64,000 nucleotides of DNA from Sulfolobales archaeon (lineage in GTDB: Archaea > Thermoproteota > Thermoprotei_A > Sulfolobales > NBVN01). The position numbers were made by a program, and so were the translations under genes. The stretch is taken from assembly GCA_026419835.1 (NCBI GenBank), contig JAOAKQ010000002.1, forward strand, positions 142,015-206,014. The letters run 5' to 3'. The notes under the pieces were generated by a model. That model made no database searches and had not been told where the DNA came from. It saw only the letters and a list, made by a program, of their open reading frames with translations. How positions within the stretch are numbered: position 1 is the first letter of the stretch; each line of letters begins with the position of its first letter. This document shows positions 1 to 64,000 of the stretch, in pieces.

Positions 1-903
1 AGGGTTCGAGAGAAGTACAAATTCAACGCTCCTTGGTACGAGCAGTTCACTTTCTTCATTACCCAACTCCTAAGGGGCGAGCTTGAAGATCCTATAAGAA
101 ATAGGAATGTATTCGTTGAAATATACGAGAGGTTTCCGATAACGGTTGAAGTAGCTATAATAGGGTTCGTATTCCTAGTCGCTATCGGAATCCCCCTAGG
201 CGTGCTGGCGGCAGTTAAGAAAGACAGTGCCGTGGACTACTTCGTTAGAGTATTTGCCTTAGTCGGCAGTTCCCTCCCATCATTCGTTCTCTATTACTAC
301 CTAATACTAATCTTGTTTGTTTACGCATCGGCAACTCATCTAGCCGGGATACCCCTACCATCCGCCAGCTGCAGGAGTATGATAAACTCGCTTCCGCAGG
401 CGTATCCTTACGTAGGTACCCTAGTAAGTGCTATAGGCTCGGTACCGATGTTCGGAGCTCTTATGTGCGGTGAGCTAGGTGTAGTAGGAGAGACATTTAG
501 AAGACTCTATCTACCTGGTCTCGCACTCGGACTCCTCGGTGGAGGGTTTATCGCTAGGATCGTTAGAAACAGCCTACTCGACGCTCTGAGCTCCGAGTAC
601 ATACTCTACGCGAAAGCTAGAGGACTCAGTAGGTTGAGGATTTGGGGCCACGCCTACAAGAACGCCCTCATCCCGGTGGTCACGGTTCTAGGCATAAACT
701 TCGGCGGACTACTCTCCGGTGCCGTTATAGCGGAGAGGGTTTTCAACATTCCGGGGATGGGGAGGCTTATGTATGAAGCTATTAGTAGGGCTAACTTCCC
801 GATAATCATAGCATCGACGTTTCTATTCGCAATCATATACGTCACAGTTAATTTAGTTGTTGACGTACTATACGCTCTGATAGACCCTAGGATAAGGTAC
901 TAG
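1..903 (+). CDS. ABC peptide/nickel transporter permease, DppB/OppB type (5' partial, runs off window edge)
   Basis: Frame 1 is open from nt 1 (RVREKYKFNAPWYEQF...), upstream of the ORF-track Met at 202. Multi-TM sequence. C-terminal ...LVVDVLYALIDPRIRY is typical of the BPD_transp_1 DppB family. Followed by DppC/D/F-type genes. Confidence 0.85.
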   Translation, partial: RVREKYKFNAPWYEQFTFFITQLLRGELEDPIRNRNVFVEIYERFPITVEVAIIGFVFLVAIGIPLGVLAAVKKDSAVDYFVRVFALVGSSLPSFVLYYYLILILFVYASATHLAGIPLPSASCRSMINSLPQAYPYVGTLVSAIGSVPMFGALMCGELGVVGETFRRLYLPGLALGLLGGGFIARIVRNSLLDALSSEYILYAKARGLSRLRIWGHAYKNALIPVVTVLGINFGGLLSGAVIAERVFNIPGMGRLMYEAISRANFPIIIASTFLFAIIYVTVNLVVDVLYALIDPRIRY

Positions 904-913
904 AGGTGGTACG

Positions 914-1999
914 ATGAACTCGGTCTACAGACTTCTAGAAAAGGTGATAGACGGATACGTGAGCGTTATGGATAGAATTAGCCCCGGCTGGAGTGCTAAG
1001 AACTCGTCTAGAGTTCGCGAGTGGAAGTTGATGGCGTACGCATTCAGTAGGTCTAAGATAGGGGTTGTAGGTGGTGCTATGGTTGCTGTGGTAGTTATAC
1101 TCTCCGTAGTAGGGCCGGCCATTGCGTGGGAGCCTTACTGGGTCTACAAGTCCGTAGCAAACCCGGAGCTCTGGCTGCACCCACCCTGCCTCCTCCCGGA
1201 GTGCTCCAGGGCCCCAGTGCTCGGAACCGATGAGTGGGGTAGGGATATTGTGGCTATGTCGCTGTACGGATTCCGCATATCTCTAGTGATATCTCTTTTA
1301 GTAGTTTTACTAGGGGCGCCACTAGGAGTATTCCTCGGACTTCTCTCGGGGTACAGAGGTGGCTTAGTAGATGAGGTAATTATGAGACTTACGGACGTGT
1401 TCATCGCTTTCCCTGGGTTGATACTAGCAATAGCCTTCGCCTCGGTTCTCCCGCGGAGAATTAGGGAGCTGCTGGAAGCTCTTCCAGTTTTGAGGGATTC
1501 TCTATCGTTCGCATTCGGTTTGAGGCCTCAGGAGTACGGCCAGCTCGCAGCACTCATCTCGGTGTGGTTCGCTATGGTCATAGTGTGGTGGCCGGGCTAC
1601 GCTCGCATAGTTAGAGGTAGCGTCCTGAGCGTTAAGGAACTGCCGTTTATTGAAGCAGCAAAGCTCATAGGAATTCCGGAGCACAAGATCCTACTTAAGC
1701 ACATACTACCGAACGTACTATCGCCAGTCATAGTTATGATGACCTTCGACCTAGCGACAGCCACTCTCTTCGCTGCCGCGCTATCATTTCTAGGTCTAGG
1801 ACCTCAGGAACCCGTCCCAGAGCTAGGCTTTATGATATCTAAAGCAGCTACCTACTTCCCGGAGAGGAGCTGGCATGTAGTGCTCTACTTCGGCACCCTG
1901 CTCCTACTCATAGCTCTAGGGTGGAACTTGCTCGGAGACGCTCTACGAGATATTCTAGACCCTAGAACTAGGAGAGCCATAGAGTTTAGAGGTGAATAG
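914..1999 (+). CDS. ABC peptide transporter permease, DppC/OppC type
   Basis: 361 aa with an N-terminal TM. Permease core (...AFPGLILAIAF...) and a C-terminal LGDALRDILDPR motif. Sits in an operon with the other Dpp components. Confidence 0.85.
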   Translation: MNSVYRLLEKVIDGYVSVMDRISPGWSAKNSSRVREWKLMAYAFSRSKIGVVGGAMVAVVVILSVVGPAIAWEPYWVYKSVANPELWLHPPCLLPECSRAPVLGTDEWGRDIVAMSLYGFRISLVISLLVVLLGAPLGVFLGLLSGYRGGLVDEVIMRLTDVFIAFPGLILAIAFASVLPRRIRELLEALPVLRDSLSFAFGLRPQEYGQLAALISVWFAMVIVWWPGYARIVRGSVLSVKELPFIEAAKLIGIPEHKILLKHILPNVLSPVIVMMTFDLATATLFAAALSFLGLGPQEPVPELGFMISKAATYFPERSWHVVLYFGTLLLLIALGWNLLGDALRDILDPRTRRAIEFRGE

Positions 2000-2001
2000 G
2001 A

Positions 2002-3012
2002 ATAGCGGGTTCTCAGGCGGGGCTTACCGAAGAGCACGTACTTAAGGTATCCGACCTGGAGGTTAAGTTCTTCACGTACGCTGGAGTAGTTCACGCGGTA
2101 TCCGGGGTCTCCTTCGAGGTCTTCGAAGGAGAGACGATCTCACTAGTAGGTGAAACCGGGTGTGGAAAAACTGTAACTACGAGAGCTATTACCAGGCTGA
2201 TAGACCCGCCCGGGAGGATTACCGGTGGGAGGGCTCTCTACAAGACCAAGTCTGGGAGAGTAGTAGACCTACTCCAGATTCCGGATGAAGAACTGAGGAA
2301 GATTAGAGGAGACGAGATTGCGTATGTCTTCCAAGACCCTACCTCAGCTCTAGACCCTCTCTACACTGTAGGAGAGCACATAGTTGAAACTGTGAAAGCC
2401 CATAAAAGAGCCTCGACTAGAGAAATACTGAAGCACGCGGTGAAGCTGCTCAGCGAAACCCTCATACCTAACCCGGAGGTCAGAGTTAGGAATTACCCGC
2501 ACGAGCTCTCAGGAGGTATGAGGCAGAGAGCCGTAATCTCCATAGGCCTATCCAACAACCCGAGACTTCTAATAGCTGACGAACCGACGACTAACCTGGA
2601 CGTTACCGTGCAGGCCCAGATCTTGGAGTTACTTAAGGGACTGCAGTCGAAGTACGGAATGAGCCTGGTGCTAATAACTCACAACCTAGGTATAGTTGCT
2701 GAAATGGCCGATAGGGTCTACGTTATGTACGCTGGAAAAGTAGCTGAAGAAGGGTCCGCTGAAGACGTATTCTACGATCCGCTACACCCGTACACAGCCC
2801 TACTTTTAAAAGCTGTTCCAAATCCCGTTAAGAAGATCGAGAAGCTGGAGACAATACCCGGCACCGTACCTTCTCTAATTAACCCAGGCTCTGGATGTAG
2901 GTTTGAGCCTAGATGCCCCTACGCCATGGAGATATGTTCGCGTAGAGAACCGTCGCTCATAGAAGTAGGGAGAGGGCATAAAGCAGCTTGCTGGCTTATG
3001 GAGAAGAGGTGA
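2002..3012 (+). CDS. ABC transporter ATP-binding protein, DppD/OppD type (start codon non-canonical or unresolved)
   Basis: Walker A GETGCGKT at 2149-2172, signature LSGGMRQR, Walker B LLIADEPT, and a C-terminal oligopeptide-ABC Cys motif. The ORF-track Met (2392) lies after Walker A. Frame 1 is open from the TGA at 1993-1995 with no ATG/GTG/TTG. ATA at 2002 sits 6 nt after GAGGTGA (1989-1995). Confidence 0.8.
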   Translation: MAGSQAGLTEEHVLKVSDLEVKFFTYAGVVHAVSGVSFEVFEGETISLVGETGCGKTVTTRAITRLIDPPGRITGGRALYKTKSGRVVDLLQIPDEELRKIRGDEIAYVFQDPTSALDPLYTVGEHIVETVKAHKRASTREILKHAVKLLSETLIPNPEVRVRNYPHELSGGMRQRAVISIGLSNNPRLLIADEPTTNLDVTVQAQILELLKGLQSKYGMSLVLITHNLGIVAEMADRVYVMYAGKVAEEGSAEDVFYDPLHPYTALLLKAVPNPVKKIEKLETIPGTVPSLINPGSGCRFEPRCPYAMEICSRREPSLIEVGRGHKAACWLMEKR

Positions 3013-3016
3013 AGGT

Positions 3017-3979
3017 ATGTCCGCTCTAATCACCGTCGAGGACTTGAAGAAGTATTTCGGTGTTAGAGGGTCTTTCACAAAGAAGGTCAGGGCTGTCGAT
3101 GGAGTTAGCTTCAGTATCGCACGTGGAGAAACCCTGGGCGTTGTTGGTGAGAGTGGTTGCGGAAAGACAACTCTCGGTAAGACCGTGCTCAGACTCTATG
3201 AGCCTACGTCAGGTAGGATCTACTTCGACGGAAAAGACGTTACTAAGCTGAGAGGTGACGAGCTCAAAGAATTCAGAAGAAACACTCAGATGGTTTTTCA
3301 AGATCCTCACACATCCCTTAACCCTAGGTTAACGATTGCTGAAACCCTACTCGAACCTCTGAAAGAGCACGGTGTCGATGTCGGGGATGCTGAAGCCTAC
3401 CTGGTTAAGCAGTTAGAGACCGTCGGGTTGAGTGCGGAGCACCTATACAGATACCCGCACGAGCTCTCGGGGGGTCAGAAGCAGAGAGTTGCTATCCTAA
3501 GAGCTATTCTACTCAAGCCGAAGTTCGTAGTACTAGACGAACCTACATCTTCTCTGGATGTATCCGTTCAAGCACAGATACTAGAACTTCTTAAGAGTCT
3601 TCAGAAGTCCCACAACCTTACGTACATGTTCATATCGCACGACATAGCCGTAGTGAAGTACATGAGCGACAGGATGGCTGTAATGTACCTAGGCAAGATT
3701 GCGGAGCTCGGCGATTCCGATTCGGTGTTCACTAACCCACTCCACCCGTACTCGTCCGCGCTGATTTCATCGGTACCCGTCCCAGACCCTAGAACCGCTA
3801 GAAGTAGAGCGCGAGTAAAACCTCGAGGTGAGCCCCCATCTCCAATTAACCCACCGAGCGGCTGCAGGTTCCACCCGAGGTGTCCGCACGTAATGAGTGT
3901 GTGTAGAGCTAGAGAACCACCTCTAGCGGAAGTAGATTCAAAACGTCAAGTAGCTTGCTGGCTCTACATCAAGCAGTGA
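3017..3979 (+). CDS. ABC transporter ATP-binding protein, DppF/OppF type
   Basis: Walker A GESGCGKTT, signature LSGGQKQR, Walker B VVLDEPTS. ATG preceded by GAGGTGA. Confidence 0.9.
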   Translation: MSALITVEDLKKYFGVRGSFTKKVRAVDGVSFSIARGETLGVVGESGCGKTTLGKTVLRLYEPTSGRIYFDGKDVTKLRGDELKEFRRNTQMVFQDPHTSLNPRLTIAETLLEPLKEHGVDVGDAEAYLVKQLETVGLSAEHLYRYPHELSGGQKQRVAILRAILLKPKFVVLDEPTSSLDVSVQAQILELLKSLQKSHNLTYMFISHDIAVVKYMSDRMAVMYLGKIAELGDSDSVFTNPLHPYSSALISSVPVPDPRTARSRARVKPRGEPPSPINPPSGCRFHPRCPHVMSVCRAREPPLAEVDSKRQVACWLYIKQ

Positions 3980-4613
3980 GCTTCTCCACGCGGGTTCTAG
4001 CCTCCCGGTCTCTACTCAGTATCCTACTTAGAGCGGTATTTTCAGCTACTTTGCTGCCGATTGCGTAGTAGATAGAGCTCTTCTTTAAGTCGACTGCGTG
4101 GAGTACATAGGCTTCAACAACCCGGCCGCTTCGCAGAGCTTTAAGTATCTCTAGGCACACATCCTCTAGTATGTGTAGAGATACTTGAGTAGCTATACCT
4201 TCCTCAACCTTCTCAGTGCTTCCCAGAACCCATCTAACCGGTGAGAGCATGTGCGATAGAGCTAGGCGCACCGCACTCGGAAACTCTACGTCTACTGATC
4301 TAGAAGTTCTCGCATAATCCACCATCTTCTCTACAGACACCGCGACTTCGCTTTGAGAACACCTCTCAGCCGGTAGCTGAGCTGCGGCTAGGGGCGCTCT
4401 ATCTTCAAAATCTGGGGTAGCTTCTCTGAAGGACGAGAGAACTCTAGTTAGGTCGGGATTACTGAACAACGTGTAGAGAGAGCAATAGACGTAGAGAGCC
4501 TTTCTTCTACCTACCGCTGGACCCTCAGGAATGAGTAGTGCCATCGGTACCCACAGAACTAGCCTACCCGAGAGCTTGTTTAAGATGCTTCTATCTACAC
4601 TCACGTACTTCAA
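3969..4613 (-). CDS. hypothetical protein (possible C-terminal winged-helix)
   Basis: 214-aa ORF with a TTG start and no recognisable catalytic motif. The C-terminal ILKALRSGRVVEAYVLHAVDLKKSSIYYAIG looks wHTH-like, but the assignment is weak. Confidence 0.45.
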   Translation of the reverse strand: MKYVSVDRSILNKLSGRLVLWVPMALLIPEGPAVGRRKALYVYCSLYTLFSNPDLTRVLSSFREATPDFEDRAPLAAAQLPAERCSQSEVAVSVEKMVDYARTSRSVDVEFPSAVRLALSHMLSPVRWVLGSTEKVEEGIATQVSLHILEDVCLEILKALRSGRVVEAYVLHAVDLKKSSIYYAIGSKVAENTALSRILSRDREARTRVEKLTA

Positions 4614-4656
4614 GTTACTCCCTCACTCAGGCAGTCTTCTACCTAGGTATTAGCTG

Positions 4657-6654
4657 GTGCTTAAGGATTTGAGTGCAGGTATAAGCTCTGTCGAAGTATA
4701 CTGCTCGATGTCTGAGCGAGGCTCTCGGGAGCTCAAGCCTAAGCTGAGTATGACCTCCGTAGACTTAGCTGTAGTAGTTAGAGAGTTGAAGAGCTTGGGG
4801 AGCCGCGTTGTTAGGTCTGTACTCATGCCGACTAGGGACGTACTGATCTTCGAGCTAGTTGAAGGTAGTGATGTAGTGTATCTCGTAGTAGAGGGAGGTA
4901 GGAGAATACATACCTCTAAAAGTATATATACATCCGAATCCGTTGGAACGGCTAGACCTTTTAGAAAGCTCTTAGAGGGATCGAAGCTCGTCGACATCTC
5001 TCAAGTAGATTTCGAAAGAGTGGCTGTACTTAAATTCAGAAGGGGGGCGGCGGTCTACAGTCTCTACGTAGAACTCCTTCCCAGGGGGGTCATAGCCCTA
5101 GTTAACGACGAGGGGAGGGTCGTGGCGGTAAACAGGAGGTTTGTGGGTAGAGATAGGTCGGTAGCTGTAAGCCTCAACTACTCTCCTCCCCCACTCATCT
5201 CTAACTTCATGGAGTTGAGCGACGCGGAGGTAGCTAAGCTGGCTGAGAAGTTCGATGGAACTCTCGCGCAGTTTCTCGTCAGAGGCCTTGGAGTACCTCC
5301 TGAATTCGTTAACGAGGTGCTGAGTGAGAAAGAGAGGTCCGCTAAGCTATCCCAACTGGAGGTGGGCAGCCTACTCCAACTCCTAGGCAGAGTTCGCCAG
5401 TTCGTAGGTAGAACGATCGAGAGGCCTTCTCCATGCGCTATCTTAGTCGATGGGAAGCCGACCGGTTTCTTCTCCTTTAAACCATCTGGGATCCCCAGTG
5501 GCGCTAGAGTAGCTGGGTTTAGCTCTATGAATGAGCTCCTGGACTACTACTTCAAGTACCTGGACGAGGCTACCCTAAGAGAAGCGGAGCTGGCGAGAAT
5601 CCGGGAAGCGGAGGCGGCTATTGAGAAGACACTGCGCGAAGCTGAGGAGAACCTAGAGAAGATCTCGAAGAGGTTAGGTGAGGTTGGGGGTGCTCTAGGT
5701 CTTTTGGAGAAGTACTACTACGAAGTCGAGACCGCCTGGTCTTGCTGTAGAAGGGTAGTTAAGGAGAGAGGGTGGGAATACGTCGGTGAGTGCGGTGTTG
5801 TTGGTGCTGACCCTAGGAGGGGGTTAGTAAGGATCCAGCTACCCGGTGGTGCGCTGGAGCTTCAACTCCACAGGGACGTTAATCAGCTGTACAGCGAGTT
5901 GAGGCGGGAGTACGACCACCTGAGCGAGAAGCTGAATAGAGCTAGAGAGACCGTGAAGGACCTAAGAGCTAAGCTGGAGGAGGTGACTCAGCGTAAGCGT
6001 GCGCTCGAATCGCTGAAGCTAAGACCTAGGAGAACTGCGTGGTTCAGTAGGTTCATCTGGATCGAGACGTCAAGTGGTTTTCTAGCTATTGGGGGTAGGG
6101 ATGCTTCTCAGAACGAGCTGATCGTGAGGAAGTACCTCAAACCTAAAGACATATTCATGCACGCAGACGTTCACGGAGCTTCCGCTTTCGTCGTACTCAC
6201 CGGCGGCGCTGAGGTGCCTGAGAAAGATCTGAGAGAGGTGGCCGGCCTAGCGGCCTCCTACAGTAAGGCGTGGAAAGCGGGACTGAGCTCCGTAGACGTC
6301 TTCTGGGTTCGGGGTGAGCAGGTGGGGCTTTCAGCACCTCCAGGTGAGTACCTACCCAGAGGTTCCTTCATGGTGTACGGTCAGAAGAACTTCATAAGAA
6401 ACGTTGAGCTCATCCTAAGCATAGGGATAGCGTACCTAGGCGACTCGTACGACTTAGTGGTCGCACCACCGGAACTAGCGGAAGCTAGGTCGGAAGCTAG
6501 TGTAACTATAGCTCCCGGAGATACGAGCGTGGAGCTAGCTGCGAGAGAAATTAGGGAGTACTTAGTTCAGAAGTGCCCCGACGTTCGCGGTCTCACAGTG
6601 CGCGATATAGCTAAGGTGCTCCCAGGTAGGGTTAGGGTAGTTAGCAAGAAGTAG
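4657..6654 (+). CDS. NFACT-family protein (archaeal Rqc2/NEMF/FbpA homologue, ribosome quality control)
   Basis: Has an N-terminal NFACT-N-like region, a long coiled coil, and the NFACT-R/DUF814 motif GGRDASQNELIVRKYLKPKDIFMHADVHGASAFVV. The likely true start is ATG 4750 (MTSVDLAVVVRELK...). Confidence 0.8.
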   Translation: MLKDLSAGISSVEVYCSMSERGSRELKPKLSMTSVDLAVVVRELKSLGSRVVRSVLMPTRDVLIFELVEGSDVVYLVVEGGRRIHTSKSIYTSESVGTARPFRKLLEGSKLVDISQVDFERVAVLKFRRGAAVYSLYVELLPRGVIALVNDEGRVVAVNRRFVGRDRSVAVSLNYSPPPLISNFMELSDAEVAKLAEKFDGTLAQFLVRGLGVPPEFVNEVLSEKERSAKLSQLEVGSLLQLLGRVRQFVGRTIERPSPCAILVDGKPTGFFSFKPSGIPSGARVAGFSSMNELLDYYFKYLDEATLREAELARIREAEAAIEKTLREAEENLEKISKRLGEVGGALGLLEKYYYEVETAWSCCRRVVKERGWEYVGECGVVGADPRRGLVRIQLPGGALELQLHRDVNQLYSELRREYDHLSEKLNRARETVKDLRAKLEEVTQRKRALESLKLRPRRTAWFSRFIWIETSSGFLAIGGRDASQNELIVRKYLKPKDIFMHADVHGASAFVVLTGGAEVPEKDLREVAGLAASYSKAWKAGLSSVDVFWVRGEQVGLSAPPGEYLPRGSFMVYGQKNFIRNVELILSIGIAYLGDSYDLVVAPPELAEARSEASVTIAPGDTSVELAAREIREYLVQKCPDVRGLTVRDIAKVLPGRVRVVSKK

Positions 6655-6802
6655 GTTCACGACCCTACGCAGCGTATTGAAAAATCCGGGAAGGTATGTA
6701 GATTACTGCACTCTTCGTGAACTACGGGGACTTGAAGTAAAAGATTCAGAAGACCTATAGCCGATGTGAAGGAATGCGGGGTCCGTATCTAAAAATCGAT
6801 CT

Positions 6803-8203
6803 CTACTTAAGACCTACAACCTCCACTCTTTCCTTAGGTGGCGGTGGTGTTAGAAGAGAACCAACTACCATTAAGACTAGGGCTACTAGTATTGAAGGTA
6901 TCATGCTGTGGATTCCGTACGGTCTTAGGAGAACGTACTCCCATGTGATGGCTGTGATGGCTCCTCCAATTATGGAGGCCGTAGCTCCAACGGCATTAGC
7001 TCTCCTCCAGAATGCTAGGTATAGGGGTGTGAACGCTACCGCTGAGTATATGGTGTACGCGAAAGCTATAGCATCCACTATGCCTGGGGCGAAGATAGCC
7101 CATGGAAGGCCTATGAGGCCTAGGACGGCCGCTATGATTTTAGATAACTTCATCAAGTAGTCCTCGGATAGTCCAGGTCTAAGTCTGTGTACTAGGTCCC
7201 AGACTACGTTAGCGGTACCCGAGATTAGCAGTGAGTTGGCCGTAGTAACTATCGTTGCTAGCACGGTTGCGAAGAGTAGTGCCCCGAGCCAGGTCGGTAG
7301 GGACAGGACTAGCTTCGGGAACACGTCAGCGGCCTTGAAACCGGGACCTATGATAGTGCGAGCGGAAGTACCCATCAGGTAGGGGCCGAAGAAGTAGGCG
7401 AAGAACGCTCCGGGGATCATCATGAGGCCTGCTAGGTAAGCCGTTCTCTCATCTCTAGAAGCGGCGAATCTCTGAATGAAGAGACTCTGACTTACCGACG
7501 CAATACCGAATACCGATACGAATGCCCCTATAGCGGTTATCGGCGAGAAGTACCCTAGCGGAGTTAGGTGTTTTGGTGGTAGTACTTCCCAAGCCTTTAA
7601 ACCACCAGCCATGTACAGCGAAATAGTGCCTCCGAGTAGAATTCCGGTAGCCATGAGCGCGGCTTGGACGAAGTCCGTTATTGCGACACCCTTAAGCCCT
7701 CCGGGAATGGCTATCGCGACGAAGGCTATTGTTGCTAGTGCGTAGGCCACCTCCCTGGGTAATCCAACAAGAACTATCAGCACAGATCCGAGAGCTATTA
7801 TTTGAACAACGTATATCGCGAGGTAGGCTATGACCATAGCTACCGCTAGAGTAATCCTAGCCCGCACATCGTACCTTCTCTCAATTAACTCCGGGAGAGT
7901 TGCTATACCCAGTCTCCTAACGCGCTTCGACCAGACTAGAGTGATTACTGTAACTCCACATATAGCACCAACGCCGTAGAACCACCAGTCCAAGCCGAAT
8001 GTGTAGAACGCGCCGGTCCAGCCTACGATAGTGGCCCCACCTACGTACGTAGCCCAGATAGTGCCTAGAGTTATCGGGAGAGGTAGTGTTCGACCGGCAA
8101 TTAGGAACTCGGAGAAGCTCCTCACCTTCTTAGCGAAGTACACGCCACTACCTAGTACCGCTATGGTGTAGACTATAGCTATAGAGAGTAAAAGCTCTCG
8201 CAC
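6803..8203 (-). CDS. sodium:solute symporter family (SSS/SLC5) transporter
   Basis: 466 aa with about 12-13 TM segments. SSS-like N-terminal pattern (...FLIAGRTLPLPITLGTIWATYVGGATIVGWTGAFY...). Confidence 0.85.
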   Translation of the reverse strand: MRELLLSIAIVYTIAVLGSGVYFAKKVRSFSEFLIAGRTLPLPITLGTIWATYVGGATIVGWTGAFYTFGLDWWFYGVGAICGVTVITLVWSKRVRRLGIATLPELIERRYDVRARITLAVAMVIAYLAIYVVQIIALGSVLIVLVGLPREVAYALATIAFVAIAIPGGLKGVAITDFVQAALMATGILLGGTISLYMAGGLKAWEVLPPKHLTPLGYFSPITAIGAFVSVFGIASVSQSLFIQRFAASRDERTAYLAGLMMIPGAFFAYFFGPYLMGTSARTIIGPGFKAADVFPKLVLSLPTWLGALLFATVLATIVTTANSLLISGTANVVWDLVHRLRPGLSEDYLMKLSKIIAAVLGLIGLPWAIFAPGIVDAIAFAYTIYSAVAFTPLYLAFWRRANAVGATASIIGGAITAITWEYVLLRPYGIHSMIPSILVALVLMVVGSLLTPPPPKERVEVVGLK

Positions 8204-8379
8204 GATTACACCAACAGGTTCTTGGAAGATAGCTTATAAGTTTTAAGGTCGGCGCCCGCCGATCTTGCCGCAGATTTGTCGCGCTAGCGTAACCTCCGAG
8301 CTAGACCTACGTTCGTGGTGGATAGAGTGCGCGATTTTTACCTTATTTTAACGAAGTAATTAAAGAAGGTTGGGAGGGT

Positions 8380-8664
8380 ATGTCCTACTCGCATCCCCTA
8401 GACATCGAAGGTCTAGCTCTGAACGGATTCGTGAGAGAGGCTGAGTTGGTTAATTGTGGCAATGGGTCTGCGAAGAAGGCTAAACTCAGAGTTAAGCTCA
8501 TCGACGGCAGGCTACTGGAGACTGAGTGCCTTCCTTACGAGAGAATAGCTAGGTCGTACCTAGTCGTAGTGAAGTACTTAGAGTTGGGTAGAGCGATCTC
8601 GAGTAGAGATATCGGTGAGCTCACTAAAATCTCCGAGTTTGATTACTCCCAAGATGAAGCTTGA
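8380..8664 (+). CDS. hypothetical protein
   Basis: 94-aa ORF. ATG preceded by GGGAGGGT. No family recognised. Its 3' end overlaps repeat copy C. Confidence 0.5.
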   Translation: MSYSHPLDIEGLALNGFVREAELVNCGNGSAKKAKLRVKLIDGRLLETECLPYERIARSYLVVVKYLELGRAISSRDIGELTKISEFDYSQDEA

Positions 8665-8717
8665 GAACCCTTAAACAATAAGAATAAAGAAGAATCCGAA
8701 CAATAGAATTGAAAGGA
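8646..8717 (-). repeat. post-stop intergenic repeat, copy C (72 nt, minus orientation)
   Basis: The reverse complement reads tcctttcaattctattgttcggattcttc...tattgtttaagggttctcaagcttcatcttgggag. It aligns end to end with copy A (17918-17989). Confidence 0.7.
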
Positions 8718-8759
8718 GTATCTGGTTAGAGCGTACCGCATGCCTGGGAAGGCGGTAGC

Positions 8760-9440
8760 TCACGACCCGACACGCTTTAATTCCACCTCAACTTCCAGCC
8801 TACTACCACTGAACCTGGCCACACCGTAGTAACCCGCCATGGACGGCCCGGGGTTTACGGCCACCGTTCTTCCGATTCGTACAATACCTCTACCTTCGTG
8901 TATGTGACCGCACAAATGCAGCACCGGTTCGTAGGTCTCTATGAACTCCCTGATCTTCCTAGAGCCAACGTACTCACCGCTATAGACTCTATCTAGGCCG
9001 GACCCCTCGGGGGGAGTGTGCGTTAGAAGTACGTGTAGTGCTGCCGACCTGGATCTTAGAGCCTCCTCGATACCCCTAATGAACTCCCCGATTTGAACGT
9101 CTGTTAGATAGGGAATTTTCCAGAAAGAGAACCCTATTCCGCCCCCCACACCAGCTACGTACAGACCGGATGCTTCAACTATCTGCTTGTGAATTACTAG
9201 AACGTTCTTCAGATTTAGTTTAGCGATATCTGGGGGATCCACGTTCCCCGGTACGACGATAGATAGTGGTAGGTTCTGAGATAGAACCTCGAGAACCTCT
9301 CTGTAAGCACCACCCGCGTAGTTGGATACGTCACCAGCTACGAGAGCTAGATCGTACGAACCGCTCTTAACTAAGTTCTTAAGAACGGATACCCTGCCGT
9401 GTACATCGGATAGAAGTAGCACCGTTACGGTCTTCCCCAC
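8760..9440 (-). CDS. metallophosphoesterase (calcineurin-like)
   Basis: Motifs LLLSDVHG, AGDVSNY, PGNVD, LLTHTPP and CGHIHEG. Confidence 0.8.
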   Translation of the reverse strand: MGKTVTVLLLSDVHGRVSVLKNLVKSGSYDLALVAGDVSNYAGGAYREVLEVLSQNLPLSIVVPGNVDPPDIAKLNLKNVLVIHKQIVEASGLYVAGVGGGIGFSFWKIPYLTDVQIGEFIRGIEEALRSRSAALHVLLTHTPPEGSGLDRVYSGEYVGSRKIREFIETYEPVLHLCGHIHEGRGIVRIGRTVAVNPGPSMAGYYGVARFSGSRLEVEVELKRVGS

Positions 9441-9549
9441 TTCAGTCCCTTCCAGTTGCTCCGAGTCTCCCCCGCCTTCACTCCCGCTCCGCTCGCTTAT
9501 ATGCTTTTTGACGCTATTTTACCGAGCCCTAGACATCTCTCAGGGCGTG

Positions 9550-10209
9550 ATGGATGGGCTGAGGAATCTCTTCGATACCCTGATTGAGTACCACTGGAGC
9601 AGCATAGAAATGGGGGAGTTCACAGTCCTCAATGCTTGTGAAGACCCTCTCTCAGTCCTGGTAGCCATAGTGCTATCCCAGAACACCAACGACGTAAACT
9701 CGACTCGAGCCTACAGGTCCCTAGCTCAGAGGGTCGGCTGCCCGATGAAGCCTGAGAGCATTCTCGAGATGAGTGTCGAGGAGCTGGCTGAGGTGATCAG
9801 GGTGTCTGGAATGCACCACATCAAGGCTAGAACGATCGTCAACCTAGTTAAGTCCGTTAGCGTTGAGGAGCTCGTGAAGTTGGACCCGCTGGAGCTGAGG
9901 AGCAGGCTGCTGGCCATCCGGGGGATCGGGTACAAGACTGCCGATGTGTTCCTCCTCATGTACAGGAAGTTCCCCGTCTTCCCGATAGATACCCACATTA
10001 GGAGGGTGTTGACTAGGTACGGCGTGGTTAGGCGTGGGGATAGCTACGAAGCTATTAGGAGAACCGTCGAGAACTACCTCCCGGAGGACCCCGACTACCT
10101 GACGAGGGCGCACCTGAGCCTGATTAAGCACGGTAGAGCGGTGTGTAGAGCTAGGAAGCCTCTGTGCGAGATGTGCCCGGTTAGTAGCTGGTGCGCTAAG
10201 ATCGTCTAG
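9550..10209 (+). CDS. nth: endonuclease III family DNA glycosylase/AP lyase (HhH-GPD with 4Fe-4S)
   Basis: HhH motif LLAIRGIGYKTADVFLL, catalytic Asp context FPIDTHIRRV, and C-terminal cluster C-x6-C-x2-C-x5-C (CRARKPLCEMCPVSSWC). The ORF-track start at 9322 overlaps the upstream gene. ATG 9550 (MDGLRNLF) is the likely start. Confidence 0.85.
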   Translation: MDGLRNLFDTLIEYHWSSIEMGEFTVLNACEDPLSVLVAIVLSQNTNDVNSTRAYRSLAQRVGCPMKPESILEMSVEELAEVIRVSGMHHIKARTIVNLVKSVSVEELVKLDPLELRSRLLAIRGIGYKTADVFLLMYRKFPVFPIDTHIRRVLTRYGVVRRGDSYEAIRRTVENYLPEDPDYLTRAHLSLIKHGRAVCRARKPLCEMCPVSSWCAKIV

Positions 10210-10299
10210 CGCGGTAACTGAGTAGTTGCCGCCGACTCGAGGTTGTGAAAAGCGCGCTCTATTTAACGAACTCCCGGTTAGTAGCAGTGCGGGGTCTTC

Positions 10300-10839
10300 G
10301 TGAAGCTGGTCGCCGTAGCGGCCCATAGTGAGCCGCCGGATAGCGTCCGCGAAGGGATCATAAAGTCTTTCGCTAGGTCGCTGGCATCTCGCTGCGGTAC
10401 CTCCATAGCCGTTCTCGTAGGGGGTTACTGGGGGTTTATGAAGGTTCTCGTAGACGAGCTGCTGAAGTACGGTCTGATGGTGGTCGTATTTCCACCTACT
10501 GAAAGAGAGGACGTTGAGTTCCCCGAGAGCGCTATAGTTCTTAGAACTGGCCTCAGCTTTAGATTGAGGAGTGTCGCAATGGTTAGAAGCTCCGACGCCG
10601 TCGTTGTTCTAGGTGGTGCCTCGGGCACTGCGCAGGAGTTAGTTACAGCGTACACTGAGGGTAAGCCCGTGTACCTGTTACTGAGCGGCCTACCTACGGA
10701 TAGGTTCGCCATCTTCACTCCGCATCTAGACGAGAGAAGACTAGCTGAGATTAGAGCGTACTCCGACGTCGAGGCACTAGTTGAGGACCTCTGCGCCTAC
10801 GTAGCTAGAGCTGGACTGAAGATCGGTAGAGTTGGCTAG
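10300..10839 (+). CDS. TIGR00725/LOG-like Rossmann-fold protein
   Basis: ...VLVGGYWGFMKVLVDE... and ...SDAVVVLGGASGTAQELVTAYTEGKPVYLL resemble the LOG/TIGR00725 (DprA-related) pattern. Confidence 0.55.
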   Translation: MKLVAVAAHSEPPDSVREGIIKSFARSLASRCGTSIAVLVGGYWGFMKVLVDELLKYGLMVVVFPPTEREDVEFPESAIVLRTGLSFRLRSVAMVRSSDAVVVLGGASGTAQELVTAYTEGKPVYLLLSGLPTDRFAIFTPHLDERRLAEIRAYSDVEALVEDLCAYVARAGLKIGRVG

Positions 10840-10905
10840 CTTTCGTTGGACTACGCAAAACGTTCTAGAACCGTAGATTTTTATTCGAGGTCCGTGATTT
10901 AGTGA

Positions 10906-12276
<1,371 letters not shown>

Positions 12277-12308
12277 GCTTATAATGTTTTTATCTTAGTT
12301 TCTTCTTG

Positions 12309-12393
12309 GCGGGGGTGCCCGAGCTAGGTCGAAGGGGTCGGGCTGAGGCCCCGATGGCGTAGGCCTGCGTGGGTTCGAATCCCACCCCCCGCA
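12309..12393 (+). tRNA. tRNA-Leu (anticodon GAG)
   Basis: Acceptor GCGGGGG/CCCCCGC. Anticodon stem-loop TCGGG-CTGAGGC-CCCGA. Long variable arm. T arm GTGGG-TTCGAAT-CCCAC. Discriminator A, no encoded CCA. TATA-like cttataatg about 28 nt upstream. Confidence 0.9.
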
Positions 12394-12479
12394 CTAGTCT
12401 ACTGGTAAACCACAAGCACTTGGACTTTGTCTATCTCTGTTAGTAGCTACTGGGAATTTAGATTTCCACTACCGCTTCC

Positions 12480-12875
12480 TCAGGTTTTAGGTCGCAGTAT
12501 GTATCTTTTTTCAATTCTCTCAAAAACTTTTAAGTCCATGTTTTCTAGGGGATTCTGAATTTTCAATGTTTTCGGTTGCCCGCTTTCTATATCGTAAACT
12601 ATGTAGAGCCAGTATCTCTCTCTTTCTCTCAATGCCACCTCAGCCTCAGCTTCAGTGAGTTCCGCATAGATTTCTAGACCTTTATGCCCCTTTACCTCTA
12701 TTAGTCTTACTTCACCTGTAGATGGGTTCACGCTCCTTATGTCGTAATGTTCTGTTTCCGGCATCAAAGTGGGTATTCGTCCTTCAGCTATTTCATCAGC
12801 TAGCATTTTTTCAATAGCTTTCCTTTCTACTTCCCTTTTAACGTCCTCGGGTACGTCTTCGGGGAGTTTCAGCAC
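12480..12875 (-). CDS. PD-(D/E)xK nuclease-fold protein (DUF3883-like); possibly a 5'-truncated remnant
   Basis: D45 (HYDIRS) followed by E60-V-K62 (LIEVKG) fits the restriction-endonuclease-like core. The frame stays open 57 more codons upstream, to the TAA at 13047-13049, with no ATG/GTG/TTG. Visibly AT-richer than neighbouring genes. Confidence 0.55.
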   Translation of the reverse strand: MLKLPEDVPEDVKREVERKAIEKMLADEIAEGRIPTLMPETEHYDIRSVNPSTGEVRLIEVKGHKGLEIYAELTEAEAEVALRERERYWLYIVYDIESGQPKTLKIQNPLENMDLKVFERIEKRYILRPKT

Positions 12876-13035
12876 AAGTTCTACGAAATGTATGCATCCA
12901 ACCGCGTCGGACGTGACTACATCAATATCTGAGTTTCTAATCCATGTTTCCTCTGGGACCCTCAGTCCGTAATCTTCGAGTCGAGATCTGTATACATCTA
13001 TAGTGTCAAGAATTTCGGTTATGTCTTTTATTCTG

Positions 13036-14367
13036 TCAACAATATCTTACCTCACCGTATCTAATACGCGTTTCCCAACTCCTCACCGCTCTACCTGTAG
13101 GTTTGTCGATAAGTATAGGTATTAAGTGCTTCAGCTCGTTTTTAGATAGCTGAGTATTTCCCGTGAGAACTCTCACAATACCTCTAGCTCTCTCGGAGTT
13201 TAACCACTCAGTGATCTCTCTTAACTCATCTAGTTGAGCGCCCTTGGGCGGGATTACTACGTTTACGTGATTCTCCGCTACGAAGACAACGCCCTCCGGG
13301 ACTACCGCTGCTCTTAGAACGGCTTTCTTAGGGTGTCCGACGACTCTATTTACGACGATTGCCGGCCCCCTGAGCGCCTTCTCCGGTGGCCACCTCACGT
13401 GCTGAGGCTTGCCCGGCTTGTTTTTCAGTACTAGCTCGCCGGGTCCTATGTTGTGCGACCAGATTAGGAGAACTCCGCTCGAGCTATCCTCGGTTAGCTT
13501 ATCCCTATGCTCGTTCCAGACCACCTGCCCCGTGACGACCTCGTAGCCTAGGTCTCCGAGCGTCGGCGATTTCTCGAGCATCTCTGACAGCTCACGCGCT
13601 CTCTCGGAGAACACCGTGAAGTCACCGCGCTCGAGCACGTAGTCGCTGCGTGGAGGCTCCCCGGGTGCGTACTTCCTCAGCACCAGGACCTGGAAGGTGT
13701 GGTTCACCTCCGGGAATAGGCGCGGGTTCTCGATAACTCTCAGGTACTCTATCGACGCGGTTCTAGCGATGAACTTCCTCAGCTTCTTGAAGTAGGCGCC
13801 GCAGTTCATGGAGGAGGAGACCACCAGGCCGACGTAGCCGCCCGGCTTAACCAGCTTGAGGGCTAGGTACACGAAGAGGGAGTATATGTTGACTCTACCG
13901 TACAGTACCTCTTCGAACCTAGCCCTCAGCTCCTCGCTCGGGCTGAACTCGAAGTAGGGTGGGTTCGTGACCACTACGTCGAACTCCTCCTTGAGCGGCT
14001 TGGTGAGGGAGTCTACCACCTCTACGCGAGCTTCCGGAACTACCCTGCTAGCTATCTCGGCGAGCTCCGGGTCTATCTCCCAGCAGTAGAGCTCCGGGTC
14101 CGCGAAGTACTCTCTAGCGGATAGAAGGAACTCGCCGGTCCCGCACGCTGGGTCGAGTACTCTGGGGCCCACCTTCCTGGGGATCTTCGAGAGAACCTCC
14201 TCTCTAAGACTTCTAGGAGTGAAGAACTGCCCCATTCTAGCTCTACGCTCGGGGTCTCTGGAGGTAGCGTACCTCAGACTCTCTGCGTGGAGCTCTTCGA
14301 AGACCACGGCCTTCCCTAGAAGACCTCTATAGGAGAAATCATAAAGCCGTGGACCGCCTATGCGCAC
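13036..14367 (-). CDS. gamma-class N6-adenine DNA methyltransferase (M.TaqI/Eco57I-like) with C-terminal target-recognition region
   Basis: FFTP, then SAM motif I LDPACGTGEFL, then motif IV VVTNPPYFEF. About 200 aa of C-terminal TRD-like sequence follow. Confidence 0.85.
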   Translation of the reverse strand: MRIGGPRLYDFSYRGLLGKAVVFEELHAESLRYATSRDPERRARMGQFFTPRSLREEVLSKIPRKVGPRVLDPACGTGEFLLSAREYFADPELYCWEIDPELAEIASRVVPEARVEVVDSLTKPLKEEFDVVVTNPPYFEFSPSEELRARFEEVLYGRVNIYSLFVYLALKLVKPGGYVGLVVSSSMNCGAYFKKLRKFIARTASIEYLRVIENPRLFPEVNHTFQVLVLRKYAPGEPPRSDYVLERGDFTVFSERARELSEMLEKSPTLGDLGYEVVTGQVVWNEHRDKLTEDSSSGVLLIWSHNIGPGELVLKNKPGKPQHVRWPPEKALRGPAIVVNRVVGHPKKAVLRAAVVPEGVVFVAENHVNVVIPPKGAQLDELREITEWLNSERARGIVRVLTGNTQLSKNELKHLIPILIDKPTGRAVRSWETRIRYGEVRYC

Positions 14368-14475
14368 TCACCCCGTACTCAGCTGAGCTCTCGAAGTGCT
14401 TTCGGGTGACAGCGCTGTCGTGAAATCTTATCTTTAGCTGTAGCACTGGTATCTACGGGCTGAGGTACGAAGTCC

Positions 14476-14874
14476 CTGAAGATCGGTGTTTACATTCCCG
14501 GTGAGCTAGCTAGTGAAGTGGAGAAGCTGGTGAAGAGCTCCGGGGTAGGCTCTCTATCGAAGATAGTTCAAGAAGGTCTCAGACTCTACATAGCTGAGCA
14601 CAGCTGGAGATCCGGCGGTGAAGTTGTTGGCGCCCTAGGGGTTCTATACGATCACGACGTAGACCGCGTAGATGAAGAGCTGACGAACGTGCAGCACAAG
14701 TACATGGAGGCCATAATTTCCACACTGCACGTACACTTAGACGCAAGGCACTGCCTTCTAGTAATCTCCGTTAGAGGAAATACTAGCACTATAAAAGCAC
14801 TCGCCGACGAACTGGAGAAGTTGAGGGGCGTTAAGTTAGTTAGGTACATGCTGATGCCGAAGCATGCTTACTGA
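14476..14874 (+). CDS. nikR: NikR-type ribbon-helix-helix nickel-responsive regulator (CTG start inferred)
   Basis: The C-terminal metal-binding domain has the YDH..., QH...ISTLHVHLD...C pattern. The RHH beta-strand and helix 1 (KIGVYIPGELASEVEKLV) lie upstream of the ORF-track GTG at 14518. Codons available after the TGA at 14461 are GGT ACG AAG TCC CTG. GAGGT at 14462-14466. Confidence 0.75.
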   Translation: MKIGVYIPGELASEVEKLVKSSGVGSLSKIVQEGLRLYIAEHSWRSGGEVVGALGVLYDHDVDRVDEELTNVQHKYMEAIISTLHVHLDARHCLLVISVRGNTSTIKALADELEKLRGVKLVRYMLMPKHAY

Positions 14875-15860
14875 GCTCGGTTCTGAAGTACTTTTAAGCT
14901 ATTTAGAAACTCAACTACGTACTTGACGAAGACCTCGGGAGATTCTTCGTGGGGGAGGTGGCCGACCCCCTCCATAACTACGAGCGAAGCGTTTACTTTC
15001 TCACAAAGTTCTACGCTACTCGCTAAGGGCACGAGCTCGTCTCTATCTCCGTGCACTACCAGAGTCGGCTCTCTAAGGTTAGCCAGGGACTTCGCGATGT
15101 CTGGAAACACGTAGTACTTCAAGATCCAGTAGAGACCTCTATCCCAATTCCTCGCTTTCAGCGGGTACTTATATACTTCCTCTACTTCGGGAGTTAGAAG
15201 ACTCTTATTATACCAAGCAGCTCTCAGTACCCGCTCTAGCGAACCTACGAGTCCCCTCACTAAGAGAGGTCCGTACTTATCGGATAGTAGAGGTATGCTG
15301 GTAATTACGACCTCATACCACTGCCTCGTTCTCGGCTTCCACGCAGGAGCTACGAGTAGTAGAGCGCTGACTAGTTCGGGATGCTCTAGTGCGAGTAGTA
15401 GCGCTAGTCCACCACCAGCTGAGTGACCTACTACTACCGGGTGGGTTACGTTCAATTTCTCCATAAATCTGCGGGTAAGCTTCAGAACCCCCTCGTACGT
15501 ATACGGATTGTACGGGGGAGCCCTCGGATCGACCCTCTCAGTTAGACCAAAGCCCGGTCTATCGAAAGCTAGTACTCTACAGTAGCTAGATAAACTGCCC
15601 ACGACGTATCTCCAAGATAGCGCACTAGCTCCAAAACCGTGAAGTAGAAGAAGAGTGCAGTTTCCAGAGCCTTCGTCGAGGTAGTGTATTTTAATACCGT
15701 CGACATTTACAAACTTACTACCAGGTAGAGCTAGGTCTTCAACTGGAGACCCTACTTCCGGAATTGGAATAGTAGCTAAAGTAAGTAGTAGAACCGCGAA
15801 AATAGCGACTACCTTAAGTACTCTTCTCTTTAAATACATGCTGAATCCATGCGTGCACAT
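14868..15860 (-). CDS. alpha/beta hydrolase, membrane-anchored or secreted
   Basis: HGFGAS oxyanion region, nucleophile elbow GHSAGG, C-terminal GHLPHEE. N-terminal hydrophobic segment. The likely start is Met8 (15839). Confidence 0.8.
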   Translation of the reverse strand: MCTHGFSMYLKRRVLKVVAIFAVLLLTLATIPIPEVGSPVEDLALPGSKFVNVDGIKIHYLDEGSGNCTLLLLHGFGASALSWRYVVGSLSSYCRVLAFDRPGFGLTERVDPRAPPYNPYTYEGVLKLTRRFMEKLNVTHPVVVGHSAGGGLALLLALEHPELVSALLLVAPAWKPRTRQWYEVVITSIPLLSDKYGPLLVRGLVGSLERVLRAAWYNKSLLTPEVEEVYKYPLKARNWDRGLYWILKYYVFPDIAKSLANLREPTLVVHGDRDELVPLASSVELCEKVNASLVVMEGVGHLPHEESPEVFVKYVVEFLNSLKVLQNRAQ

Positions 15861-16092
15861 GGACGACCCAGACCTCTCAGCTTCTTCTAGTAGTCTCGCA
15901 GGAGTTTAGTGAAGGGTGAATTAAAGAGTTAGACCGCGGCGTAGTACCGAAATGCGCTTAGAGCACCATTAGTATTATTACCTTCTTAGTAGTGGCTAGT
16001 GAGCTGTGACTACGTGTTCCGCAGATAGCCACTCTACTATATGATCAAAAACTCTCATTTTCGCTAGTTCTGCAGGTACTTGGTGTGGTTTC

Positions 16093-17247
16093 CTGAAGAT
16101 TGCGCTGGTTAGTGACTGGTACTATCCGAAGATAGGTGGTGTAGCTTCACATATGCACAACCTGGCAATTAAGTTAAGAAGTAGGGGGCACGAAGTCGCT
16201 GTAGTTACGAATGATAGAGAAACTGGGAAAGAGTACGAGCTAGAGCGTAGTGGAGTGAGGTTAGTAAAGATTCCCGGTTTCGTGAGCCCCCTTTTCGATG
16301 TCAATATAACGTACAGCATGAGGTCCTCCAAAGACCTATCGGAGTTTCTTAGCGATTTTGATGTAGTGCACTCGCACCACGCATTTACACCGCTAGCTCT
16401 TAAAGCGGTAAAAGCTGGGAGAATTTTGAAGAAGGCTAGCGTACTTACAACACACAGTATTTCGCTCGCGCACGACTCAGAGCTTTGGGATATTGTCGGA
16501 TTGACGGTTCCGATATTCTCTACATACCTCAAATATCCTAGTAGAGTAATTGCCGTTAGTAAGGCCGCTGAGGAGTTCATCAAGCACTTCACCGATGTGC
16601 CGGTTTCTGTGATACCTAATGGAGTAGATACTAACGTATTTAGACCGGCTAGAAACGGGAGGGAGAAGGAACTTGCTAAAGCTAGGTTCGGATTATCTGG
16701 AAGAAGTGTAGTTCTGTATGTAGGTAGAATGAGCTACAGGAAGGGACCCCACCTACTGCTCAGCGCTTTCGCTAACATTGATGACGAGAAAGCCGTTCTC
16801 GTGATGGTCGGCACCGGGGACATGCTGCCGCTTCTTAAGCTACAAGCTAAGCTACTGGGAGTAGAGAGCAGGGTCATGTTCATGAACTACGTTTCAGACG
16901 CACTCCTACCTGAGATATATAGAGCGAGCGACGTATTCGTAGCACCATCCATAGTAGCTGAAGCATTCGGATTGGTGATTCTGGAGGCAATGGCCTCCGG
17001 AGTGCCGGTAATCGCGACATCCGTTGGTGGAATACCCGAAATACTCTCAAGTAGTGGAGCCGGCATGCTGGTCGCTCCAAGCAGCGAGCGGGAGTTGAGT
17101 GAAGCTATTTCAGCGCTCCTAGCGGACCGCGGTCTTAGAGAAATCTATGGAGAAAATGGGAGGAGAGTAGTTGAAGAAAAGTACTCATGGGATATCGTCG
17201 TCGAGCAGATCGAGAGAGTGTACATTGAAGCTATTTCAGAGCTTTAA
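16093..17247 (+). CDS. GT4-family (GT-B) glycosyltransferase (CTG start inferred)
   Basis: C-terminal E-x7-E region (AEAFGLVILEAMASGVPVIAT). The GT4 N-terminus LKIALVSDWYYPKIGGVASH lies upstream of ATG 16153. The frame is open from the TGA at 16042-16044 with no ATG/GTG/TTG. CTG at 16093. Confidence 0.8.
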   Translation: MKIALVSDWYYPKIGGVASHMHNLAIKLRSRGHEVAVVTNDRETGKEYELERSGVRLVKIPGFVSPLFDVNITYSMRSSKDLSEFLSDFDVVHSHHAFTPLALKAVKAGRILKKASVLTTHSISLAHDSELWDIVGLTVPIFSTYLKYPSRVIAVSKAAEEFIKHFTDVPVSVIPNGVDTNVFRPARNGREKELAKARFGLSGRSVVLYVGRMSYRKGPHLLLSAFANIDDEKAVLVMVGTGDMLPLLKLQAKLLGVESRVMFMNYVSDALLPEIYRASDVFVAPSIVAEAFGLVILEAMASGVPVIATSVGGIPEILSSSGAGMLVAPSSERELSEAISALLADRGLREIYGENGRRVVEEKYSWDIVVEQIERVYIEAISEL

Positions 17248-17381
17248 CTTCTGTAGGGCAACTAGAGAAGCCCAGCTTCCACAAGATAGAGTTAAACTTC
17301 ACTATTTAAAGAACTCACGCACTCTAGTATCGCTAGCGACACAGGATTGATTTCTAGAGCTACGGGATGCATCTAAATTAG

Positions 17382-17467
17382 CGCCGGGGGCGGGATTTGA
17401 ACCCGCGCGGGGTGTTCCCCCACCGGCTTAGCAGGCCGGCGCCCTGGCCAGGCTAGGCGACCCCGGC
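17382..17467 (-). tRNA. tRNA-Ser (anticodon GCU)
   Basis: Reverse complement: acceptor GCCGGGG, anticodon stem-loop CCGGC-CTGCTAA-GCCGG, long variable arm TGGGGGAACACCCCGC, T arm GCGGG-TTCAAAT-CCCGC, acceptor CCCCGGC, discriminator G. Confidence 0.9.
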
Positions 17468-17588
17468 TCCGAGCAGATATAGTCGTGTTGAGAGTTATAA
17501 GTGTTTAGTTTTCTTCTTTAACCGGCTTACAGTTCTGACCATATCGTAATTTATATGTGTAATTAACTGTGTTAAACTGGTACGGCGT

Positions 17589-17915
17589 GTGAAGAGGCCT
17601 CCGTGCGAGATTAAGGTTAGGTACGTACTTCCAGCTGTGAGAGCGGCTCTAGTATCCGTCCTAGAGAGAGAATTCGGATTGAGCGTGTATCAGATAGCCA
17701 AGATTCTCGGAGTTACCCCCGCCGCCATCTGCAACTACAAATCCTACCGTAGGTCTAGTAGAAGAGTGTATGAAGAGCTTCTAAGTAGAGAAGAATACAT
17801 GACCGAACTAAGAAAGTGGGCTAGGAAGCTAGTTGATGGAGATGTAGATGCTGGAGACGCTCTCTGCGTTCTCTGTAGGAGAATATACATCGACCTAGAG
17901 AAAGCGACTCAGTGA
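17589..17915 (+). CDS. small predicted HTH transcriptional regulator
   Basis: 108 aa. HTH-like LSVYQIAKILGVTPAAICNY and a C-terminal CxxC. Family not firmly identified. Confidence 0.5.
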   Translation: MKRPPCEIKVRYVLPAVRAALVSVLEREFGLSVYQIAKILGVTPAAICNYKSYRRSSRRVYEELLSREEYMTELRKWARKLVDGDVDAGDALCVLCRRIYIDLEKATQ

Positions 17916-17917
17916 AG

Positions 17918-17989
17918 CCCTTTCAATTCTATCGTTCAGATTCTTCCGCGTCTTTATTGTCCGAGGGTCTATAAGTTTTATCTTGGGAG
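17918..17989 (+). repeat. post-stop intergenic repeat, copy A (72 nt)
   Basis: ccctttcaattctatcgttcagattcttccgcgtctttattgtccgagggtctataagttttatcttgggag. There are 2 nt between the TGA (17913-17915) and the element. Confidence 0.7.
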
Positions 17990-18086
17990 AAGTCGGAGAA
18001 CTCTAGGTTAAATGGCTAATTCGTGGACGAAAGCTGGGAAATCTTACTTATAGACCTCCTACCGAGCACATATACTAGGTGGTGTT

Positions 18087-18563
18087 GTGTCTAAGAAGCC
18101 CGACTACATAGATAGGATGATACTCATAGAACTGGTGAGGGATTCTAGAACCTCACTACGCAGTATTGCTTCGAAGCTGAACCTAGGGGTATCGACGGTG
18201 TATACTAGAATAAGAAAACTCGTGTCTATAGGAGTTCTAACCGGGTTTACCGCGGAAGTAGACCTAGTGAAGCTCGGTATGGCGGCTCAAGCAATAGTCG
18301 AAGTTAAGCCAAAACCCCAGTCTCTAAGTAGAGTGTTTCAGCACTTAATGAACCAGGTGGAGGTCGTAGATGTTTATGAAGTGAGTGGGGAGTACCCTAT
18401 AGTAGCTAAAGTCATATCTCCCGATGACGTGAGTCTAGCTAAAGCTATTGAGAAAATAGCTTCACACGAAGATCTAGTGGACATACGCGTTAGGTACATA
18501 TTCCAGACTAGAAGAGTTAGAGTCTCAGATCGCTTAGTAAGGCTTCTTCAGTCCGCGTACTGA
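18087..18563 (+). CDS. Lrp/AsnC family transcriptional regulator
   Basis: N-terminal HTH_AsnC pattern DRMILIELVRDSRTSLRSIASKLNLGVSTVYTRIRKL followed by a RAM/ACT-like C-terminal domain. GTG preceded by GGTGG. Confidence 0.85.
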   Translation: MSKKPDYIDRMILIELVRDSRTSLRSIASKLNLGVSTVYTRIRKLVSIGVLTGFTAEVDLVKLGMAAQAIVEVKPKPQSLSRVFQHLMNQVEVVDVYEVSGEYPIVAKVISPDDVSLAKAIEKIASHEDLVDIRVRYIFQTRRVRVSDRLVRLLQSAY

Positions 18564-18748
18564 ATCTAGAATGTGTGGGTCTCGCTGATCTATCCCACCT
18601 AACAACCGATATGCCAAGCGGCCTCCCCTTAGATAGGCAGACCTTACTGAATGCTGAGTGGTGAAGGAGGGTATGTACCGCAGATACTCTGTGAGGCACC
18701 TCCATAGCTCTAAAAACTTATAAGTACCTCTAAGCTAGTTGAATTGGT

Positions 18749-18787
18749 AGCCGGGTCGTCTAGCGGCCAAGGATGCGGGGCTCTGGA
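18749..18787 (+). tRNA. tRNA-Gln (anticodon CUG) 5' half only (positions 1-38): split-tRNA half or truncated relic
   Basis: AGCCGGGTCGTCTAGCGGCCAAGGATGCGGGGCTCTGGA gives an acceptor 5' strand, a complete D arm, an anticodon-stem 5' strand and the loop CTCTGGA. No matching 3' stem, T arm or acceptor 3' strand in the next 250 nt. TATA-like ttataag centred about 28 nt upstream. Confidence 0.6.
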
Positions 18788-19257
18788 CTTCGGCTGCTGC
18801 CCCCCACTTCCTTAACTTTCTCGATAACTCTTACGTACTCTATTCTAGTGTGAGGATACTGCCCTTCTTCAGTTTTCTCGTACTTCTTCACCATGTCCCA
18901 TACTGTGAGTAGAGCTGTTGTAGTTCCCACCAGGGCCTCCATTTCAACACCAGTTCTAGCCACAGTCTTGACCACTGTTTCAACTCTCACACCATCTTCA
19001 CCCAGGATCTCTATAGCTACATCTACGTGAGTTATAGGTATGTTGTGACATAGAGGTAGTAGTTCCGGAGTTTTCTTAACGGCTGAGATAGCGGCTATCT
19101 TAGAAACCGTGAAGACATCCCCCTTCTCTATCTTCCCTTCTCTAATGAGCTTTATAGTTGAAGGAGATAGTTTTATTACACCCTCAGCTCTAGCCGCCCT
19201 AACGACCTCGTCCTTACCTCCTATATCGACCATTCTCACGGACATCTCGGTAACCAA
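18760..19257 (-). CDS. moaC: cyclic pyranopterin monophosphate synthase MoaC
   Basis: MVDIGGK..., LPLCHNIPITHVDV and GVEMEAL motifs. The likely start is an internal ATG (19245 or 19233). The last ~9 codons overlap the tRNA-Gln half on the opposite strand. Confidence 0.85.
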   Translation of the reverse strand: MVTEMSVRMVDIGGKDEVVRAARAEGVIKLSPSTIKLIREGKIEKGDVFTVSKIAAISAVKKTPELLPLCHNIPITHVDVAIEILGEDGVRVETVVKTVARTGVEMEALVGTTTALLTVWDMVKKYEKTEEGQYPHTRIEYVRVIEKVKEVGGSSRSPEPRILGR

Positions 19258-19591
19258 GTAGTAGATTCAGCGAGTTCTTATATCAATAGCTCGAAAACTA
19301 CGCTAGTAGCTGGCCGCGCTGGGCACTAGCCCCCACTTTTCTCACTACTTCAACTCCCTTCTACTCCAGCTCTTTCTTCTTTAGGTAACCCGTGGGTTCT
19401 CCAGTTTCACCGCGTAGTGAACTAGTTCACTAAGCGGTTTCCTAGCGGCACACTCCGAGAAGACCTCTTCACCCGCGCAGCGGAGTGTGCTTAGTTATGC
19501 TGGGAGTTAAGTCTGTCTTAGAACGCCGCTCGTCAGTTAGCGAGCAATTCAGGAGAGTTAAAGGGAGAGGTCTGAGTTTAAGTAGGCACGA

Positions 19592-19647
19592 CCCTCATAA
19601 CCCGGCCTTTCATCACATTCAGACCCGGTTTCCAACAATCATCAGGG
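19592..19647 (-). ncRNA. candidate box C/D sRNA
   Basis: Minus strand: CCC-TGATGA-ttgttggaaaccgggt-CTGA-at-GTGATGA-aaggccgggtt-ATGA-GGG. This gives C, D', C' and a variant D box, with a CCC/GGG terminal stem. It lies 7 nt downstream of the SAM synthetase stop. Confidence 0.45.
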
Positions 19648-19654
19648 AAAAAGG

Positions 19655-20893
19655 TTAGAATAGCTGAACTTGTTCTCTGACTATTAAGTCCGTTAGGGAA
19701 GTTATTTTGTTGATTTCTTCTCGCGCTATTTCTTCAGCATCTTTCTTTGCCGATTCTCCTTCAGCTGGGTTGAAGAGTACTAGAGATATGCTAGCTATCT
19801 GCGGTCTAGTAATTGGTTTTCCGATCTGAGATAGTAGCTCAACGTACGCTTCCTCAACTTTCGGTACTTCCTTAACTATTCTCTCAGCTATTCTATACGC
19901 TAAAACGTTGTACAGCTTTCCTACGTGACTAACCGGGTTCTTACCGGCTGTTGCCTCAAGACTCATTCTCCTCATAGGTGTTATTATACCGCAGGCCCTA
20001 TTTCCTCTACCAGTCGCACCATCATCTCCGTGCTCAGCCGACGTTCCCGTTACCGTTAGGTAGAATATGCCGAGATCGGGGTTATCGGCTGTGTTTACAT
20101 CGATCTCTACTTCAAATCCGGGAGCTACCTTCACCGCTAGATCTATCATTCGGTTCCTGATCTCCTCCTTAACTGACATGTAGTGGTCTGGGTCCGGTAT
20201 TAGGTGGGATATCAGTGCTGCCGCAATAGTAACTTTAATCTTACTACCTACCCTCATACCCATTACCTTCACGTCCTCGCCTACCTCCAGAAGCTCACTC
20301 TTTAACTTCGGAGAATTCAGCTCTCTCTCAATAGACAGAACTAGTTTCTCCAGGGGGGTTAGAGGAGCGAACCCAACACCGAAACTAGTATCGTTAGCTA
20401 GAGGAACGCTTCTAGCACCAGCTTCGTACGTCTTCACTAGGTCCACACTGCCGCTTCTGATCATGTAGTCTACTACGACATGTCTATCGGGATCCAGGAA
20501 TCTGAAGTTCCTTCTAATCCAGTCCTTAACTGCGCTAACTACGATCGTTCCGATGGGTATTCTCACAAAAGAACCACCAACGTTAACAAACTCAGTAGCT
20601 CTTCCAGCAACAACTATGTAGATCGGGTGAAGAACTTCCCCACCACCAAACACCGGATTAGACTGACCGCCGACTACGAGAACCTTATCCACGTTGTGGT
20701 GGAGAATCGTGTCGAACTTTTCGAGGTAGTACTTGGATAGAGCTACACTCGAAGCCTCCGCCGCTGCGTCAGCTACGTAATCCGGGTGCCCCAGACCCTT
20801 TCTCTCAGCGAGCTCTACCGGCAGCTTACTCGTCGGTGTAGTGTTTAAAGTGTTTACAAATACCCTGAGTTCCTCGCGGTCCGTGGTTATCAC
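19655..20893 (-). CDS. mat: archaeal-type S-adenosylmethionine synthetase (MAT)
   Basis: 412 aa. [17 protein letters not shown] and [16 protein letters not shown] are characteristic of the archaeal MAT family. Confidence 0.9.
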
Positions 20894-20955
20894 CTATGTA
20901 GTTCTAATACTCTAGCGGTTAAATTCTTTATTACTACAAGCCCGGCCTCCGAGTA

Positions 20956-21003
20956 CCCCCAAGGTAAAGTTTATAAACATACTGAACGATGGAGTTGAAA
21001 GAA
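20956..21003 (-). repeat. post-stop intergenic repeat, copy D (short 48-nt version, minus orientation)
   Basis: The reverse complement reads ttctttcaactccatcgttcag-tatgtttataaactttaccttggggg. It begins at the nucleotide immediately after the Sm gene stop (21004-21006). Confidence 0.6.
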
Positions 21004-21267
21004 CTACCTCTCGAACTCGTAGTTTATGGCTATGTACACTATCTGACTACCTCTTATTAAGACAGTGCCGTAGTCCGCTACTACCTCGGGGTTTTCATTG
21101 TTCCACGCAATTTCTCTGCAGTCGCTGAGAACTACGTTCATAGTGCTATCAACCATAACCAACCTCCCGACGTACGCTGAACCGTTCTTAACTTTTACTA
21201 GCGCGCTCTTCGCAATGCCGGCTCTAAGCATTTTAAGTGGACTCTCAACCTTCGCTTGAGAGGACAC
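21004..21267 (-). CDS. archaeal Sm-like (LSm) protein
   Basis: Sm1/Sm2 pattern: LVKVKNGSAYVGRLVMVDSTMNVVLSDC ... VLIRGSQIVYI. Confidence 0.85.
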   Translation of the reverse strand: MSSQAKVESPLKMLRAGIAKSALVKVKNGSAYVGRLVMVDSTMNVVLSDCREIAWNNENPEVVADYGTVLIRGSQIVYIAINYEFER

Positions 21268-21369
21268 GACTACTCACTAAGCTAGTAGTGTGGAGAGACT
21301 TTTAAAGCACACTAGAATACGCACTTCAGACCGCCTAATTGAGCTTCAGAGACGCCGATCGAAAATTTT

Positions 21370-23304
21370 TTGCTTCACCCAGATACTTTTCGGAGTTTAA
21401 GAATGGTTTCCGATCCTAGCTCAAGCTCAGATATTGATTCTTTAAACTACCTCCAGCGAGTTCTAGACTCCGAATCGTATAGGAAGCTGGTAGCCATTAA
21501 AGACGGGTCGTTGTTGAAGTGGATAGCCGATATGGTAGCGCTAGCTAAACCATCGTCCGTCTTCGTCGTTACAGATGGTAGCGATGATTTAGCACGCGTT
21601 GTGAGAGCTTCTCTAGAGAGTGGCGAGGAGGTCCCGACAACCATCCCAAAGCACACGGTTCACTTCGACGGGCCCAGAGACCTAGCTAGAGATAGGAAGA
21701 ACACTAGAATACTAACGCCGGGGGGAGGTGCCATACCTCTAGTAAACACCTACGACCGAGAGCTAGGTCTCCGAGAAATTAGGGAGATATCGGACGGCAT
21801 TATGAGTGGCAGGGTGATGTACGTTGCGTTCTACTGCTTCGGACCTCCGAACTCTGACTTCACTATGTACGCAGTTCAGATAACGGACTCAGCGTACGTC
21901 GTTCACAGCGAGAACTTGCTGTACAGAAACTGCTACGGTGAGTTCGTGAGGAAGGCTCCGAACATCAGGTACGCCAAGTTCTTCCACTCCGCCGGGGAGA
22001 GAGACCTAAATGGTTGGAGTGTGAACGTAGATAGGAGGAGGATATTCGTAGATATCGAAGACAGCGCCGTCTACAGCGTCAATACTCAGTACGCTGGAAA
22101 CTCCGTGGGCTTGAAGAAGCTAATGCTCAGACTCTGCGTATACGTAGGCTATAGAGAGGGCTGGCTCTGCGAGCACATGTTTATAGCTGGTGTTAGAGGT
22201 CCGGGAGGTAGGGTTACCTACTTCACCGGAGCGTTCCCAGCTGGATGCGGTAAGACTTCAACGGTGTTCTCAGCGGATACGGTAGTCGGGGACGACCTAG
22301 CTATAATTAAGAACGTCGGCGGCGTAGCTAGAGGTGTGAACCCCGAGGTAGGGATGTTTGGAATTATAGATGGTGTGAACCCTGTCGACGACCCGGATAT
22401 CTACGAGATCCTCACCTCACCAAGCACTGAAGTTGTGTTCTCAAACGTTCTTCTCACGGATAGCGGTAGGGTCTGGTGGAGAGGTAGAGAGGGCGACCCA
22501 GAACCTGGAGTAAACTACGGAGGTAGGTGGTGGCCCGGTAAGAAGGATGGGGAAGGCCGTGAAGTACCTCCATCACATCCTAATGCTAGGTTCACTACGT
22601 CTATTAGGTACCTAAAGAACCTAGACCCCGGGATAGATGACCCATCCGGAGTTCCGATAAATGGAATGGTGTTCGGCGGTCGGGACCCCAGAACCCTCCC
22701 GCCAGTACTAGAGGCGTTCGACTGGGAGCACGGTGTGGTAACCGTAGGAGCTTCACTAGAGTCTGAGAAGACTGCGGCGGTACTGGAGAAGGTGGGGGAG
22801 ATGGAGTTCAACCCGTTCGCTATGCTGGACTTCCTCTCGATATCCCCCGGGAAGTTCCTGGAGCTGCACCTGAGATTCGGAGAAAACCTCTCGGTGAAGC
22901 CCAAGATCTTCAGCGTCAACTACTTCCTGAAGGACGAGTCGGGTAGGTACATAGCCGATAAGGTGGATAAGAAGGTCTGGTTGAAGTGGATGGAGTTGAG
23001 AGTTCACGAAGACGTGGACGCGGTTAGAACTCCCGCAGGTTACATACCGATATACGACGACCTAGTCGAACTATTCGACGAGCACCTTGGGAAAGCGTAT
23101 AGCGAGGAAAGGTACGTGAAAGAGTTTAGTTTGAGAGTAGATAGGTTCCTGGAGAAAGTAGGTAGGATCTGGAGAACGTACTCTGAAATCCCCGACACAC
23201 CACTGAAGCTATTCGAGATACTTGAGGAGCAGAAGAGGAGACTGGAGGAAGTGAGGGCTAGGTACGGAGGTGTTGTCGAACCGTTTAAACTAGAGAGGAG
23301 GTAG
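21370..23304 (+). CDS. pckG: GTP-dependent phosphoenolpyruvate carboxykinase
   Basis: Kinase-1a-like FPAGCGKTS, NARFT and VNYFLKDE motifs typical of PEPCK-GTP. The likely start is ATG 21403. Confidence 0.9.
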   Translation: MLHPDTFRSLRMVSDPSSSSDIDSLNYLQRVLDSESYRKLVAIKDGSLLKWIADMVALAKPSSVFVVTDGSDDLARVVRASLESGEEVPTTIPKHTVHFDGPRDLARDRKNTRILTPGGGAIPLVNTYDRELGLREIREISDGIMSGRVMYVAFYCFGPPNSDFTMYAVQITDSAYVVHSENLLYRNCYGEFVRKAPNIRYAKFFHSAGERDLNGWSVNVDRRRIFVDIEDSAVYSVNTQYAGNSVGLKKLMLRLCVYVGYREGWLCEHMFIAGVRGPGGRVTYFTGAFPAGCGKTSTVFSADTVVGDDLAIIKNVGGVARGVNPEVGMFGIIDGVNPVDDPDIYEILTSPSTEVVFSNVLLTDSGRVWWRGREGDPEPGVNYGGRWWPGKKDGEGREVPPSHPNARFTTSIRYLKNLDPGIDDPSGVPINGMVFGGRDPRTLPPVLEAFDWEHGVVTVGASLESEKTAAVLEKVGEMEFNPFAMLDFLSISPGKFLELHLRFGENLSVKPKIFSVNYFLKDESGRYIADKVDKKVWLKWMELRVHEDVDAVRTPAGYIPIYDDLVELFDEHLGKAYSEERYVKEFSLRVDRFLEKVGRIWRTYSEIPDTPLKLFEILEEQKRRLEEVRARYGGVVEPFKLERR

Positions 23305-23343
23305 ACTCTAAACTACTCGTAGAACCTGGTACTCGGTGACTTC

Positions 23344-24312
23344 GTGAAGTACGTAGTTGGAGTTGATGTGGGTGCTACTAAGATCAGGGTCGGCTTGTTC
23401 ACACTTAGTGGTGAGCTACTTAGAGCTACCACTACATCGACACCTCAAGAAGGTAGCGACACGGTTGTTGCGGGCTTAATCGTATCCAAGATCTTCGAGC
23501 TGACTCCAGATCCGCGCAGGGATGTGGTAGCTGTTGGAGTAGGCACTGTAGGTCCCATAGATATCCGCCGCGGTGATGTCGTTGGAGCTCCCAACGTTAA
23601 GCTAAGGAACTTCAAGCTGAAAGCACCGATAGAGGAGGCACTGCGCGTAAGAACCTACGTAGTAAACGATTGCGTAGCCGCTGCGTGGGGGGAGTACACC
23701 GTGGGTGCCGGTAGGGGCTTAAGCAACGTTGTGTACGTAACTCTCAGTACAGGTATTGGCTGTGGCGCAGTTATCGAGGACCACCTACTGCTCGGAAAAG
23801 ACGGTAACGCTCACGAAGTAGGTCACATAGTTCTAGACTACAGCGGTAGGTTTACGTGCGGTTGCGGGGGTCTCGGGCACTGGGAGGGGATTGCCTCGGG
23901 AGCGAACATACCGAAAACGGCCGCCGTTCTAGCTAGAGAGTGGAGAGGTCCTGAAACGGAGGCGTATGGGAGAGCTCTCGAAGGTTCGATAACGCCGGAG
24001 GAGGTATTCGACTACCAATCCCGAGCGGACGCTTTCGCCGACTACCTAGTGAACTTTCTTGCCGAGGTCAATGCCGCCGGCGTAGCGTCCGTAGTAAACG
24101 TCTACGACCCAGAGCTGCTCTCCCTGGGTGGGTCTATAGCTCTGAGGAATCCGAAGATGGTTGAGTCGATCGCGAAGAAGGTGCGTAAGTACGTAGTAAA
24201 CAGGTTGCCGGAGCTCGTTCTAACACCTCTAGGTGAAAATGCGGTTCTAGTCGGAGCCTCCATGATAGCCTTAAACACACCACCCAACCTAGTGAAACTT
24301 CAGAAAGGTTAG
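23344..24312 (+). CDS. ROK-family sugar kinase (glucokinase-like)
   Basis: N-terminal VGVDVGATKIRVG ATPase motif. ROK zinc motif GHIVLD...CGCGGLGHWE. Confidence 0.8.
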   Translation: MKYVVGVDVGATKIRVGLFTLSGELLRATTTSTPQEGSDTVVAGLIVSKIFELTPDPRRDVVAVGVGTVGPIDIRRGDVVGAPNVKLRNFKLKAPIEEALRVRTYVVNDCVAAAWGEYTVGAGRGLSNVVYVTLSTGIGCGAVIEDHLLLGKDGNAHEVGHIVLDYSGRFTCGCGGLGHWEGIASGANIPKTAAVLAREWRGPETEAYGRALEGSITPEEVFDYQSRADAFADYLVNFLAEVNAAGVASVVNVYDPELLSLGGSIALRNPKMVESIAKKVRKYVVNRLPELVLTPLGENAVLVGASMIALNTPPNLVKLQKG

Positions 24313-24402
24313 CTGAGAACTCCGGGTCTCCAGCTTCTAGAACTCACCCAGCTCTACGTGGAGTAGGGCGGCTCTAATTAACTTCTACCCGACTTAACCA
24401 GG

Positions 24403-24732
24403 GTGTCTCGAATGTACAGAGCTGTGTACGATGCGCTACTAAGAGGTCTTCCCGAGGAAGTTGCTTGCTTAGCGAAGCTGGGTGAGCACTTGTTTTCTAG
24501 AGGTTTCTGCGTTGGAACGCATACTTCATTCATATGCTCCTACGGTGGGAGCTTAGTTAAAGTTTCTCCACAGGTAGTTAGACCCCAGTACATAGTTCAC
24601 GAACTAGCGCACGCTGGTACTGTGAAGATCGTCGTAGAGAGCTCAAACCACGAATTTCTAGTTAGCGTGGTTTCGGATATATACAGAACGCTGAAGGAGT
24701 GCGGTGTAGTTCTCAAACTAATTCCGGAGTAG
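24403..24732 (+). CDS. hypothetical protein
   Basis: 109-aa ORF. No family recognised. Confidence 0.45.
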   Translation: MSRMYRAVYDALLRGLPEEVACLAKLGEHLFSRGFCVGTHTSFICSYGGSLVKVSPQVVRPQYIVHELAHAGTVKIVVESSNHEFLVSVVSDIYRTLKECGVVLKLIPE

Positions 24733-24733
24733 T

Positions 24734-24838
24734 CCCTTTCAATTCTATCGTCCAGATTCTGCGTTCCGTTTTCCTTCTCTATCGTTCAGATGCCTCTACG
24801 TTCCTATTGTTTGCGGGTTTTAAGCTTTATCTTGGGAG
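24734..24838 (+). repeat. post-stop intergenic repeat, copy B (105 nt, with internal duplication of the 5' module)
   Basis: ccctttcaattctatcgtccagattctgcgttccg...tctctatcgttcagatgcc...tattgtttgcgggttttaagctttatcttgggag. There is 1 nt between the TAG (24730-24732) and the element. Its 3' end contains the stop codon of the convergent epimerase gene. Confidence 0.7.
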
Positions 24839-25780
24839 TAGCCCTAGTTCTCGAGCTAGTGCTTGGGCCGTCAGCCTGATTGCTTCAGCACTCGTATACC
24901 TAGGTCTCCAACCTAGAGACTTAATCTTATCTATAGATAGGAGCATGAGCTTAACGTCCCCGGGCCACCCCCTCCCGTCCGGGGTTCCCCCCGAGAAGAC
25001 TACCCTAGGTCTTACACCGAGCACCTCACTCACTATCCTAGCTATTTCCGATACCTCGATCCAGTCTTCGTTTCCCACGTTAAGCACGCTGAAGGCCGCT
25101 GAGCTCTTAGCAACTGCGAGTAGAGTGGCTTCAACGGCGTCATCTACGTAGAGGTAGCTCTTTCTCTGCCTACCATCGCCCAGAACCTCAAGCACGGAGC
25201 TCTCCCTACTTAACTTCATGAGGAAGTCGTACACTACTCCATGCCTCATTCGCGGTCCCACTATGTTAGCGTACCTAGCGACAACAACCTTCAAACCGTA
25301 TAGAGCTGAGTAACTGTGAAGTATTAGCTCTGCGGCCGCCTTCGACGCTCCGTAGACGCTGATAGGCCTTAGAGTGTGTTCTTCACTTGTAGGTATCGCC
25401 GAAGCATCTCCGTAGACTGTGGAAGAACTCGCGAAAACCACGGTTTTAACCGTCCCCAGGATCCTGGAGGCTTCAGCAACATTAAAAGTTCCACGCACGT
25501 TCTCTTCGAAGTGAATTCTGGGTTCCGTAGAGCTTACCCTCACTTCCGGGTTCGCAGCAAAGTGGTACACTACTTCAGCTTCCTTAAGCGCGCTTAAGCA
25601 AGTCTTCAAGTCCTTGACGTCTCCTACGACTAGCTCTATCTTACCGCGAACCCTATCTAGGTTATCTAGAGAACCGCTACTTAAGTTATCTAGAACGGTG
25701 ACTTCGAAGCCATCGCTAACTAGTCTCTCAACTAGGTGACTTCCAATAAATCCAGCACCGCCGGTAACCACGACCTTCAC
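24827..25780 (-). CDS. NAD-dependent epimerase/dehydratase (extended SDR, GalE-like)
   Basis: VVTGGAGFIGSHLVERL Rossmann motif and catalytic YGASK. Confidence 0.85.
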   Translation of the reverse strand: MKVVVTGGAGFIGSHLVERLVSDGFEVTVLDNLSSGSLDNLDRVRGKIELVVGDVKDLKTCLSALKEAEVVYHFAANPEVRVSSTEPRIHFEENVRGTFNVAEASRILGTVKTVVFASSSTVYGDASAIPTSEEHTLRPISVYGASKAAAELILHSYSALYGLKVVVARYANIVGPRMRHGVVYDFLMKLSRESSVLEVLGDGRQRKSYLYVDDAVEATLLAVAKSSAAFSVLNVGNEDWIEVSEIARIVSEVLGVRPRVVFSGGTPDGRGWPGDVKLMLLSIDKIKSLGWRPRYTSAEAIRLTAQALARELGLLPR

Positions 25781-25919
25781 GGCAAGCCCACACTGTACTT
25801 TAAGCTCTCCTAATAATCACTGCGGTGAGCTTCGGGGCCTCCTATTCAGGTAGTGCGATACTTTCCGAGCTAGCATTGAGTAGATTTATCTATCTCCAGA
25901 TTACTAGTGGTGCTACGAG

Positions 25920-26426
25920 GTGATCGAGCTCCCCGAAGCTGTGAAAGACGGGGTCGTGCAGGTAGCTAAGCTAATGGCTCTCAGCGCTCTAACGGCTCCG
26001 AAAGGTAGGGGTGTGGACAACGTCTTAGTCAAGATACTCGATAGGAGAGAGGAGCTGGAGGCCCTAGCTGCCGCTATGGATGAGCTGGCTCGAGAGTACG
26101 GAGAGTTCTTTGCTAGAGACGCGTACGGAGTGAGAAGGTCGGAAGTGGTTGTACTAGTTGGGTGCAGAATTGTGGACTTCAAGCTAAAGCAGCCTAAGGA
26201 GGCGGCTGTAGACGTAAACTTAGCGATGAGCTTAATTAATCTCGGAATAGCCCTCGGCTCGGCCGTTAAAACGGCCTCACTGCACAACGTAGATAACAGG
26301 ATAATGTACACTATCGGCATAGCTGCTAAGAAGCTCAACCTTCTAGACGCTGATGTAATTATAGGAGTACCTCTCAGTGCTACTAGCAAGAACATATACT
26401 TCGATAGAGTGTGGCCTCCGAAGTAG
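25920..26426 (+). CDS. conserved hypothetical protein (DUF2148-like)
   Basis: 168 aa. ...ALSALTAPKGRGVDNV... resembles DUF2148, recalled from memory. GTG preceded by GGTG. The antisense 213-aa ORF is low-complexity. Confidence 0.45.
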   Translation: MIELPEAVKDGVVQVAKLMALSALTAPKGRGVDNVLVKILDRREELEALAAAMDELAREYGEFFARDAYGVRRSEVVVLVGCRIVDFKLKQPKEAAVDVNLAMSLINLGIALGSAVKTASLHNVDNRIMYTIGIAAKKLNLLDADVIIGVPLSATSKNIYFDRVWPPK

Positions 26427-26536
26427 CGCGTAGTGGAGACCGTAACCGCTTTCGATTTCCAGGAGCTTCCCATGTGTGCTCGAAAGCGGAGGAGGTAGGT
26501 AGTACTTGAATAACTCTGAAACCACCAAAGTGTGGG

Positions 26537-27418
26537 TTGCGTATGAAAACTCACGTATTTTTAATTGCGAGCGCTCTAACCGCTGGCTTAGTTGCGTACG
26601 TAGTAGTATCGTTTCTCACTTCTCAAATAAATAGCGGTGACACTGTTGTAGTGGGAGATGAAGTGCTGCTCCCCCTACCCTCTAAGATTACTAGACTGAC
26701 GGTTGAAGAAGCTATACTTCTTAGGAAGAGCATTAGGGAGTGGCGCAGGGAGCCTATAACCATAGTTCAGCTATCGATGCTTCTCTGGGCATCCCAGGGG
26801 ATTGTTGAGGACGCTGGCTTTGGATGGTATAGAAGAGCCGCCCCCAGCGCTGGAGCTACCTACCCCGTGGAGGTCTACGTAGTGGTTGGCGAGAAGGGCG
26901 TTAGGGTCGGTGAGGAGGAGTTTCTTAAAGCCGGTGTCTACAAGTACGACTACATGAAACACTCGGTTAGGCTAGTTAAGGAGGGAGATGTTAGAGTGGA
27001 CTTGTGGAGAGCTTCTCTCAGGCAGGATTGGGTTAGAGACGCACCGATAACCATAGTGCTCTGCGCGATCTACGAGAGAACTACCGGTAGGTACGGTGAG
27101 AGAGGTATAAGGTACGTACATATGGAGCTAGGGCACGTGGGTCAGAACATATACCTAGTAGCGACAGCCCTCGACCTAGGGACCGTAGCTATAGGAGCTT
27201 TCTACGACGAGGAGGTTGCTAAAGTAATCTCGTCAGCTAGAAATGAGAGACCTCTATACCTATTCCCAGTGGGCGTTCCTAGAGAACCTCATAGAGCGAC
27301 TTTCGAGGAGCTGAGTAGGCTCTACGAAAGACTTAGAAGAGGTTCTAGAGCTACAGATCTTGAACCGCGGGGGGACTATGAGAGTGAGATCCGCATACAC
27401 CTGGCTCCGGATAGTTGA
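26537..27418 (+). CDS. SagB-type/nitroreductase-family dehydrogenase with N-terminal TM anchor
   Basis: RRAAPSAGATYPVEVYVVV and HMELGHVGQNIYL are typical of the SagB/ThcOx nitroreductase-like family. N-terminal hydrophobic helix. Confidence 0.7.
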   Translation: MRMKTHVFLIASALTAGLVAYVVVSFLTSQINSGDTVVVGDEVLLPLPSKITRLTVEEAILLRKSIREWRREPITIVQLSMLLWASQGIVEDAGFGWYRRAAPSAGATYPVEVYVVVGEKGVRVGEEEFLKAGVYKYDYMKHSVRLVKEGDVRVDLWRASLRQDWVRDAPITIVLCAIYERTTGRYGERGIRYVHMELGHVGQNIYLVATALDLGTVAIGAFYDEEVAKVISSARNERPLYLFPVGVPREPHRATFEELSRLYERLRRGSRATDLEPRGDYESEIRIHLAPDS

Positions 27419-27740
27419 GGTAACGGCTATACCGATATCCGCTCTACTAGCACTCTACGTACTCAGCGGGTACGGAATGGTCTCTCCTGGAGTAACGTCC
27501 GTCTTAGGCTTTACCTACAGGTTCTCTACCTACGTACACAGTCACCCGGTGCTGAGGTACTTGACTACTGTGCTAGTAGCTGCGCACGGATGTGGAGGGT
27601 TCATGCTGCTAGTAAGTAGGTATGTAAGAAAACCTATACTCAAGCACGCTCTATCAGCCGCTGCGCTAGTGTATGCCGTAGTTTTACTTACCGTATCGAC
27701 TCTAGTAGAGCTAGCTTTAATGCTGGGAATGCCGCGCTAG
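27378..27740 (+). CDS. small integral membrane protein
   Basis: About 120 aa with 3-4 predicted TM segments. Overlaps the end of the upstream gene. Start uncertain (27360 or 27378). Confidence 0.45.
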   Translation: MRVRSAYTWLRIVEVTAIPISALLALYVLSGYGMVSPGVTSVLGFTYRFSTYVHSHPVLRYLTTVLVAAHGCGGFMLLVSRYVRKPILKHALSAAALVYAVVLLTVSTLVELALMLGMPR

Positions 27741-27835
27741 CTGTGGTAGGGGGTTTCACCGCCGCGCTCTCACCTCAATACCTTTACCTTAGCGTAGTGG
27801 TTGTGTGCCTATATAGTTAGAGAACGTAGTTACAG

Positions 27836-28972
27836 GTGATGACTGAAAACTTCAGTCCAGCCGCTCTCAAGGAGGAAGTAGAGTCGGTAGCAGATATCTA
27901 CGACGCACTCTACAGTGTGAGGAGGGTCGGATTCTACGGAGTACTGAGAGACATAGTAGAAAGAGGTATTAGAAAGAGAACGTCGGCACTGCAGAAACTG
28001 AGAACGATAGCTAAACTCCACGAGGAAGACGTAATTCGCTTGAGGCTAGACTACTACCTCCACATGATTAAGCTGGGCATGAAGGTCGTGTACCTAACGA
28101 AGAATGCTGACTGCGCGAGACTCCCCCACGCAATTCCTTTCTTAAGAAGTTGTGTAAACACCATACCTACGGGAACTATACTTACCTTCTACTATCCAGA
28201 GCATCTCGAACCCAGAGGGCTCGACGATATAGGAATAAAGCACTACACACTATACGAGAGAATGTTCAGTAAGGCGGCTATAGCTAACTACGTTAGCGAG
28301 CTAACGGAGAATCCGCTCAGTCTCTTTAGTCATAGGAAACTAGAAGAGCACATCACTAGAGAACTGAAGAGAGGCGATAGCGGTGAAGATATATCGAGCG
28401 TAGAGAGCGAGATAAGAGGTATCGAAGCACGGTCAAAGATAGATAACAAGGACCTGGGAATACTGAGTTCGGTAGAGCTAGACCCTCTAACTACCGTAAG
28501 TCTAGACGTAAAGCTCGGCATAAAGAGGAAGATACTGAGTAAACACATAGAGCACGTTGAAGCTATCCTTAGAGGAATTAGAATTAGAAAGATAAGGAGC
28601 GTGATGAACCTCTCGAAAGTGGCGTTCGTAGGTGCTATCTCTAGTAGAAATAGGTACCTCCTGAAGTTTGTAGACTCTGTTTTAAAATACCCAACCAATA
28701 TTTCAGTAATTATCTCCAACGACTTTCAGCTCTCTATGGTTCAAGTGTTAGTTCCTGGAGATATCGATATAATAAAAAACATTGCTTTAACTTTCAAGAA
28801 GATCGCGCGAGAATACGATTTCGAGCTCGTAGAATCCTATCTAGCGGATCTTACTACATTAGTGAACTTCACTACGCCATTTATCAGAGAGCTCGAGTAT
28901 TCTCCCGCAGCCAGAGACTGGCTCGATAAGGGTATTAGAAGAGTTCTTAAGCACATAAAGGATAAGGGTTAA
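27836..28972 (+). CDS. hypothetical protein (orphan, in an AT-richer patch)
   Basis: 378-aa uninterrupted ORF. Only a weak resemblance to an Lrp-like HTH (DNKDLGILSSVELDPLTTVSLDVKLGIKRKILSKHIEHV). Confidence 0.5.
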   Translation: MMTENFSPAALKEEVESVADIYDALYSVRRVGFYGVLRDIVERGIRKRTSALQKLRTIAKLHEEDVIRLRLDYYLHMIKLGMKVVYLTKNADCARLPHAIPFLRSCVNTIPTGTILTFYYPEHLEPRGLDDIGIKHYTLYERMFSKAAIANYVSELTENPLSLFSHRKLEEHITRELKRGDSGEDISSVESEIRGIEARSKIDNKDLGILSSVELDPLTTVSLDVKLGIKRKILSKHIEHVEAILRGIRIRKIRSVMNLSKVAFVGAISSRNRYLLKFVDSVLKYPTNISVIISNDFQLSMVQVLVPGDIDIIKNIALTFKKIAREYDFELVESYLADLTTLVNFTTPFIRELEYSPAARDWLDKGIRRVLKHIKDKG

Positions 28973-29261
28973 TAAGACGAACTTCTTATTTCAACTAATT
29001 TCGAGGCCTCCGCACCGAGCTCATTAAGATCCGCTTATATCAGCTAAAGAAGAGAATGATTTGTATATCACTTCAGCTCTGTAATAGCGACTGATATTCC
29101 ATTCCAGAATAACGTATTTGGTGGAATACGTGAAAATTAGCAGGTACTTAAAGTTGTTAAAGATAGCTAGATACGCTCCAGTAATAGCACTAGCCGTATC
29201 CGCCGTCTTAAGCAGTGAGATCGGTACAACCGGTGAAAGAATACCGAAGGGCGAAGACCCT

Positions 29262-30254
29262 TCAATATTCTAATAGCTCTTTAACCGTAGTTAAGTTGAG
29301 TAGGAAACCCGAGACGTAGCTTAAGACTTTTTTAATGTAGCTCCACTCGAGTTCCTCCGTATATTCGTATTCCTTCAACGCTCCATCCACCGCCGAGTTC
29401 TCTATACCTAATGCTTGCAGGGGGTTCTGAAGTACTACTCCGCTCCTCACTTCCTTGAGAGCCCTTTCCCACGCTTCTCCAACTCTTTGAGCGACCTCGT
29501 AGCTAAGGTTTTCGTGCCTAGCTAGAGTACAGCAGTAGTATCTTCCAACGTACTCCACTAGCCTCGCTCTCCTAAACCCCAGGTTTTCGAGCTCGCTAGC
29601 GTATGGTTCCCATATAGCTATCGCATCAGCACCTCCACGAATGAACGCCTCAACACCGCGCTCGGGCTTATCGTAGTATGCGATTTCCGGCATCTCGTAG
29701 TGGAGAGCTTTGTGTATAGCTATAGCGGCTATCTCCATCGTTGACGCTCTACTGCTCAGCGTTCTACCCCCGAGGTTTCTGTAGATGAGGGAGGCTCCTC
29801 CCAGAGCGCCCCCGCGGTACGTCCTTATCGAAGCACCTAGAGCTCTGTAAGCGGCTTGAGTGTACAGTGGGGTTATAGATAGGTGCACATCGGCTCTAGC
29901 CAGAGCTGATGTCGCATCCGACACGTTTCCGAATAGTACGAGCTCCACCTCGTATCCGTAGGTCTTGAGGTGCTTGATGAAGTTCGGAAGGTATATGTAC
30001 TCAGAAGCTCTGACGAGCCCTATCCTTATGGTTCTACCTATGGATGGGTCGAGGTACTTAGATAGGACTACCCTCTTAGTTTTCCCGGGTCCCGGGACTC
30101 TAGCGACCAGCCCCCTCTTCTCGAGTTCTCTCAGGACTTCCGATACCCAGCTTTTCGAGTAGCCGGATTCCTCAACTAGCTCTCCCTGGCTGAGTCCATC
30201 CTTACCCGCTTCTTCAAGTATTCTCAGTATCCTCTCTCTGATCGCGGGTTCCAC
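29262..30254 (-). CDS. winged-HTH regulator fused to a periplasmic-binding-protein-like (NMT1/type 2 SBP) domain
   Basis: N-terminal MarR-like wHTH (ILRILEEAGKDGLSQGELVEESGYSKSWVSEVLRELEKRGLV). About 260 aa follow with SBP-like alternating pattern (IRIGLVRASEYIYLPNF...). Confidence 0.6.
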   Translation of the reverse strand: MEPAIRERILRILEEAGKDGLSQGELVEESGYSKSWVSEVLRELEKRGLVARVPGPGKTKRVVLSKYLDPSIGRTIRIGLVRASEYIYLPNFIKHLKTYGYEVELVLFGNVSDATSALARADVHLSITPLYTQAAYRALGASIRTYRGGALGGASLIYRNLGGRTLSSRASTMEIAAIAIHKALHYEMPEIAYYDKPERGVEAFIRGGADAIAIWEPYASELENLGFRRARLVEYVGRYYCCTLARHENLSYEVAQRVGEAWERALKEVRSGVVLQNPLQALGIENSAVDGALKEYEYTEELEWSYIKKVLSYVSGFLLNLTTVKELLEY

Positions 30255-30309
30255 AAGTCTTTATTCTCTGGCGGCATTAAAGCTTAAAAGCTAAACGAAC
30301 ACGTGTTCT

Positions 30310-30492
30310 TTGGTGGCACCGGTGGATTACCTGGGCCTAGCTCTCCTAGCGTACGTCGCTCTATCCCTCGCACTACCCTACGTACTAGCCGGGGACCGCA
30401 GCCTGGCTACATTCGCAGTGTACGTGCTCCTCTCTGCGGTAGCCATAGGAACGGCGACCATCAAGCTGAGGAGGTGGTCTAGGGTTGAGTGA
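30310..30492 (+). CDS. small two-TM membrane protein preceding the symporter
   Basis: 60 aa with two hydrophobic helices. Overlaps the start of the downstream SSS gene by 8 nt. Confidence 0.5.
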   Translation: MVAPVDYLGLALLAYVALSLALPYVLAGDRSLATFAVYVLLSAVAIGTATIKLRRWSRVE

Positions 30493-31903
30493 GCTAGCGG
30501 CGGCACTGCTAGGCTACCTAGCCGTAATAACGTTCGTAACCCTCTGGAGTAGAGTGAGGACTAGAACAGGGGACCCCGTGGACTACTTCGTAGCTAGCAG
30601 GGGCCTCTCGGGCTTCATATCGGCAATGACCTACGCGGCGACAACGTACAGCGCCTTCATGATGGTGGGTCTGGTTGGACTTACGTACGCAACCGGCGTC
30701 GGGGCACTAGCATTCGAGCTCGCCTACCTGGTGGCTACAGTAGCGATCCTAGCTACGTTCGGTGTGAAAGTGTGGGAGCTATCCAGGGAGAGGGGGTACG
30801 TAACACCAACACAACTCCTCAGGGAGAAGTACGGCTCCTACTGGACGACGGTGTTCGTAGTGTTCATGACCGCCGTGGCGCTAATACCCTACTCAGCCGT
30901 TCAGATGGTCGGTCCGGCCACGATTCTATCCGGTATTAGCCGGGGTTCCGTAGACTACGGTACGGCGCTAACGATAATAGTAGTGGTAGTCCTTCTAACT
31001 ACCGTAACTGCCGGCCTCAGGTCCGTAGCGTGGACTGACGCAGTTCAAGGAGCTATAATGCTCTCCTCGGCTACAGCGCTAGCGCTCTGGCTACTCCTCA
31101 AGACACCGCCGGAGGCTACCGAGCCCCTGGGTAGGCTAGACCTGCTCAACCCGGCTAACAGCTTCTGGACACCGCAGACGTTCTTAGCGTACACAACGCC
31201 GTGGATATTCTTCGCGATAACGAACCCCCAGGTATTCCAGAGGCTATATCTACCTAAGGATAGGAAGGCCTACACGAAGATGGCTCTCTACTTCTCGATT
31301 TTCGGCCTACTCTACACGATCATCACGGTCTCCATAGGACTCCTCGCGAGAGGGCTCAAGGAGGTGGGTGCCGTAGACCTGAGGATAGATATTAGAAGTA
31401 GAGCCGACTGGAATAGAGTGACGCCGCAGCTTCTAACCTACGCGCACCCGGTCCTCGCCGTGCTAGTTGTGATATCGATCATATCGGCCGCTACGTCCAC
31501 CATAAACTCCATAATACTGACCCTCTCCTCTATGATATCCTACGATACGCCGATCCCGGAGAAGCTGAAGCTCTCCATCGGGAAGGTCTTCATAGTCCTG
31601 TTCACGTTCGTAATATACGTCTTCGCAAACACTAGACCGGCCTTCGTGGTTGACCTAGCCGTTGCTTCATCGGCGATCCTGCTACCCCTACTACCCCTCT
31701 ACCTATTCTCCGTCTACGGATACGGGGGTAAGCTCTCGTACGCAGCTACCGCGATTGCCTGCCTCCCACTATCCCTGTACCTCACGACGGCTAGGGACCT
31801 GGTTCTGTGGATCCCCAAGGAGGTCGTCGTGGTTTCTCTATCGTTCGTAGTGTTCCTACTAGCGCACCTAGTGAATAGGTACTTACGTAGAGCTCGAAGA
31901 TAG
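30485..31903 (+). CDS. sodium:solute symporter family (SSS) transporter
   Basis: 472 aa, polytopic. N-terminal ...DYFVASRGLSGFISAMTYAATTYSAFMMVG... is typical of the SSS family. TTG start. Confidence 0.85.
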   Translation: MSELAAALLGYLAVITFVTLWSRVRTRTGDPVDYFVASRGLSGFISAMTYAATTYSAFMMVGLVGLTYATGVGALAFELAYLVATVAILATFGVKVWELSRERGYVTPTQLLREKYGSYWTTVFVVFMTAVALIPYSAVQMVGPATILSGISRGSVDYGTALTIIVVVVLLTTVTAGLRSVAWTDAVQGAIMLSSATALALWLLLKTPPEATEPLGRLDLLNPANSFWTPQTFLAYTTPWIFFAITNPQVFQRLYLPKDRKAYTKMALYFSIFGLLYTIITVSIGLLARGLKEVGAVDLRIDIRSRADWNRVTPQLLTYAHPVLAVLVVISIISAATSTINSIILTLSSMISYDTPIPEKLKLSIGKVFIVLFTFVIYVFANTRPAFVVDLAVASSAILLPLLPLYLFSVYGYGGKLSYAATAIACLPLSLYLTTARDLVLWIPKEVVVVSLSFVVFLLAHLVNRYLRRARR

Positions 31904-32012
31904 TTTGACGTACCGCGGAATTGAATGAGTTTTTTAACCACCTAACCTAGGTCCCTCGATTTAATCACGATATATACCTACTAAGTGCTACTACACTTGG
32001 TGAAGGCTCTTA

Positions 32013-33254
32013 GTGAGGTCTCTAGGTTCGATACTACCGTACGTAGTTGCTGTGATAATCGCTCCTACGGCTGTAGTAGCTTACTCGAGCAGCTTCGGCA
32101 CTGTCTGCGTAGTTAACTACCTAATAAACTCGGTAGTTATTGAGCCTAGTAGTGAGTACAGCGGGCTGCTGTACCTAGAGAGCCCTGCGAACTTTACGTA
32201 CCTAGGCATAAACCAGACAGTGCGCATCGCACTATCTCGAGGACCTACGCTCGAGAGCGGAGTGCCCACCATCAAGGTCACTCGAGGAGTGCCCGCGTAC
32301 GCTTACGTAGTATTTGAAGTACGCACCTGCTCCAAGGACTTTGGCGCAGCCCTAGCTCTAGTTAGAGAAGCGCTCAACAACCCGACCGAAGTTCTCAGAG
32401 AATCGACCTACTATGGGGAGGAGATACCGACCGAGTTCCTGAGAGAGCCTCCTGAAGTAATTAAAAGTGAAGTTAGGGGGGCCTTCGAAGACTGGTTGAG
32501 GGATTTTGCTTGGTATAGGTCTATCGACAACCTATCTAAAGCACCTCTACTAGTCTCAATTTACGCAGCGAGATTCGTATACAGCTCCGGCTACATAAGG
32601 TACAGCGCCCGCCTACTCCCGCAGACGCTGGAGGACGTACTCAGGTCGCGGGAGGGTGACTGCGATGATATGAGCAGACTTCTAGCGGCTCTACTGTGGT
32701 CGTACGGCGTGCCGACCGTAATTGCCTACGGGTACGTAGCTATCCCGGGCTTCCATATGAGGTCGTCCATCGGTGGGTTCGAGTATGTCTTCAGCGAGGG
32801 AGGACCCCACGCATTCGTACTAGCGTACGTCCCCAGGCACGGGTGGATCTCCCTAGACTTCCTAGCCGGCTCCCTCCTAACTAACTCATTCGTCTTCTGG
32901 GGAACGACTACTAAAGTAGAGGTAACCCGGGAAGTCGTTAGAGAAGTTGAGGAGTTCCACGCGAAGCTCTCCGGAAGGCAGTTCATGGCGATCCTAGGTC
33001 CCGGAGACCCACGTCTTGAAGACGTCGAGTCCCTGGAGGCCTACATAAACGCATCACTCGGTTTCCGAATTCGCGAAGACCTAGCGCCCCCGGCTACACA
33101 GACCGAGGTAGCTACTTACACCGTGGATAGACCCGGAGCGGGCCTCCCTCTAGACGCAACCACGGTAGGACTAGTCCTACTAACCGCAGCCGCAGCTCTA
33201 GTAGCACTATCAGCACTAGCTCTAGCCGTTAAAACCCGGTACGCTCGCAGGTAG
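32013..33254 (+). CDS. transglutaminase-like (Cys-His-Asp) domain protein, membrane-anchored at both ends
   Basis: REGDCDDMSRLLAALLWSYGVPTVIAYGY (catalytic Cys) and PHAFVLAY...HGWISLD (His/Asp). N-terminal and C-terminal hydrophobic segments. Confidence 0.75.
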   Translation: MRSLGSILPYVVAVIIAPTAVVAYSSSFGTVCVVNYLINSVVIEPSSEYSGLLYLESPANFTYLGINQTVRIALSRGPTLESGVPTIKVTRGVPAYAYVVFEVRTCSKDFGAALALVREALNNPTEVLRESTYYGEEIPTEFLREPPEVIKSEVRGAFEDWLRDFAWYRSIDNLSKAPLLVSIYAARFVYSSGYIRYSARLLPQTLEDVLRSREGDCDDMSRLLAALLWSYGVPTVIAYGYVAIPGFHMRSSIGGFEYVFSEGGPHAFVLAYVPRHGWISLDFLAGSLLTNSFVFWGTTTKVEVTREVVREVEEFHAKLSGRQFMAILGPGDPRLEDVESLEAYINASLGFRIREDLAPPATQTEVATYTVDRPGAGLPLDATTVGLVLLTAAAALVALSALALAVKTRYARR

Positions 33255-33353
33255 CTGCGCGCAGCTAACTCCGCGAGCTCGGGGCGACTCCCGCGAGAAC
33301 TTCTTGAAGCACGGAGAAGAGAGTTAAAAATACTCAGCTACATATAGATTCTG

Positions 33354-33429
33354 GCGGCGGTCGTCTAGCCTGGTCTAGGACGCCGGCCTGCCACGCCGGA
33401 GATCCCGGGTTCGAATCCCGGCCGCCGCA
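33354..33429 (+). tRNA. tRNA-Gly (anticodon GCC)
   Basis: Acceptor GCGGCGG/CCGCCGC. Anticodon stem-loop CCGGC-CTGCCAC-GCCGG. T arm CCGGG-TTCGAAT-CCCGG. Discriminator A. Confidence 0.9.
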
Positions 33430-34298
33430 CTAAGAACTTTATCGATAGTAACTGATATCGAGTAAGAAAGCTAGGCACTGCTGCTTTACTTCTTTCTAAG
33501 AGATGTTTCTCGATTTAGGATCGTAGCTGTGGCCTCTATACGCAGCAATATTTAATTTCTTTATGAGAGATCCATGCAGAGGCTTAGAGAACTGCTCAAA
33601 TATAGAATTCCATTAATTTCTTTAGATAGGAGAAAGTGTTCTATTAACCTACATTCCATTACAATATCCTTCATTGCCACACATCCTTGACGATTTATCG
33701 TCTAAATAGACATCTCTCTGATTCTGACCTATCACTCGCTAGTAGAACGGCCTTAACATCACGCTCCACCACGTCAAGCAAGGCTTTAGCGTATCGCTCG
33801 CTTGCGGCCGGAATACACAATACGTCTTTCACTCTTAAGCTCGTCCTTATATACCACTCGCCAGGACCTTGCTAACTCTAGGATTCTTCTGCGTAATATC
33901 ATTTCGCTCTGCCTACTACCAATGAACCTAACAACAGTGGAGTGAAGGAGAATCGCCGCTAGAAAGCTCGAAACTATCGCCAATAATAACGTTAACACCT
34001 CTAGCACCACTCAGATATTTACCGGGTAACCTTGAAACGCTGCGAACCGGTGGTAAGCACTTACTCTTGGCAGGGACGGAGATATTATTGAACCTACATT
34101 ACGATCGCTAATCTACCGTTAGGTTGCGATGACGTCGTCATGTTGAGTGCTCAGTCTAAAATCCGACCGTATCTCATAACAATCACCGTCTCGCGGAGTT
34201 TCTGGTCAGTCTAATCTTGGCGCTCTGTCCGCACTTCTCGACGATTTAAAGGAAATGTATCTACTTACCGGTATTTATGTTTCGCTGAGGAGTATGTC

Positions 34299-35051
34299 TT
34301 GAGAGCTATGAAGGTGCTCGTGGTTTCAGATATTCACGGAAACTACGAGGCTCTTAATGCCGTTCTCGAGAGTGCGGGTGGTTGGGATTCTCTCTGGGTG
34401 CTGGGGGATTTAGTTGACTACGGGCCCGAGCCTCACGTTGTGGTCGACGTTGTTAGAGGTCTCGACCCCGATCTCGTTCTCATGGGTAACCACGACTACG
34501 CTATGGCGTACGGTGCTGACTGTATGTGTGCTGAGGAGGTGCGGGATCTTAGCGTGTACACTCGCCAGTTCGTATCCGCCAGGCTCTTGAGTAAGGAGCA
34601 GCTCGAGTGGTTGAGGAACCTGCCTAGGAGTTGGAGCGGTGTCGTCGGGGGTTTGAAGGTTTTCGCAGCGCACGGGTCTCCGAGGAACAACCTCTTCGGC
34701 TACCTAAGGCCCTCGCTACCGAGGAGTGAGCTGCTCCTAGCTCTAACCCCCTCCATGTACTCCCTCAGGCCTAGGCCCGTGGACTCCGACGTAGTGCTCG
34801 TCGGGCACACCCACGCGCAGTTCGACATCAGGGTGGACTCCATCAGGGTCGTGAACCCGGGTAGCGTCGGGCAGCCTCGGGATGGAGATCCGAGAGCTGC
34901 CTACGCTATCGTGGAGACCGGTAACTGGGGCGTTGAGCTCCGGAGGGTTGAGTACGACGTAATGAAGACTGTTAGGAAGCTCCGGGAGCTGAACCTCGAT
35001 AGGGAGCACCTCTCCCGGCTGGAGAGGATTCTAGTTACCGGCCGCCTGTAG
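34299..35051 (+). CDS. metallophosphoesterase (MJ0936/YfcE-like)
   Basis: VVSDIHGN, LGDLVDYGPEP, GNHD, AAHGSP and VGHTH motifs. The likely start is ATG 34308. Confidence 0.8.
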   Translation: MRAMKVLVVSDIHGNYEALNAVLESAGGWDSLWVLGDLVDYGPEPHVVVDVVRGLDPDLVLMGNHDYAMAYGADCMCAEEVRDLSVYTRQFVSARLLSKEQLEWLRNLPRSWSGVVGGLKVFAAHGSPRNNLFGYLRPSLPRSELLLALTPSMYSLRPRPVDSDVVLVGHTHAQFDIRVDSIRVVNPGSVGQPRDGDPRAAYAIVETGNWGVELRRVEYDVMKTVRKLRELNLDREHLSRLERILVTGRL

Positions 35052-35103
35052 AACGTCTAAGTACTCAGCCGCGAGCGCCCCGGGGGCTGACCGCATCCAC
35101 ACT

Positions 35104-35517
35104 TCAGGACGCCAGGTTCTTGCTGACTCTACGGGCTTCTAGAGCTGTGAGCGCGGACGATATAGCGGAGGACGTCACCGCGATCAGCCTATCCACGTTG
35201 ACGTTCCCCCACAGAATAGTCACGCCGACTAGGCCTGCCGCTACGCCTAGGAAGAACGCTGAGTAGATCGCTAGTCTCGGGACGAGCTTCCTACCTAGGT
35301 ACACGAAGCCCTCTATTCTCACCCTCCTAGAGACTACGTAACCCTCCGGGAGCTCCCTGATCAGTCCAGCCTCCCTCAGCTTCTTGATGTGGTAGTGGAC
35401 CGTGCTGACGGGTATGCCTAGGTCTCTCGAAAGGTCTCTAACACCTCTAGGTTCGTTAGCTAGGAGAAGGTGTAGGTAGATCTTCAGCGAGGCACCTCTA
35501 AGCTCCTCATCACTCAC
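35104..35517 (-). CDS. ArsR-family wHTH protein with C-terminal TM segments
   Basis: RDLSRDLGIPVSTVHYHIKKLREAGLI, followed by two hydrophobic helices. Confidence 0.75.
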   Translation of the reverse strand: MSDEELRGASLKIYLHLLLANEPRGVRDLSRDLGIPVSTVHYHIKKLREAGLIRELPEGYVVSRRVRIEGFVYLGRKLVPRLAIYSAFFLGVAAGLVGVTILWGNVNVDRLIAVTSSAISSALTALEARRVSKNLAS

Positions 35518-35537
35518 TAAAGCCCTGAGTTCAGTAC

Positions 35538-37736
35538 TTGAGACAGCTTAAAGTACAACTACTTGAACGGGTGCGTCCAACCGATAGCTCTAAATCTACG
35601 TGGAATCCTACATACGTAGAGGTGGGCACGGTGAGCCGTGGTAGAACGTACGCACTAGTTGCTATAGCGATCCTAGCTGGAATACTCGCATCAACTCTAC
35701 CCCACTACCTTACACGAACGTACGGACCTCCGCTAGAGCGTAGAGAGGAGGTTACTAGCGAGGAGAGGGGTGTAGGTGCGGTAGTATCAGGTACCTACAG
35801 AGCTACTGAGATTAGGGGTGTGAAGACTTTCAGTAGCTACGCAGAACTCCTTAACTACGTAGACGGAGTTCTCTTGTTGAAGCGGACTGCGAGTAGAGTT
35901 GGTGTGCCGGGAGAGGCGGTGCTACCGGTTACTCTAGGCACCGCAGATAAAGCAGCTAGAGACACCAGAGCTTCTAAGACGAATGTTCAAGTAGAAGGTG
36001 TTGACGAGCTGGATATAGCTAAAACGGATGGCGATATTATAGCTGTAGCCGTAGGCGACTCTATCTACGTAGTAGATGCTCGAAGTAAGAAAGTTGTGAG
36101 TAGCTTCAGAGCCAACTCGACAATCACCGGGCTCTTCTTGCTGGAGAAGAAGATAGTCGCACTATCCCTCAGTACCGAGCTCTATAGCCCTTATAGCCCT
36201 ATTTTAAGGCACGCACAGGCTCTAGTTCAAGAATCTTCCACCACTATCTGGGTTATAGACGTATCAAACGCGGAGAAGCCGGAGGTGGAGTTCAAGGCAT
36301 TCGTTACGGGGTCCCCGCTGACCGCTAGAGCTATTGGTAACTACATCTACGTACTGGTAACTCAACCTATCGAAACTCTCGAAGTTCCCGCTTTGAACGG
36401 CAAGCCACTACCACCAGGTAGCATAGGGTTGGTAGACGAAGAACCGGACTCGTACACAACTATTGCCGTACTCGACTTAAGCGACTACAGCTACACAGCT
36501 TACTCCTTTCTAACGGGTCCCGGTAGCTGGGTCTACATGTCTTTGAGTAGACTGTACGTAGGTAGCTCGAGGTACTTGTCGACGTACACTGCGTACAAGC
36601 TCTTTCTGGACGCACTGGTGAGGTACCTACCGAGAGAGGTAGCCGACAGCGTAGGTAAGTTGCTATCGTCCGGTAGGGTGGGTGAGGCTCTCGAAGCTGC
36701 CTACAGCTATTTGAACGGTGTAAGTGATAGTGAGTTCGACGAGATCGTCTCGAGAGTTAGCGGAGAGCTTAGGAAGGTCGTTCATGAAGACGAAACGGAG
36801 TTCTACGTATTCAGAGTATCGGGTCTCAATATCTCGTACAGCGGCTCTTTCTCCGTGATTGGGGCGGTCCTAGACCAGTTCTCTATGGAGGAGATGGGCG
36901 ATTACTTCGTAGTAGCTACCACAGCTACGCCTAGCTCTCCGAGAGTTTACGCGTACAGAGCTACCGAGGTCCCTGCTGTTAGACCTATATCTATAGTGGA
37001 GCGAAGAGATAACGAAACGGCGGTCACGAAGACCTACACGCCAGCGGCCAGAGCCGTCTCAACTAGGGAGAGAGTCCTTCTCGTAATACCCGAGCTCGTC
37101 GGGGAACCGGAGAACTCGGTATCGGTCATAAGCTTGAGGAACCTCGAGGATGTCGGGTCTCTGAGGGGTCTTGCTAAGGGCGAGAGGATATACTCCGCGA
37201 GACTCGTAAGGAACGTGCTCTTCCTAGTTACTTTCAGGTTCGTAGACCCCCTGTTCGCGATAGACCTATCGAATCCCGAGGAGCCGGAGGTCCTGGGCTA
37301 CCTCAAGATCCCTGGGTTCAGTGAGTACCTACACCCACTCTACGAGGACAGGCTACTCGGAATAGGAGTAGAGGATGGCAACTTGAAGCTATCTCTATTC
37401 GATGTGAGCGACCCAGCTGAGATGGTCGAGGTATCTAAGATACTGATCGAGTGCTCCTGGACTCCGGCTCTGAGCGACCACAGAGCTATAGCGGTGGATA
37501 GAGACTTCAACCTAGTGTACATACCGATATCGTCCTTCTGCGCGTACCCACAGATCGGTGGAGTAGCTGTAGTAAGCTACGGTAGGAGCTCCCTAAGCTT
37601 TATAAAGCTCCTGGAGGTCGATGGAGCTCAGCGAGCGCTCTACGTAGATACGGAGCTCTACGTGGTATCTCAGTACAGGCTGGTAGTCTACTCACTACCT
37701 GAGCTAGAGTACGTCACTGAGATATACTTGAAGTAG
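35538..37736 (+). CDS. secreted or anchored beta-propeller domain protein (PF09826/COG4880-like)
   Basis: N-terminal anchor helix. SKTNVQVEGVDELDIAKTDGDIIAV matches the hallmark Beta_propel motif as I recall it. Repetitive beta-rich C-terminal part. The true start is probably an internal GTG near 35630. Confidence 0.65.
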   Translation: MRQLKVQLLERVRPTDSSKSTWNPTYVEVGTVSRGRTYALVAIAILAGILASTLPHYLTRTYGPPLERREEVTSEERGVGAVVSGTYRATEIRGVKTFSSYAELLNYVDGVLLLKRTASRVGVPGEAVLPVTLGTADKAARDTRASKTNVQVEGVDELDIAKTDGDIIAVAVGDSIYVVDARSKKVVSSFRANSTITGLFLLEKKIVALSLSTELYSPYSPILRHAQALVQESSTTIWVIDVSNAEKPEVEFKAFVTGSPLTARAIGNYIYVLVTQPIETLEVPALNGKPLPPGSIGLVDEEPDSYTTIAVLDLSDYSYTAYSFLTGPGSWVYMSLSRLYVGSSRYLSTYTAYKLFLDALVRYLPREVADSVGKLLSSGRVGEALEAAYSYLNGVSDSEFDEIVSRVSGELRKVVHEDETEFYVFRVSGLNISYSGSFSVIGAVLDQFSMEEMGDYFVVATTATPSSPRVYAYRATEVPAVRPISIVERRDNETAVTKTYTPAARAVSTRERVLLVIPELVGEPENSVSVISLRNLEDVGSLRGLAKGERIYSARLVRNVLFLVTFRFVDPLFAIDLSNPEEPEVLGYLKIPGFSEYLHPLYEDRLLGIGVEDGNLKLSLFDVSDPAEMVEVSKILIECSWTPALSDHRAIAVDRDFNLVYIPISSFCAYPQIGGVAVVSYGRSSLSFIKLLEVDGAQRALYVDTELYVVSQYRLVVYSLPELEYVTEIYLK

Positions 37737-38807
37737 TTAACTCCGTTTCTCCAGTTCTCTGAAGTCGCTCACTACGGATTCTAGTACGGCTATAGCTATT
37801 CTTCTATCTCTTCTAACTGCCGCAGCTACGGCATCCAGCAGTTGCCGAGCTCTGCGCGTCTTCATAAAGAGGTGGCACTCATCGGCAATGTACTTCAGCA
37901 GCTCCCTATTTCCGCAGAGGTGCCTAGCTACTTCGTAGTACCCCACCTCTCTTCGAAGCTCCTCAACTTTCTTCGAGACCTTCCTCGGGGTTGTCGAGTA
38001 GGCTAGAACTAGCACTAGGAGTGCTAGTGCGAGGGCCCTACCCAGGGGGTTCAGGAGTGCGATGAGGGGGGTACCTGAGTCACTGAGTGGGGGAGGCTTC
38101 AGCTCGTACTTAGAGCCCTCGATAAGTACCGCTCCTCCGGGGCAGAGATTCTTGACTACGTAGTAGGTGAAGAGATAGTTCGGGTTGAGTGCGTTCCTCG
38201 GGTTAATGAGGGAATTCGTGAAGATAGTCCCGTCACTCACAACTACGACACTAAAGCTACCCGCTCTGTAGAGAGCTGCCAGAGCGCTGCCGTTAGCTGA
38301 GGACAGAACGCTTACATTGGGGTCGGGGACATCGCCGAGGTCTAGGGTGGATGAGTGTGCGAAAACTACGCTCAGCTCCCTCCCATCGATTCTAGCGGTA
38401 GCGGTAAAGATTGGTGGAAGTAGCGCGCTGGGGGATACCCTAACGGGTATCCCCAGGTAGCTCAGAACTCCATTCGAGTAGGGGCCTTCGTCAGCTATGA
38501 GTACGTTAGTTCCTCGTAGTGTGAGCTCGCGGATTATGGCCAGCTCCGGGTCTGAGTACGGGGTTTCCGGAGATACGATCACGATTAAGCACGGACTGGG
38601 ACTCCTCGGTACGCTGAGCCACGACGTTACTACAGATACTTCGAATCCTAGCTCTACAAGTGCTTGAGCTAGGTCCGAGGTGCCGTCGGGACCTGAGTTA
38701 AGTGGGGACGCTCCCGACGGTACTCTGAGCCCCACCTCCCTCTCGATAACGAATGATGCCGCGGCTAGAACCGCGATTACTGATACTATGAGCGCTCTAC
38801 TCCTCAC
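37737..38807 (-). CDS. DUF4350-like membrane-anchored protein
   Basis: N-terminal TM, then NSGPDGTSDLAQALVELGFEV (a DUF4350-type motif) and a C-terminal TM. Lies in the MoxR/DUF58 neighbourhood. Confidence 0.55.
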   Translation of the reverse strand: MRSRALIVSVIAVLAAASFVIEREVGLRVPSGASPLNSGPDGTSDLAQALVELGFEVSVVTSWLSVPRSPSPCLIVIVSPETPYSDPELAIIRELTLRGTNVLIADEGPYSNGVLSYLGIPVRVSPSALLPPIFTATARIDGRELSVVFAHSSTLDLGDVPDPNVSVLSSANGSALAALYRAGSFSVVVVSDGTIFTNSLINPRNALNPNYLFTYYVVKNLCPGGAVLIEGSKYELKPPPLSDSGTPLIALLNPLGRALALALLVLVLAYSTTPRKVSKKVEELRREVGYYEVARHLCGNRELLKYIADECHLFMKTRRARQLLDAVAAAVRRDRRIAIAVLESVVSDFRELEKRS

Positions 38808-38953
38808 AACTGGACCCCCTCTCGGATAGGTAGGAGAGTAGCGCTATACCGCACACTAGAGCTATCGCTGACGCTACGTAGCGCTCCACTATAGCCAGCA
38901 GTACTGCCGTTAGTAGAGACGTGACCGCGATTGCTTCAAGGTACCTGAAGCTC

Positions 38954-39496
38954 CTAGAGAGCGCTTCGAGCCACCTCCTCGAGGAGCTTTAGCAGGGATT
39001 CGACGTACTTAAAGTCCGAGTCCGCTATAGCTAGACCTATCGCTGACACCGTGGCGGTAGCGATAGCTAACCTAGTGGAGAACCTCTTCTTTGCGAGTGC
39101 CGACCTCAGAGTCCTCGCCGTTACGTACAGCACTACCGCAGCTAGTACTGCGAGGAGTGCGTAGTTTCTTCCTAGTAGAGCTTCGAGCTGCTTGAGGAGA
39201 GCCCACGCTATGAAGTAGGTCGATGCGCCCTCGAGGAGCCTCAACACCCCGGGGTTTCTAGGAAGAAACTTCAGGAAGATCGCGGGCTCCACTCTCCGCG
39301 AGTACCCCGCTAGGTGTAGTAGTACCTCGTAGCAGCTTACCACCGCGAGAACGCCTATAGCTACCCTAAGAATCGTCTGGGGCACTTCAGCGGGTACTAG
39401 AACTAGCACTAGTAGCACTACCGCTGGAATCGAGAGCGGCAGCGCCTTAGCGATCTTCAGCAGCCTAGCTACTCTAGAGAGCTCCCCACCCCCCAT
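38954..39496 (-). CDS. integral membrane protein (about 4 TM)
   Basis: 180-aa hydrophobic ORF. Overlaps the upstream DUF4129-like gene by 28 nt, so they are probably co-transcribed. Confidence 0.5.
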   Translation of the reverse strand: MGGGELSRVARLLKIAKALPLSIPAVVLLVLVLVPAEVPQTILRVAIGVLAVVSCYEVLLHLAGYSRRVEPAIFLKFLPRNPGVLRLLEGASTYFIAWALLKQLEALLGRNYALLAVLAAVVLYVTARTLRSALAKKRFSTRLAIATATVSAIGLAIADSDFKYVESLLKLLEEVARSAL

Positions 39497-41040
39497 AGAA
39501 TCTTCCTCAGAAACTCGAGGTCCTCCCCCACGGAGCTCGGCACTCCGCTCCGCGAGAACCTAGCTAGTTCGTACAGCTTACTCAATCTTCTTAAAGCCGC
39601 TGAGGTAACTCCATCAATACGCGACTCCAGCCTCTCAACTACTTCGCGGTGCGTCTCGGACGGCAGGATCTCTATTTTAACAACTGCCGCCAGGTGCGCC
39701 ACAGCCTTCCAGAAGAACTCTACCACCGGGTGCTGACCCGCGGTAGAAAGCGCTCCAGCGTCTCTACTCAACACAATACCGAAGCGCGGGAACCTCCTCG
39801 AGCTTCCGCGGAGTACGTAGGGGTACAGGAACCCGATTGAAGCGGCAGCCAGTAGCAGCGCGGCAACCGCGCCCAGCCCTAGAGAATCGCCGGAACCCCC
39901 CGAGGAGGGGGTGGTGCCCTCCCTAGCTAGAGGCCTACCCCTACTCTTGCTTAAGCTGAGGGTAGCTCTATCTATTGCTTCTATAGCCGATTTCAGTACG
40001 CGCTGAGGTACCTTATCCACTAGCCTATCTATATCGTGCTGAGCTACTCTCTCACCTACATCCTCTACGCTAGAGCTACCTCCAGAGCTACCTCCACCCG
40101 GGGTTCTCTGAGGAGAGCTCTCTCCACCTAGTGAGTACCTAAGCACGTCCTCTTCATCTAGACCCGCTAGGAGTCTGCGGACTTCGGTGAGCGTAGATAC
40201 GTTGATGCTATCTATTCTACGTAGTACTAGATCTAGGTTTTCAATACTACCCACAACTTCGAGTAGCTCCAGGATCTCCGAGATGCTGTGCTTAGCTAGG
40301 ATTTCGTCCAAGTTGATGTCGTACCTACTGAGTGCGAGCACTAGCTTCTCGACAGCTTCCTCCGAGATCTCTACGTACCTAGAGCTAGTCCTGAGCTTCG
40401 TGGGCGGGTTCTCCAGGACGAGTACGAGAACTGTGCCGAAGAATATCGAGTTAGAGTTCAGCACTTCTTCAGCTACGCTCCTCGCTCTCTCCACGTTCCC
40501 GCTCTCTAGGCTGAGTCCGAAGTAGACTACCTCAGCAACTAGGTCTCTAAAGCACTTACTGGCTGTCAAGAACCTACTAACGTAAGCCAGGAGCTTTAGA
40601 AGAGAGCTGATTGAAGGCCTGCTCAGTACCTCCTCCACTAGGCCGTAGGGTACTCCACTGAGAACTAGACTCAATACGGACGCCGATAGGACTTCCCTAA
40701 GTGAGGCCGGCCGCAGCTCCCCCGCTCCGCCTAGGAGGAGCTGTAGGGCCTTAAAGTGGCTGCCCCCCATCGCGAGCACTCCTAGTCTAGAACCACTGAG
40801 GACCCCACCGATGCGAGCTTCGAGTAGTGAGCGCAGTTCTCCATCTGCGTACTCAGCGGACTTCGAGAACTCGAAGCTTACGTTAAAGCACCTCCCCACC
40901 CACGAACTCAGAATTTCGAGTGCGATAGCCTCCTTCAGGTACTCCTCCGGGGAACTACTTAAGTGCCTACTCAGCACTACCTGAGGAGCGGCTAGTAGTA
41001 GAAGAACCAGCAGTAGAACGGCTCTCGCTACCCACACCAC
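39469..41040 (-). CDS. DUF4129-like protein with N-terminal signal/anchor
   Basis: The C-terminal TM is followed by ...SETHREVVERLESR...LSKLYELARFSRSGV, which resembles the DUF4129 signature. Central Gly/Ser-rich linker. Confidence 0.55.
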   Translation of the reverse strand: MVWVARAVLLLVLLLLAAPQVVLSRHLSSSPEEYLKEAIALEILSSWVGRCFNVSFEFSKSAEYADGELRSLLEARIGGVLSGSRLGVLAMGGSHFKALQLLLGGAGELRPASLREVLSASVLSLVLSGVPYGLVEEVLSRPSISSLLKLLAYVSRFLTASKCFRDLVAEVVYFGLSLESGNVERARSVAEEVLNSNSIFFGTVLVLVLENPPTKLRTSSRYVEISEEAVEKLVLALSRYDINLDEILAKHSISEILELLEVVGSIENLDLVLRRIDSINVSTLTEVRRLLAGLDEEDVLRYSLGGESSPQRTPGGGSSGGSSSVEDVGERVAQHDIDRLVDKVPQRVLKSAIEAIDRATLSLSKSRGRPLAREGTTPSSGGSGDSLGLGAVAALLLAAASIGFLYPYVLRGSSRRFPRFGIVLSRDAGALSTAGQHPVVEFFWKAVAHLAAVVKIEILPSETHREVVERLESRIDGVTSAALRRLSKLYELARFSRSGVPSSVGEDLEFLRKILWGVGSSLE

Positions 41041-41243
41041 CCCACTTCAGAGTTCTAGAGCTTATTTATTGCTTTCAGTCTTCTACCATAGCTCAGCCCC
41101 TTCCTCAAAACTACCTAATACTGGTGATGAACTAACTGCCAGTCACGGGAGTGGTACGAAGATCGGGGGAGCGCGCAGGTCGTTCAAGGAGTAAGGACCT
41201 GAATAGGAAAAAAGAGCTGGAGCAACAAGAAAAATGAATAGAG

Positions 41244-42191
41244 ATGACTAGGGTTAGGAGTATCGTTGAGAGGGTTGTTGAGGCTTGCGGTAGCTTTCTA
41301 GTGGAGAGAGAAGAGCACGTTAAGATGCTGGTCCTGGCCGTTATCATTGGGGGCCACGTTATCGTCGAGGGTATTCCGGGAGTAGCTAAGACCTTGACCG
41401 CTAAGTCGGTTGCGAAAGCTATGGGCTTGAAGTTTAGTAGAATACAGATGACTCCGGACCTCCTACCCGCTGATATAGTTGGGAGTAGAGTGTTCGACCA
41501 GAAATCCGGGGACTTCAAGGTAGTGCTCGGACCTATACACGCAAACGTGGTCCTAGTTGACGAGATAAACAGGGCCTCGCCGAGAACTCAGTCAGCACTT
41601 CTAGAAGCTATGCAGGAGAGGCAGGTTACTATAGAGGGTGAAGTATTTACACTACCAGACCCCTTCGCAGTACTAGCAACAATGAACCCCATAGAAGTCG
41701 AGGGGGTCTTCCCCCTACCGGAAGCTCAGCTAGATAGATTTCTAATGAAGCTCCCTATGGTAGCTCTAAGTAGGAACGGTATGAGGAAGTTCTTGAAGTC
41801 GGATCTCGAAGTAATTGAGGAGGAGTTCAGAAAGCTCAAGCCCGTGGTGGCGAGGAATGAGGTTGTTGAAGCTAGGGGGGAACTCAGAGAGGTCTGGGTT
41901 GACGAATCCTTAATCGACTACGTAATAAGGATTTCGGAGGCTATCAACTCCCATAGAGCCGTTAGGTTCGGGCTCAGCCCTAGAGGAGCGGCTATGCTAC
42001 TCCTACTATCTAAAGCACTAGCCCTATCGGATGGTAGGAAGTACGTTATTCCCGATGACGTTAAGTTAGCGTCGCTGTACGCAATACCCCACAGACTAGC
42101 GATAAGGCCGGAGCTAGCTCCGGACGGTCTCGCGAAGAAGGAGTCGCTAGTGAGAGAAGTGCTGAGTAAGGTTGAGGTGCCGAGACCATAG
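41244..42191 (+). CDS. MoxR-family AAA+ ATPase
   Basis: GHVIVEGIPGVAKT (Walker A), VVLVDEINRA (Walker B), ATMNPIE...LPEAQLDRF. Confidence 0.9.
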   Translation: MTRVRSIVERVVEACGSFLVEREEHVKMLVLAVIIGGHVIVEGIPGVAKTLTAKSVAKAMGLKFSRIQMTPDLLPADIVGSRVFDQKSGDFKVVLGPIHANVVLVDEINRASPRTQSALLEAMQERQVTIEGEVFTLPDPFAVLATMNPIEVEGVFPLPEAQLDRFLMKLPMVALSRNGMRKFLKSDLEVIEEEFRKLKPVVARNEVVEARGELREVWVDESLIDYVIRISEAINSHRAVRFGLSPRGAAMLLLLSKALALSDGRKYVIPDDVKLASLYAIPHRLAIRPELAPDGLAKKESLVREVLSKVEVPRP

Positions 42192-42232
42192 AGTTCAGGC
42201 GGTCCTCCCCAGTTCTGGTAGTTGAGAGGTCT

Positions 42233-43492
42233 CTGAGTCTCTACCTACTCCTAGCACTAGCTGGAGCTTCCGCTCTCTTTGCGCATACCGAAATTTCTTT
42301 CGTGAGGTACCTACTGGCAGCTCTATCCGCGTACGCATCTCTATCCATAGCACTAGAGAGAGTCGTGCCAAGAGCGCTCGCTGAGTGCTTCCTAGGTATC
42401 GAGCGGGATCTGCTGGTAGCCGGTGAGCCATTTAAGGTTTCACTAACTCTAACCTCCTGGCTATCTCCAGTCGTCGACGTCCTGGGAGTAGAGCTAGCGG
42501 GGAGCGAGGGCGTATCCGTAGTCAACTTAAAGACTTCTAGAAGAGGCGCATCTCTGCGCGTAGATGTAGTTGCCTCAGCTCGCGTAGGTCTTCACGAAAT
42601 CAGTGAGGTGCGCGTAGTAGCCAGGTTGAAGACCTACACAACATCCCTTAGGTTCGTGGTGAAGGTCGGCGCATCTCTGAGAGTCGTTCCTAGAGTAGAT
42701 ACCGCCGTAGTTCCCCCGAGGGCCGGCGTTCCATACGATGTCGGTCTAAGTCTCACGGGTATTGCCGGATCCGGTACCCAGTTCTACGGTAACAGAGAGT
42801 ATAGACCTGGAGACGAGCTGAGGCGAATAGACTGGAAGGCCTCCTCCAGAACCGGGAGGCTTGTGGTTAAGATGTTCGAGAAGGAGGTCTACAGGAGGGT
42901 CGTTCTCGTCGTACCGATTTCCGAGAGGTACTTCAGAAAGAACTCGGAGGCTCTCGACGCTCTAGTGGGGGAGCTCTTGAAGATAGTTGCTGAGCTGGTT
43001 AGGCGGGGAACGGAGGTAGTGGTATCGGTAGTTTCCAGTCAGCACCCTCCCCTACCAGCGTACGTGAAGATTCGGAGCGTCGATGACGTAGCTCACCTAG
43101 CTGAGTACTTTTCTTACGTTAGCTGGAGCGGGAGGTTTCGAAACAACTACCTAGTCTACAGGTCGGCCCTCTGGACCTCGGTTAAGCTTCTATCCGAAGT
43201 AGTTCCCGGTAGGAGCGTGGTCGTATACCTGGGTGAGCCGGAGTCCGACGTAGACGTAGCTGCCGGGAAGCTCGTGGCCATCGCCATGAAGAGTCTGGGA
43301 CACGAACCCGTTTTTGCCATAGTTTCACCGGAGATCGTTAGGATAGCTCTAGGTGAGCCATCTACCGAGGACCTAGCTGAGTTAGCTAGGTTTTCCAGGA
43401 TAGCGGTTTCGGACCTCGGAGCGCTTGCCATAGTTACCTACTTCCGCGGCGAGAACCTCCTGGAGTTCCTGGCGCGCTTACTAGCTGCGTAG
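42233..43492 (+). CDS. DUF58 (vWA-like) protein, partner of MoxR (start unresolved; CTG inferred)
   Basis: Hallmark REYRPGDELRRIDWKASSRTGRLVVKMFEKE. The frame is open from 42176 and encodes a first TM helix (SLSLYLLLALAGASALFA) upstream of the ORF-track GTG at 42302, with no ATG/GTG/TTG. In-frame CTG at 42215 and 42233. Confidence 0.75.
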   Translation: MSLYLLLALAGASALFAHTEISFVRYLLAALSAYASLSIALERVVPRALAECFLGIERDLLVAGEPFKVSLTLTSWLSPVVDVLGVELAGSEGVSVVNLKTSRRGASLRVDVVASARVGLHEISEVRVVARLKTYTTSLRFVVKVGASLRVVPRVDTAVVPPRAGVPYDVGLSLTGIAGSGTQFYGNREYRPGDELRRIDWKASSRTGRLVVKMFEKEVYRRVVLVVPISERYFRKNSEALDALVGELLKIVAELVRRGTEVVVSVVSSQHPPLPAYVKIRSVDDVAHLAEYFSYVSWSGRFRNNYLVYRSALWTSVKLLSEVVPGRSVVVYLGEPESDVDVAAGKLVAIAMKSLGHEPVFAIVSPEIVRIALGEPSTEDLAELARFSRIAVSDLGALAIVTYFRGENLLEFLARLLAA

Positions 43493-43514
43493 GTGCTTAT
43501 TTACGGATACTCTA

Positions 43515-44306
43515 GTGCTATACGTGAGTACGGTGGATGCGCTCTTCATAGCTCCTATAGTAGGTCTCGCCGCCGGCGTAGTTGGGTCTATGCTCGGTCT
43601 CGGCGGGGGGTTCATCATAGTGCCTCTACTAAACATAGCCGGAGTCGACATGAAGATAGCTGTCGGAACTTCAGCCGCGGCCGTGTTCTTCAACGCGGTA
43701 TCGGCTACCGTAGCTTACGCGAGGTATGGGTACGTATTGTTTAGAGTCGGGGTCCTCATATCGGCATCCGCCGTGGCTTCCGCTTACTTCGGTGCTTACT
43801 TAACCAGGTACTTAGACGTCGACACGCTGAGACTAGCGTTCGGGTCGCTGCTGCTGTTCGTAGCTCTTAGAACGGCTACCACCGAGAGCGGGAGGAGGAC
43901 CCCGGCAGCGACCGCGCAGCTGAGGTGGGGTAACCGAGCGCTTCTTCTACTACCTGGGGGCGGTGTCTTGGCGGGTCTGGTCTCGGGACTCTTCGGTGTT
44001 GGAGGTGGTGTTGTAAACGTTCCTCTACTAACGCACCTAGGAGTCTCAATGCACCAAGCCGTCGCCACCTCCTCAATGACTATAACCCTAACTTCTATAA
44101 CATCAGCAACAACGCACTACGTTCTCGGGAACGTCGACGTACCGCTACTAGCGGCACTAGCTCCCACGGTACTTGTTGGTGCTCAAGTGGGTGCTAGAAT
44201 TGCTAGAAGAACTAGCTCGAGAACTCTGAAGAGGGGTTTTTCGGCGGCACTAGTATTCATAGCCCTGAGAATGGTCTTGAAGAGCCTGGGGTTTCGAATT
44301 CCTTGA
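43515..44306 (+). CDS. TauE/SafE (DUF81) family anion exporter
   Basis: 263 aa, about 8 TM segments. Repeated GxGGG motifs (MLGLGGGFIIVPLL / LFGVGGGVVNVPLL). Confidence 0.8.
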   Translation: MLYVSTVDALFIAPIVGLAAGVVGSMLGLGGGFIIVPLLNIAGVDMKIAVGTSAAAVFFNAVSATVAYARYGYVLFRVGVLISASAVASAYFGAYLTRYLDVDTLRLAFGSLLLFVALRTATTESGRRTPAATAQLRWGNRALLLLPGGGVLAGLVSGLFGVGGGVVNVPLLTHLGVSMHQAVATSSMTITLTSITSATTHYVLGNVDVPLLAALAPTVLVGAQVGARIARRTSSRTLKRGFSAALVFIALRMVLKSLGFRIP

Positions 44307-44359
44307 GCGCTAGCCCATTGGTTGCTATATACTTCTAGTGCACTGCAGTCTAGGTCTAG

Positions 44360-45661
44360 GTGTTGGAAGCCGTAGTTCTAGCCGCTGGGTTCGGTAGGGG
44401 TCTCGAACCTATAACTCACACCAGACCCAAGCCACTCATACCGGTACTCGATAGAACTCTGCTGGAATACCACCTAGATAACCTCAGTGAGGTCGGTTCC
44501 GTGAGGAGGGTAGTTATCGTAGCTAACTACATGATAGAGAAAATTAGGGAGAAGCTCGAGTCTGTGGAGAGTAGGTACTCCTTCGATATCGAGGTGGTAG
44601 ACCAGGGAAGACCTCTAGGCAGTGGACACGCACTTCTAAGAGGATTGGAGCGAGTTAGCGGGAGCGAGGTGCTAGTGCTCTACGTAGACTCCGCTTACTC
44701 AGTTGGTGACCTAAGGGAGATCGCCGGAAGCCCCCATCCGTACACCGTTGCCGCTTGTAGAGTTGGAGATCCGCGCGACTACGGTGTCCTAGTTGCTAAA
44801 TCAACTGGAGAACTGGAGGATATTATCGAAAAACCCTCGCAGCCCGCGTCCAACCTCGTTAACGCTGGGATATACAAGCTAGCAACCGGGGTAGCTACCT
44901 ACCTAGAGAAGATCGAGCTGAGTCCTAGGGGCGAGTACGAGCTAACCGACGCTCTAAGACTTCTAGTGCGTAGTGGATTTACGGTTAGAATTCGAGAGCT
45001 GACCTACTGGAGGGACTTAGGTAGGTCCTGGAGGTACCTCGACTTCTGCAAGGAGCTCCTCTACGAGAAAGTGAGGTCCTCAACCATTCTTGGCACTATC
45101 GAGGAGGGCGTTAAGATTAGGGGACCCATCTACGTTGGTGAGGGCTCCGAAATCCTCTCCGGGACCTACATTGAGGGGCCTGCGTACATCGGTAGGGGGG
45201 TTAGGGTAGGTCCGAACGCCTACGTTAGGCCTGGGAGCATTATTTTAGACAACGCTAGGATAGGCTTCTCCGTAGAAGTTAAGGAGAGTGTGGTAATGGA
45301 GGGTGCTCACGCATCGCACCTATCCTACATAGGAGATTCGGTGGTCTGCGAGCATAGCAACCTCGGTGCTGGAACTATCACAGCCAATCTGAGGCTAGAC
45401 AATGGAGAGATCAAGGTGAGGGTCAAGAACGTGAGGGTGTACACCGGTAGGAGAAAGCTCGGGGCCTTAATAGGTGGGTACGTTAGGACCGGTGTCAACG
45501 TGTCTATAAACCCGGGACTTAAGGTAGGAGCTTACTCCAGGGTCCTCCCGGGATTAACGCTCTACGAAGACGTCCCGCCGTGCAGTGTAGTTAAGTCGGA
45601 TGGAACCGTATACAGCTTACCTCGCAGTGAGTGCCCTATAGATAGAGATCTCTGGCTCTGA
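44360..45661 (+). CDS. sugar-1-phosphate nucleotidylyltransferase with C-terminal left-handed beta-helix (GlmU/ST0452-like)
   Basis: N-terminal LAAGFGRGLEPITHTRPKPLIPV. C-terminal hexapeptide repeats (IGRGVRVGPNAYVRPGSIILDNARIG...). Confidence 0.8.
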   Translation: MLEAVVLAAGFGRGLEPITHTRPKPLIPVLDRTLLEYHLDNLSEVGSVRRVVIVANYMIEKIREKLESVESRYSFDIEVVDQGRPLGSGHALLRGLERVSGSEVLVLYVDSAYSVGDLREIAGSPHPYTVAACRVGDPRDYGVLVAKSTGELEDIIEKPSQPASNLVNAGIYKLATGVATYLEKIELSPRGEYELTDALRLLVRSGFTVRIRELTYWRDLGRSWRYLDFCKELLYEKVRSSTILGTIEEGVKIRGPIYVGEGSEILSGTYIEGPAYIGRGVRVGPNAYVRPGSIILDNARIGFSVEVKESVVMEGAHASHLSYIGDSVVCEHSNLGAGTITANLRLDNGEIKVRVKNVRVYTGRRKLGALIGGYVRTGVNVSINPGLKVGAYSRVLPGLTLYEDVPPCSVVKSDGTVYSLPRSECPIDRDLWL

Positions 45662-45670
45662 CCTCTCGGC

Positions 45671-46084
45671 TTACTCACCGACTACTACGACAGCTACTAA
45701 CCCAGCGGAACTTAGTAGGGCCGCTGAACCGATTATGAAGTCCGTTAGAAAGCGGACTACGAATACCCCAGACCTAATCATCATGACTAGGTACTCCAGT
45801 GCCGACCAGTAGCCCATAGCCTGCCACTGAAGACCGACTACTACGAAGTAGATCAGTGTTGAGAGGAGGGTTCCTAGGAGTGAAGCTACCGCGCCTATCA
45901 CAGCTATGTCCGCGAACCCCCCTCCGAATCTAATAACGAGGAAGGTCAGGGTGAAACCTACCAGAAGTCCGGCAACCGCTGGTGCGTATATTCTCTCGGG
46001 AATCACGTGACTGAATAACATAGTCGAGAATCCGAGGAGAGCTGCGCAGATTAGAGTTGCTAGCGCGCTATCTCTTAGCTTCAT
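45671..46084 (-). CDS. small integral membrane protein
   Basis: 137 aa with 4 hydrophobic helices. Overlaps the upstream ORF by 17 nt. Confidence 0.45.
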   Translation of the reverse strand: MKLRDSALATLICAALLGFSTMLFSHVIPERIYAPAVAGLLVGFTLTFLVIRFGGGFADIAVIGAVASLLGTLLSTLIYFVVVGLQWQAMGYWSALEYLVMMIRSGVFVVRFLTDFIIGSAALLSSAGLVAVVVVGE

Positions 46085-46337
46085 AAGCCCTCGCCCTAAT
46101 TCTGTATAGGTAGCTTACGACCATGTAGAGAACCGAGCCGAAGATCGCCATGAACACCGCTATCTGCAGAGCTATTCTCAGCAGAGGGTCTATTTCGAGA
46201 GAAGCTATGAACCAGTATATCGGGAAGGATAGGTAAGCTAGTAGAATAGCTAGTATTAGAGGTCTGTAGTACTCAAAGACGTACATTAGCAGGACGGCCA
46301 GAGCCACTATCCCAGCTAGGATTAGGAGGTCCTCCAA
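46068..46337 (-). CDS. small integral membrane protein
   Basis: 89 aa with 3 hydrophobic helices. Confidence 0.4.
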   Translation of the reverse strand: MEDLLILAGIVALAVLLMYVFEYYRPLILAILLAYLSFPIYWFIASLEIDPLLRIALQIAVFMAIFGSVLYMVVSYLYRIRARAYEAKR

Positions 46338-46426
46338 CTAGCGCACCACGAAATACTACGGGTAGGTAGGTTATAAGTGGAGTAAAAACCCGTTCTTAAA
46401 GTACCGTATCTGCGGCTAGTACTTCA

Positions 46427-48058
46427 CTACCTTCTAAGTCTCGGGTTAACGATCTCGTCTAGAGCCATACCGAAGAGAACGAATCCCGCTGCCAGCATTA
46501 TTAAACCGGCTATTGGCGGTATTATCCACCACCACGCGTTCATTAGTAGAGCTCCCTGGTAGTAGGCTTCGTTAATCATCCTACCCCACGTAGCCGCCTC
46601 CGGGTCTCCGAAACCGAGTAGCTGTATAGCTGCTTCGAAGAAGACAACGCCGGGTACCGACATAACGATTCTGTAGACTAGGTAGGGCACTAGCTGCGGC
46701 GCTATGTGCCTAATCATAATTCTCCACTCACTAGCGCCGAGAGCTTTGGCCGCCTCTACGTAGAGACTGTTCTTCAAAGTCATAGTCCACTGCCTAATTA
46801 TTCTAGCACCCCCCGGCCAGGCGGTGGCTATTAGAACTGCGTAGATGTTCCACAGAGACCTCCCGAACACCAGGCCGACGACCATGACTAGCGGGATCAC
46901 CGGTACGAAGTATATTACGTCTGTGAGTAGGGTTATCGAGTGGTCTGCGTAGGTCCCGGCCCTGTAGCCAGCCACCAGTCCGAAGACCAGTGCCACCATG
47001 GTAGTTACGGTAGCAACGGCAACCCCTAGAACGACGGCCGTTCTAGCTCCGTAGACGAACTGAGTCCACACATCGTTTCCGTAGGCTGTAGTGCCTAGAA
47101 CTCCGAAGGCGTCTCCCTTGATGAACACTCTAACTGGTGCGTAGCTAACTCTGAAATAGCCGTTCTGGCACCTCATCATGAAGTTCATCGGGTCGCAGTA
47201 GTACGTTACGTTTACAGCTATGTACAGCCTAGTATTTCTCTCCAGTAGGAGGTCGCGCGCAGCGTTTACCTCACCGAAGTGCTGCTTAGCTCTCTCTCTT
47301 AGCTCCGGGTCCTGAATAGACAGTATGTACGGCTGGAGCATGTTTCTCATGGGGTTCGGCAGCACGGCTGCCGCTGAAACTCTTAGAGTCCCCTTGTAGT
47401 ACTGGAATATCCACCCAACTCTCGTGGTAACTACATCGTACAGTGAGTATATTCCTCTAGGAATATCTACCTTAGCTACCCTACCTCCAGGCATTAGCAC
47501 TTCCAGGACCTTCTTCTCGTTTCTCTCTATAATATCCTTGTTGAACGCCAGAGTATCTACGTTGTACCACGCCTCGGACCTACCCTCTAGGTATGTCGCG
47601 TTAAACGCTATCCTCACGTCTAGAGACTTGGCCGGTCTGTACGGATACGCCACGTATTCTTCAGATACTAGCAGCAGGCTGGCGTAGCCGTTCCCCGTGA
47701 ATTCTATTTCAAAGCCGTCCTTAATGCGCAGCACATTTATTTTTACGTCTCCACTAACAACTCTCTTCTCTATCACGAAGCCGCTCAGTGTTTTAACTAT
47801 ATTGCGGGGCGTGTCGGGCGGTGCTGCCCAATCCGGCACCGCGAAATCCGCGGCTACGACATCTCTTATTGCCGGACTGTACGGCGTTAGTACCGGTGCT
47901 AAACCTCCTAGTAGTACCAGTATAGCTATGAAAGCTATACCGGTTACCGCGGTCTTCTTTCTGAAGACTAGTACTAGAACCTCCGTAAGTCTAACTAGTG
48001 CGAGCGTAGTGGTCGACCTAATCCGCGATGTACCCGAAGTGCGGGCCACTCTAGCCAC
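46427..48058 (-). CDS. ABC peptide transporter permease, DppC type, with about 250-aa extracytoplasmic insertion after TM1
   Basis: The C-terminal 210 aa are a standard BPD_transp_1 core (...ALGASEWRIMIRHIAPQLVPY..., ...ALDEIVNPRLRR). Residues about 60-330 lie between TM1 and the core and have no counterpart in the 361-aa DppC at 914-1999. Confidence 0.8.
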   Translation of the reverse strand: MARVARTSGTSRIRSTTTLALVRLTEVLVLVFRKKTAVTGIAFIAILVLLGGLAPVLTPYSPAIRDVVAADFAVPDWAAPPDTPRNIVKTLSGFVIEKRVVSGDVKINVLRIKDGFEIEFTGNGYASLLLVSEEYVAYPYRPAKSLDVRIAFNATYLEGRSEAWYNVDTLAFNKDIIERNEKKVLEVLMPGGRVAKVDIPRGIYSLYDVVTTRVGWIFQYYKGTLRVSAAAVLPNPMRNMLQPYILSIQDPELRERAKQHFGEVNAARDLLLERNTRLYIAVNVTYYCDPMNFMMRCQNGYFRVSYAPVRVFIKGDAFGVLGTTAYGNDVWTQFVYGARTAVVLGVAVATVTTMVALVFGLVAGYRAGTYADHSITLLTDVIYFVPVIPLVMVVGLVFGRSLWNIYAVLIATAWPGGARIIRQWTMTLKNSLYVEAAKALGASEWRIMIRHIAPQLVPYLVYRIVMSVPGVVFFEAAIQLLGFGDPEAATWGRMINEAYYQGALLMNAWWWIIPPIAGLIMLAAGFVLFGMALDEIVNPRLRR

Positions 48059-49079
48059 CCGTTCTTATCCTGGGGTCTATAGCTACTAGCACCAATTCTG
48101 CTACAAATAGCGAGACAACCGTTAGGAATGCCGATATGGTGAAGAATGCCGACATCACTGGGAAGTCCCAGTTTAGTAGTGCTTGGTACGAGAAGTAAGC
48201 TATGCCGGGCCAGTTGGAGATGATCTCGAATATTATAGCACCACCGAAGATACCGGGTATTGCGTAAGCTAGAGATATAACGATCGGCGGTCTGACGTTG
48301 GGTATTACGTGCTTCCTCAAGGTAGACTTCTCGTCGAGACCCTTAGCTAGTGCTGTGGTTACGTAGTCCTGCCCCATTTCAGATACTACTAGCTGTCTTA
48401 TGTAGTATATCCACCCACCGGACCAAGCTATTAATGCCGCTAACAGCATGGGTGACATGTACCACAGCAGGTACCTGAACTGGTCCCAATCTCTAATACC
48501 TATCTCGGGGGCTCTCACCGGTAGCGGGAATATGTATGTGTTGAACATCACTTTCGGTAGGTAGGCTAGCGTGTAGTATATTATCAGTAGTACGAGCCAC
48601 CCGGGGAGCATGTTGGAGAATATTGAGGCCTGGATTATTGCCGTATCAAGAGGCTTACCTCTGTTCTTCGCTGCCGTTATGCCTAGGTAGAACCCTAGGA
48701 CTATTGGAAGTATCGTAGTTATAGTGTAGAACGATAGCGTGTACGGTAGTCTAATAGCTATCTCGTTCATAACCGGTTTCTGCGTGTAGACAGATATTCC
48801 GAACTCAAATACAATTACGTTTCTCAGGTACATCATGAGCTGGTCCGGTATGAGGGGTCTATCGAGGCCGAACCTCTTTATAGTCTCGCCAATCCACAAG
48901 CTAAACCTAGGGTCTTCAGCCGTTCTCCTCAGCGATGCTAGAAGAGGGTCGGCAGCCATATTACCACCAGCGGCAACTACCGGTAGAACTCTAATGGCTA
49001 TAAAGTACACCATCAACACTATGACATAGGTTCCCAGCAATCTAATACCCGTTTTAGCTATGAAAGCACCGGCACCCAT
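48051..49079 (-). CDS. ABC peptide transporter permease, DppB type
   Basis: Permease core with a C-terminal ...LVAIDPRIRTGG. The ORF-track start at 49169 runs through the tandem repeats. ATG 49079 (MGAGAFIAKTG...) is the likely start. Confidence 0.8.
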   Translation of the reverse strand: MGAGAFIAKTGIRLLGTYVIVLMVYFIAIRVLPVVAAGGNMAADPLLASLRRTAEDPRFSLWIGETIKRFGLDRPLIPDQLMMYLRNVIVFEFGISVYTQKPVMNEIAIRLPYTLSFYTITTILPIVLGFYLGITAAKNRGKPLDTAIIQASIFSNMLPGWLVLLIIYYTLAYLPKVMFNTYIFPLPVRAPEIGIRDWDQFRYLLWYMSPMLLAALIAWSGGWIYYIRQLVVSEMGQDYVTTALAKGLDEKSTLRKHVIPNVRPPIVISLAYAIPGIFGGAIIFEIISNWPGIAYFSYQALLNWDFPVMSAFFTISAFLTVVSLFVAELVLVAIDPRIRTGG

Positions 49080-49123
49080 ACTTTCACCCAGTATGTGTGT
49101 ACTTGCTCTTAAATATGCTTTAA

Positions 49124-49187
49124 TGAAGCACGTATTCTGAGAACTAAATATTCTGAGAACTAAAACCACCCAGGGTTTAAGACCCAG
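49124..49187. repeat. two adjacent perfect tandem direct repeats (16 nt x2, then 14 nt x2) in the binding-protein/permease intergenic region
   Basis: tattctgagaactaaa at 49124-49139 and again at 49140-49155. cccagggtttaaga at 49160-49173 and again at 49174-49187. An A/T-rich tract follows (49188-49250). Confidence 0.85.
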
Positions 49188-49258
49188 GGTTTAAGAGATA
49201 ATGAAATTTATTGAAAAATAATATTTAAAGTTAAAAAAATGTCGTGGCTACTTTATGA

Positions 49259-51598
49259 CTACCTTCTTCTTATAGCTACAGATATTCCTAGTGCTACTAC
49301 TGAGATAGCTATAGCACCGTACGATAGAGTTGCCGGCGCCACGGCTCCTACAGCTTGAGTTGCCTCAGGCACGGCTTCAGCTGAAGTCAGTGCTATAGCT
49401 GGAGTCGTTATCTTAACTTCTGGTGCGGCGAACGTGATCATCGGTGGTGGCGCTATTGCTAGCGGAGGCATACCGGGTATTTCAATAACTACCGCTGGGG
49501 GTCTCTCAATTACAGGTCCTACTATGGGACCGACGCCCGGACCAACAGCGGCTGTGACAGTTAGTGTAGTAGTGTACTTGTTGTCGACGGACCACTTCAT
49601 TACGGGCTGCTCCGCGTAGATCTCCACTGCGTAGGTACCGGCTTTAAGTCCTGGCACGGTGGCTTCATACACGCCCTCTCCGATGTGAGTCGCTGTGAAG
49701 GTCAGTGTTACAGGTCCTACCAGCTTTACGGTTACCGAGGCGTTGGTAGCTCTAGCACCTAGGTAGTCTTCTAGAGTCACCTGTATCTTGAATGAAGTAC
49801 CCTCACCCACGGTTGTTGGAACGGCTACGGCTGCGAACTTCACAGTTCTCTCTGGGTGCCTGTAGAAGTACCACGGGTTCCAGACCAGCTCTGCGTAAGC
49901 TATTTCTCTAATCTTAGCTAGTGCGTACGGTCCTTGCCCTATCATTGCCGGTAGTCCCGGTACGGTTGGGTGCGGTAGTGTCGACGGGTCTTCTAGCGGG
50001 TTGGTTAATCTCTCGAATACGTGTTTAGGCAGCATCACGAACTCCGTGTATGAGTACGGGTCTACCCACCCGTAGTCCTTGAGGTACACCTCGGCGGTGG
50101 TCTTATCCACGACCTTGATCTCTACGAGGTGGTCCAGGTACGGACCGTAGTACCTCCTAGTCTTCAGCTCTAGACCGAACTTCTTTATCGTGTACACGTA
50201 ATCCTCGGCCGTTACCTCGACACCATCGTGCCATCTAATACCCTCAAACAACTTTATGGTAAACCTGAAGACCTTACTACCTCTATATTCAACCTCATCA
50301 ATTCTGAACGACTCCATGAACATCGGGACTCTGGGCTCCGCGTAGATGTTTTCAGGTCTTGTTACCATGGTGGCCATGTACATTCTGAATATTGCGTCAG
50401 CCTCGCTAGCCCACAAGTAGGTAGCTGGGTGGTACGTAGTTATATCGACCGTGTGGAAGTACCTTAGCGTACCTCCGAACTTCATATCTTTATACCTGAC
50501 GTTGTTCCACCAGAATACCGAGAGACCCACCGGGTCCTTTAGTGGTGGTGCGTAAGCCAGTATTATGGAGTCTCTGTCTATCTTACCATCGAAAGCCGTT
50601 ATACCGACACTAGTGTAGCTCGGTATCCACGGTATTATCTCCTTGGCTAGAATTAGCTGGACCTTGTGGGCGGCCTCCATAGCCTTGGTCATGTCTCTCG
50701 TGAAGTAGAACTCGTCGAGTAGGGCGTCTACCCTGCTGTCGTTAACGAACCACTCGTTCCACCCACCGGGTCTTATCTCTCTGCTGTGGAAGAAGTACCA
50801 CAGGAATGTTGGAAATCTTCCGAAGCTCCAGCCAATTATCCACGCCTGCGCAACTCCGGCGGTCGTAGCTGCGTCTAGCTCTCTGCTGCTTACAGCTCTT
50901 ACGGTTACTCTAAGTCCTATTGCTTCCGCCTCAGCCTTGATGTACATAGCGATCCACCAGTACACTGGCGATGTTGCTTCAGGTAGGGATAGTATCTCTA
51001 TTTCAACAACTCTACCACCCTCCCTCGGGTCGCACCAAGCCGGCCTACCGTCGGGACCTGTGCAGGGTGTGAAGATGCTGGCTAGGAGCCTCCTAGCTTT
51101 CTCGGGGTCGTATGGGTAGAGCTTCTCGAAGTCAGCTTCCCAGTTAGCCCAGGCACCGTGCGTTGGCGGGACTATAGTTGGGCACTTAACCGCTAGTCCT
51201 CTCAATGGCGACTCGGCGATTATCTTATCTCTATTCCATAGGTGTGCGAGAGCTGCTCTCAGCTCGTAGTACTTAACGGGCCACAGCCTTACGTTGAAGT
51301 GGAGTGAACCTAGAGAGTTTATGCCTATGGTGAATATTATGTGAGCGTCCGGTCTATTAGTTCTTATTCTATCTAGGTGAGCTGGAAGTACACCGACCAG
51401 AGATAGCTCACCGGCTTCGAAAGCTAGGAGCCTCATAGTGTAGTCCTTCATTACCGGGTAGGTTATCCTGTCTAAGTACGGCCCGTACCTGTACCAGTGC
51501 TCTCCAAGCTCCCTCTGAGCTTCTACCGGAGACGCGATGCCTAGGAGTAGTATTGCTATGATCGATACCGTAGCTAGACCTACCGTTACGTACCGCAT
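49259..51598 (-). CDS. ABC transporter substrate-binding protein, family 5 (peptide/oligosaccharide), with C-terminal Ig-like module, Pro-rich linker and TM anchor
   Basis: 779 aa. N-terminal signal/anchor, an SBP_bac_5-like body, then ...VTLTFTATHIGEGVYEATVPGLKAGTYAVEIYA..., a P/V/A-rich stretch, and a final hydrophobic helix ending in RRR. Confidence 0.85.
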   Translation of the reverse strand: MRYVTVGLATVSIIAILLLGIASPVEAQRELGEHWYRYGPYLDRITYPVMKDYTMRLLAFEAGELSLVGVLPAHLDRIRTNRPDAHIIFTIGINSLGSLHFNVRLWPVKYYELRAALAHLWNRDKIIAESPLRGLAVKCPTIVPPTHGAWANWEADFEKLYPYDPEKARRLLASIFTPCTGPDGRPAWCDPREGGRVVEIEILSLPEATSPVYWWIAMYIKAEAEAIGLRVTVRAVSSRELDAATTAGVAQAWIIGWSFGRFPTFLWYFFHSREIRPGGWNEWFVNDSRVDALLDEFYFTRDMTKAMEAAHKVQLILAKEIIPWIPSYTSVGITAFDGKIDRDSIILAYAPPLKDPVGLSVFWWNNVRYKDMKFGGTLRYFHTVDITTYHPATYLWASEADAIFRMYMATMVTRPENIYAEPRVPMFMESFRIDEVEYRGSKVFRFTIKLFEGIRWHDGVEVTAEDYVYTIKKFGLELKTRRYYGPYLDHLVEIKVVDKTTAEVYLKDYGWVDPYSYTEFVMLPKHVFERLTNPLEDPSTLPHPTVPGLPAMIGQGPYALAKIREIAYAELVWNPWYFYRHPERTVKFAAVAVPTTVGEGTSFKIQVTLEDYLGARATNASVTVKLVGPVTLTFTATHIGEGVYEATVPGLKAGTYAVEIYAEQPVMKWSVDNKYTTTLTVTAAVGPGVGPIVGPVIERPPAVVIEIPGMPPLAIAPPPMITFAAPEVKITTPAIALTSAEAVPEATQAVGAVAPATLSYGAIAISVVALGISVAIRRR

Positions 51599-51800
51599 AA
51601 CTTACCCCAAGCTAGGTAACACTGAGAGTTTATAAAGCTTCCACTTAGTTCCTAGTCAGACGGATTCGCGCACACAGTTCACGCACCAACTCAGAGACAC
51701 TTCCCCGGCGTTCTAGTTCTTGAATCTGAAGCTGCGCCAGATGCCTCAGACCGATTTCCGGACTTATTTAGCCGGCCTACACACTATGGTGGAATACGCT

Positions 51801-53030
51801 ATGATACCCAAGCTACCGATTCTAGATGACGTCGATCTCGGGAAGCTCAAAGTTCTAGTTCGAGTTGACTTTAACGTTCCGCTAGATTCCGAGGGCAGGA
51901 TTCTCGATACGTCAAGAATTAGAGCGCACGTTGCGACCGTTAGGAAGCTTCTTGAAGCTGGGTGTGCCGTGGTTCTAATGTCGCACCAGGGTAGACCCGG
52001 TGAAGAAGGCTTTACTCAGCTTAAACCCCATAGCGAGATACTCTCGAACTACCTAGGAATTGATGTAAGGTTTGTTGAAGATGTTATGGGCCCTGCAGCG
52101 GTATCTGAAATCAAGAAGTTGAGTTCTGGAGAAGTACTGCTGCTAGATAACGTTAGGTTCGTTTCTGAGGAACTAGTTGAAGCCCCTCCGGAGGTTCACG
52201 CTAGGAGTTTCTTAGTGAGAAGACTGGCACCTCTATTTGACCTCTACGTTTTCGATGCCTTTGCTACTGCTCATAGATCTCAGCCATCCATAGTAGGCTT
52301 CCCGCTGGTTCTCAAGTCCGTTATAGGCTACGTTATGAGAAGTGAGGTTGAAGCTCTTAGAAGAATCGTAAACTCCGACTACTCGCCGAGAGTCTTCGTA
52401 CTGGGGGGTGCGAAGGTAGCCGACACACTTAAGATAGTGGAGAACTTGAGTAAGAACAGGTTGGCGGATAGAATACTCACAACAGGCCTGGTAGCACTCG
52501 TATTTCACGCAGCTCGAGGAGGGAAGGTCTCCGAGTACGTGCTGAAAGTTCTTGAGGATAGGGGTCTCATCACCATGGTCCCCAGAGCTCGCCGAATACT
52601 ACTAGGAGGCGCTCCGGTAGACGTACCGCTAGACTACGTAGTAGTTAAGAACGATGGGACTGTGGATGAGTGCCCCGCTAGTGCTATAGTGGGAGTTCCT
52701 ATGGATATCGGAACCTACACAATGCAGATGTACTCCGAGTTGATGAAGGATGCTAAGCTAATAGTTATGAGAGGACCGGCTGGGTACTTAGAGGATCCCA
52801 GGTTTAGAGCTGGTTCCGAATCTCTAATATCTTCAGCTCTAAGAAGTAGCGCATTCCTCGTAATAGGAGGTGGGCATCTCGGAGCTCTCGTAGGGGACAG
52901 TGCTGGAGAAAGAACGCACGTATCGACAGGTGGTGGAGCTCTCCTCATGGCGCTCGCTGGCGAAGAGCTCCCAGCTATTAGAGCTCTAAGAGAATCCGCT
53001 AGAAAGTTCTTCAACTGGAGCGATAGCTAG
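51801..53030 (+). CDS. pgk: phosphoglycerate kinase
   Basis: VLVRVDFNVPL, MSHQGRPG and C-terminal STGGGA motifs. ATG 51801 is preceded by GGTGG 7 nt upstream. The ORF-track start at 51720 is probably too long. Confidence 0.9.
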   Translation: MIPKLPILDDVDLGKLKVLVRVDFNVPLDSEGRILDTSRIRAHVATVRKLLEAGCAVVLMSHQGRPGEEGFTQLKPHSEILSNYLGIDVRFVEDVMGPAAVSEIKKLSSGEVLLLDNVRFVSEELVEAPPEVHARSFLVRRLAPLFDLYVFDAFATAHRSQPSIVGFPLVLKSVIGYVMRSEVEALRRIVNSDYSPRVFVLGGAKVADTLKIVENLSKNRLADRILTTGLVALVFHAARGGKVSEYVLKVLEDRGLITMVPRARRILLGGAPVDVPLDYVVVKNDGTVDECPASAIVGVPMDIGTYTMQMYSELMKDAKLIVMRGPAGYLEDPRFRAGSESLISSALRSSAFLVIGGGHLGALVGDSAGERTHVSTGGGALLMALAGEELPAIRALRESARKFFNWSDS

Positions 53031-53158
53031 GAGCTGAGCTTCGCAACGCGAGTGCGGACTCTACCTGTACAGATCTCACCTGCGGACGTCTTTGATGAAG
53101 AGAGGCTGCGTAGCGGTGCTGCGCTACATGAACTTATAAACCCAGTTGATAAGCTTTC

Positions 53159-54169
53159 ATGGAGATCCACGTGTTCATAAAGAAGCCCGTTCTAATAGGT
53201 CTAGTTGTCATAGCTCTAGTTGCTGCTATAGCTGCCTACACTCTATGGCCTAGACCTGCGGTTAAACCCTACGCTCTGAACATATGGACTGGCGGGACTG
53301 GCGGAGTCTACTATCCACTCGGTGTTAAGCTATCTGAAATGCTAAATAAGTACGCTGGTGACGTAATCTCGTCATCGGTATCTACGAGTGGTGCTTCGGT
53401 AGCTAATATGAGAGCTCTCGCCGCTGGAGACGCGAATCTCGTATTCGTTCAAAACGATATTGCCTACTACGCCTATAGAGGGGTCTACATGTTTGAAGGT
53501 AGTAGAGTAGGTGTTGTAAGAGGTATAGCCGTTCTCTATCCCGAAGTAGTTCAAATAGTTGTTAGAGCGGATAGCGGTATAAAGAGCATATACGACCTCG
53601 AGGGAAAGAGAGTAGCTATAGGAGCTGCTGGTAGTGGAACTGCTGTTGAAGCGGAACTCATTCTAAGAGCCGCTGGATTGTGGGATAAGATAGCCGCTCA
53701 AAACCTAGATTTCGTAGCTGCCGCCGAGTCCATTAAGCTGGGTCTAGTTGATGCGGCTTTTGTAGTTGCTGGAATACCTACGTCCGCCGTACTATCTCTA
53801 GCTGCGGCAGTACCCGTGAACTTAGTTGAAGTTCCAGATGAGGTACTGAATAAGCTTGTTGAGCAGGGATACAGGTTCTTCATTAGGTACGCAGTTCCCG
53901 CAAATACTTACACCGGCATGACATCCGACGTCAGAACTCTAGCGGTTAAAGCCATGCTAGCCGTTAGAGCTGACGTTCCCGACCACGTAGTCTACAACGT
54001 GCTGAAAGTCATGTTTGAGCGCATTAGCGAGCTTAGAGAAGCTCACGCAAGAGCGAGAGATATAGAGCTTGCGAGAGCACTAGAAGGAATGCCAATACCT
54101 TTGCACCCTGGTGCTATAAGGTTCTACCAGGAGAAGGGAATAAGCATCCCAAGTGAGTTAAGACCGTGA
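53159..54169 (+). CDS. TRAP transporter solute receptor, TAXI family
   Basis: N-terminal anchor, then the TGGTGGVYYPLG hallmark and overall TAXI-like sequence. Confidence 0.85.
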   Translation: MEIHVFIKKPVLIGLVVIALVAAIAAYTLWPRPAVKPYALNIWTGGTGGVYYPLGVKLSEMLNKYAGDVISSSVSTSGASVANMRALAAGDANLVFVQNDIAYYAYRGVYMFEGSRVGVVRGIAVLYPEVVQIVVRADSGIKSIYDLEGKRVAIGAAGSGTAVEAELILRAAGLWDKIAAQNLDFVAAAESIKLGLVDAAFVVAGIPTSAVLSLAAAVPVNLVEVPDEVLNKLVEQGYRFFIRYAVPANTYTGMTSDVRTLAVKAMLAVRADVPDHVVYNVLKVMFERISELREAHARARDIELARALEGMPIPLHPGAIRFYQEKGISIPSELRP

Positions 54170-54179
54170 GAGACCGGTT

Positions 54180-54701
54180 TTGGCGGTCTGTAGATCCAGA
54201 AGATTTTTTAATTTCGCGTACACCTTCACGCTCGTAGCTGTCTTCGCATTTTTACTCACACCACTCATATCGGTAGGCTTTGTTAGTATAGATGGAGAAA
54301 ACGTAGCTGTAGTAGTTAGCGCAGAAACGGAGGTAGTAGTTGTCTACCGCCACAGTGTAGAACTGTACCTGGTCATAGAGAGGTATGTTGTTGAAAACTG
54401 CGGTCTTAGACTCACGCAGTTAAAGTGGGCGGGATTTGGAGCTGGAATGCCTTCGTCATATACGGATGTATCGAACTGGTCTACTCTGTGGAGACCTAGT
54501 GAAGGAGCTATAGCTAAAATCGACCTAGCTCTGGGGAAGGAGCTCGTCATATCGGTAAAACACGTAGCTGACCGCGCGGTGCTTCTCAGTGGTACGAGTA
54601 TTGATGTAGGAAGTAATGTAACTCTGAGGACGTGCTTTAAGGTATCTGTCGTAGGTCTCCTCATAGAATACATCAAGCTCGCACTGCTAAAGCCCCACTA
54701 G
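54180..54701 (+). CDS. DUF1850-like protein
   Basis: 173 aa with an N-terminal TM. ...YRHSVELYLVIERY... and ...GFGAGMP... resemble DUF1850, a family usually found next to TAXI receptors. Confidence 0.55.
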   Translation: MAVCRSRRFFNFAYTFTLVAVFAFLLTPLISVGFVSIDGENVAVVVSAETEVVVVYRHSVELYLVIERYVVENCGLRLTQLKWAGFGAGMPSSYTDVSNWSTLWRPSEGAIAKIDLALGKELVISVKHVADRAVLLSGTSIDVGSNVTLRTCFKVSVVGLLIEYIKLALLKPH

Positions 54702-54815
54702 AAACTCACTGAGTACGGTGCTTCGACTTATCTTTGTGTCTCCAGTTTAAGTCATCTGGGGTAGGTCCTGCTAGTTCAAAGTTTCGCTAAGCTACTGTCT
54801 TGGTGTAAACCTGGG

Positions 54816-55778
54816 GTGGTGATTGTAACCCACAGAAATGCTGATGTAGACTCCGTAGCTGCGGCAGTTACCTTGAGCTACGCTCTAAAGCTCTATAGCG
54901 GTACGAACTTCGATGTCTGCGTTCCAGAGGGTGCGGATGCCGTTAGTAGGAGGGTTCTCTCCGGCCTAGGCTTCAATATCCCGGAGAGTGAGAAGTGCTC
55001 TAGTAGGAGAGTTGTGTTTATTGACGTATCTTCCCCGACCCAAGTAGAGGGAGTGGAGTTCGAGGAGTGCTCACTCGTAGACCACCACTCGGTAAATACG
55101 CTAGTAGAGAGGTGTAGCCCTAGAATCTACGACCCGAGTTCTAAAGCTACGTCAGCAATTCTAGCTGAAGTTCTCATGCTGTCCGGGTACGCAATTCCTA
55201 GGAATTACGCAACGCTACTACTAGCGGGCATTCTCTTCGATACTAGGTTTCTGAGAATAGCAGACTCTAGGCTACTGAGAGTTACTGCGAGGCTTCTCGA
55301 TATAGGTGCTGATCTCGAGGAAGCTACTCACCTCCTGGTTCAGCAGGAGGTTCCGTACGCTGAGCGTGTTGCTAGATTGAAGAGCCTCTCGAGAATGGGG
55401 ATATACGTCATCGGAGATAGGTACATCGTGACCGTGACCTGCGTAGGGGCTTACGAATCATCCTCTCTTAAATACTCAGTAGAAGCCGGGTCCGACGTAG
55501 CTATAGCCATAGCTTCGAGAGATAGCGTAGCTCGCATCACCATTAGAGCGAGCGGTAGGTTCGTTAAGGACGTGGGGACCCCCGTAGCCGCTGAGCTAGC
55601 TAAGTACTTAGGTGAGCGTCTGGGTGGGAGTGGTGGAGGTCACGAAGCCGCTGCGGGTGCCGCTATCTCCAGAAACTACATTAGAGGTTTGGAGAAGGCT
55701 ATCGCCGATTTCTTTGAGCTCCGCGGTTTTAAGATGCGGGTGCTAGATAGAGGTAGATGGATGGAGGAGTGTGCTTAA
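54816..55778 (+). CDS. DHH/DHHA1 family phosphoesterase (NrnA-like)
   Basis: THRNADVDS (motif I), FIDV, VDHH (motif III), and the DHHA1 motif GGGGHEAAAG. Confidence 0.8.
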   Translation: MVIVTHRNADVDSVAAAVTLSYALKLYSGTNFDVCVPEGADAVSRRVLSGLGFNIPESEKCSSRRVVFIDVSSPTQVEGVEFEECSLVDHHSVNTLVERCSPRIYDPSSKATSAILAEVLMLSGYAIPRNYATLLLAGILFDTRFLRIADSRLLRVTARLLDIGADLEEATHLLVQQEVPYAERVARLKSLSRMGIYVIGDRYIVTVTCVGAYESSSLKYSVEAGSDVAIAIASRDSVARITIRASGRFVKDVGTPVAAELAKYLGERLGGSGGGHEAAAGAAISRNYIRGLEKAIADFFELRGFKMRVLDRGRWMEECA

Positions 55779-56477
55779 ATGGTGAAGATCTACGTAGACG
55801 TTAGAGAGAAGGAGTCCGAGGTTCCTAGGTACCTGACGGGGCTGGGTGTAACAGTAATCTTCAAGCAGCTCCCCGTCGGAGACTACTTAATAGCTGAGAA
55901 GGTCGTTGCTGAGAGAAAGAGTGTTGGCGACCTAGCTAAGTCGGTTTTCGATGGAAGGTTCTTCAACCAGCTGTCTAGGCTTACGCAGTCGGCTAGTAGA
56001 TGCTTCCTGGTTGTTGAAGGTGACTTGGAGAAGCTGAAGTACATCACATCGAACTACAGAGCCGTTCTAGCGGCACTCTACTACTCATCAGTTATTAGTA
56101 GAGTACCCATCGTACTGACGGATAGTCCGAAGCACACCGCGGAAATACTCAAGTACTTCTCGATGAAGCTCCAGGAGAAGCCCAGGGTTTTGGGAGATGT
56201 AGCTAGAGGTAAGCCTAGGGGTGAAGCGGTAGGTAAGTGGCAGCTGTACGTAGTATCAGCTCTCCCGGGAATCGGGGCTAGAACCGCTGAGAAGCTACTG
56301 AAGAAGTTCGGGAGCGTAAAGAACGTGTTCAACGCATCTATTCCGGAGCTGGTTAGTGTTGAAGGCGTATCGGAAGAAAAAGCCTCCCTAATCTTCAGAA
56401 TCATTAACGAACCGTACGTTAAAAAGCAGGTGAAGAGCTTAGAGAGCTTCATCGGGGAAGATAGGGGTGGGGAGTAG
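55779..56477 (+). CDS. xpf: XPF/ERCC4 structure-specific endonuclease, short crenarchaeal form (nuclease + HhH2)
   Basis: ERCC4 motif VGDYLIAEKVVAERKSVGDLAKSVFDGRFFNQ. C-terminal tandem HhH (LPGIGARTAEKLLKKFGSVKNVF...VEGVSEEKA). Confidence 0.85.
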   Translation: MVKIYVDVREKESEVPRYLTGLGVTVIFKQLPVGDYLIAEKVVAERKSVGDLAKSVFDGRFFNQLSRLTQSASRCFLVVEGDLEKLKYITSNYRAVLAALYYSSVISRVPIVLTDSPKHTAEILKYFSMKLQEKPRVLGDVARGKPRGEAVGKWQLYVVSALPGIGARTAEKLLKKFGSVKNVFNASIPELVSVEGVSEEKASLIFRIINEPYVKKQVKSLESFIGEDRGGE

Positions 56478-56480
56478 TTG

Positions 56481-57386
56481 CTAGGTCGTGTAGTGGAGGA
56501 AGTGCTCGAGCTTTACGTACGTTTTCGGGACCTCGGCTCTAACACCCTTCATAGGGTCGACCACCTGGTTGATTCTGAGGTCTACTACTAGACTTGCCAG
56601 CATGTAGGCCTCCTCGAAGCTCGTACCGAGAGCATTCATAAGGACTGAGACCGCTTCCTCCGAAGCTCTGTACGCCGCTTCATCGAGGTCCTTCCCGAAG
56701 GCTACTATAGAGTACCTATCCCCCACCTCAACTACCGGGTACTTCGGCCTCTTACCCTTGATTAAGCTAAGCTTTACCCGGACCTCGCCGGAGGCTTCAG
56801 CCGCAGCTACGCATATCTCCCCATCCGACTGAACTACGTGTACGTCTCCCAGAGCTAGAAGAGCTCCTTCAACAAACACCGGTAGGTACACTCTACTTCC
56901 GACTGTGAGTAGAGCTACATCCATATTCCCTCCGTGATAGCCGGAAGTTCCGGTCGGGAGATCCCCGTCTTCCGGTGCGACACCTACTACACCAACCATC
57001 GGTCTAGCTTCGATCTCTAGGTCGTTGAACACCACCTTCCTACCAGCGACTTTCAGTATCTTTACAGTCGGCCTGATCTTCTTATCTGGAAGAGCGCCGA
57101 AACCTGGCGCAACTACTATAACAGCTCTATCGAAGACCTTGATATCCTCGATTTCCACAACGAGGGTATCGCCAGGCTTCGCACCCTCGACGTAGAGAGG
57201 TCCTGTGGCTGGATTTACTCTACTCCAGTCTATTGACTCTAGGGTCGTGGTCTCATCCACTACCTGACCTCCTAGAGCGTCGAGAGTTTCAAAAACTGCG
57301 ACATCTCCGGGTGCGGCAGTGTATCTAGCTTGGTGCCGCCTAGAGAAGCTGTAGACTACGTAATCTCTCGGAAGTCTTACAACCAG
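56481..57386 (-). CDS. acetamidase/formamidase family protein (CTG start inferred)
   Basis: GPLYVEGAKPGDTLVVEIEDI and GGNMD motifs. The family N-terminus LVVRLPRDYVVYSFSRRHQARYTAAPGDVAVFETLDALGGQV lies upstream of the ORF-track GTG at 57260. The frame is open back to the TAG at 57399-57401 with no ATG/GTG/TTG. CTG at 57384-57386 gives 301 aa. Confidence 0.8.
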   Translation of the reverse strand: MVVRLPRDYVVYSFSRRHQARYTAAPGDVAVFETLDALGGQVVDETTTLESIDWSRVNPATGPLYVEGAKPGDTLVVEIEDIKVFDRAVIVVAPGFGALPDKKIRPTVKILKVAGRKVVFNDLEIEARPMVGVVGVAPEDGDLPTGTSGYHGGNMDVALLTVGSRVYLPVFVEGALLALGDVHVVQSDGEICVAAAEASGEVRVKLSLIKGKRPKYPVVEVGDRYSIVAFGKDLDEAAYRASEEAVSVLMNALGTSFEEAYMLASLVVDLRINQVVDPMKGVRAEVPKTYVKLEHFLHYTT

Positions 57387-57572
57387 AGTCCCACCAAACT
57401 ACTTTTTCGGGTTGAGCTAATTATACCGAGAATTCCGGCGCAGCCGGTCGTACTAAGCGAGGCCCACGCGTTCTCAGACCTTGCGGTGATTATTGAGCAC
57501 CGTCTTCGGAGAATACCGCGAGAAGCTGCTGTCCGGCGTCCTGGAGTTAGCCTAGGTTGGTGTAGCCTGTCT

Positions 57573-58772
57573 CTACGAAGGTACCTCTCCCAGCATCTTA
57601 CTATAGAGCTCGGCACTCCCATACTTAAACCAGATGTAGCAGGTACCTTCCTGAGAAACCATGCAGGGTCCGTACGGTCTACTCGGCGTACAAGCCTTCA
57701 TAAACATGGGGCACTGAGTTGGCTTAGCTATTCCTAGGACTACCTCACCACAGCGACATGCTGGAGGTAGGTCCGGGCTTTCAGATGCTGAAGTCAGGAC
57801 GTACTTCTCCGGTCCCGGGGGTTTGAGACCGTACTGCTCGTAAGCATCGAATTCTCCGTACTTCTCTCTTAGCTTAAGACCGCTCTTCGGTACGTACCCT
57901 ATACCTCTCCACGCGCTATCGACCTCCTCGAATACTTCACCGACATACGCCTTAGCTTGCGGATTACCTTCCCACTTAACGACTCTTCTATACTCGTTGT
58001 AGAGTTCGGGGGATCTATCGGCAACCATTCTCACAATTTCCGCGATGGATACCAGGAGGTCCACGCCGTCGAATCCCGATACCGCAGTTGCTATGCCGAA
58101 TTCCCTCGGTAGGAACTCCCACGCTGAAGCCCCTATGACGGTAGACACGTGTCCTGGAGCTACCACTCCTCTTATTGGGAGAAGACCCCTTTCCCTGTAG
58201 AGCTTAACCACGTACCTCATAATGGGTGGTGTTAACCTCAGCGCACTCAGGAGCTTGAGATTGCGGGGTACTTTGAGATTGCGTAGAGGTATTGCGTAGA
58301 GAGGAGCGGTCGTCTCGAAACCTATCCCCAGGAACACCGACTCCCTACCGTCCTTCTTCGCATCTTGAATAGCGTCTAGGAAGCTGTAGACAACTCTAAC
58401 ATCAGCACCCTGAGCTCTAGCTTCCGCGAGATTGCGCGGAGTTTTTAGAGATGTTGCTGGAGCTCTGAAAGCGTCGCCGAAGGTGTAGACCCTGACACCA
58501 TCTAGGGAGAGCTCAACGGCGTACTCGATGATCGACCCAGGGGTTACGCAGACCGGGCACCCAGGCCCAGCAACGAGCTCAACTTCTTCAGGTAGAAGAG
58601 ATCTTACACCGTACCTAACGGCAGTCCACTCGTGAGTTCCGCAGAAATTCATGATCTTCAACGGTACTTCACCGCGAGATCTCAGCTTACCGAGGTACTC
58701 TCCAATAAGTCTCAAAGCGGCTGAAACGATCTTCTCCGACTCCAAGCTCTTCAACAGCTTCTCAACGCTCAC
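57573..58772 (-). CDS. hypD: [NiFe]-hydrogenase maturation factor HypD
   Basis: MNFCGTHEW, GPGCPVCVTP, GFETTAP, PGHVS and C-terminal C-x-C...MVSQEGTC motifs. Confidence 0.9.
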   Translation of the reverse strand: MSVEKLLKSLESEKIVSAALRLIGEYLGKLRSRGEVPLKIMNFCGTHEWTAVRYGVRSLLPEEVELVAGPGCPVCVTPGSIIEYAVELSLDGVRVYTFGDAFRAPATSLKTPRNLAEARAQGADVRVVYSFLDAIQDAKKDGRESVFLGIGFETTAPLYAIPLRNLKVPRNLKLLSALRLTPPIMRYVVKLYRERGLLPIRGVVAPGHVSTVIGASAWEFLPREFGIATAVSGFDGVDLLVSIAEIVRMVADRSPELYNEYRRVVKWEGNPQAKAYVGEVFEEVDSAWRGIGYVPKSGLKLREKYGEFDAYEQYGLKPPGPEKYVLTSASESPDLPPACRCGEVVLGIAKPTQCPMFMKACTPSRPYGPCMVSQEGTCYIWFKYGSAELYSKMLGEVPS

Positions 58773-59014
58773 TCAGCTCTTCACCACCAACCCGTTTAGC
58801 ACCGTAACACAAATAACTCCATCTCCACGAGCTTAGACAAAACTAAATCCTTCTACCAGCCAATATTTTTAAGCAAGCGAAGTTGCTATATATATGGGAA
58901 ATCTTGCCGAACTCCGTTGGTACCGATAGAAAAGCTTCATTTCTGCGTAATACGGAAAGACGTGGCGCACCGTATTACGGGAGTAAAATAGACTAACCCC
59001 CCAGAAAGTTAGTT

Positions 59015-59176
59015 TTGGGCGCCAGCCTCTGCGAAGTAGTCAGTAGGATTAGGTGAATATCTAAGTGCGCAGATCTCAGGCGGAAGGATGACCCCGGGTA
59101 AGTCCTTCCGTCAGAGGTTTGCGTGCTTAGGTATTCGCTTGATCTTACTGACCGCTTTGCGGGGGGCGAGACCCAA
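59015..59176 (+). ncRNA. long near-perfect hairpin, candidate structured RNA of unknown class
   Basis: Hand pairing with i+j=118191. Positions 59026-59088 pair with 59165-59103 without any bulge: 47 Watson-Crick, 14 G-U, 2 mismatches, 14-nt loop. A further 5 bp (59015-59019/59172-59176) lie beyond an internal loop. The G-U pairs would become A-C mismatches on the minus strand. Confidence 0.6.
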
Positions 59177-59507
59177 CTAGTTCTAGCAGCTTCCACCCAT
59201 TACCTAGGTACACCGGTTTCTTGATTTCGTAGATGGAGTGCCCATCGACGTCTATTCCTATAGAGCCAGCCGGTCGGGGTATTTCTAGGAGGTACGGGTA
59301 GTGCCTAATTGGTAGAGCTGCGTACACATAGTCAGCTAGACTTACTCTACTGAGAAGCTGGTGGAGCAGCTTCTGCTTAGGTCTAGTCTTCACCTCCACA
59401 ACGTACACTAGAGGCTTCCTACCGGCTGGTTCGATAGCAACTAAGTCAACTTCGAGTTTATCTACGAAGACGTTGGTGTAGACCCTCATACCTACGTTCT
59501 TCATCAC
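59145..59507 (-). CDS. PD-(D/E)xK nuclease-fold protein (YraN/Hjc-like)
   Basis: 120 aa. E19-V-D21-L-V-A ... V-Y-V-V-E38-V-K40-T-R matches the YraN/UPF0102-type endonuclease core. The last ~10 codons overlap the 3' arm of the hairpin on the opposite strand. Confidence 0.55.
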   Translation of the reverse strand: MMKNVGMRVYTNVFVDKLEVDLVAIEPAGRKPLVYVVEVKTRPKQKLLHQLLSRVSLADYVYAALPIRHYPYLLEIPRPAGSIGIDVDGHSIYEIKKPVYLGNGWKLLELVGSRPPQSGQ

Positions 59508-59897
59508 CTTACCAACAACATCTAGCAGCTCATCCTCAGATATTGCCCCACCTACATTACGTAGTGGAAGTATATAAGCACATATGTGCTGGTTTTTAAC
59601 TAACTAACTAAGTTAGGCTTGTACGGTAATACCTTATAAGAATGCTTGTGCAGAAGAGTACCTTAAATGCTCTTAATAGAGCGACCCGCGTTAGACGTGT
59701 TTGAAGAGCGCTAGCTACAGGCTACTACGCTAAGTAAGCTATTCTAAAGGTAGTTCCGCACAGTAGTTTCACTTGAAGTAGGTGCTTCAGCTGAGACAGG
59801 TGCGCTCACAGATCGCTCTCGCTGAGTTCATCATCTAGTAGAAAAGCGCTTAAGCACTTATTAGCTTACCGAATCGCTCTCGCGAATTCCGGTACAT

Positions 59898-60461
59898 CTA
59901 CAGTTCTTCAGAGATCACAAGCTTCGCAATTACTTCATTCAAAACTCTGCGAGCTTCTTCCGGCACTTGCTCTGACTTAAGGATCTCATCTAATCTACTC
60001 TTGGTGGAGTTTACGAGGTCGATTACCGATGTGTAGCCTTTATTGAAGTATCTGAGTCCTTGAAGTAGTGTAGCTAGGTTATCGCAAATTCTCACTATCA
60101 CCGACTCCAGAGACCTACCTTCAGCTAGTTCTTGGTGGAGGTCTAGATAGCTCTCCATTCCTAGTTCTCGCAGAGCTTTTTCTTCTAGTAGTCTCGAATT
60201 AGCTATGTACTCCTTTACAGACCTAACTATATCTCCAATAACGCTCTCGGCGATATCGTGAATTAGTGCTAGCTTAACGACCTTAGATACGTCCACCTCT
60301 ACTCCAATACCTCTGAGCCTGTCGGCTATGAGCATAGATAGAAACGCTACCTCAAATATGTGTGAGCTAACGGTTTCAGAATCCGATGGAGGTACCCCCC
60401 TTATCATCCAGCCGGACCTAGCGATATTCTTAACTCTCACTGCGAGAGAGTACTTAACCAG
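59898..60461 (-). CDS. HD-domain hydrolase (YfbR-like 5'-deoxynucleotidase family; CTG start inferred)
   Basis: RSGW...SETVSSHIFEVA...LIHDIAESVIGDI gives the H...HD...D pattern. An in-frame CTG at 60459-60461 sits 7 nt after GAGGTGG. The ORF-track GTG at 60440 has no SD and leaves a very short N-terminus. Confidence 0.7.
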   Translation of the reverse strand: MVKYSLAVRVKNIARSGWMIRGVPPSDSETVSSHIFEVAFLSMLIADRLRGIGVEVDVSKVVKLALIHDIAESVIGDIVRSVKEYIANSRLLEEKALRELGMESYLDLHQELAEGRSLESVIVRICDNLATLLQGLRYFNKGYTSVIDLVNSTKSRLDEILKSEQVPEEARRVLNEVIAKLVISEEL

Positions 60462-60639
60462 CCCTTCCCCACCTCTGAGTAACCTCGGGAACCGAGTTTA
60501 AATTAATGTAATACTATCGGTGCTTAAGTCATCGTCAACTTACGTACACAATAACTGTATAAATCTGCTTATACACGGGCTTAGAGCGTATTAGATAGCT
60601 TTAAAACTGGTTTAGTACTCAGTTTTGAGGTGCCTACTA

Positions 60640-61908
60640 GTGAGCACCACTAAAGTAAGTTATTTACAGTGGATGTTGCAGGTTCTCAGGAGGTCTGTAG
60701 ACCTCGGTGGTTTTCCCGAGGAAGTTTACCAGATCCTAAGCAAACCGGAGAGAGTTCTCATGGTCAGCATACCGGTTAGAATGGATAACGGGAAGCTGGT
60801 AGTATTTGAAGGATACAGAGTTCAGCATAACAGCGCTCTAGGACCCTACAAGGGTGGCATAAGGTTCCACCCAGAGGTTGACCTAGAGACTGATATGGCT
60901 CTAGCTCTCGGAATGACCTTGAAGAACTCTCTCAACGGTCTTCCCTACGGTGGTGGTAAGGGAGCGGTTAAGGTAGACCCGAAGAAGCTCTCGCCGGGGG
61001 AGCTAGAGAGGCTATCTAGAGGATACGCTAGAGCGATAGCACCACTAATCGGGGACCTGATAGACATACCGGCACCAGACGTAGGTACGAATCCTCAGAT
61101 GATGGCCTGGATGGTCGATGAGTACAGTAAGCTCAAGGGCTACAACGTACCGGGCGTCTTCACCGCCAAGCCCCCGGACCTCTGGGGCAATCCAGTCAGG
61201 CTCTACTCCACGGGCTTCGGAACTGCTGTCGCTGGTAAGGTAGCTGCGGAGAAGTACCTGGGTACGTTTGAAGGGCTGAGAGTATCGGTTCACGGCTTTG
61301 GAAACGTAGGTCAGTACGCAGCGTACTTCTCGGAGAAGTTCGGTGCGAAAGTGATTGCTATAAGCGATACCTCGGGAACCGTCTACGACCCTAACGGAAT
61401 AGATACGGCGCTGGCTGTGAAGATTAAAGAAAGTACCGGTAAGGTCGTTAACTACCCCAGGGGCGAGAAGATACCTAGCCCAGACGCGTCACTATACGTA
61501 GACTGCGATGTACTGATGCCTTCAGCGATAGAGAACGTTATTAGAGAGGATAACGTACACAAAGTTAAAGCTAAGGTGTTCTCGGAGGGTGCTAACGGTC
61601 CCATAACACCCGAGGCTGAGAGAGTGCTCTACGAAAGAGGAGCTGTAGTAGTTCCCGATATTGCCGCTAATGCCGGCGGGGTTGTGATGTCATACTTAGA
61701 GTGGGTCGAGAACCTGCAGTGGTACTGGTGGAGTGAGGAAGAGACTCTGAAGAGGATAGAGTCTCTCATGGTGGGCAACATTAAGAGACTCATATCTAAG
61801 TACGAATCTCTGAGAAGTGAGAGAGGACCGGTAACCATGAGAGACGCAGCTTTCGTCACAGCTGTCGAAAGGATATACAAAGCAATGAAGTTGAGAGGCT
61901 GGATATAG
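60640..61908 (+). CDS. gdhA: glutamate dehydrogenase
   Basis: [18 protein letters not shown] and the GFGNVG Rossmann motif. GTG 60640 is 7 nt after GAGGTG. The ORF-track TTG at 60625 overlaps that SD. Confidence 0.9.
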
Positions 61909-62009
61909 CGTCCAACACTATACGAGACTTTTTTAGTCTAGCGCTTTCCACGATCACTTACTCTAATTCTAGGTGTTGTTAAATTATTTGTTCTAGTACC
62001 TAGAACTAC

Positions 62010-63464
62010 TTGAGGTCGAGGTTGGTGATAGACGAGAAGCTACTTACGAATGCTGTAGACCTAGCTCTATCTCAGGGAGCTACTTACGCTGAAGCTAGGT
62101 TCCAGGAGGACCTAATCGACTCTCTAGTTATGAGGAATGGTAGGGTTCTCTCTCTATCTACTTCAGTAGTTCGAGGAGTTGGTATTAGAGTTCTGGTTGG
62201 TGGAGCTCTCGGGTTTGCCGCAACGGATAGACTCGGTAGGGAGTCTATAGAGGCTACAGTCCTAGAAGCTATTAGTAGAGCTAGAGCTATCGCTCCACTA
62301 ATGAAAAAACCAATAGAGTTCGATGAGTCTAGAGTTGGTAGAGCTAGCTACGAAGCGGTGCCTAAGGAGAGCTTCGAGGCTCTCGGTCTCGAGAGTAGGG
62401 TTGAGCTAGGTAGAGAGGTATATAAGTCCGTTAGCGATACCTTGAAGAAGACCCGCTTATCCGTACTAACATTTGGCTTCACTACGAGCTCGCAGAGAAA
62501 GCTCGTAGTGAATAGTGATGGAGCGTACGTAAGATCCTCCGTTCCCAGAATATCCGTGTGGGTGAACTTCGTTGAACACTCACCAGAAAAAGGAACGATC
62601 CAGAGATTTCTCGATTTCGGTGCCGCTGGGGGTGCTGAGTGGTTGCGGGAGTGGAGGGTAGTCGATGAGGTATCTCAAGAAGCATCAAACCTCGAGAGAG
62701 TCCTGGTGGAGGGTGTTGAACCTCCAAAGGTAGATGTAGATGTTGTCGTTGGGTCCGAGATCGTCGGTCTGGTGGTTCACGAATCCGCCGGACACCCAAT
62801 GGAAGCCGATAGAATACTTGGAAGAGAAGCCGCTCAAGCCGGCGAATCGTACGTGAAGTCAGACATGGTCGGTAGGTTCGAGGTCGGCGGTAAGTATGCG
62901 ACAGTTGTCGAAGACCCTACAATACCTGGAAGCTACGGATTCTACCTATACGACGATGAGGGGATTCCAGCGAGAGCTAGGTACCTGTACAGAGAGGGCA
63001 TCCTCTTCGAACCACTACACAACAGGCACACAGCGAGAGTTTTCGGAACTCTAAGCAATGGTGCGGCGAGAGCTATGAACTACGCTAGTGAACCGATAAT
63101 TAGGATGAGCAATACCTACCTAAAGCCTGGTGATATGAGTTTCGAAGAACTTCTAGAGGATGTGGAGCTCGGCGTCTACATCAAGTCGTACATGGAGTGG
63201 AACATAGATGATATAAGGTGGAACCAGAGGTACGTAGGTTTGGAGTCGTATTTGATAGTCAACGGAGAGATCTCGAAGCCCGTTCGAAACCCAGTTCTAG
63301 AGGTAACAACTCGAGGATTCTACAGTAGGATATCTGGTGCTAGCAAGTACCTTAAGTTCTATCCCGGAACCTGCGGAAAGGGTGAGCCGTCCCAGGGAGT
63401 CCCGGTGTGGTTCGGGGGTCCGGACGTTAAGCTCGCAAAGATTAGGCTGGGTGTAGCTGTATGA
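62010..63464 (+). CDS. tldD: TldD-family metalloprotease
   Basis: HESAGHPMEADR (HExxxH) and overall PmbA_TldD architecture. An alternative start is GTG 62025, after GAGGTCGAGGT. Confidence 0.85.
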   Translation: MRSRLVIDEKLLTNAVDLALSQGATYAEARFQEDLIDSLVMRNGRVLSLSTSVVRGVGIRVLVGGALGFAATDRLGRESIEATVLEAISRARAIAPLMKKPIEFDESRVGRASYEAVPKESFEALGLESRVELGREVYKSVSDTLKKTRLSVLTFGFTTSSQRKLVVNSDGAYVRSSVPRISVWVNFVEHSPEKGTIQRFLDFGAAGGAEWLREWRVVDEVSQEASNLERVLVEGVEPPKVDVDVVVGSEIVGLVVHESAGHPMEADRILGREAAQAGESYVKSDMVGRFEVGGKYATVVEDPTIPGSYGFYLYDDEGIPARARYLYREGILFEPLHNRHTARVFGTLSNGAARAMNYASEPIIRMSNTYLKPGDMSFEELLEDVELGVYIKSYMEWNIDDIRWNQRYVGLESYLIVNGEISKPVRNPVLEVTTRGFYSRISGASKYLKFYPGTCGKGEPSQGVPVWFGGPDVKLAKIRLGVAV

Positions 63465-64000
63465 GTGCGGTAGACCTAGCTGGAAGAGTTCTCTACGAGC
63501 TAAGGGACAGGTTCGACAACGTAGCGGTTAGGGTCGTTAGCAGAGACTCGGTAATGCTTAAGATATGGAATAGCCAGCCGGGAGTTCTGCAGATGTGGAA
63601 GGATATCGTTACGCACCTACTCCTAGGTAAGCGGAGAAGGGTTGCCGTACTAGAGTTCAGAGTTTCGTCTCCCGAAGAAGTAGTTAGTGCTGTGAAGAAA
63701 ATAGAAGACTACGTAGCTAGGGTCGAAGAATCGGAGCTATACGCAGACCTCCCAGAAGTAAAGAAGCCGGCACCTCTTCAAGGAGGGTACGATAGGAGGG
63801 TAGTCGAGTACTTCTCAGACCCTAGGCCTTTAGCGGAAGTCGTAGTTAACTCGGCTCTCAGTGCTGGCGCTGAGAGAGTAGCTGGAACTATAGAACTCGA
63901 GGAAGTAGAGGTAGCGCTAGCTACTAGTAGAGGGTTTAGCGAATCCTACCGCAAGACGGAGGTCATGGCATACCTGAGGTCCTTTAGAGGGGACCTCAGC
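63461..64000 (+). CDS. PmbA/TldE-family protein (3' partial, runs off window edge)
   Basis: ATG 63461 overlaps the tldD stop (ATGA). The frame is open to the window end (MSAVDLAGRVLYELRDRFDNVAVRVVSRDSVMLKIWNSQPG...). Typical TldD/PmbA gene pair. Confidence 0.7.
   Translation, partial: MSAVDLAGRVLYELRDRFDNVAVRVVSRDSVMLKIWNSQPGVLQMWKDIVTHLLLGKRRRVAVLEFRVSSPEEVVSAVKKIEDYVARVEESELYADLPEVKKPAPLQGGYDRRVVEYFSDPRPLAEVVVNSALSAGAERVAGTIELEEVEVALATSRGFSESYRKTEVMAYLRSFRGDLS

Follow-up and report, generated by a model that had tools for sequence, protein, structure and literature searches.

A putative 74-bp mobile element joining a predicted promoter to a CRISPR-type repeat at gene ends of a Sulfolobales archaeon

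Background

Solitary repeat units (SRUs) and RNA anti-CRISPRs (Racrs) have been described from viruses, prophages and plasmids (Faure et al. 2019; Camara-Wilpert et al. 2023, PMC10651486). The element reported here resembles them as a lone CRISPR-like repeat that lies outside any array and not beside cas genes; it differs from them as a 74-bp insertion present in several chromosomal copies among housekeeping genes, rather than borne by a virus, prophage or plasmid, and in abutting or invading the 3' ends of genes, so placed that its predicted transcript is antisense to a host gene. It also resembles the junction of leader end and first repeat at crenarchaeal type I-A loci (Sulfolobus family I), with a 24-nt repeat of the same ending and a TATA box 17-25 nt upstream of the repeat. 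Unlike type I-A loci, the element is dispersed, is without spacers or a regular array, has a leader-like part of ~45 nt, and was not found adjacent to cas1, cas2, cas4 or csa1; unlike type I-A repeats, its repeat scores below the Rfam gathering threshold.

MITEs with outward promoters, such as the SM MITEs of Sulfolobus and the Correia elements of Neisseria, offer a further comparison. The element is like these in being small and multi-copy, in having empty orthologous sites, some short flanking direct repeats and variants with internal deletion or duplication, and in carrying a predicted promoter able to read into its neighbours, and unlike them in having no terminal inverted repeats and no known parent IS, in bearing a CRISPR-type repeat at one terminus, and in showing a putative target duplication, clear only at one copy (B) and absent at another (C). 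CreA-type RNAs are encoded in or beside cas operons, carry a spacer-like sequence bracketed by repeat-like ones, and target a promoter. With CreA (CreTA) and other Cas-regulating repeat-like RNAs the element has in common a degenerate or solitary repeat that precedes a stretch complementary to a host gene, and, like CreA, it could bring a Cas effector to a host target without immunity being involved; it has neither the cas-operon location nor the two-sided repeats nor the promoter target of CreA.

Our analysis of four copies (A to D) suggests, with a probability that we put at roughly 0.55, that they represent a non-autonomous mobile element of ~74 bp, composed of a BRE/TATA promoter, a gap of 24-25 nt and a single 24-nt repeat of CRISPR type.

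Results and Discussion

Four copies of the element within 16 kb

An nhmmer HMM built from copies A to D was run against the whole stretch of DNA analysed, 64 kb in length (the window), and recovered each of the four copies that had been reported in the initial annotation (E 1e-21 to 3e-9), copy B in two pieces:

17916..17991, minus strand (promoter-to-repeat sense): copy A, whole unit (nhmmer E 1.1e-21)
24733..24838, minus strand: copy B, 106-nt insertion including one GAGTAG (nhmmer E 1e-15 and 1.7e-05; empty sites in relatives L063 and L066)
8644..8717, plus strand: copy C, 74-nt insertion (nhmmer E 2.4e-19; excision restores the ORF end)
20954..21003, plus strand: copy D, short form with ~24 nt deleted internally (nhmmer E 2.6e-09; absent from relatives L063-L066)

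The rest of the window gave zero further matches at E < 1. Two supposed degenerate copies (28983-29050 and 10840-10905) did not survive this analysis: both are missed by the HMM and score no better than ~54% of random windows. A 24-mer, CTTTCAATTCTATCGTTCAGATTC, occurs three times when up to 3 mismatches are allowed, versus 0 in 100 shuffles. All four copies were seen inside 16 kb and in one species only, with pairwise identities of 69-81%. In A, B and C both termini are invariant; of the 76 columns of their alignment 24 are variable, none of these falling within the 13-nt tag end of the repeat or the 10-nt terminus on the promoter side. Copy B contains an internal tandem duplication of ~36 nt, with two repeat-like modules (R1 and a degenerate R2) separated by 12 nt; no other repeat lies within ~100 bp of A, C or D.

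Insertion at the ends of housekeeping genes

The genes that flank the copies are housekeeping genes (encoding an Sm protein, SAM synthetase, an epimerase, an Lrp protein and a metallophosphoesterase) and are syntenic in four relatives (L063-L066), the SAM synthetases of which are 88, 84, 81 and 78% identical. No copy was found at nhmmer E <= 10 in the 21-kb syntenic stretches of these four relatives, or in a second stretch of the closest one. On one side of copy A a 108-aa HTH-like gene ends (TGA 17913-17915), and on the other is an Lrp/AsnC gene. Copy B separates a 109-aa gene (stop 24730-24732) from a convergent epimerase gene, which takes its final codons, CTC CCA AGA TAA, from the element; where the site is empty, in L063 and L066, these two genes share 15 nt and GAGTAA occurs once. 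Copy C interrupts the terminal codons of a 94-aa ORF, 42 nt 3' of the stop codon of the convergent metallophosphoesterase gene, and deletion in silico of positions 8644-8717 yields an ORF ending in ...EFDVSG*, colinear with the ...DFDISE* of the closest relative. Copy D directly follows the stop codon of the Sm/LSM gene (TAG 21004-21006, minus strand) and precedes the SAM synthetase promoter. Insertion left a stop codon to the gene next to the repeat; in B and C the convergent gene at the promoter end owes its present final codons and stop to the element.

These comparisons bear out most of what had been observed about position: the gaps of 2, 1, 0 and 42 nt between stop codon and element (A, B, D and C, respectively) are correct, A and B indeed have unrelated upstream genes, and B and C do overlap the stop region of a convergent gene, with the addition that the element encodes the last codons and the stop of both genes. 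The idea that the element is mobile also gains support from the empty orthologous sites of the four relatives and from the ancestral ORF ends that excision restores at B and C. Copies A to D are very probably mobile insertions, and comparison of the loci shows that they postdate the split from the nearest sequenced relatives.

Target site and mobility class

A GRGTAG-like target motif, in combination with purifying selection, best accounts for the abutment to stop codons. We infer that insertion prefers a target of this kind, often a stop codon with its context, and the copies would abut stop codons because of this preference and because only insertions at 3' ends survive in a compact genome. 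Copy B is flanked by a direct repeat that is present as a single copy in relatives:

24726..24732, plus strand: left flanking direct repeat GGAGTAG, containing the TAG stop of the 109-aa gene
24835..24841, plus strand: right flanking direct repeat GGAGTAG

Of the target-site duplications raised in the initial annotation as something to look for, this perfect 7-nt repeat at B is a candidate, which may equally be a short recombination core; C has none. Inspection of the junctions found the cognate flank pairs alike at 5/7, 7/7, 5/7 and 2/7 positions, not clearly above non-cognate pairs; the flanks of A and D, alike at 5/7, equal non-cognate pairs. The hexamer TCGGAG was considered as part of the element and rejected, being native coding sequence at copy C.

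The element is small and multi-copy with empty orthologous sites, as a MITE would be. Terminal inverted repeats are absent: the termini, CTCCCAAGAT... and ...ATTGAAAGG, are complementary over only ~4 nt (TCCC/GGGA), and none of the possible subterminal hairpins is significant or conserved. Assignment to the IS200/IS605-derived PATE class was rejected for the lack of hairpins and for the variable tetranucleotides of the left flank (GTAG, GTAG, GAAG, ATAC). Among the window genes examined and the syntenic loci, no transposase or integrase was found save an unrelated one of IS607 type in L064, and no partial HMM match in the window flanks a transposase, as would be expected of an autonomous relative.

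A CRISPR-type repeat at one terminus

The reverse complement of what had been described as a 5' module is the 24-nt sequence GAATCTGAACGATAGAATTGAAAG, which has counterparts in all four copies:

17920..17943, minus strand: copy A repeat module GAATCTGAACGATAGAATTGAAAG, 24 nt (Rfam CRISPR-DR25 and CRISPR-DR45, end to end)
24736..24759, minus strand: copy B distal repeat R1, GAATCTGGACGATAGAATTGAAAG, abutting the stop codon (alignment)
24772..24793, minus strand: copy B proximal repeat R2, GCATCTGAACGATAGAGAAGGA, degenerate, with damaged tag end (alignment)
8692..8715, plus strand: copy C repeat module GAATCCGAACAATAGAATTGAAAG (Rfam CRISPR-DR25, 23.7 bits)
20979..21001, plus strand: copy D truncated repeat module ATACTGAACGATGGAGTTGAAAG (alignment)

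The 24-nt module of A, B and C terminates in ATAGAATTGAAAG, as does the repeat of Sulfolobus family I, and this ending includes the 8-nt crRNA tag ATTGAAAG. Compared with published CRISPR repeats of S. islandicus and S. solfataricus, used as the probes CTTTCAATTCTATAGTAGATTAGC and CTTTCAATTCTATAAGAGATTATC (PMC3315313), the tag end is identical at 13/13 nt and the whole module at 15-17/24. Identity to the Rfam CRISPR-DR45 consensus is 18-19/24, the match of 19/24 (copy A) having a binomial P of ~4e-8 per fixed alignment. In a scan of 4227 Rfam families CRISPR-DR25 and CRISPR-DR45 ranked first, aligned end to end, with DR25 scores of 23.7 bits (E 0.0053) for copy C, 19.3 bits (E 0.088) for copy A and 13.6 bits for copy B, and DR45 scores of 16-17.5 bits, of which copy A has the highest; the matches of copy C also include CRISPR-DR45, DR6 and DR47. 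Every CRISPR-DR match falls short of its Rfam gathering score (13.6-23.7 bits, versus 36 for DR25 and 37 for DR45). No regular repeat-spacer array is present in the 64-kb window, where the copies are solitary, and the two modules of copy B, 12 nt apart within the tandem duplication, do not enclose a unique spacer of ~30-45 nt. A literature search for the exact repeat found only the 13-nt tag half, in papers on Sulfolobus CRISPR.

No array with this repeat was found in the window, in the loci of the relatives, in a scan of JGI metagenomes or in IMG/VR: the JGI scan, with a 24-mer containing three N positions, returned one chance match, and the IMG/VR scans, with the 24-mer, the promoter end and the tag half, returned chance matches only, without extended similarity. 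BLASTN against phage records found no relevant match, and a scan of genome contigs with the over-degenerate pattern CTTTCAAYTCYATYGTYCRG gave chance bacterial matches among the matches listed. Neither the window genes examined nor the syntenic loci of the relatives yielded a cas gene. A Cas2 query (SSO1404, its sequence verified against PDB 2I8E) gave 11 matches in a single-sequence search; in a profile search, none of the best 120 of 1315 matches was on the 1,408,415-bp or the 333,766-bp contig, the latter encoding proteins MCX8208533-MCX8208590. Two Cas2 loci were examined, one with an array of 37-nt repeats, which served as a comparator, and the other without an array.

A predicted promoter reading into the repeat

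The reverse complement of the former 3' module fits the BRE/TATA consensus of the genome itself. For scoring, a noisy de novo EM motif search was replaced by a position weight matrix (PWM) made from 13 hand-picked native promoters, and the following boxes were located:

17968..17979, minus strand: copy A BRE/TATA-like box TAAAACTTATAG, 24 nt upstream of the repeat (PWM 8.6 bits)
24817..24828, minus strand: copy B BRE/TATA-like box TAAAGCTTAAAA, 24 nt upstream of R2 (PWM 11.4 bits)
8656..8667, plus strand: copy C degraded TATA-like box GAAGCTTGAGAA, 25 nt upstream of the repeat (spacing)
20966..20977, plus strand: copy D palindromic TATA box AAAGTTTATAAA, 2 nt from the truncated repeat (PWM, spacing)

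On the strand that reads towards the repeat, A, B and C score 8.6, 11.4 and 5.7 bits, versus 5.7, 5.6 and 3.3 bits on the opposite strand; the PWM thereby favours, in these three copies, a promoter directly upstream of the repeat and in the sense orientation. The box of copy C is weak, its best PWM match (5.7 bits) being at a neighbouring site and not at the degraded TATA box. The TATA region of copy D is palindromic and scores 10.0 bits in the orientation first assumed. The gap between TATA box and repeat is constant in A, B and C (24, 24 and 25 nt) despite its variable sequence. The copy B promoter is identical at 16/17 positions to the leader promoter of a type I-A comparator array (L067), which lies 17 nt from the first repeat; the leader likeness may be general BRE/TATA consensus, AAGCTTAAA being present at ordinary genes as well.

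Because the promoter-like module of A, B and C scores higher on the opposite strand, the orientation of the element is best read as the reverse of that first proposed, and the predicted promoter points back to the abutting gene, not downstream. The initial annotation was right that this module is promoter-like, and the strand that it chose is not supported; the resemblance that it saw to a tRNA-Leu promoter amounts to the general promoter consensus. The 24-nt module, read towards its tag by the predicted promoter, is probably a derivative of a CRISPR repeat.

Alternative explanations

The element might be a plain selfish insertion resembling a MITE, with ends that are sites for a transposase or recombinase acting in trans and a likeness to CRISPR repeats and promoters that is due to chance or is a fossil, functionless now. 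Its restriction to one lineage, with absence from four relatives, agrees with this, as do the invariant ends around a variable middle (24/76 columns), such as recognition by an enzyme could require, the internal duplication of B and internal deletion of D, which are typical of decay, the GGAGTAG on both sides of B, and the failure to find cas genes or arrays nearby. Terminal inverted repeats and subterminal hairpins, on the other hand, are missing, copy C has no target duplication, and the genes examined and syntenic loci offered no transposase or integrase beyond the IS607-type one; chance, moreover, is an improbable source of identities of 13/13 and 19/24 in a module of exactly 24 nt together with a correctly oriented promoter at a constant gap of 24-25 nt. 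We consider this explanation unlikely on balance, with a substantial chance of being correct nonetheless. The proposal of the initial annotation, a terminator-promoter cassette or 3'-UTR element of which the repeat side ends the upstream transcript and the other module starts the downstream one, is very unlikely. In that orientation the unit is rich in pyrimidines and T (copy C ATTCTTCTTTATTCTTATTGTTT), like terminator motifs of Sulfolobus type (PMC3315313), and the TATA region is partly palindromic (AAGCTT), giving D its 10.0 bits that way; but runs of five or more T are absent (the longest have 3-4), no terminator-like site was called in the units, and A, B and C score lower than when reversed. 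Transcripts from B and C would be merely antisense to the convergent gene, the genes downstream of A and D keep their own promoters, and the SAM synthetase promoter beside D is common to relatives that have no element. Absence of the element from the same sites in relatives, which do without it, also argues against functional conservation as a 3'-UTR element.

Minimal or 'empty' CRISPR loci, each a leader promoter with a first repeat, could serve as dispersed seeds for spacer acquisition. In E. coli a leader and a single repeat are enough for adaptation, and Methanocaldococcus jannaschii has many dispersed leader-repeat loci; the architecture of the element, a leader end with a first repeat, and the two repeat-like modules of B fit this idea. 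Yet the B modules are 12 nt apart within a ~36-nt tandem duplication and not separated by a spacer of 35-45 nt, no copy has gained a spacer, the leader-like part extends over just ~45 nt, and adaptation genes were not found nearby, which leaves such loci a slight chance at best. A family of structured small RNAs, or of C/D-box sRNAs, hardly deserves credence: the copies are intergenic and near gene ends, like many archaeal sRNAs, but folding z-scores range from -1.65 to +1.08 over both strands, CTGA occurs with no C box (RUGAUGA), coherent Rfam matches are limited to the CRISPR-DR families, and the relatives show no conservation. What could stand of the small RNA gene family first suggested is a putative repeat-bearing transcript resembling a crRNA; a secondary-structure signal is wanting on both strands.

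Proposed mechanism

In the favoured reading, a mobile unit of promoter, gap and CRISPR-type repeat, RNA polymerase would start at about the first base of the repeat, and the transcript would contain the repeat first and then extend, antisense, over the final codons of the gene that the unit abuts. In a host equipped with Cas6 and with a type I-A or type III system suited to such repeats, cleavage would be expected 8 nt short of the repeat's end, leaving an RNA in which the tag AUUGAAAG precedes a stretch complementary to the mRNA of the neighbouring gene. Such an RNA might occupy Cas proteins as a decoy, like the RNA anti-CRISPRs, or it might guide harmless antisense pairing or type III cleavage of the neighbour's mRNA; in the latter role, autoimmune activation would not be expected because the tag is fully complementary to the flank of the target. 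The proposed function could not be shared by all copies, since the TATA box of C is degraded and the spacing of D is lost. A present-day, Cas-dependent RNA function of any kind is doubtful. Quite improbable, though the most far-reaching version, is a self-spreading minimal CRISPR locus that, once inserted at a stop codon, uses the end of a host gene as its 'spacer' and makes a tagged guide, antisense to the mRNA of that gene, that tunes host genes through type III or I-A systems, or else seeds new arrays around archaeal chromosomes; here too the tuning would proceed without autoimmunity because of the full complementarity of tag and target flank.

Implications

Insertion of the element into gene ends provides an example of how the last codons and stops of genes, here those of the epimerase and of the 94-aa protein, can be rewritten without destruction of the gene. 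Should the likeness to a CRISPR repeat be a fossil, the element would still be a clean mini-insertion targeting stop codons in a hyperthermophile lineage. Until now, solitary CRISPR repeats that bring their own promoter have figured in the literature as viral and plasmid weapons, and a mobile, chromosomal, multi-copy version would differ from these. If the favoured reading is true, leader-repeat units would be mobile in themselves, which bears on the multiplication and dispersal of CRISPR arrays in archaeal genomes, and there would be a natural path by which CRISPR effectors may gain crRNA-like guides directed at the host.

The dispersed element and its sites of insertion

The window contains four copies of an element of approximately 74 nt, each made up of a repeat module and a promoter module (the 5' and 3' modules of the initial annotation, which read them on the opposite strand). 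On the promoter-to-repeat strand they are:

17916-17991, minus strand: copy A
24733-24838, minus strand: copy B, with a duplicated piece
8644-8717, plus strand: copy C
20954-21003, plus strand: copy D

Sequence inspection confirms the four copies where they had been placed, and an HMM built from them recovers all four (E 1e-21; 2e-19; 1e-15, with 2e-05 for the duplicated piece; 3e-09). No further copy scores below E 1 in an HMM scan of the 64 kb, and about half of random windows score as well as two possible degenerate copies proposed earlier. With up to 3 mismatches allowed, the 24-mer of copy A occurs three times, versus none in 100 shuffles. Pairwise identity between copies is 69-81%; among A, B and C, 24 of 76 alignment columns are variable, and all of these fall outside both the 13-nt tag end of the repeat module and the 10-nt opposite terminus. 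The element is known from these four copies and from a single species, an uncultured Sulfolobales archaeon; copy B recurs unchanged in two other, fragmented assemblies of that species.

The stop codons of the upstream genes are indeed separated from the element by gaps of 2, 1, 0 and 42 nt, copies B and C overlap convergent genes, and the genes upstream of A and B are unrelated to each other, all as previously noted. The neighbouring genes are unremarkable, encoding an Sm/LSM protein, an archaeal SAM synthetase, an NAD-dependent epimerase, a ROK kinase, an Lrp/AsnC regulator, a metallophosphoesterase and two small hypothetical proteins. Neither the window genes examined nor the relatives' syntenic loci yield a cas gene, an integrase or a transposase, apart from the IS607-type pair of L064 described below. 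An 11-mer of the TATA region of copy A (ACTTATAGACC; 17966-17976, minus strand) recurs 70 nt away (18046-18056, plus strand) as the predicted TATA region of the Lrp gene itself, forming with the box of copy A a divergent pair of near-identical promoter boxes.

Syntenic stretches from relatives with SAM synthetases 88, 84, 81 and 78% identical, and a second stretch of the closest relative, preserve the gene order but yield no nhmmer match to the element at E values up to 10. At site B, the closest relative (L063) and a further relative (L066) have a 109-aa gene and the epimerase gene in a convergent overlap of 15 nt, with just one GAGTAA; the window has a 106-nt insert with GGAGTAG on either side, and its epimerase ends in LLPR (LLRE and LLGK in relatives), the last codons, CTC CCA AGA TAA, coming from copy B. 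This junction has changed more than once, because the 84% relative (L065) has an unrelated G+C-rich stretch of 130 nt (5752-5881) between the same convergent epimerase and 106-aa genes, and an epimerase 15 aa longer. At site C, a 94-aa ORF reads into the copy and ends in EFD-YSQDEA; removal of 8644-8717 gives EFDVSG, with the stop placed as in DFDISE of the closest relative, and there is no target duplication at this copy. The TAG stop codon directly followed by copy D is at the same position in two relatives (L064, 78%, and L065), and therefore predates the copy; of the four relatives compared, three share the SAM synthetase promoter ATAAAGAATTTAAC with the window. The empty sites in relatives with the same gene order contradict the suggestion of a conserved regulatory element and indicate that the copies are very probably lineage-specific mobile insertions, which, as comparison of the predicted proteins shows, rewrote the ends of two genes (the epimerase and the 94-aa ORF).

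Resemblance to CRISPR repeats and leader promoters

On the promoter-to-repeat strand, the repeat module is GAATCTGAACGATAGAATTGAAAG (24 nt). As read in the initial annotation, it shares its first 13 nt with two published 24-nt probes that base-pair with pre-crRNA repeats of Sulfolobus, CTTTCAATTCTATAGTAGATTAGC for S. islandicus and CTTTCAATTCTATAAGAGATTATC for loci C and D of S. solfataricus (PMC3315313; also PMC4574026), and therefore the element bears the end ATAGAATTGAAAG, including the 8-nt crRNA tag ATTGAAAG. Aligned without gaps, the module matches the Sulfolobus repeats at 15-17/24 positions and the Rfam CRISPR-DR45 consensus at 18-19/24 (for 19/24, binomial P ~4e-8 per fixed alignment). 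In Rfam scans confined to each copy (4227 families), the top matches are CRISPR-DR25 and CRISPR-DR45, end to end on exactly the 24-25-mer. CRISPR-DR25 scores 23.7 bits for C (E 0.0053), 19.3 bits for A (E 0.088) and 13.6 bits for B; all CRISPR-DR scores are below the gathering scores of 36-37 bits, and strict family membership therefore does not apply. Despite this, the likeness in sequence to CRISPR repeats is not a matter of chance.

The promoter module reads CTCCCAAGAT followed by AAA(A/G)CTTATAG, GCTTAAAA or GTTTATAA, and matches tRNA and protein-gene promoters of this genome (GTAAGCTTATAAT, AAACACTTATAAC, GAGAGCTTAAAG, TCTTACTTATAGACC). A matrix derived from 13 native promoters scores copies A to D at 8.6, 11.4, 5.7 and 9.1 bits on the promoter-to-repeat strand and at 5.7, 5.6, 3.3 and 10.0 bits on the opposite strand; 0.07% of window positions reach 8 bits. 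The TATA 8-mer is separated from the repeat by a gap of 24 (A), 24 (B) or 25 nt (C), variable in sequence and lost in D, which would set the predicted transcription start at approximately the first base of the repeat.

A type I-A locus obtained for comparison through a Cas2 search (L067, 6240-7900 and 8066-17059) is complete, with csa1-cas1-cas2-cas4-...-cas6, a cas7-like gene, cas3 and an array whose 37-nt repeats (CTTGCAAAAGAAAAATCCCATAAGAGGGAATTGAAAG) end in GGAATTGAAAG. The leader promoter of this array, GAAAAAGCTTAAAACCC, is 17 nt from the first repeat and 16/17 identical to the promoter module of copy B, a likeness for part of which the general BRE/TATA consensus may account. Another locus from that search (L092) is an adaptation module with no CRISPR array beside it in the fetched stretch; the G+C-rich non-coding sequence upstream of its csa1 (5742-6046) is an archaeal RNase P RNA (Rfam RF00373, 160 bits).

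Nature of the element

These comparisons establish the composition, orientation and promoter-repeat spacing of the element, and we favour, with a probability of roughly 55%, its interpretation as a mobile leader-type promoter joined to a single CRISPR-type repeat. The foremost competitor, a simple selfish MITE without any role at the RNA level, is unlikely but deserves consideration: it accommodates the conserved ends, the decay variants and the restriction to one species, but leaves unexplained the exact CRISPR-repeat length with its tag and the correctly oriented promoter at a fixed distance. The element behaves similarly to a MITE, but has no terminal inverted repeats and no consistent target duplication.

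The mobile terminator-promoter cassette of the initial annotation is improbable, since the orientation scores contradict it, T runs are lacking, no terminator-like site is present in the element, the downstream genes keep their own promoters (the one beside D being common to relatives without the element) and relatives manage without the element. The element is not a CRISPR array, and that its copies are empty seed arrays is slightly more doubtful still, as none has acquired a spacer and the two repeat modules of copy B, separated by 12 nt, belong to a tandem duplication of ~36 nt. Least probable is a structured sRNA, which finds no support: neither strand shows a secondary-structure signal (z -1.65 to +1.08).

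Other features of the region

Next to tRNA-Leu (12480-14367, minus strand), the window carries no more than a 131-aa NOV_C fragment and an Eco57I/N6-methylase gene, where the closest relative has a complete SNF2-NOV_C helicase together with DUF499, DUF1156 and a methylase (L071, its second stretch, 11626-21350; L063 16385-21209). This neighbourhood looks like a variable, defence-like island, reduced in the genome of the window. Beside the Lrp gene of the 78% relative is an inserted IS607-type pair (L064 14749-16684; serine resolvase and TnpB/Cas12f-like protein), in which no similarity to the element is seen. Two adjacent perfect tandem duplications (49133-49196; 16 nt x2 and 14 nt x2) span the 5' end of a 372-aa ORF (48051-49169, minus strand) and the short gap before the next gene. 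After tRNA-Gly, ~870 nt (33431-34298) contain no ORF of at least 80 aa and no Rfam family at gathering score; a 14-nt tandem repeat (33246-33279) is just upstream.

Putative target preference and possible role

The repeat-side flanks of the four copies are GGAGTAG, GAGGTAG, AGTGAAG and CAGATAC; from these sequences, the insertion target looks like a GRGTAG-like motif, in many cases a stop codon and its immediate surroundings. Such a target accounts better than a function at stop codons for copy C, which is inside the end of another ORF and 42 nt from a stop codon. The bias towards stop codons would be strengthened further if, in a compact genome, insertions survive only at the 3' ends of genes. 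At the inspected junctions, cognate flank pairs agree at 5/7, 7/7, 5/7 and 2/7 positions, no clear improvement on non-cognate pairs; the flanking repeat may represent either a genuine target duplication or a recombination core.

If the element is a mobile promoter with a CRISPR-type repeat, transcription would start at the repeat and run antisense into the last codons of the abutting gene, and Cas6 cleavage would leave the tag AUUGAAAG followed by sequence antisense to the neighbouring gene; the role of the 8-nt tag is established from Cas6 processing in Sulfolobus and Pyrococcus. The tagged RNA may serve as a decoy for Cas proteins, like the RNA anti-CRISPRs produced from solitary repeat units of phages and plasmids, whose working the element by analogy appears to resemble, although it fails to share their carriage by a virus or plasmid. 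Alternatively, the RNA may direct antisense or type III cleavage against the mRNA of the neighbouring gene, in which case complementarity between tag and flank, an established means of preventing autoimmune activation in type III systems, should block such activation.

Follow-up and report, generated by a model that had tools for sequence, protein, structure and literature searches.

A probable 5'-half gene of a split, trans-spliced tRNA-Gln(CUG) lying antisense to the end of moaC in a clade of uncultured archaea

The DNA analyzed here is a stretch of 64,000 nucleotides from an archaeal genome, referred to as the window. Its positions 18712-18805 most likely represent the 5'-half gene of a split, trans-spliced tRNA-Gln(CUG), and the split would be conserved across a whole clade. 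The half is very probably a working part of a gene, its back half being joined to it at the RNA level. This reading draws on observations of four kinds: how the halves are built, how well they are conserved, the complementarity of their flanking segments, and the sequence of the joined product, which is that of an actual tRNA gene.

The 5' exon occupies positions 18749-18786 of the plus strand. Read directly, its sequence AGCCGGGTCGTCTAGCGGCCAAGGATGCGGGGCTCTGG corresponds to nucleotides 1-37 of an archaeal tRNA-Gln(CUG), the 38 bases covering 37 tRNA positions as a result of one extra nucleotide in the D loop. It comprises the 5' strand of the acceptor stem (AGCCGGG), the D arm (GUCU / AGCGGCCAA / GGAU), G26, the 5' strand of the anticodon stem (CGGGG), and part of the anticodon loop (C32 U33 C34 U35 G36 G37), with the anticodon CUG (CTG) at positions 18783-18785. 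An intact tRNA-Gln(CUG) gene from an outgroup (locus L028, positions 8973-9048) begins with the very same 38 bases, a match far beyond chance. The acceptor strand, full D arm, anticodon-stem strand and anticodon reported in an earlier note on this DNA are therefore confirmed, both by reading and by identity with the outgroup gene. Neither ARAGORN nor Rfam calls a tRNA at this position, even at E = 10, as is to be expected of half a gene; the intact tRNAs that these programs report in the window are three, Leu-GAG, Ser-GCU, and Gly-GCC. A T arm with the CCCGGCT acceptor strand was found on neither strand of the 64-kb window with up to three mismatches permitted, and a structure-aware scan admitting G.U pairs returned no 3' half on either strand, in agreement with what the earlier note had stated. 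The sole candidates of the structure-aware scan, which covered the window and loci L001-L007, are devoid of a T loop and were rejected.

Upstream of the exon, a motif match identifies a putative archaeal promoter, an A-rich BRE-like stretch followed by a TATA box (AAAAACTTATAAG, positions 18712-18724, plus strand), that ends 24 nt before tRNA nucleotide 1. The TATA-like element ttataag, which had been noticed before together with its tRNA-Leu-like spacing, is located at positions 18718-18724. The promoters of the intact tRNA-Leu and tRNA-Ser of the window (AAGCTTATAAT and AAACACTTATAAC) lie 23 and 26 nt before the respective first nucleotides, and an AAAnCTTATAA motif is common to the three genes at similar spacing. 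Among relatives, the AAAnCTTATAAg motif precedes each orthologous 5' half, 23-26 nt ahead of its nucleotide 1, and each 3' half, ~20-25 nt ahead of the G-rich leader; each tRNA half is thus predicted, from motif matches, to possess a promoter of its own.

Downstream of G37, the window reads ACTTCGGCTGCTGCCCCCC, an intron-like trailer covering positions 18787-18805 of the plus strand. A18787 is the predicted third nucleotide of the bulge GG/A at the 5' splice site, and the following segment (18788-18805, CTTCGGCTGCTGCCCCCC) is the C-rich strand of a predicted intermolecular helix with the leader of the 3' half. The trailers of the orthologous 5' halves are C-rich as well and pair with known leaders (ACTTCGGTCGCCACCCCC in L010, ACGTCCGGTCGCCGCCCC in L002-6, ACTCCCGGTCGCCGCCCCC in L012, ACCTCGGCCGCCGCCCCC in L014, and ACCTCAGCTGCTGCCCCC in L008). 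The GC-rich 14-mer contained in the window trailer, GGCTGCTGCCCCCC, is located at positions 18792-18805, and not at 18790-18803 as first given. Its reverse complement is present in the window only at this very site, and no complementary leader lies within the 64 kb. Two near-matches to a leader, at positions 5042-5055 (pairing throughout if G.U pairs are counted) and 40755-40768, are not followed by any tRNA-like sequence and were discarded.

The DNA around MoaC homologues was retrieved as a route to orthologous 5' halves. At least six other uncultured Desulfurococcales-like lineages have the same exon next to moaC: it is complete and identical in five of them (L002-4, L005-6, L010-11, L012-13, and L014), and the sixth copy (L008/L009) is cut by the end of its contig, the surviving part being identical. 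L010 and L011 correspond to NCBI assemblies GCA_038831605.1 and GCA_038831375.1. MoaC identity to the window ranges from 72 to 80% among the loci with a complete 5' half. The exon is 100% identical in all pairwise comparisons, its 60-nt flanks averaging 30% and 45% ungapped identity. Every orthologous 5' half has GGT directly before nucleotide 1, a TATA box ~23-26 nt upstream, and AC straight after G37, from where a lineage-specific C-rich trailer follows. The gene order of the window, that is moaC, the half, an AsnC-type regulator, a small ORF, and tRNA-Ser, is the same in L010 and L014. None of the split-clade loci retrieved contains an intact tRNA-Gln, and at the MoaC outgroup locus L031 no tRNA adjoins moaC.

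Stand-alone 3' halves were obtained by two routes. A metagenome scan returned seven of them, the number of chance hits expected being far below one by our own estimate; its pattern consisted of a leader with degenerate positions to allow for G.U pairing and then, in this order, YCCCG, a T loop, and CCCGGCT. All seven exhibit the TATA box aaCGCTTATAAGtt, a spacer of ~20 nt, and the leader GGGGCGGCGGCCGAG(G)CGGGAGAA. The leader is followed by C-CCCCG-UGAC-CGGGG-UUCGAAU-CCCCG-CCCGGCU-ACCA, the 3' exon sequence being CCCCCGTGACCGGGGTTCGAATCCCCGCCCGGCTACCA. Several of these features go beyond the scan pattern: a promoter is present, GGAG is complementary to C32-U35, the T stem is paired, and the end is A73-CCA. 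No 5' half is found upstream of the seven 3' halves, an absence that the pattern did not demand. A stricter search had been recommended in the earlier note, for the exact leader GGGGGGCAGCAGCC ahead of a 3' half; run with GGCAGCAGCC on species-representative genomes, it found nothing real, its sole match being a chance one in an alphaproteobacterial sequence devoid of tRNA features. Since real leaders use G.U pairs, as does that of L022 (GGCAGCGGCC), this failure is uninformative.

The 3' half is convergent with a Cys-rich ORF of 88-96 residues located downstream of a DUF1512 gene; neither the ORF nor the DUF1512 gene is present in the window. Following DUF1512 homologues to new loci, hence by synteny and with the leader free of any constraint, yielded three more 3' halves (L022, L024, and L026), the leaders of which are also complementary. 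L022 belongs to a 1.4-Mb contig of NCBI assembly GCA_033581075.1 and carries the leader GGGGCAGCGGCCGAGCGGGAGAU, while L024 and L026, both from ERZ6864471, carry GGGGCGGUGGCCGAGCGGGAGAA. The 38-nt 3' exon is identical in 9/9 distinct loci compared, the flanks being 41-43% identical. With both exons 100% identical while their flanks have strongly diverged, purifying selection on the 5' and the 3' exon is evident. The 3' halves are found on contigs other than those of the 5' halves, and the relatives thus point to two separate loci for one tRNA, the 5' half on the moaC side and the 3' half on the DUF1512 side. The 3' half of the window genome is presumed from these relatives, so that for this genome the support comes by way of orthology. 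A gene for an EndA of the catalytic type (PF01974 and PF02778) is located 2.7 kb from the 3' half of L022, and EndA-related genes are also present in L024 and L026. The surroundings of the L022 3' half also include genes for Trm56, Pus10, and a class Ic synthetase.

In three combinations, the trailer and the leader share a sample or a sequencing run, which need not mean that they share a genome: L002 with L020 (pair 1, ERZ1669249), L014 with L024/L026 (pair 2, ERZ6864471), and L008 with L023 (pair 3, SRR15826899), the DUF1512 protein of L023 being the same as that of L022. Each pair forms an outer helix of 14-17 bp with 1-2 G.U pairs and at most 1-2 mismatches. Among composition-matched shuffles of the leader, the observed duplex energy is reached by 1, 0, and 8 per 1000 for pairs 1, 2, and 3, respectively. 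The window trailer, set against the leader of L022, the closest relative sampled, forms ~15 contiguous pairs, two of them G.U, and 4/1000 shuffles reach the observed duplex energy; the trailer GCTGCTGCC demands exactly the A that is present in the L022 leader GGCAGCGG. Modeling thus supports a GC-rich trailer complementary to a GC-rich leader in the three pairs and, for the window, with a relative's leader. The complementarity anticipated in the earlier note is therefore found, except that it is not perfectly Watson-Crick and makes use of G.U pairs. The leader from the same sample is not consistently the most stable partner of each trailer, because the GC-rich leaders are largely interchangeable in predicted stability. 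Pairs 2 and 3 differ by one compensatory change, a C to U in the trailer matched by a G to A in the leader, and the remaining trailer/leader differences are taken up by G.U pairs. The covariation support is thus real, yet slight, as it amounts to one double change.

At the exon borders, the CUCU segment (C32-U35) can pair in all cases with the invariant GGAG to form a central 4-bp helix, bordered by 3-nt bulges (G36-G37/A and A-A/C38, or A-U/C38 in L022). This is the geometry of a bulge-helix-bulge (BHB) motif. Archaeal tRNA splicing cuts after the second bulge nucleotide, which would release exactly the exons seen here. In the combination of L002/3 and L020, a strictly canonical hBHBh' structure evaluates to -49.3 kcal/mol, as compared with a minimum free energy of -49.7 kcal/mol. 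In two of the three pairs, as well as in the window/L022 combination, the outer helix is one nucleotide off the canonical register, and the 5' site falls in a relaxed BHB. Co-folding of the whole molecules formed the trailer/leader helix and garbled the cloverleaf; the BHB was therefore judged by local folds and explicit energy evaluation, which predict such a motif at the exon borders.

When joined at G37/C38, the two exons give a molecule of 76 nt that ARAGORN calls tRNA-Gln(ctg). It has seven Watson-Crick pairs in the acceptor stem and complete anticodon and T stems, and hence forms a canonical cloverleaf. The outgroup (L028/L029, NCBI GCA_964417765.1; DUF1512 60% identical) possesses an intact tRNA-Gln(CUG) (Rfam, 55.1 bits) ~2.6 kb from its DUF1512 gene pair. 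The joined halves and this intact gene are identical at 76/76 positions. The identity fixes the junction: the exon ends at 18786, A18787 belongs to the trailer, and C38 is supplied by the 3' half. An exon reaching from position 1 to position 38, as first described, is thus correct for 1-37 (18749-18786) and incorrect for its last nucleotide, which had been placed at A18787. With orthologous 5' halves, separate 3' halves, and this joined product, the proposal of a split-tRNA 5' half is supported. The intact gene of the outgroup, with the very sequence expected after splicing, speaks for a late split, which would have arisen after the clade diverged from the outgroup.

These data suggest the following pathway. 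The tRNA-type promoter would, judging from its motifs, drive a short transcript made up of nucleotides 1-37 and the C-rich trailer. A second gene elsewhere, seen in relatives and presumed in the window genome, would produce from its own promoter the G-rich leader followed by nucleotides 38-76, including the CCA. Trailer and leader would anneal into the 14-17-bp helix that sequence and folding indicate for the same-sample pairs, so that the exons could meet as a cloverleaf. Pairing of C32-U35 with the GGAG of the leader would create the BHB with its bulges GG/A and AA/C (or AU/C), upon which the splicing endonuclease would cut both bulges and a ligase would join G37 to C38. The expected product is the 76-nt tRNA, identical in sequence to the intact gene of the outgroup. 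Regarding the transcription, cleavage, and ligation of the halves, we infer them by analogy with established archaeal splicing. We also lean towards the view that the clade obtains its tRNA-Gln(CUG) solely by trans-splicing of distant halves, without an intact gene.

On the opposite strand, the half overlaps the 3' end of moaC, as the earlier note had reported. This gene (positions 19245-18760, minus strand) encodes cyclic pyranopterin monophosphate synthase (Pfam MoaC, E = 2.4e-47), and the Pfam domain ends at residue 148 of the ORF, near position 18814. The trailer and the tRNA exon, read in antisense, supply the last 17 codons of moaC and its stop, the overlap with the element amounting to 46 nt. 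Within the 17-residue tail, KEVGGSSRSPEPRILGR, GGSS derives from the antisense of the trailer and PEPRILGR from that of the exon, and the stop codon falls inside the antisense of the D loop. The window MoaC thus terminates in GGSSRSPEPRILGR, and PEPRILGR followed by the stop is common to the MoaC of seven relatives (66-79% identical). Two more relatives (P0004/P0019) read the same DNA in a different frame. In L010/L011, moaC stops short of the trailer, and the trailer and exon, which are non-coding there, are still conserved. MoaC coding cannot therefore be the constraint on these segments; a further ground is that the exon is antisense to a tail outside the MoaC domain, read in another frame in P0004/P0019. 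The moaC gene is a neighbor of the tRNA system and stands outside it. A 101-residue MoaC fragment, P0050, matches the window MoaC at 100%.

The overlap bears on an alternative in which the element is a stand-alone small RNA resembling a tRNA half, for instance one that regulates the convergent moaC mRNA in antisense. A promoter of its own, as identified by its motif, is consistent with such an RNA, as is the overlap with the last 46 nt of moaC in the window, which is retained in most lineages. However, the overlap is not obligatory, since moaC ends ahead of the trailer in L010/L011, and an antisense RNA leaves unexplained why a conserved 3' half, provided with a pairing leader, completes exactly the same tRNA. 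We therefore regard this alternative as improbable. An antisense side effect on moaC could nevertheless exist alongside trans-splicing.

The 100% identity of the fragment in at least six other lineages, with flanks near saturation and a promoter kept at the right distance, bears on another alternative, raised in the earlier note. The half would there be a dead relic, a tRNA-Gln fragment left behind by a mobile element on integrating or excising, or by a rearrangement within a tRNA gene, with an intact copy at work elsewhere. IS200/IS605-type and resolvase genes are indeed found near the half in L002/L003 and L012/L013. In the window, however, the fragment has no second copy and no integrase adjoins it, and local synteny is stable. 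The complementary 3' half is a separate gene, promoter-bearing and itself 100% conserved, and neither exon occurs in 2.9 million viral contigs searched as a test for an attP origin. An att scar would be marked by a repeat of an intact tRNA, an integrase, and free decay, none of which is observed for the window half, so that the relic explanation does not fit it and can be considered very improbable. A long cis intron, with the 3' half nearby on the same DNA, as in A. pernix and T. aggregans, whose halves are separated by only ~160 nt and share a strand or lie on opposite ones (PMC3218864), has a negligible probability: neither strand of the window carries a 3' half in the 18 kb to one side of the 5' half or in the 45 kb to the other, the structure-aware scan of L002-L006 finds none up to 10 kb from the 5' half, ARAGORN reports no tRNA-Gln in L010, L012, and L014, the 3' halves lie on other contigs by unrelated DUF1512 genes, and the DNA directly downstream of the half is taken by moaC.

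Split tRNA genes are rare, being known from a few thermophilic archaea, and they are central to the debate on whether tRNAs were two-part originally or were broken later. Those of Nanoarchaeum equitans were reportedly described by Randau et al. in 2005, and the split and tri-split tRNAs of Caldivirga maquilingensis reportedly by Fujishima et al. in 2009. A 2014 review lists 29 split tRNA genes with 12 anticodons in seven genomes (PMC4033280). The tRNA-Asp(GUC) of Aeropyrum pernix and Thermosphaera aggregans is split at 37/38, its halves being ~160 nt apart (PMC3218864), and this split was judged late (derived) because the genes of relatives are unsplit (Chan, Cozen and Lowe 2011, PMC3218864). 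The predicted split tRNA-Gln(CUG) resembles it by its Desulfurococcales-type host, the 37/38 position, a promoter for each half, an hBHBh'-type junction, a GC-rich 3'-half leader of about 20-30 nt, and the derived nature of the split. It differs by its isoacceptor, by halves located on different contigs in same-sample assemblies rather than ~160 nt apart, by a split present in at least seven lineages (MoaC identity down to 66%) versus single species, and by a 5' half that overlaps a protein gene in antisense. Two Staphylothermus species, S. marinus and S. hellenicus, have a tRNA-Lys(CUU) split at 30/31 (PMC3218864). It is similar to the present case in its distant halves (kilobases apart there), its host from the same broad order, and a split kept between related species with stable synteny; the split position and the tRNA are different, and two species are concerned instead of a wider clade.

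Nanoarchaeum equitans has six split tRNAs, including a Gln(UUG) split at 32/33 (PMC3218864, PMC4390854). As proposed here, distant halves are brought together by GC-rich complementary trailers and leaders (12-14 nt or longer). In N. equitans, a heteromeric splicing endonuclease cuts the joined halves. In contrast, its Gln is the UUG isoacceptor, split at another position, its host is a reduced symbiont from another phylum, and the helix predicted in the present case comprises G.U pairs and an occasional mismatch. Caldivirga maquilingensis, a free-living crenarchaeon with split and tri-split tRNAs (PMC3218864; reviewed in PMC4033280), has tRNAs trans-spliced, as proposed here, by way of leader pairing and BHB motifs, but it belongs to the order Thermoproteales and other tRNAs are involved, and the present case shows no counterpart of its shared exons and three-piece genes. 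Within the open-access literature, no split Gln(CUG) is reported in PMC3218864, in the 2014 and 2015 reviews, or in a 2019 search for tRNA halves, and no paper was found on the assemblies involved. At the level of sequence, the split tRNA-Gln(CUG) displays the characters of this family; it departs from the known members by its isoacceptor, by how broad a clade shares it, by how far apart its halves lie, and by being interlocked with moaC.

Gln(CUG) would be an isoacceptor new to the lists of split tRNAs, with a split inherited by many lineages. If the clade indeed makes this tRNA solely by trans-splicing, the split has been stably inherited through a radiation of genus to family level and, given the identical intact gene of the outgroup, few other late tRNA splits would be as cleanly dated. 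The 5' half would also be interlocked with moaC, its antisense strand giving the last codons and the stop of that gene, which could fix the arrangement or couple the expression of both genes. Since ARAGORN and Rfam miss both halves, the genomes of this clade will seem devoid of tRNA-Gln(CUG), and their moaC will be annotated with a spurious-looking tail.

The C-terminal tail of MoaC lies over the tRNA half on the minus strand of the window (18760-18810), and it does so as well in L002-L006 and L012-L014, loci of relatives that carry the same 5' half near moaC. Read in antisense, the tRNA exon supplies the final 8 residues of MoaC together with its stop codon (PEPRILGR-stop), and the low-complexity residues ahead of them (GGSS, GAAA) come from the trailer. 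The PEPRILGR ending with its stop is common to the MoaC of seven relatives, the same DNA read in another frame yields a longer MoaC tail in two relatives, and in L010 and L011 the protein ends ahead of this tail. The MoaC tail looks like a read-through into the tRNA half, subsequent to a rearrangement that brought this half next to moaC.

In some lineages, mobile-element genes have been inserted on the side of the 5' half where its promoter lies, between the half and the AsnC-type regulator. The insertion comprises a resolvase and a TnpB/Cas12f-like gene in L002/L003 (13087-15023), and an IS200/IS605 Y1 transposase and a TnpB-like gene in L012/L013 (10665-12426). Creatininase and chromate-transporter genes occupy the same place in L002-L006. 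The window, L010, and L014 are devoid of the insertions found by the 5' half in other lineages.

Near-matches to GGGGGGCAGCAGCC, the 14-nt GC-rich sequence from the trailer/leader pairing search, with at most 3 mismatches, number 12 in the whole window versus 4.8 in shuffles, being ~2.5 times commoner, and none of 100 shuffles reaches 12. GC-rich stretches coding for Gly/Ala/Ser probably account for this excess, through their codons or their composition. The two best near-matches in the window, upon inspection, are not tRNA-related.

Regarding the loci with a separate 3' half, tRNA-related genes lie near it, perhaps only by chance, in L017 (4733-7955), L022 (8296-18676), and the equivalent regions of L024 and L026. 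In L017, gatE and gatD (Glu-tRNA-Gln amidotransferase) lie directly upstream of the 3' half. In L022, L024, and L026, Pfam reports Pus10, Trm56, a tRNA splicing endonuclease subunit, and a class Ic (Glu/Gln-type) synthetase within 8 kb of it.

In the outgroup locus L028, the small Cys-rich ORF is directly followed by a 5S rRNA gene (6434-6551; Rfam, 75.5 bits); at this position members of the split clade carry the 3' half, on the opposite strand. A further 2.4 kb beyond the 5S rRNA gene comes the intact tRNA-Gln, on the strand other than that of the 3' halves. This layout suggests that a local inversion or rearrangement went along with the split. Lastly, in L022 (9804-9893), L024 (5803-5892), L026 (5804-5893), and L028 (8800-8892), ARAGORN lists genes of ~90 nt as "tRNA-???" and assigns them odd anticodons (cata, tc). 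They are positioned just upstream of DUF1512 or, in L028, just upstream of the intact tRNA-Gln. Rfam scores them as tRNAs (60-64 bits), and they probably contain introns.
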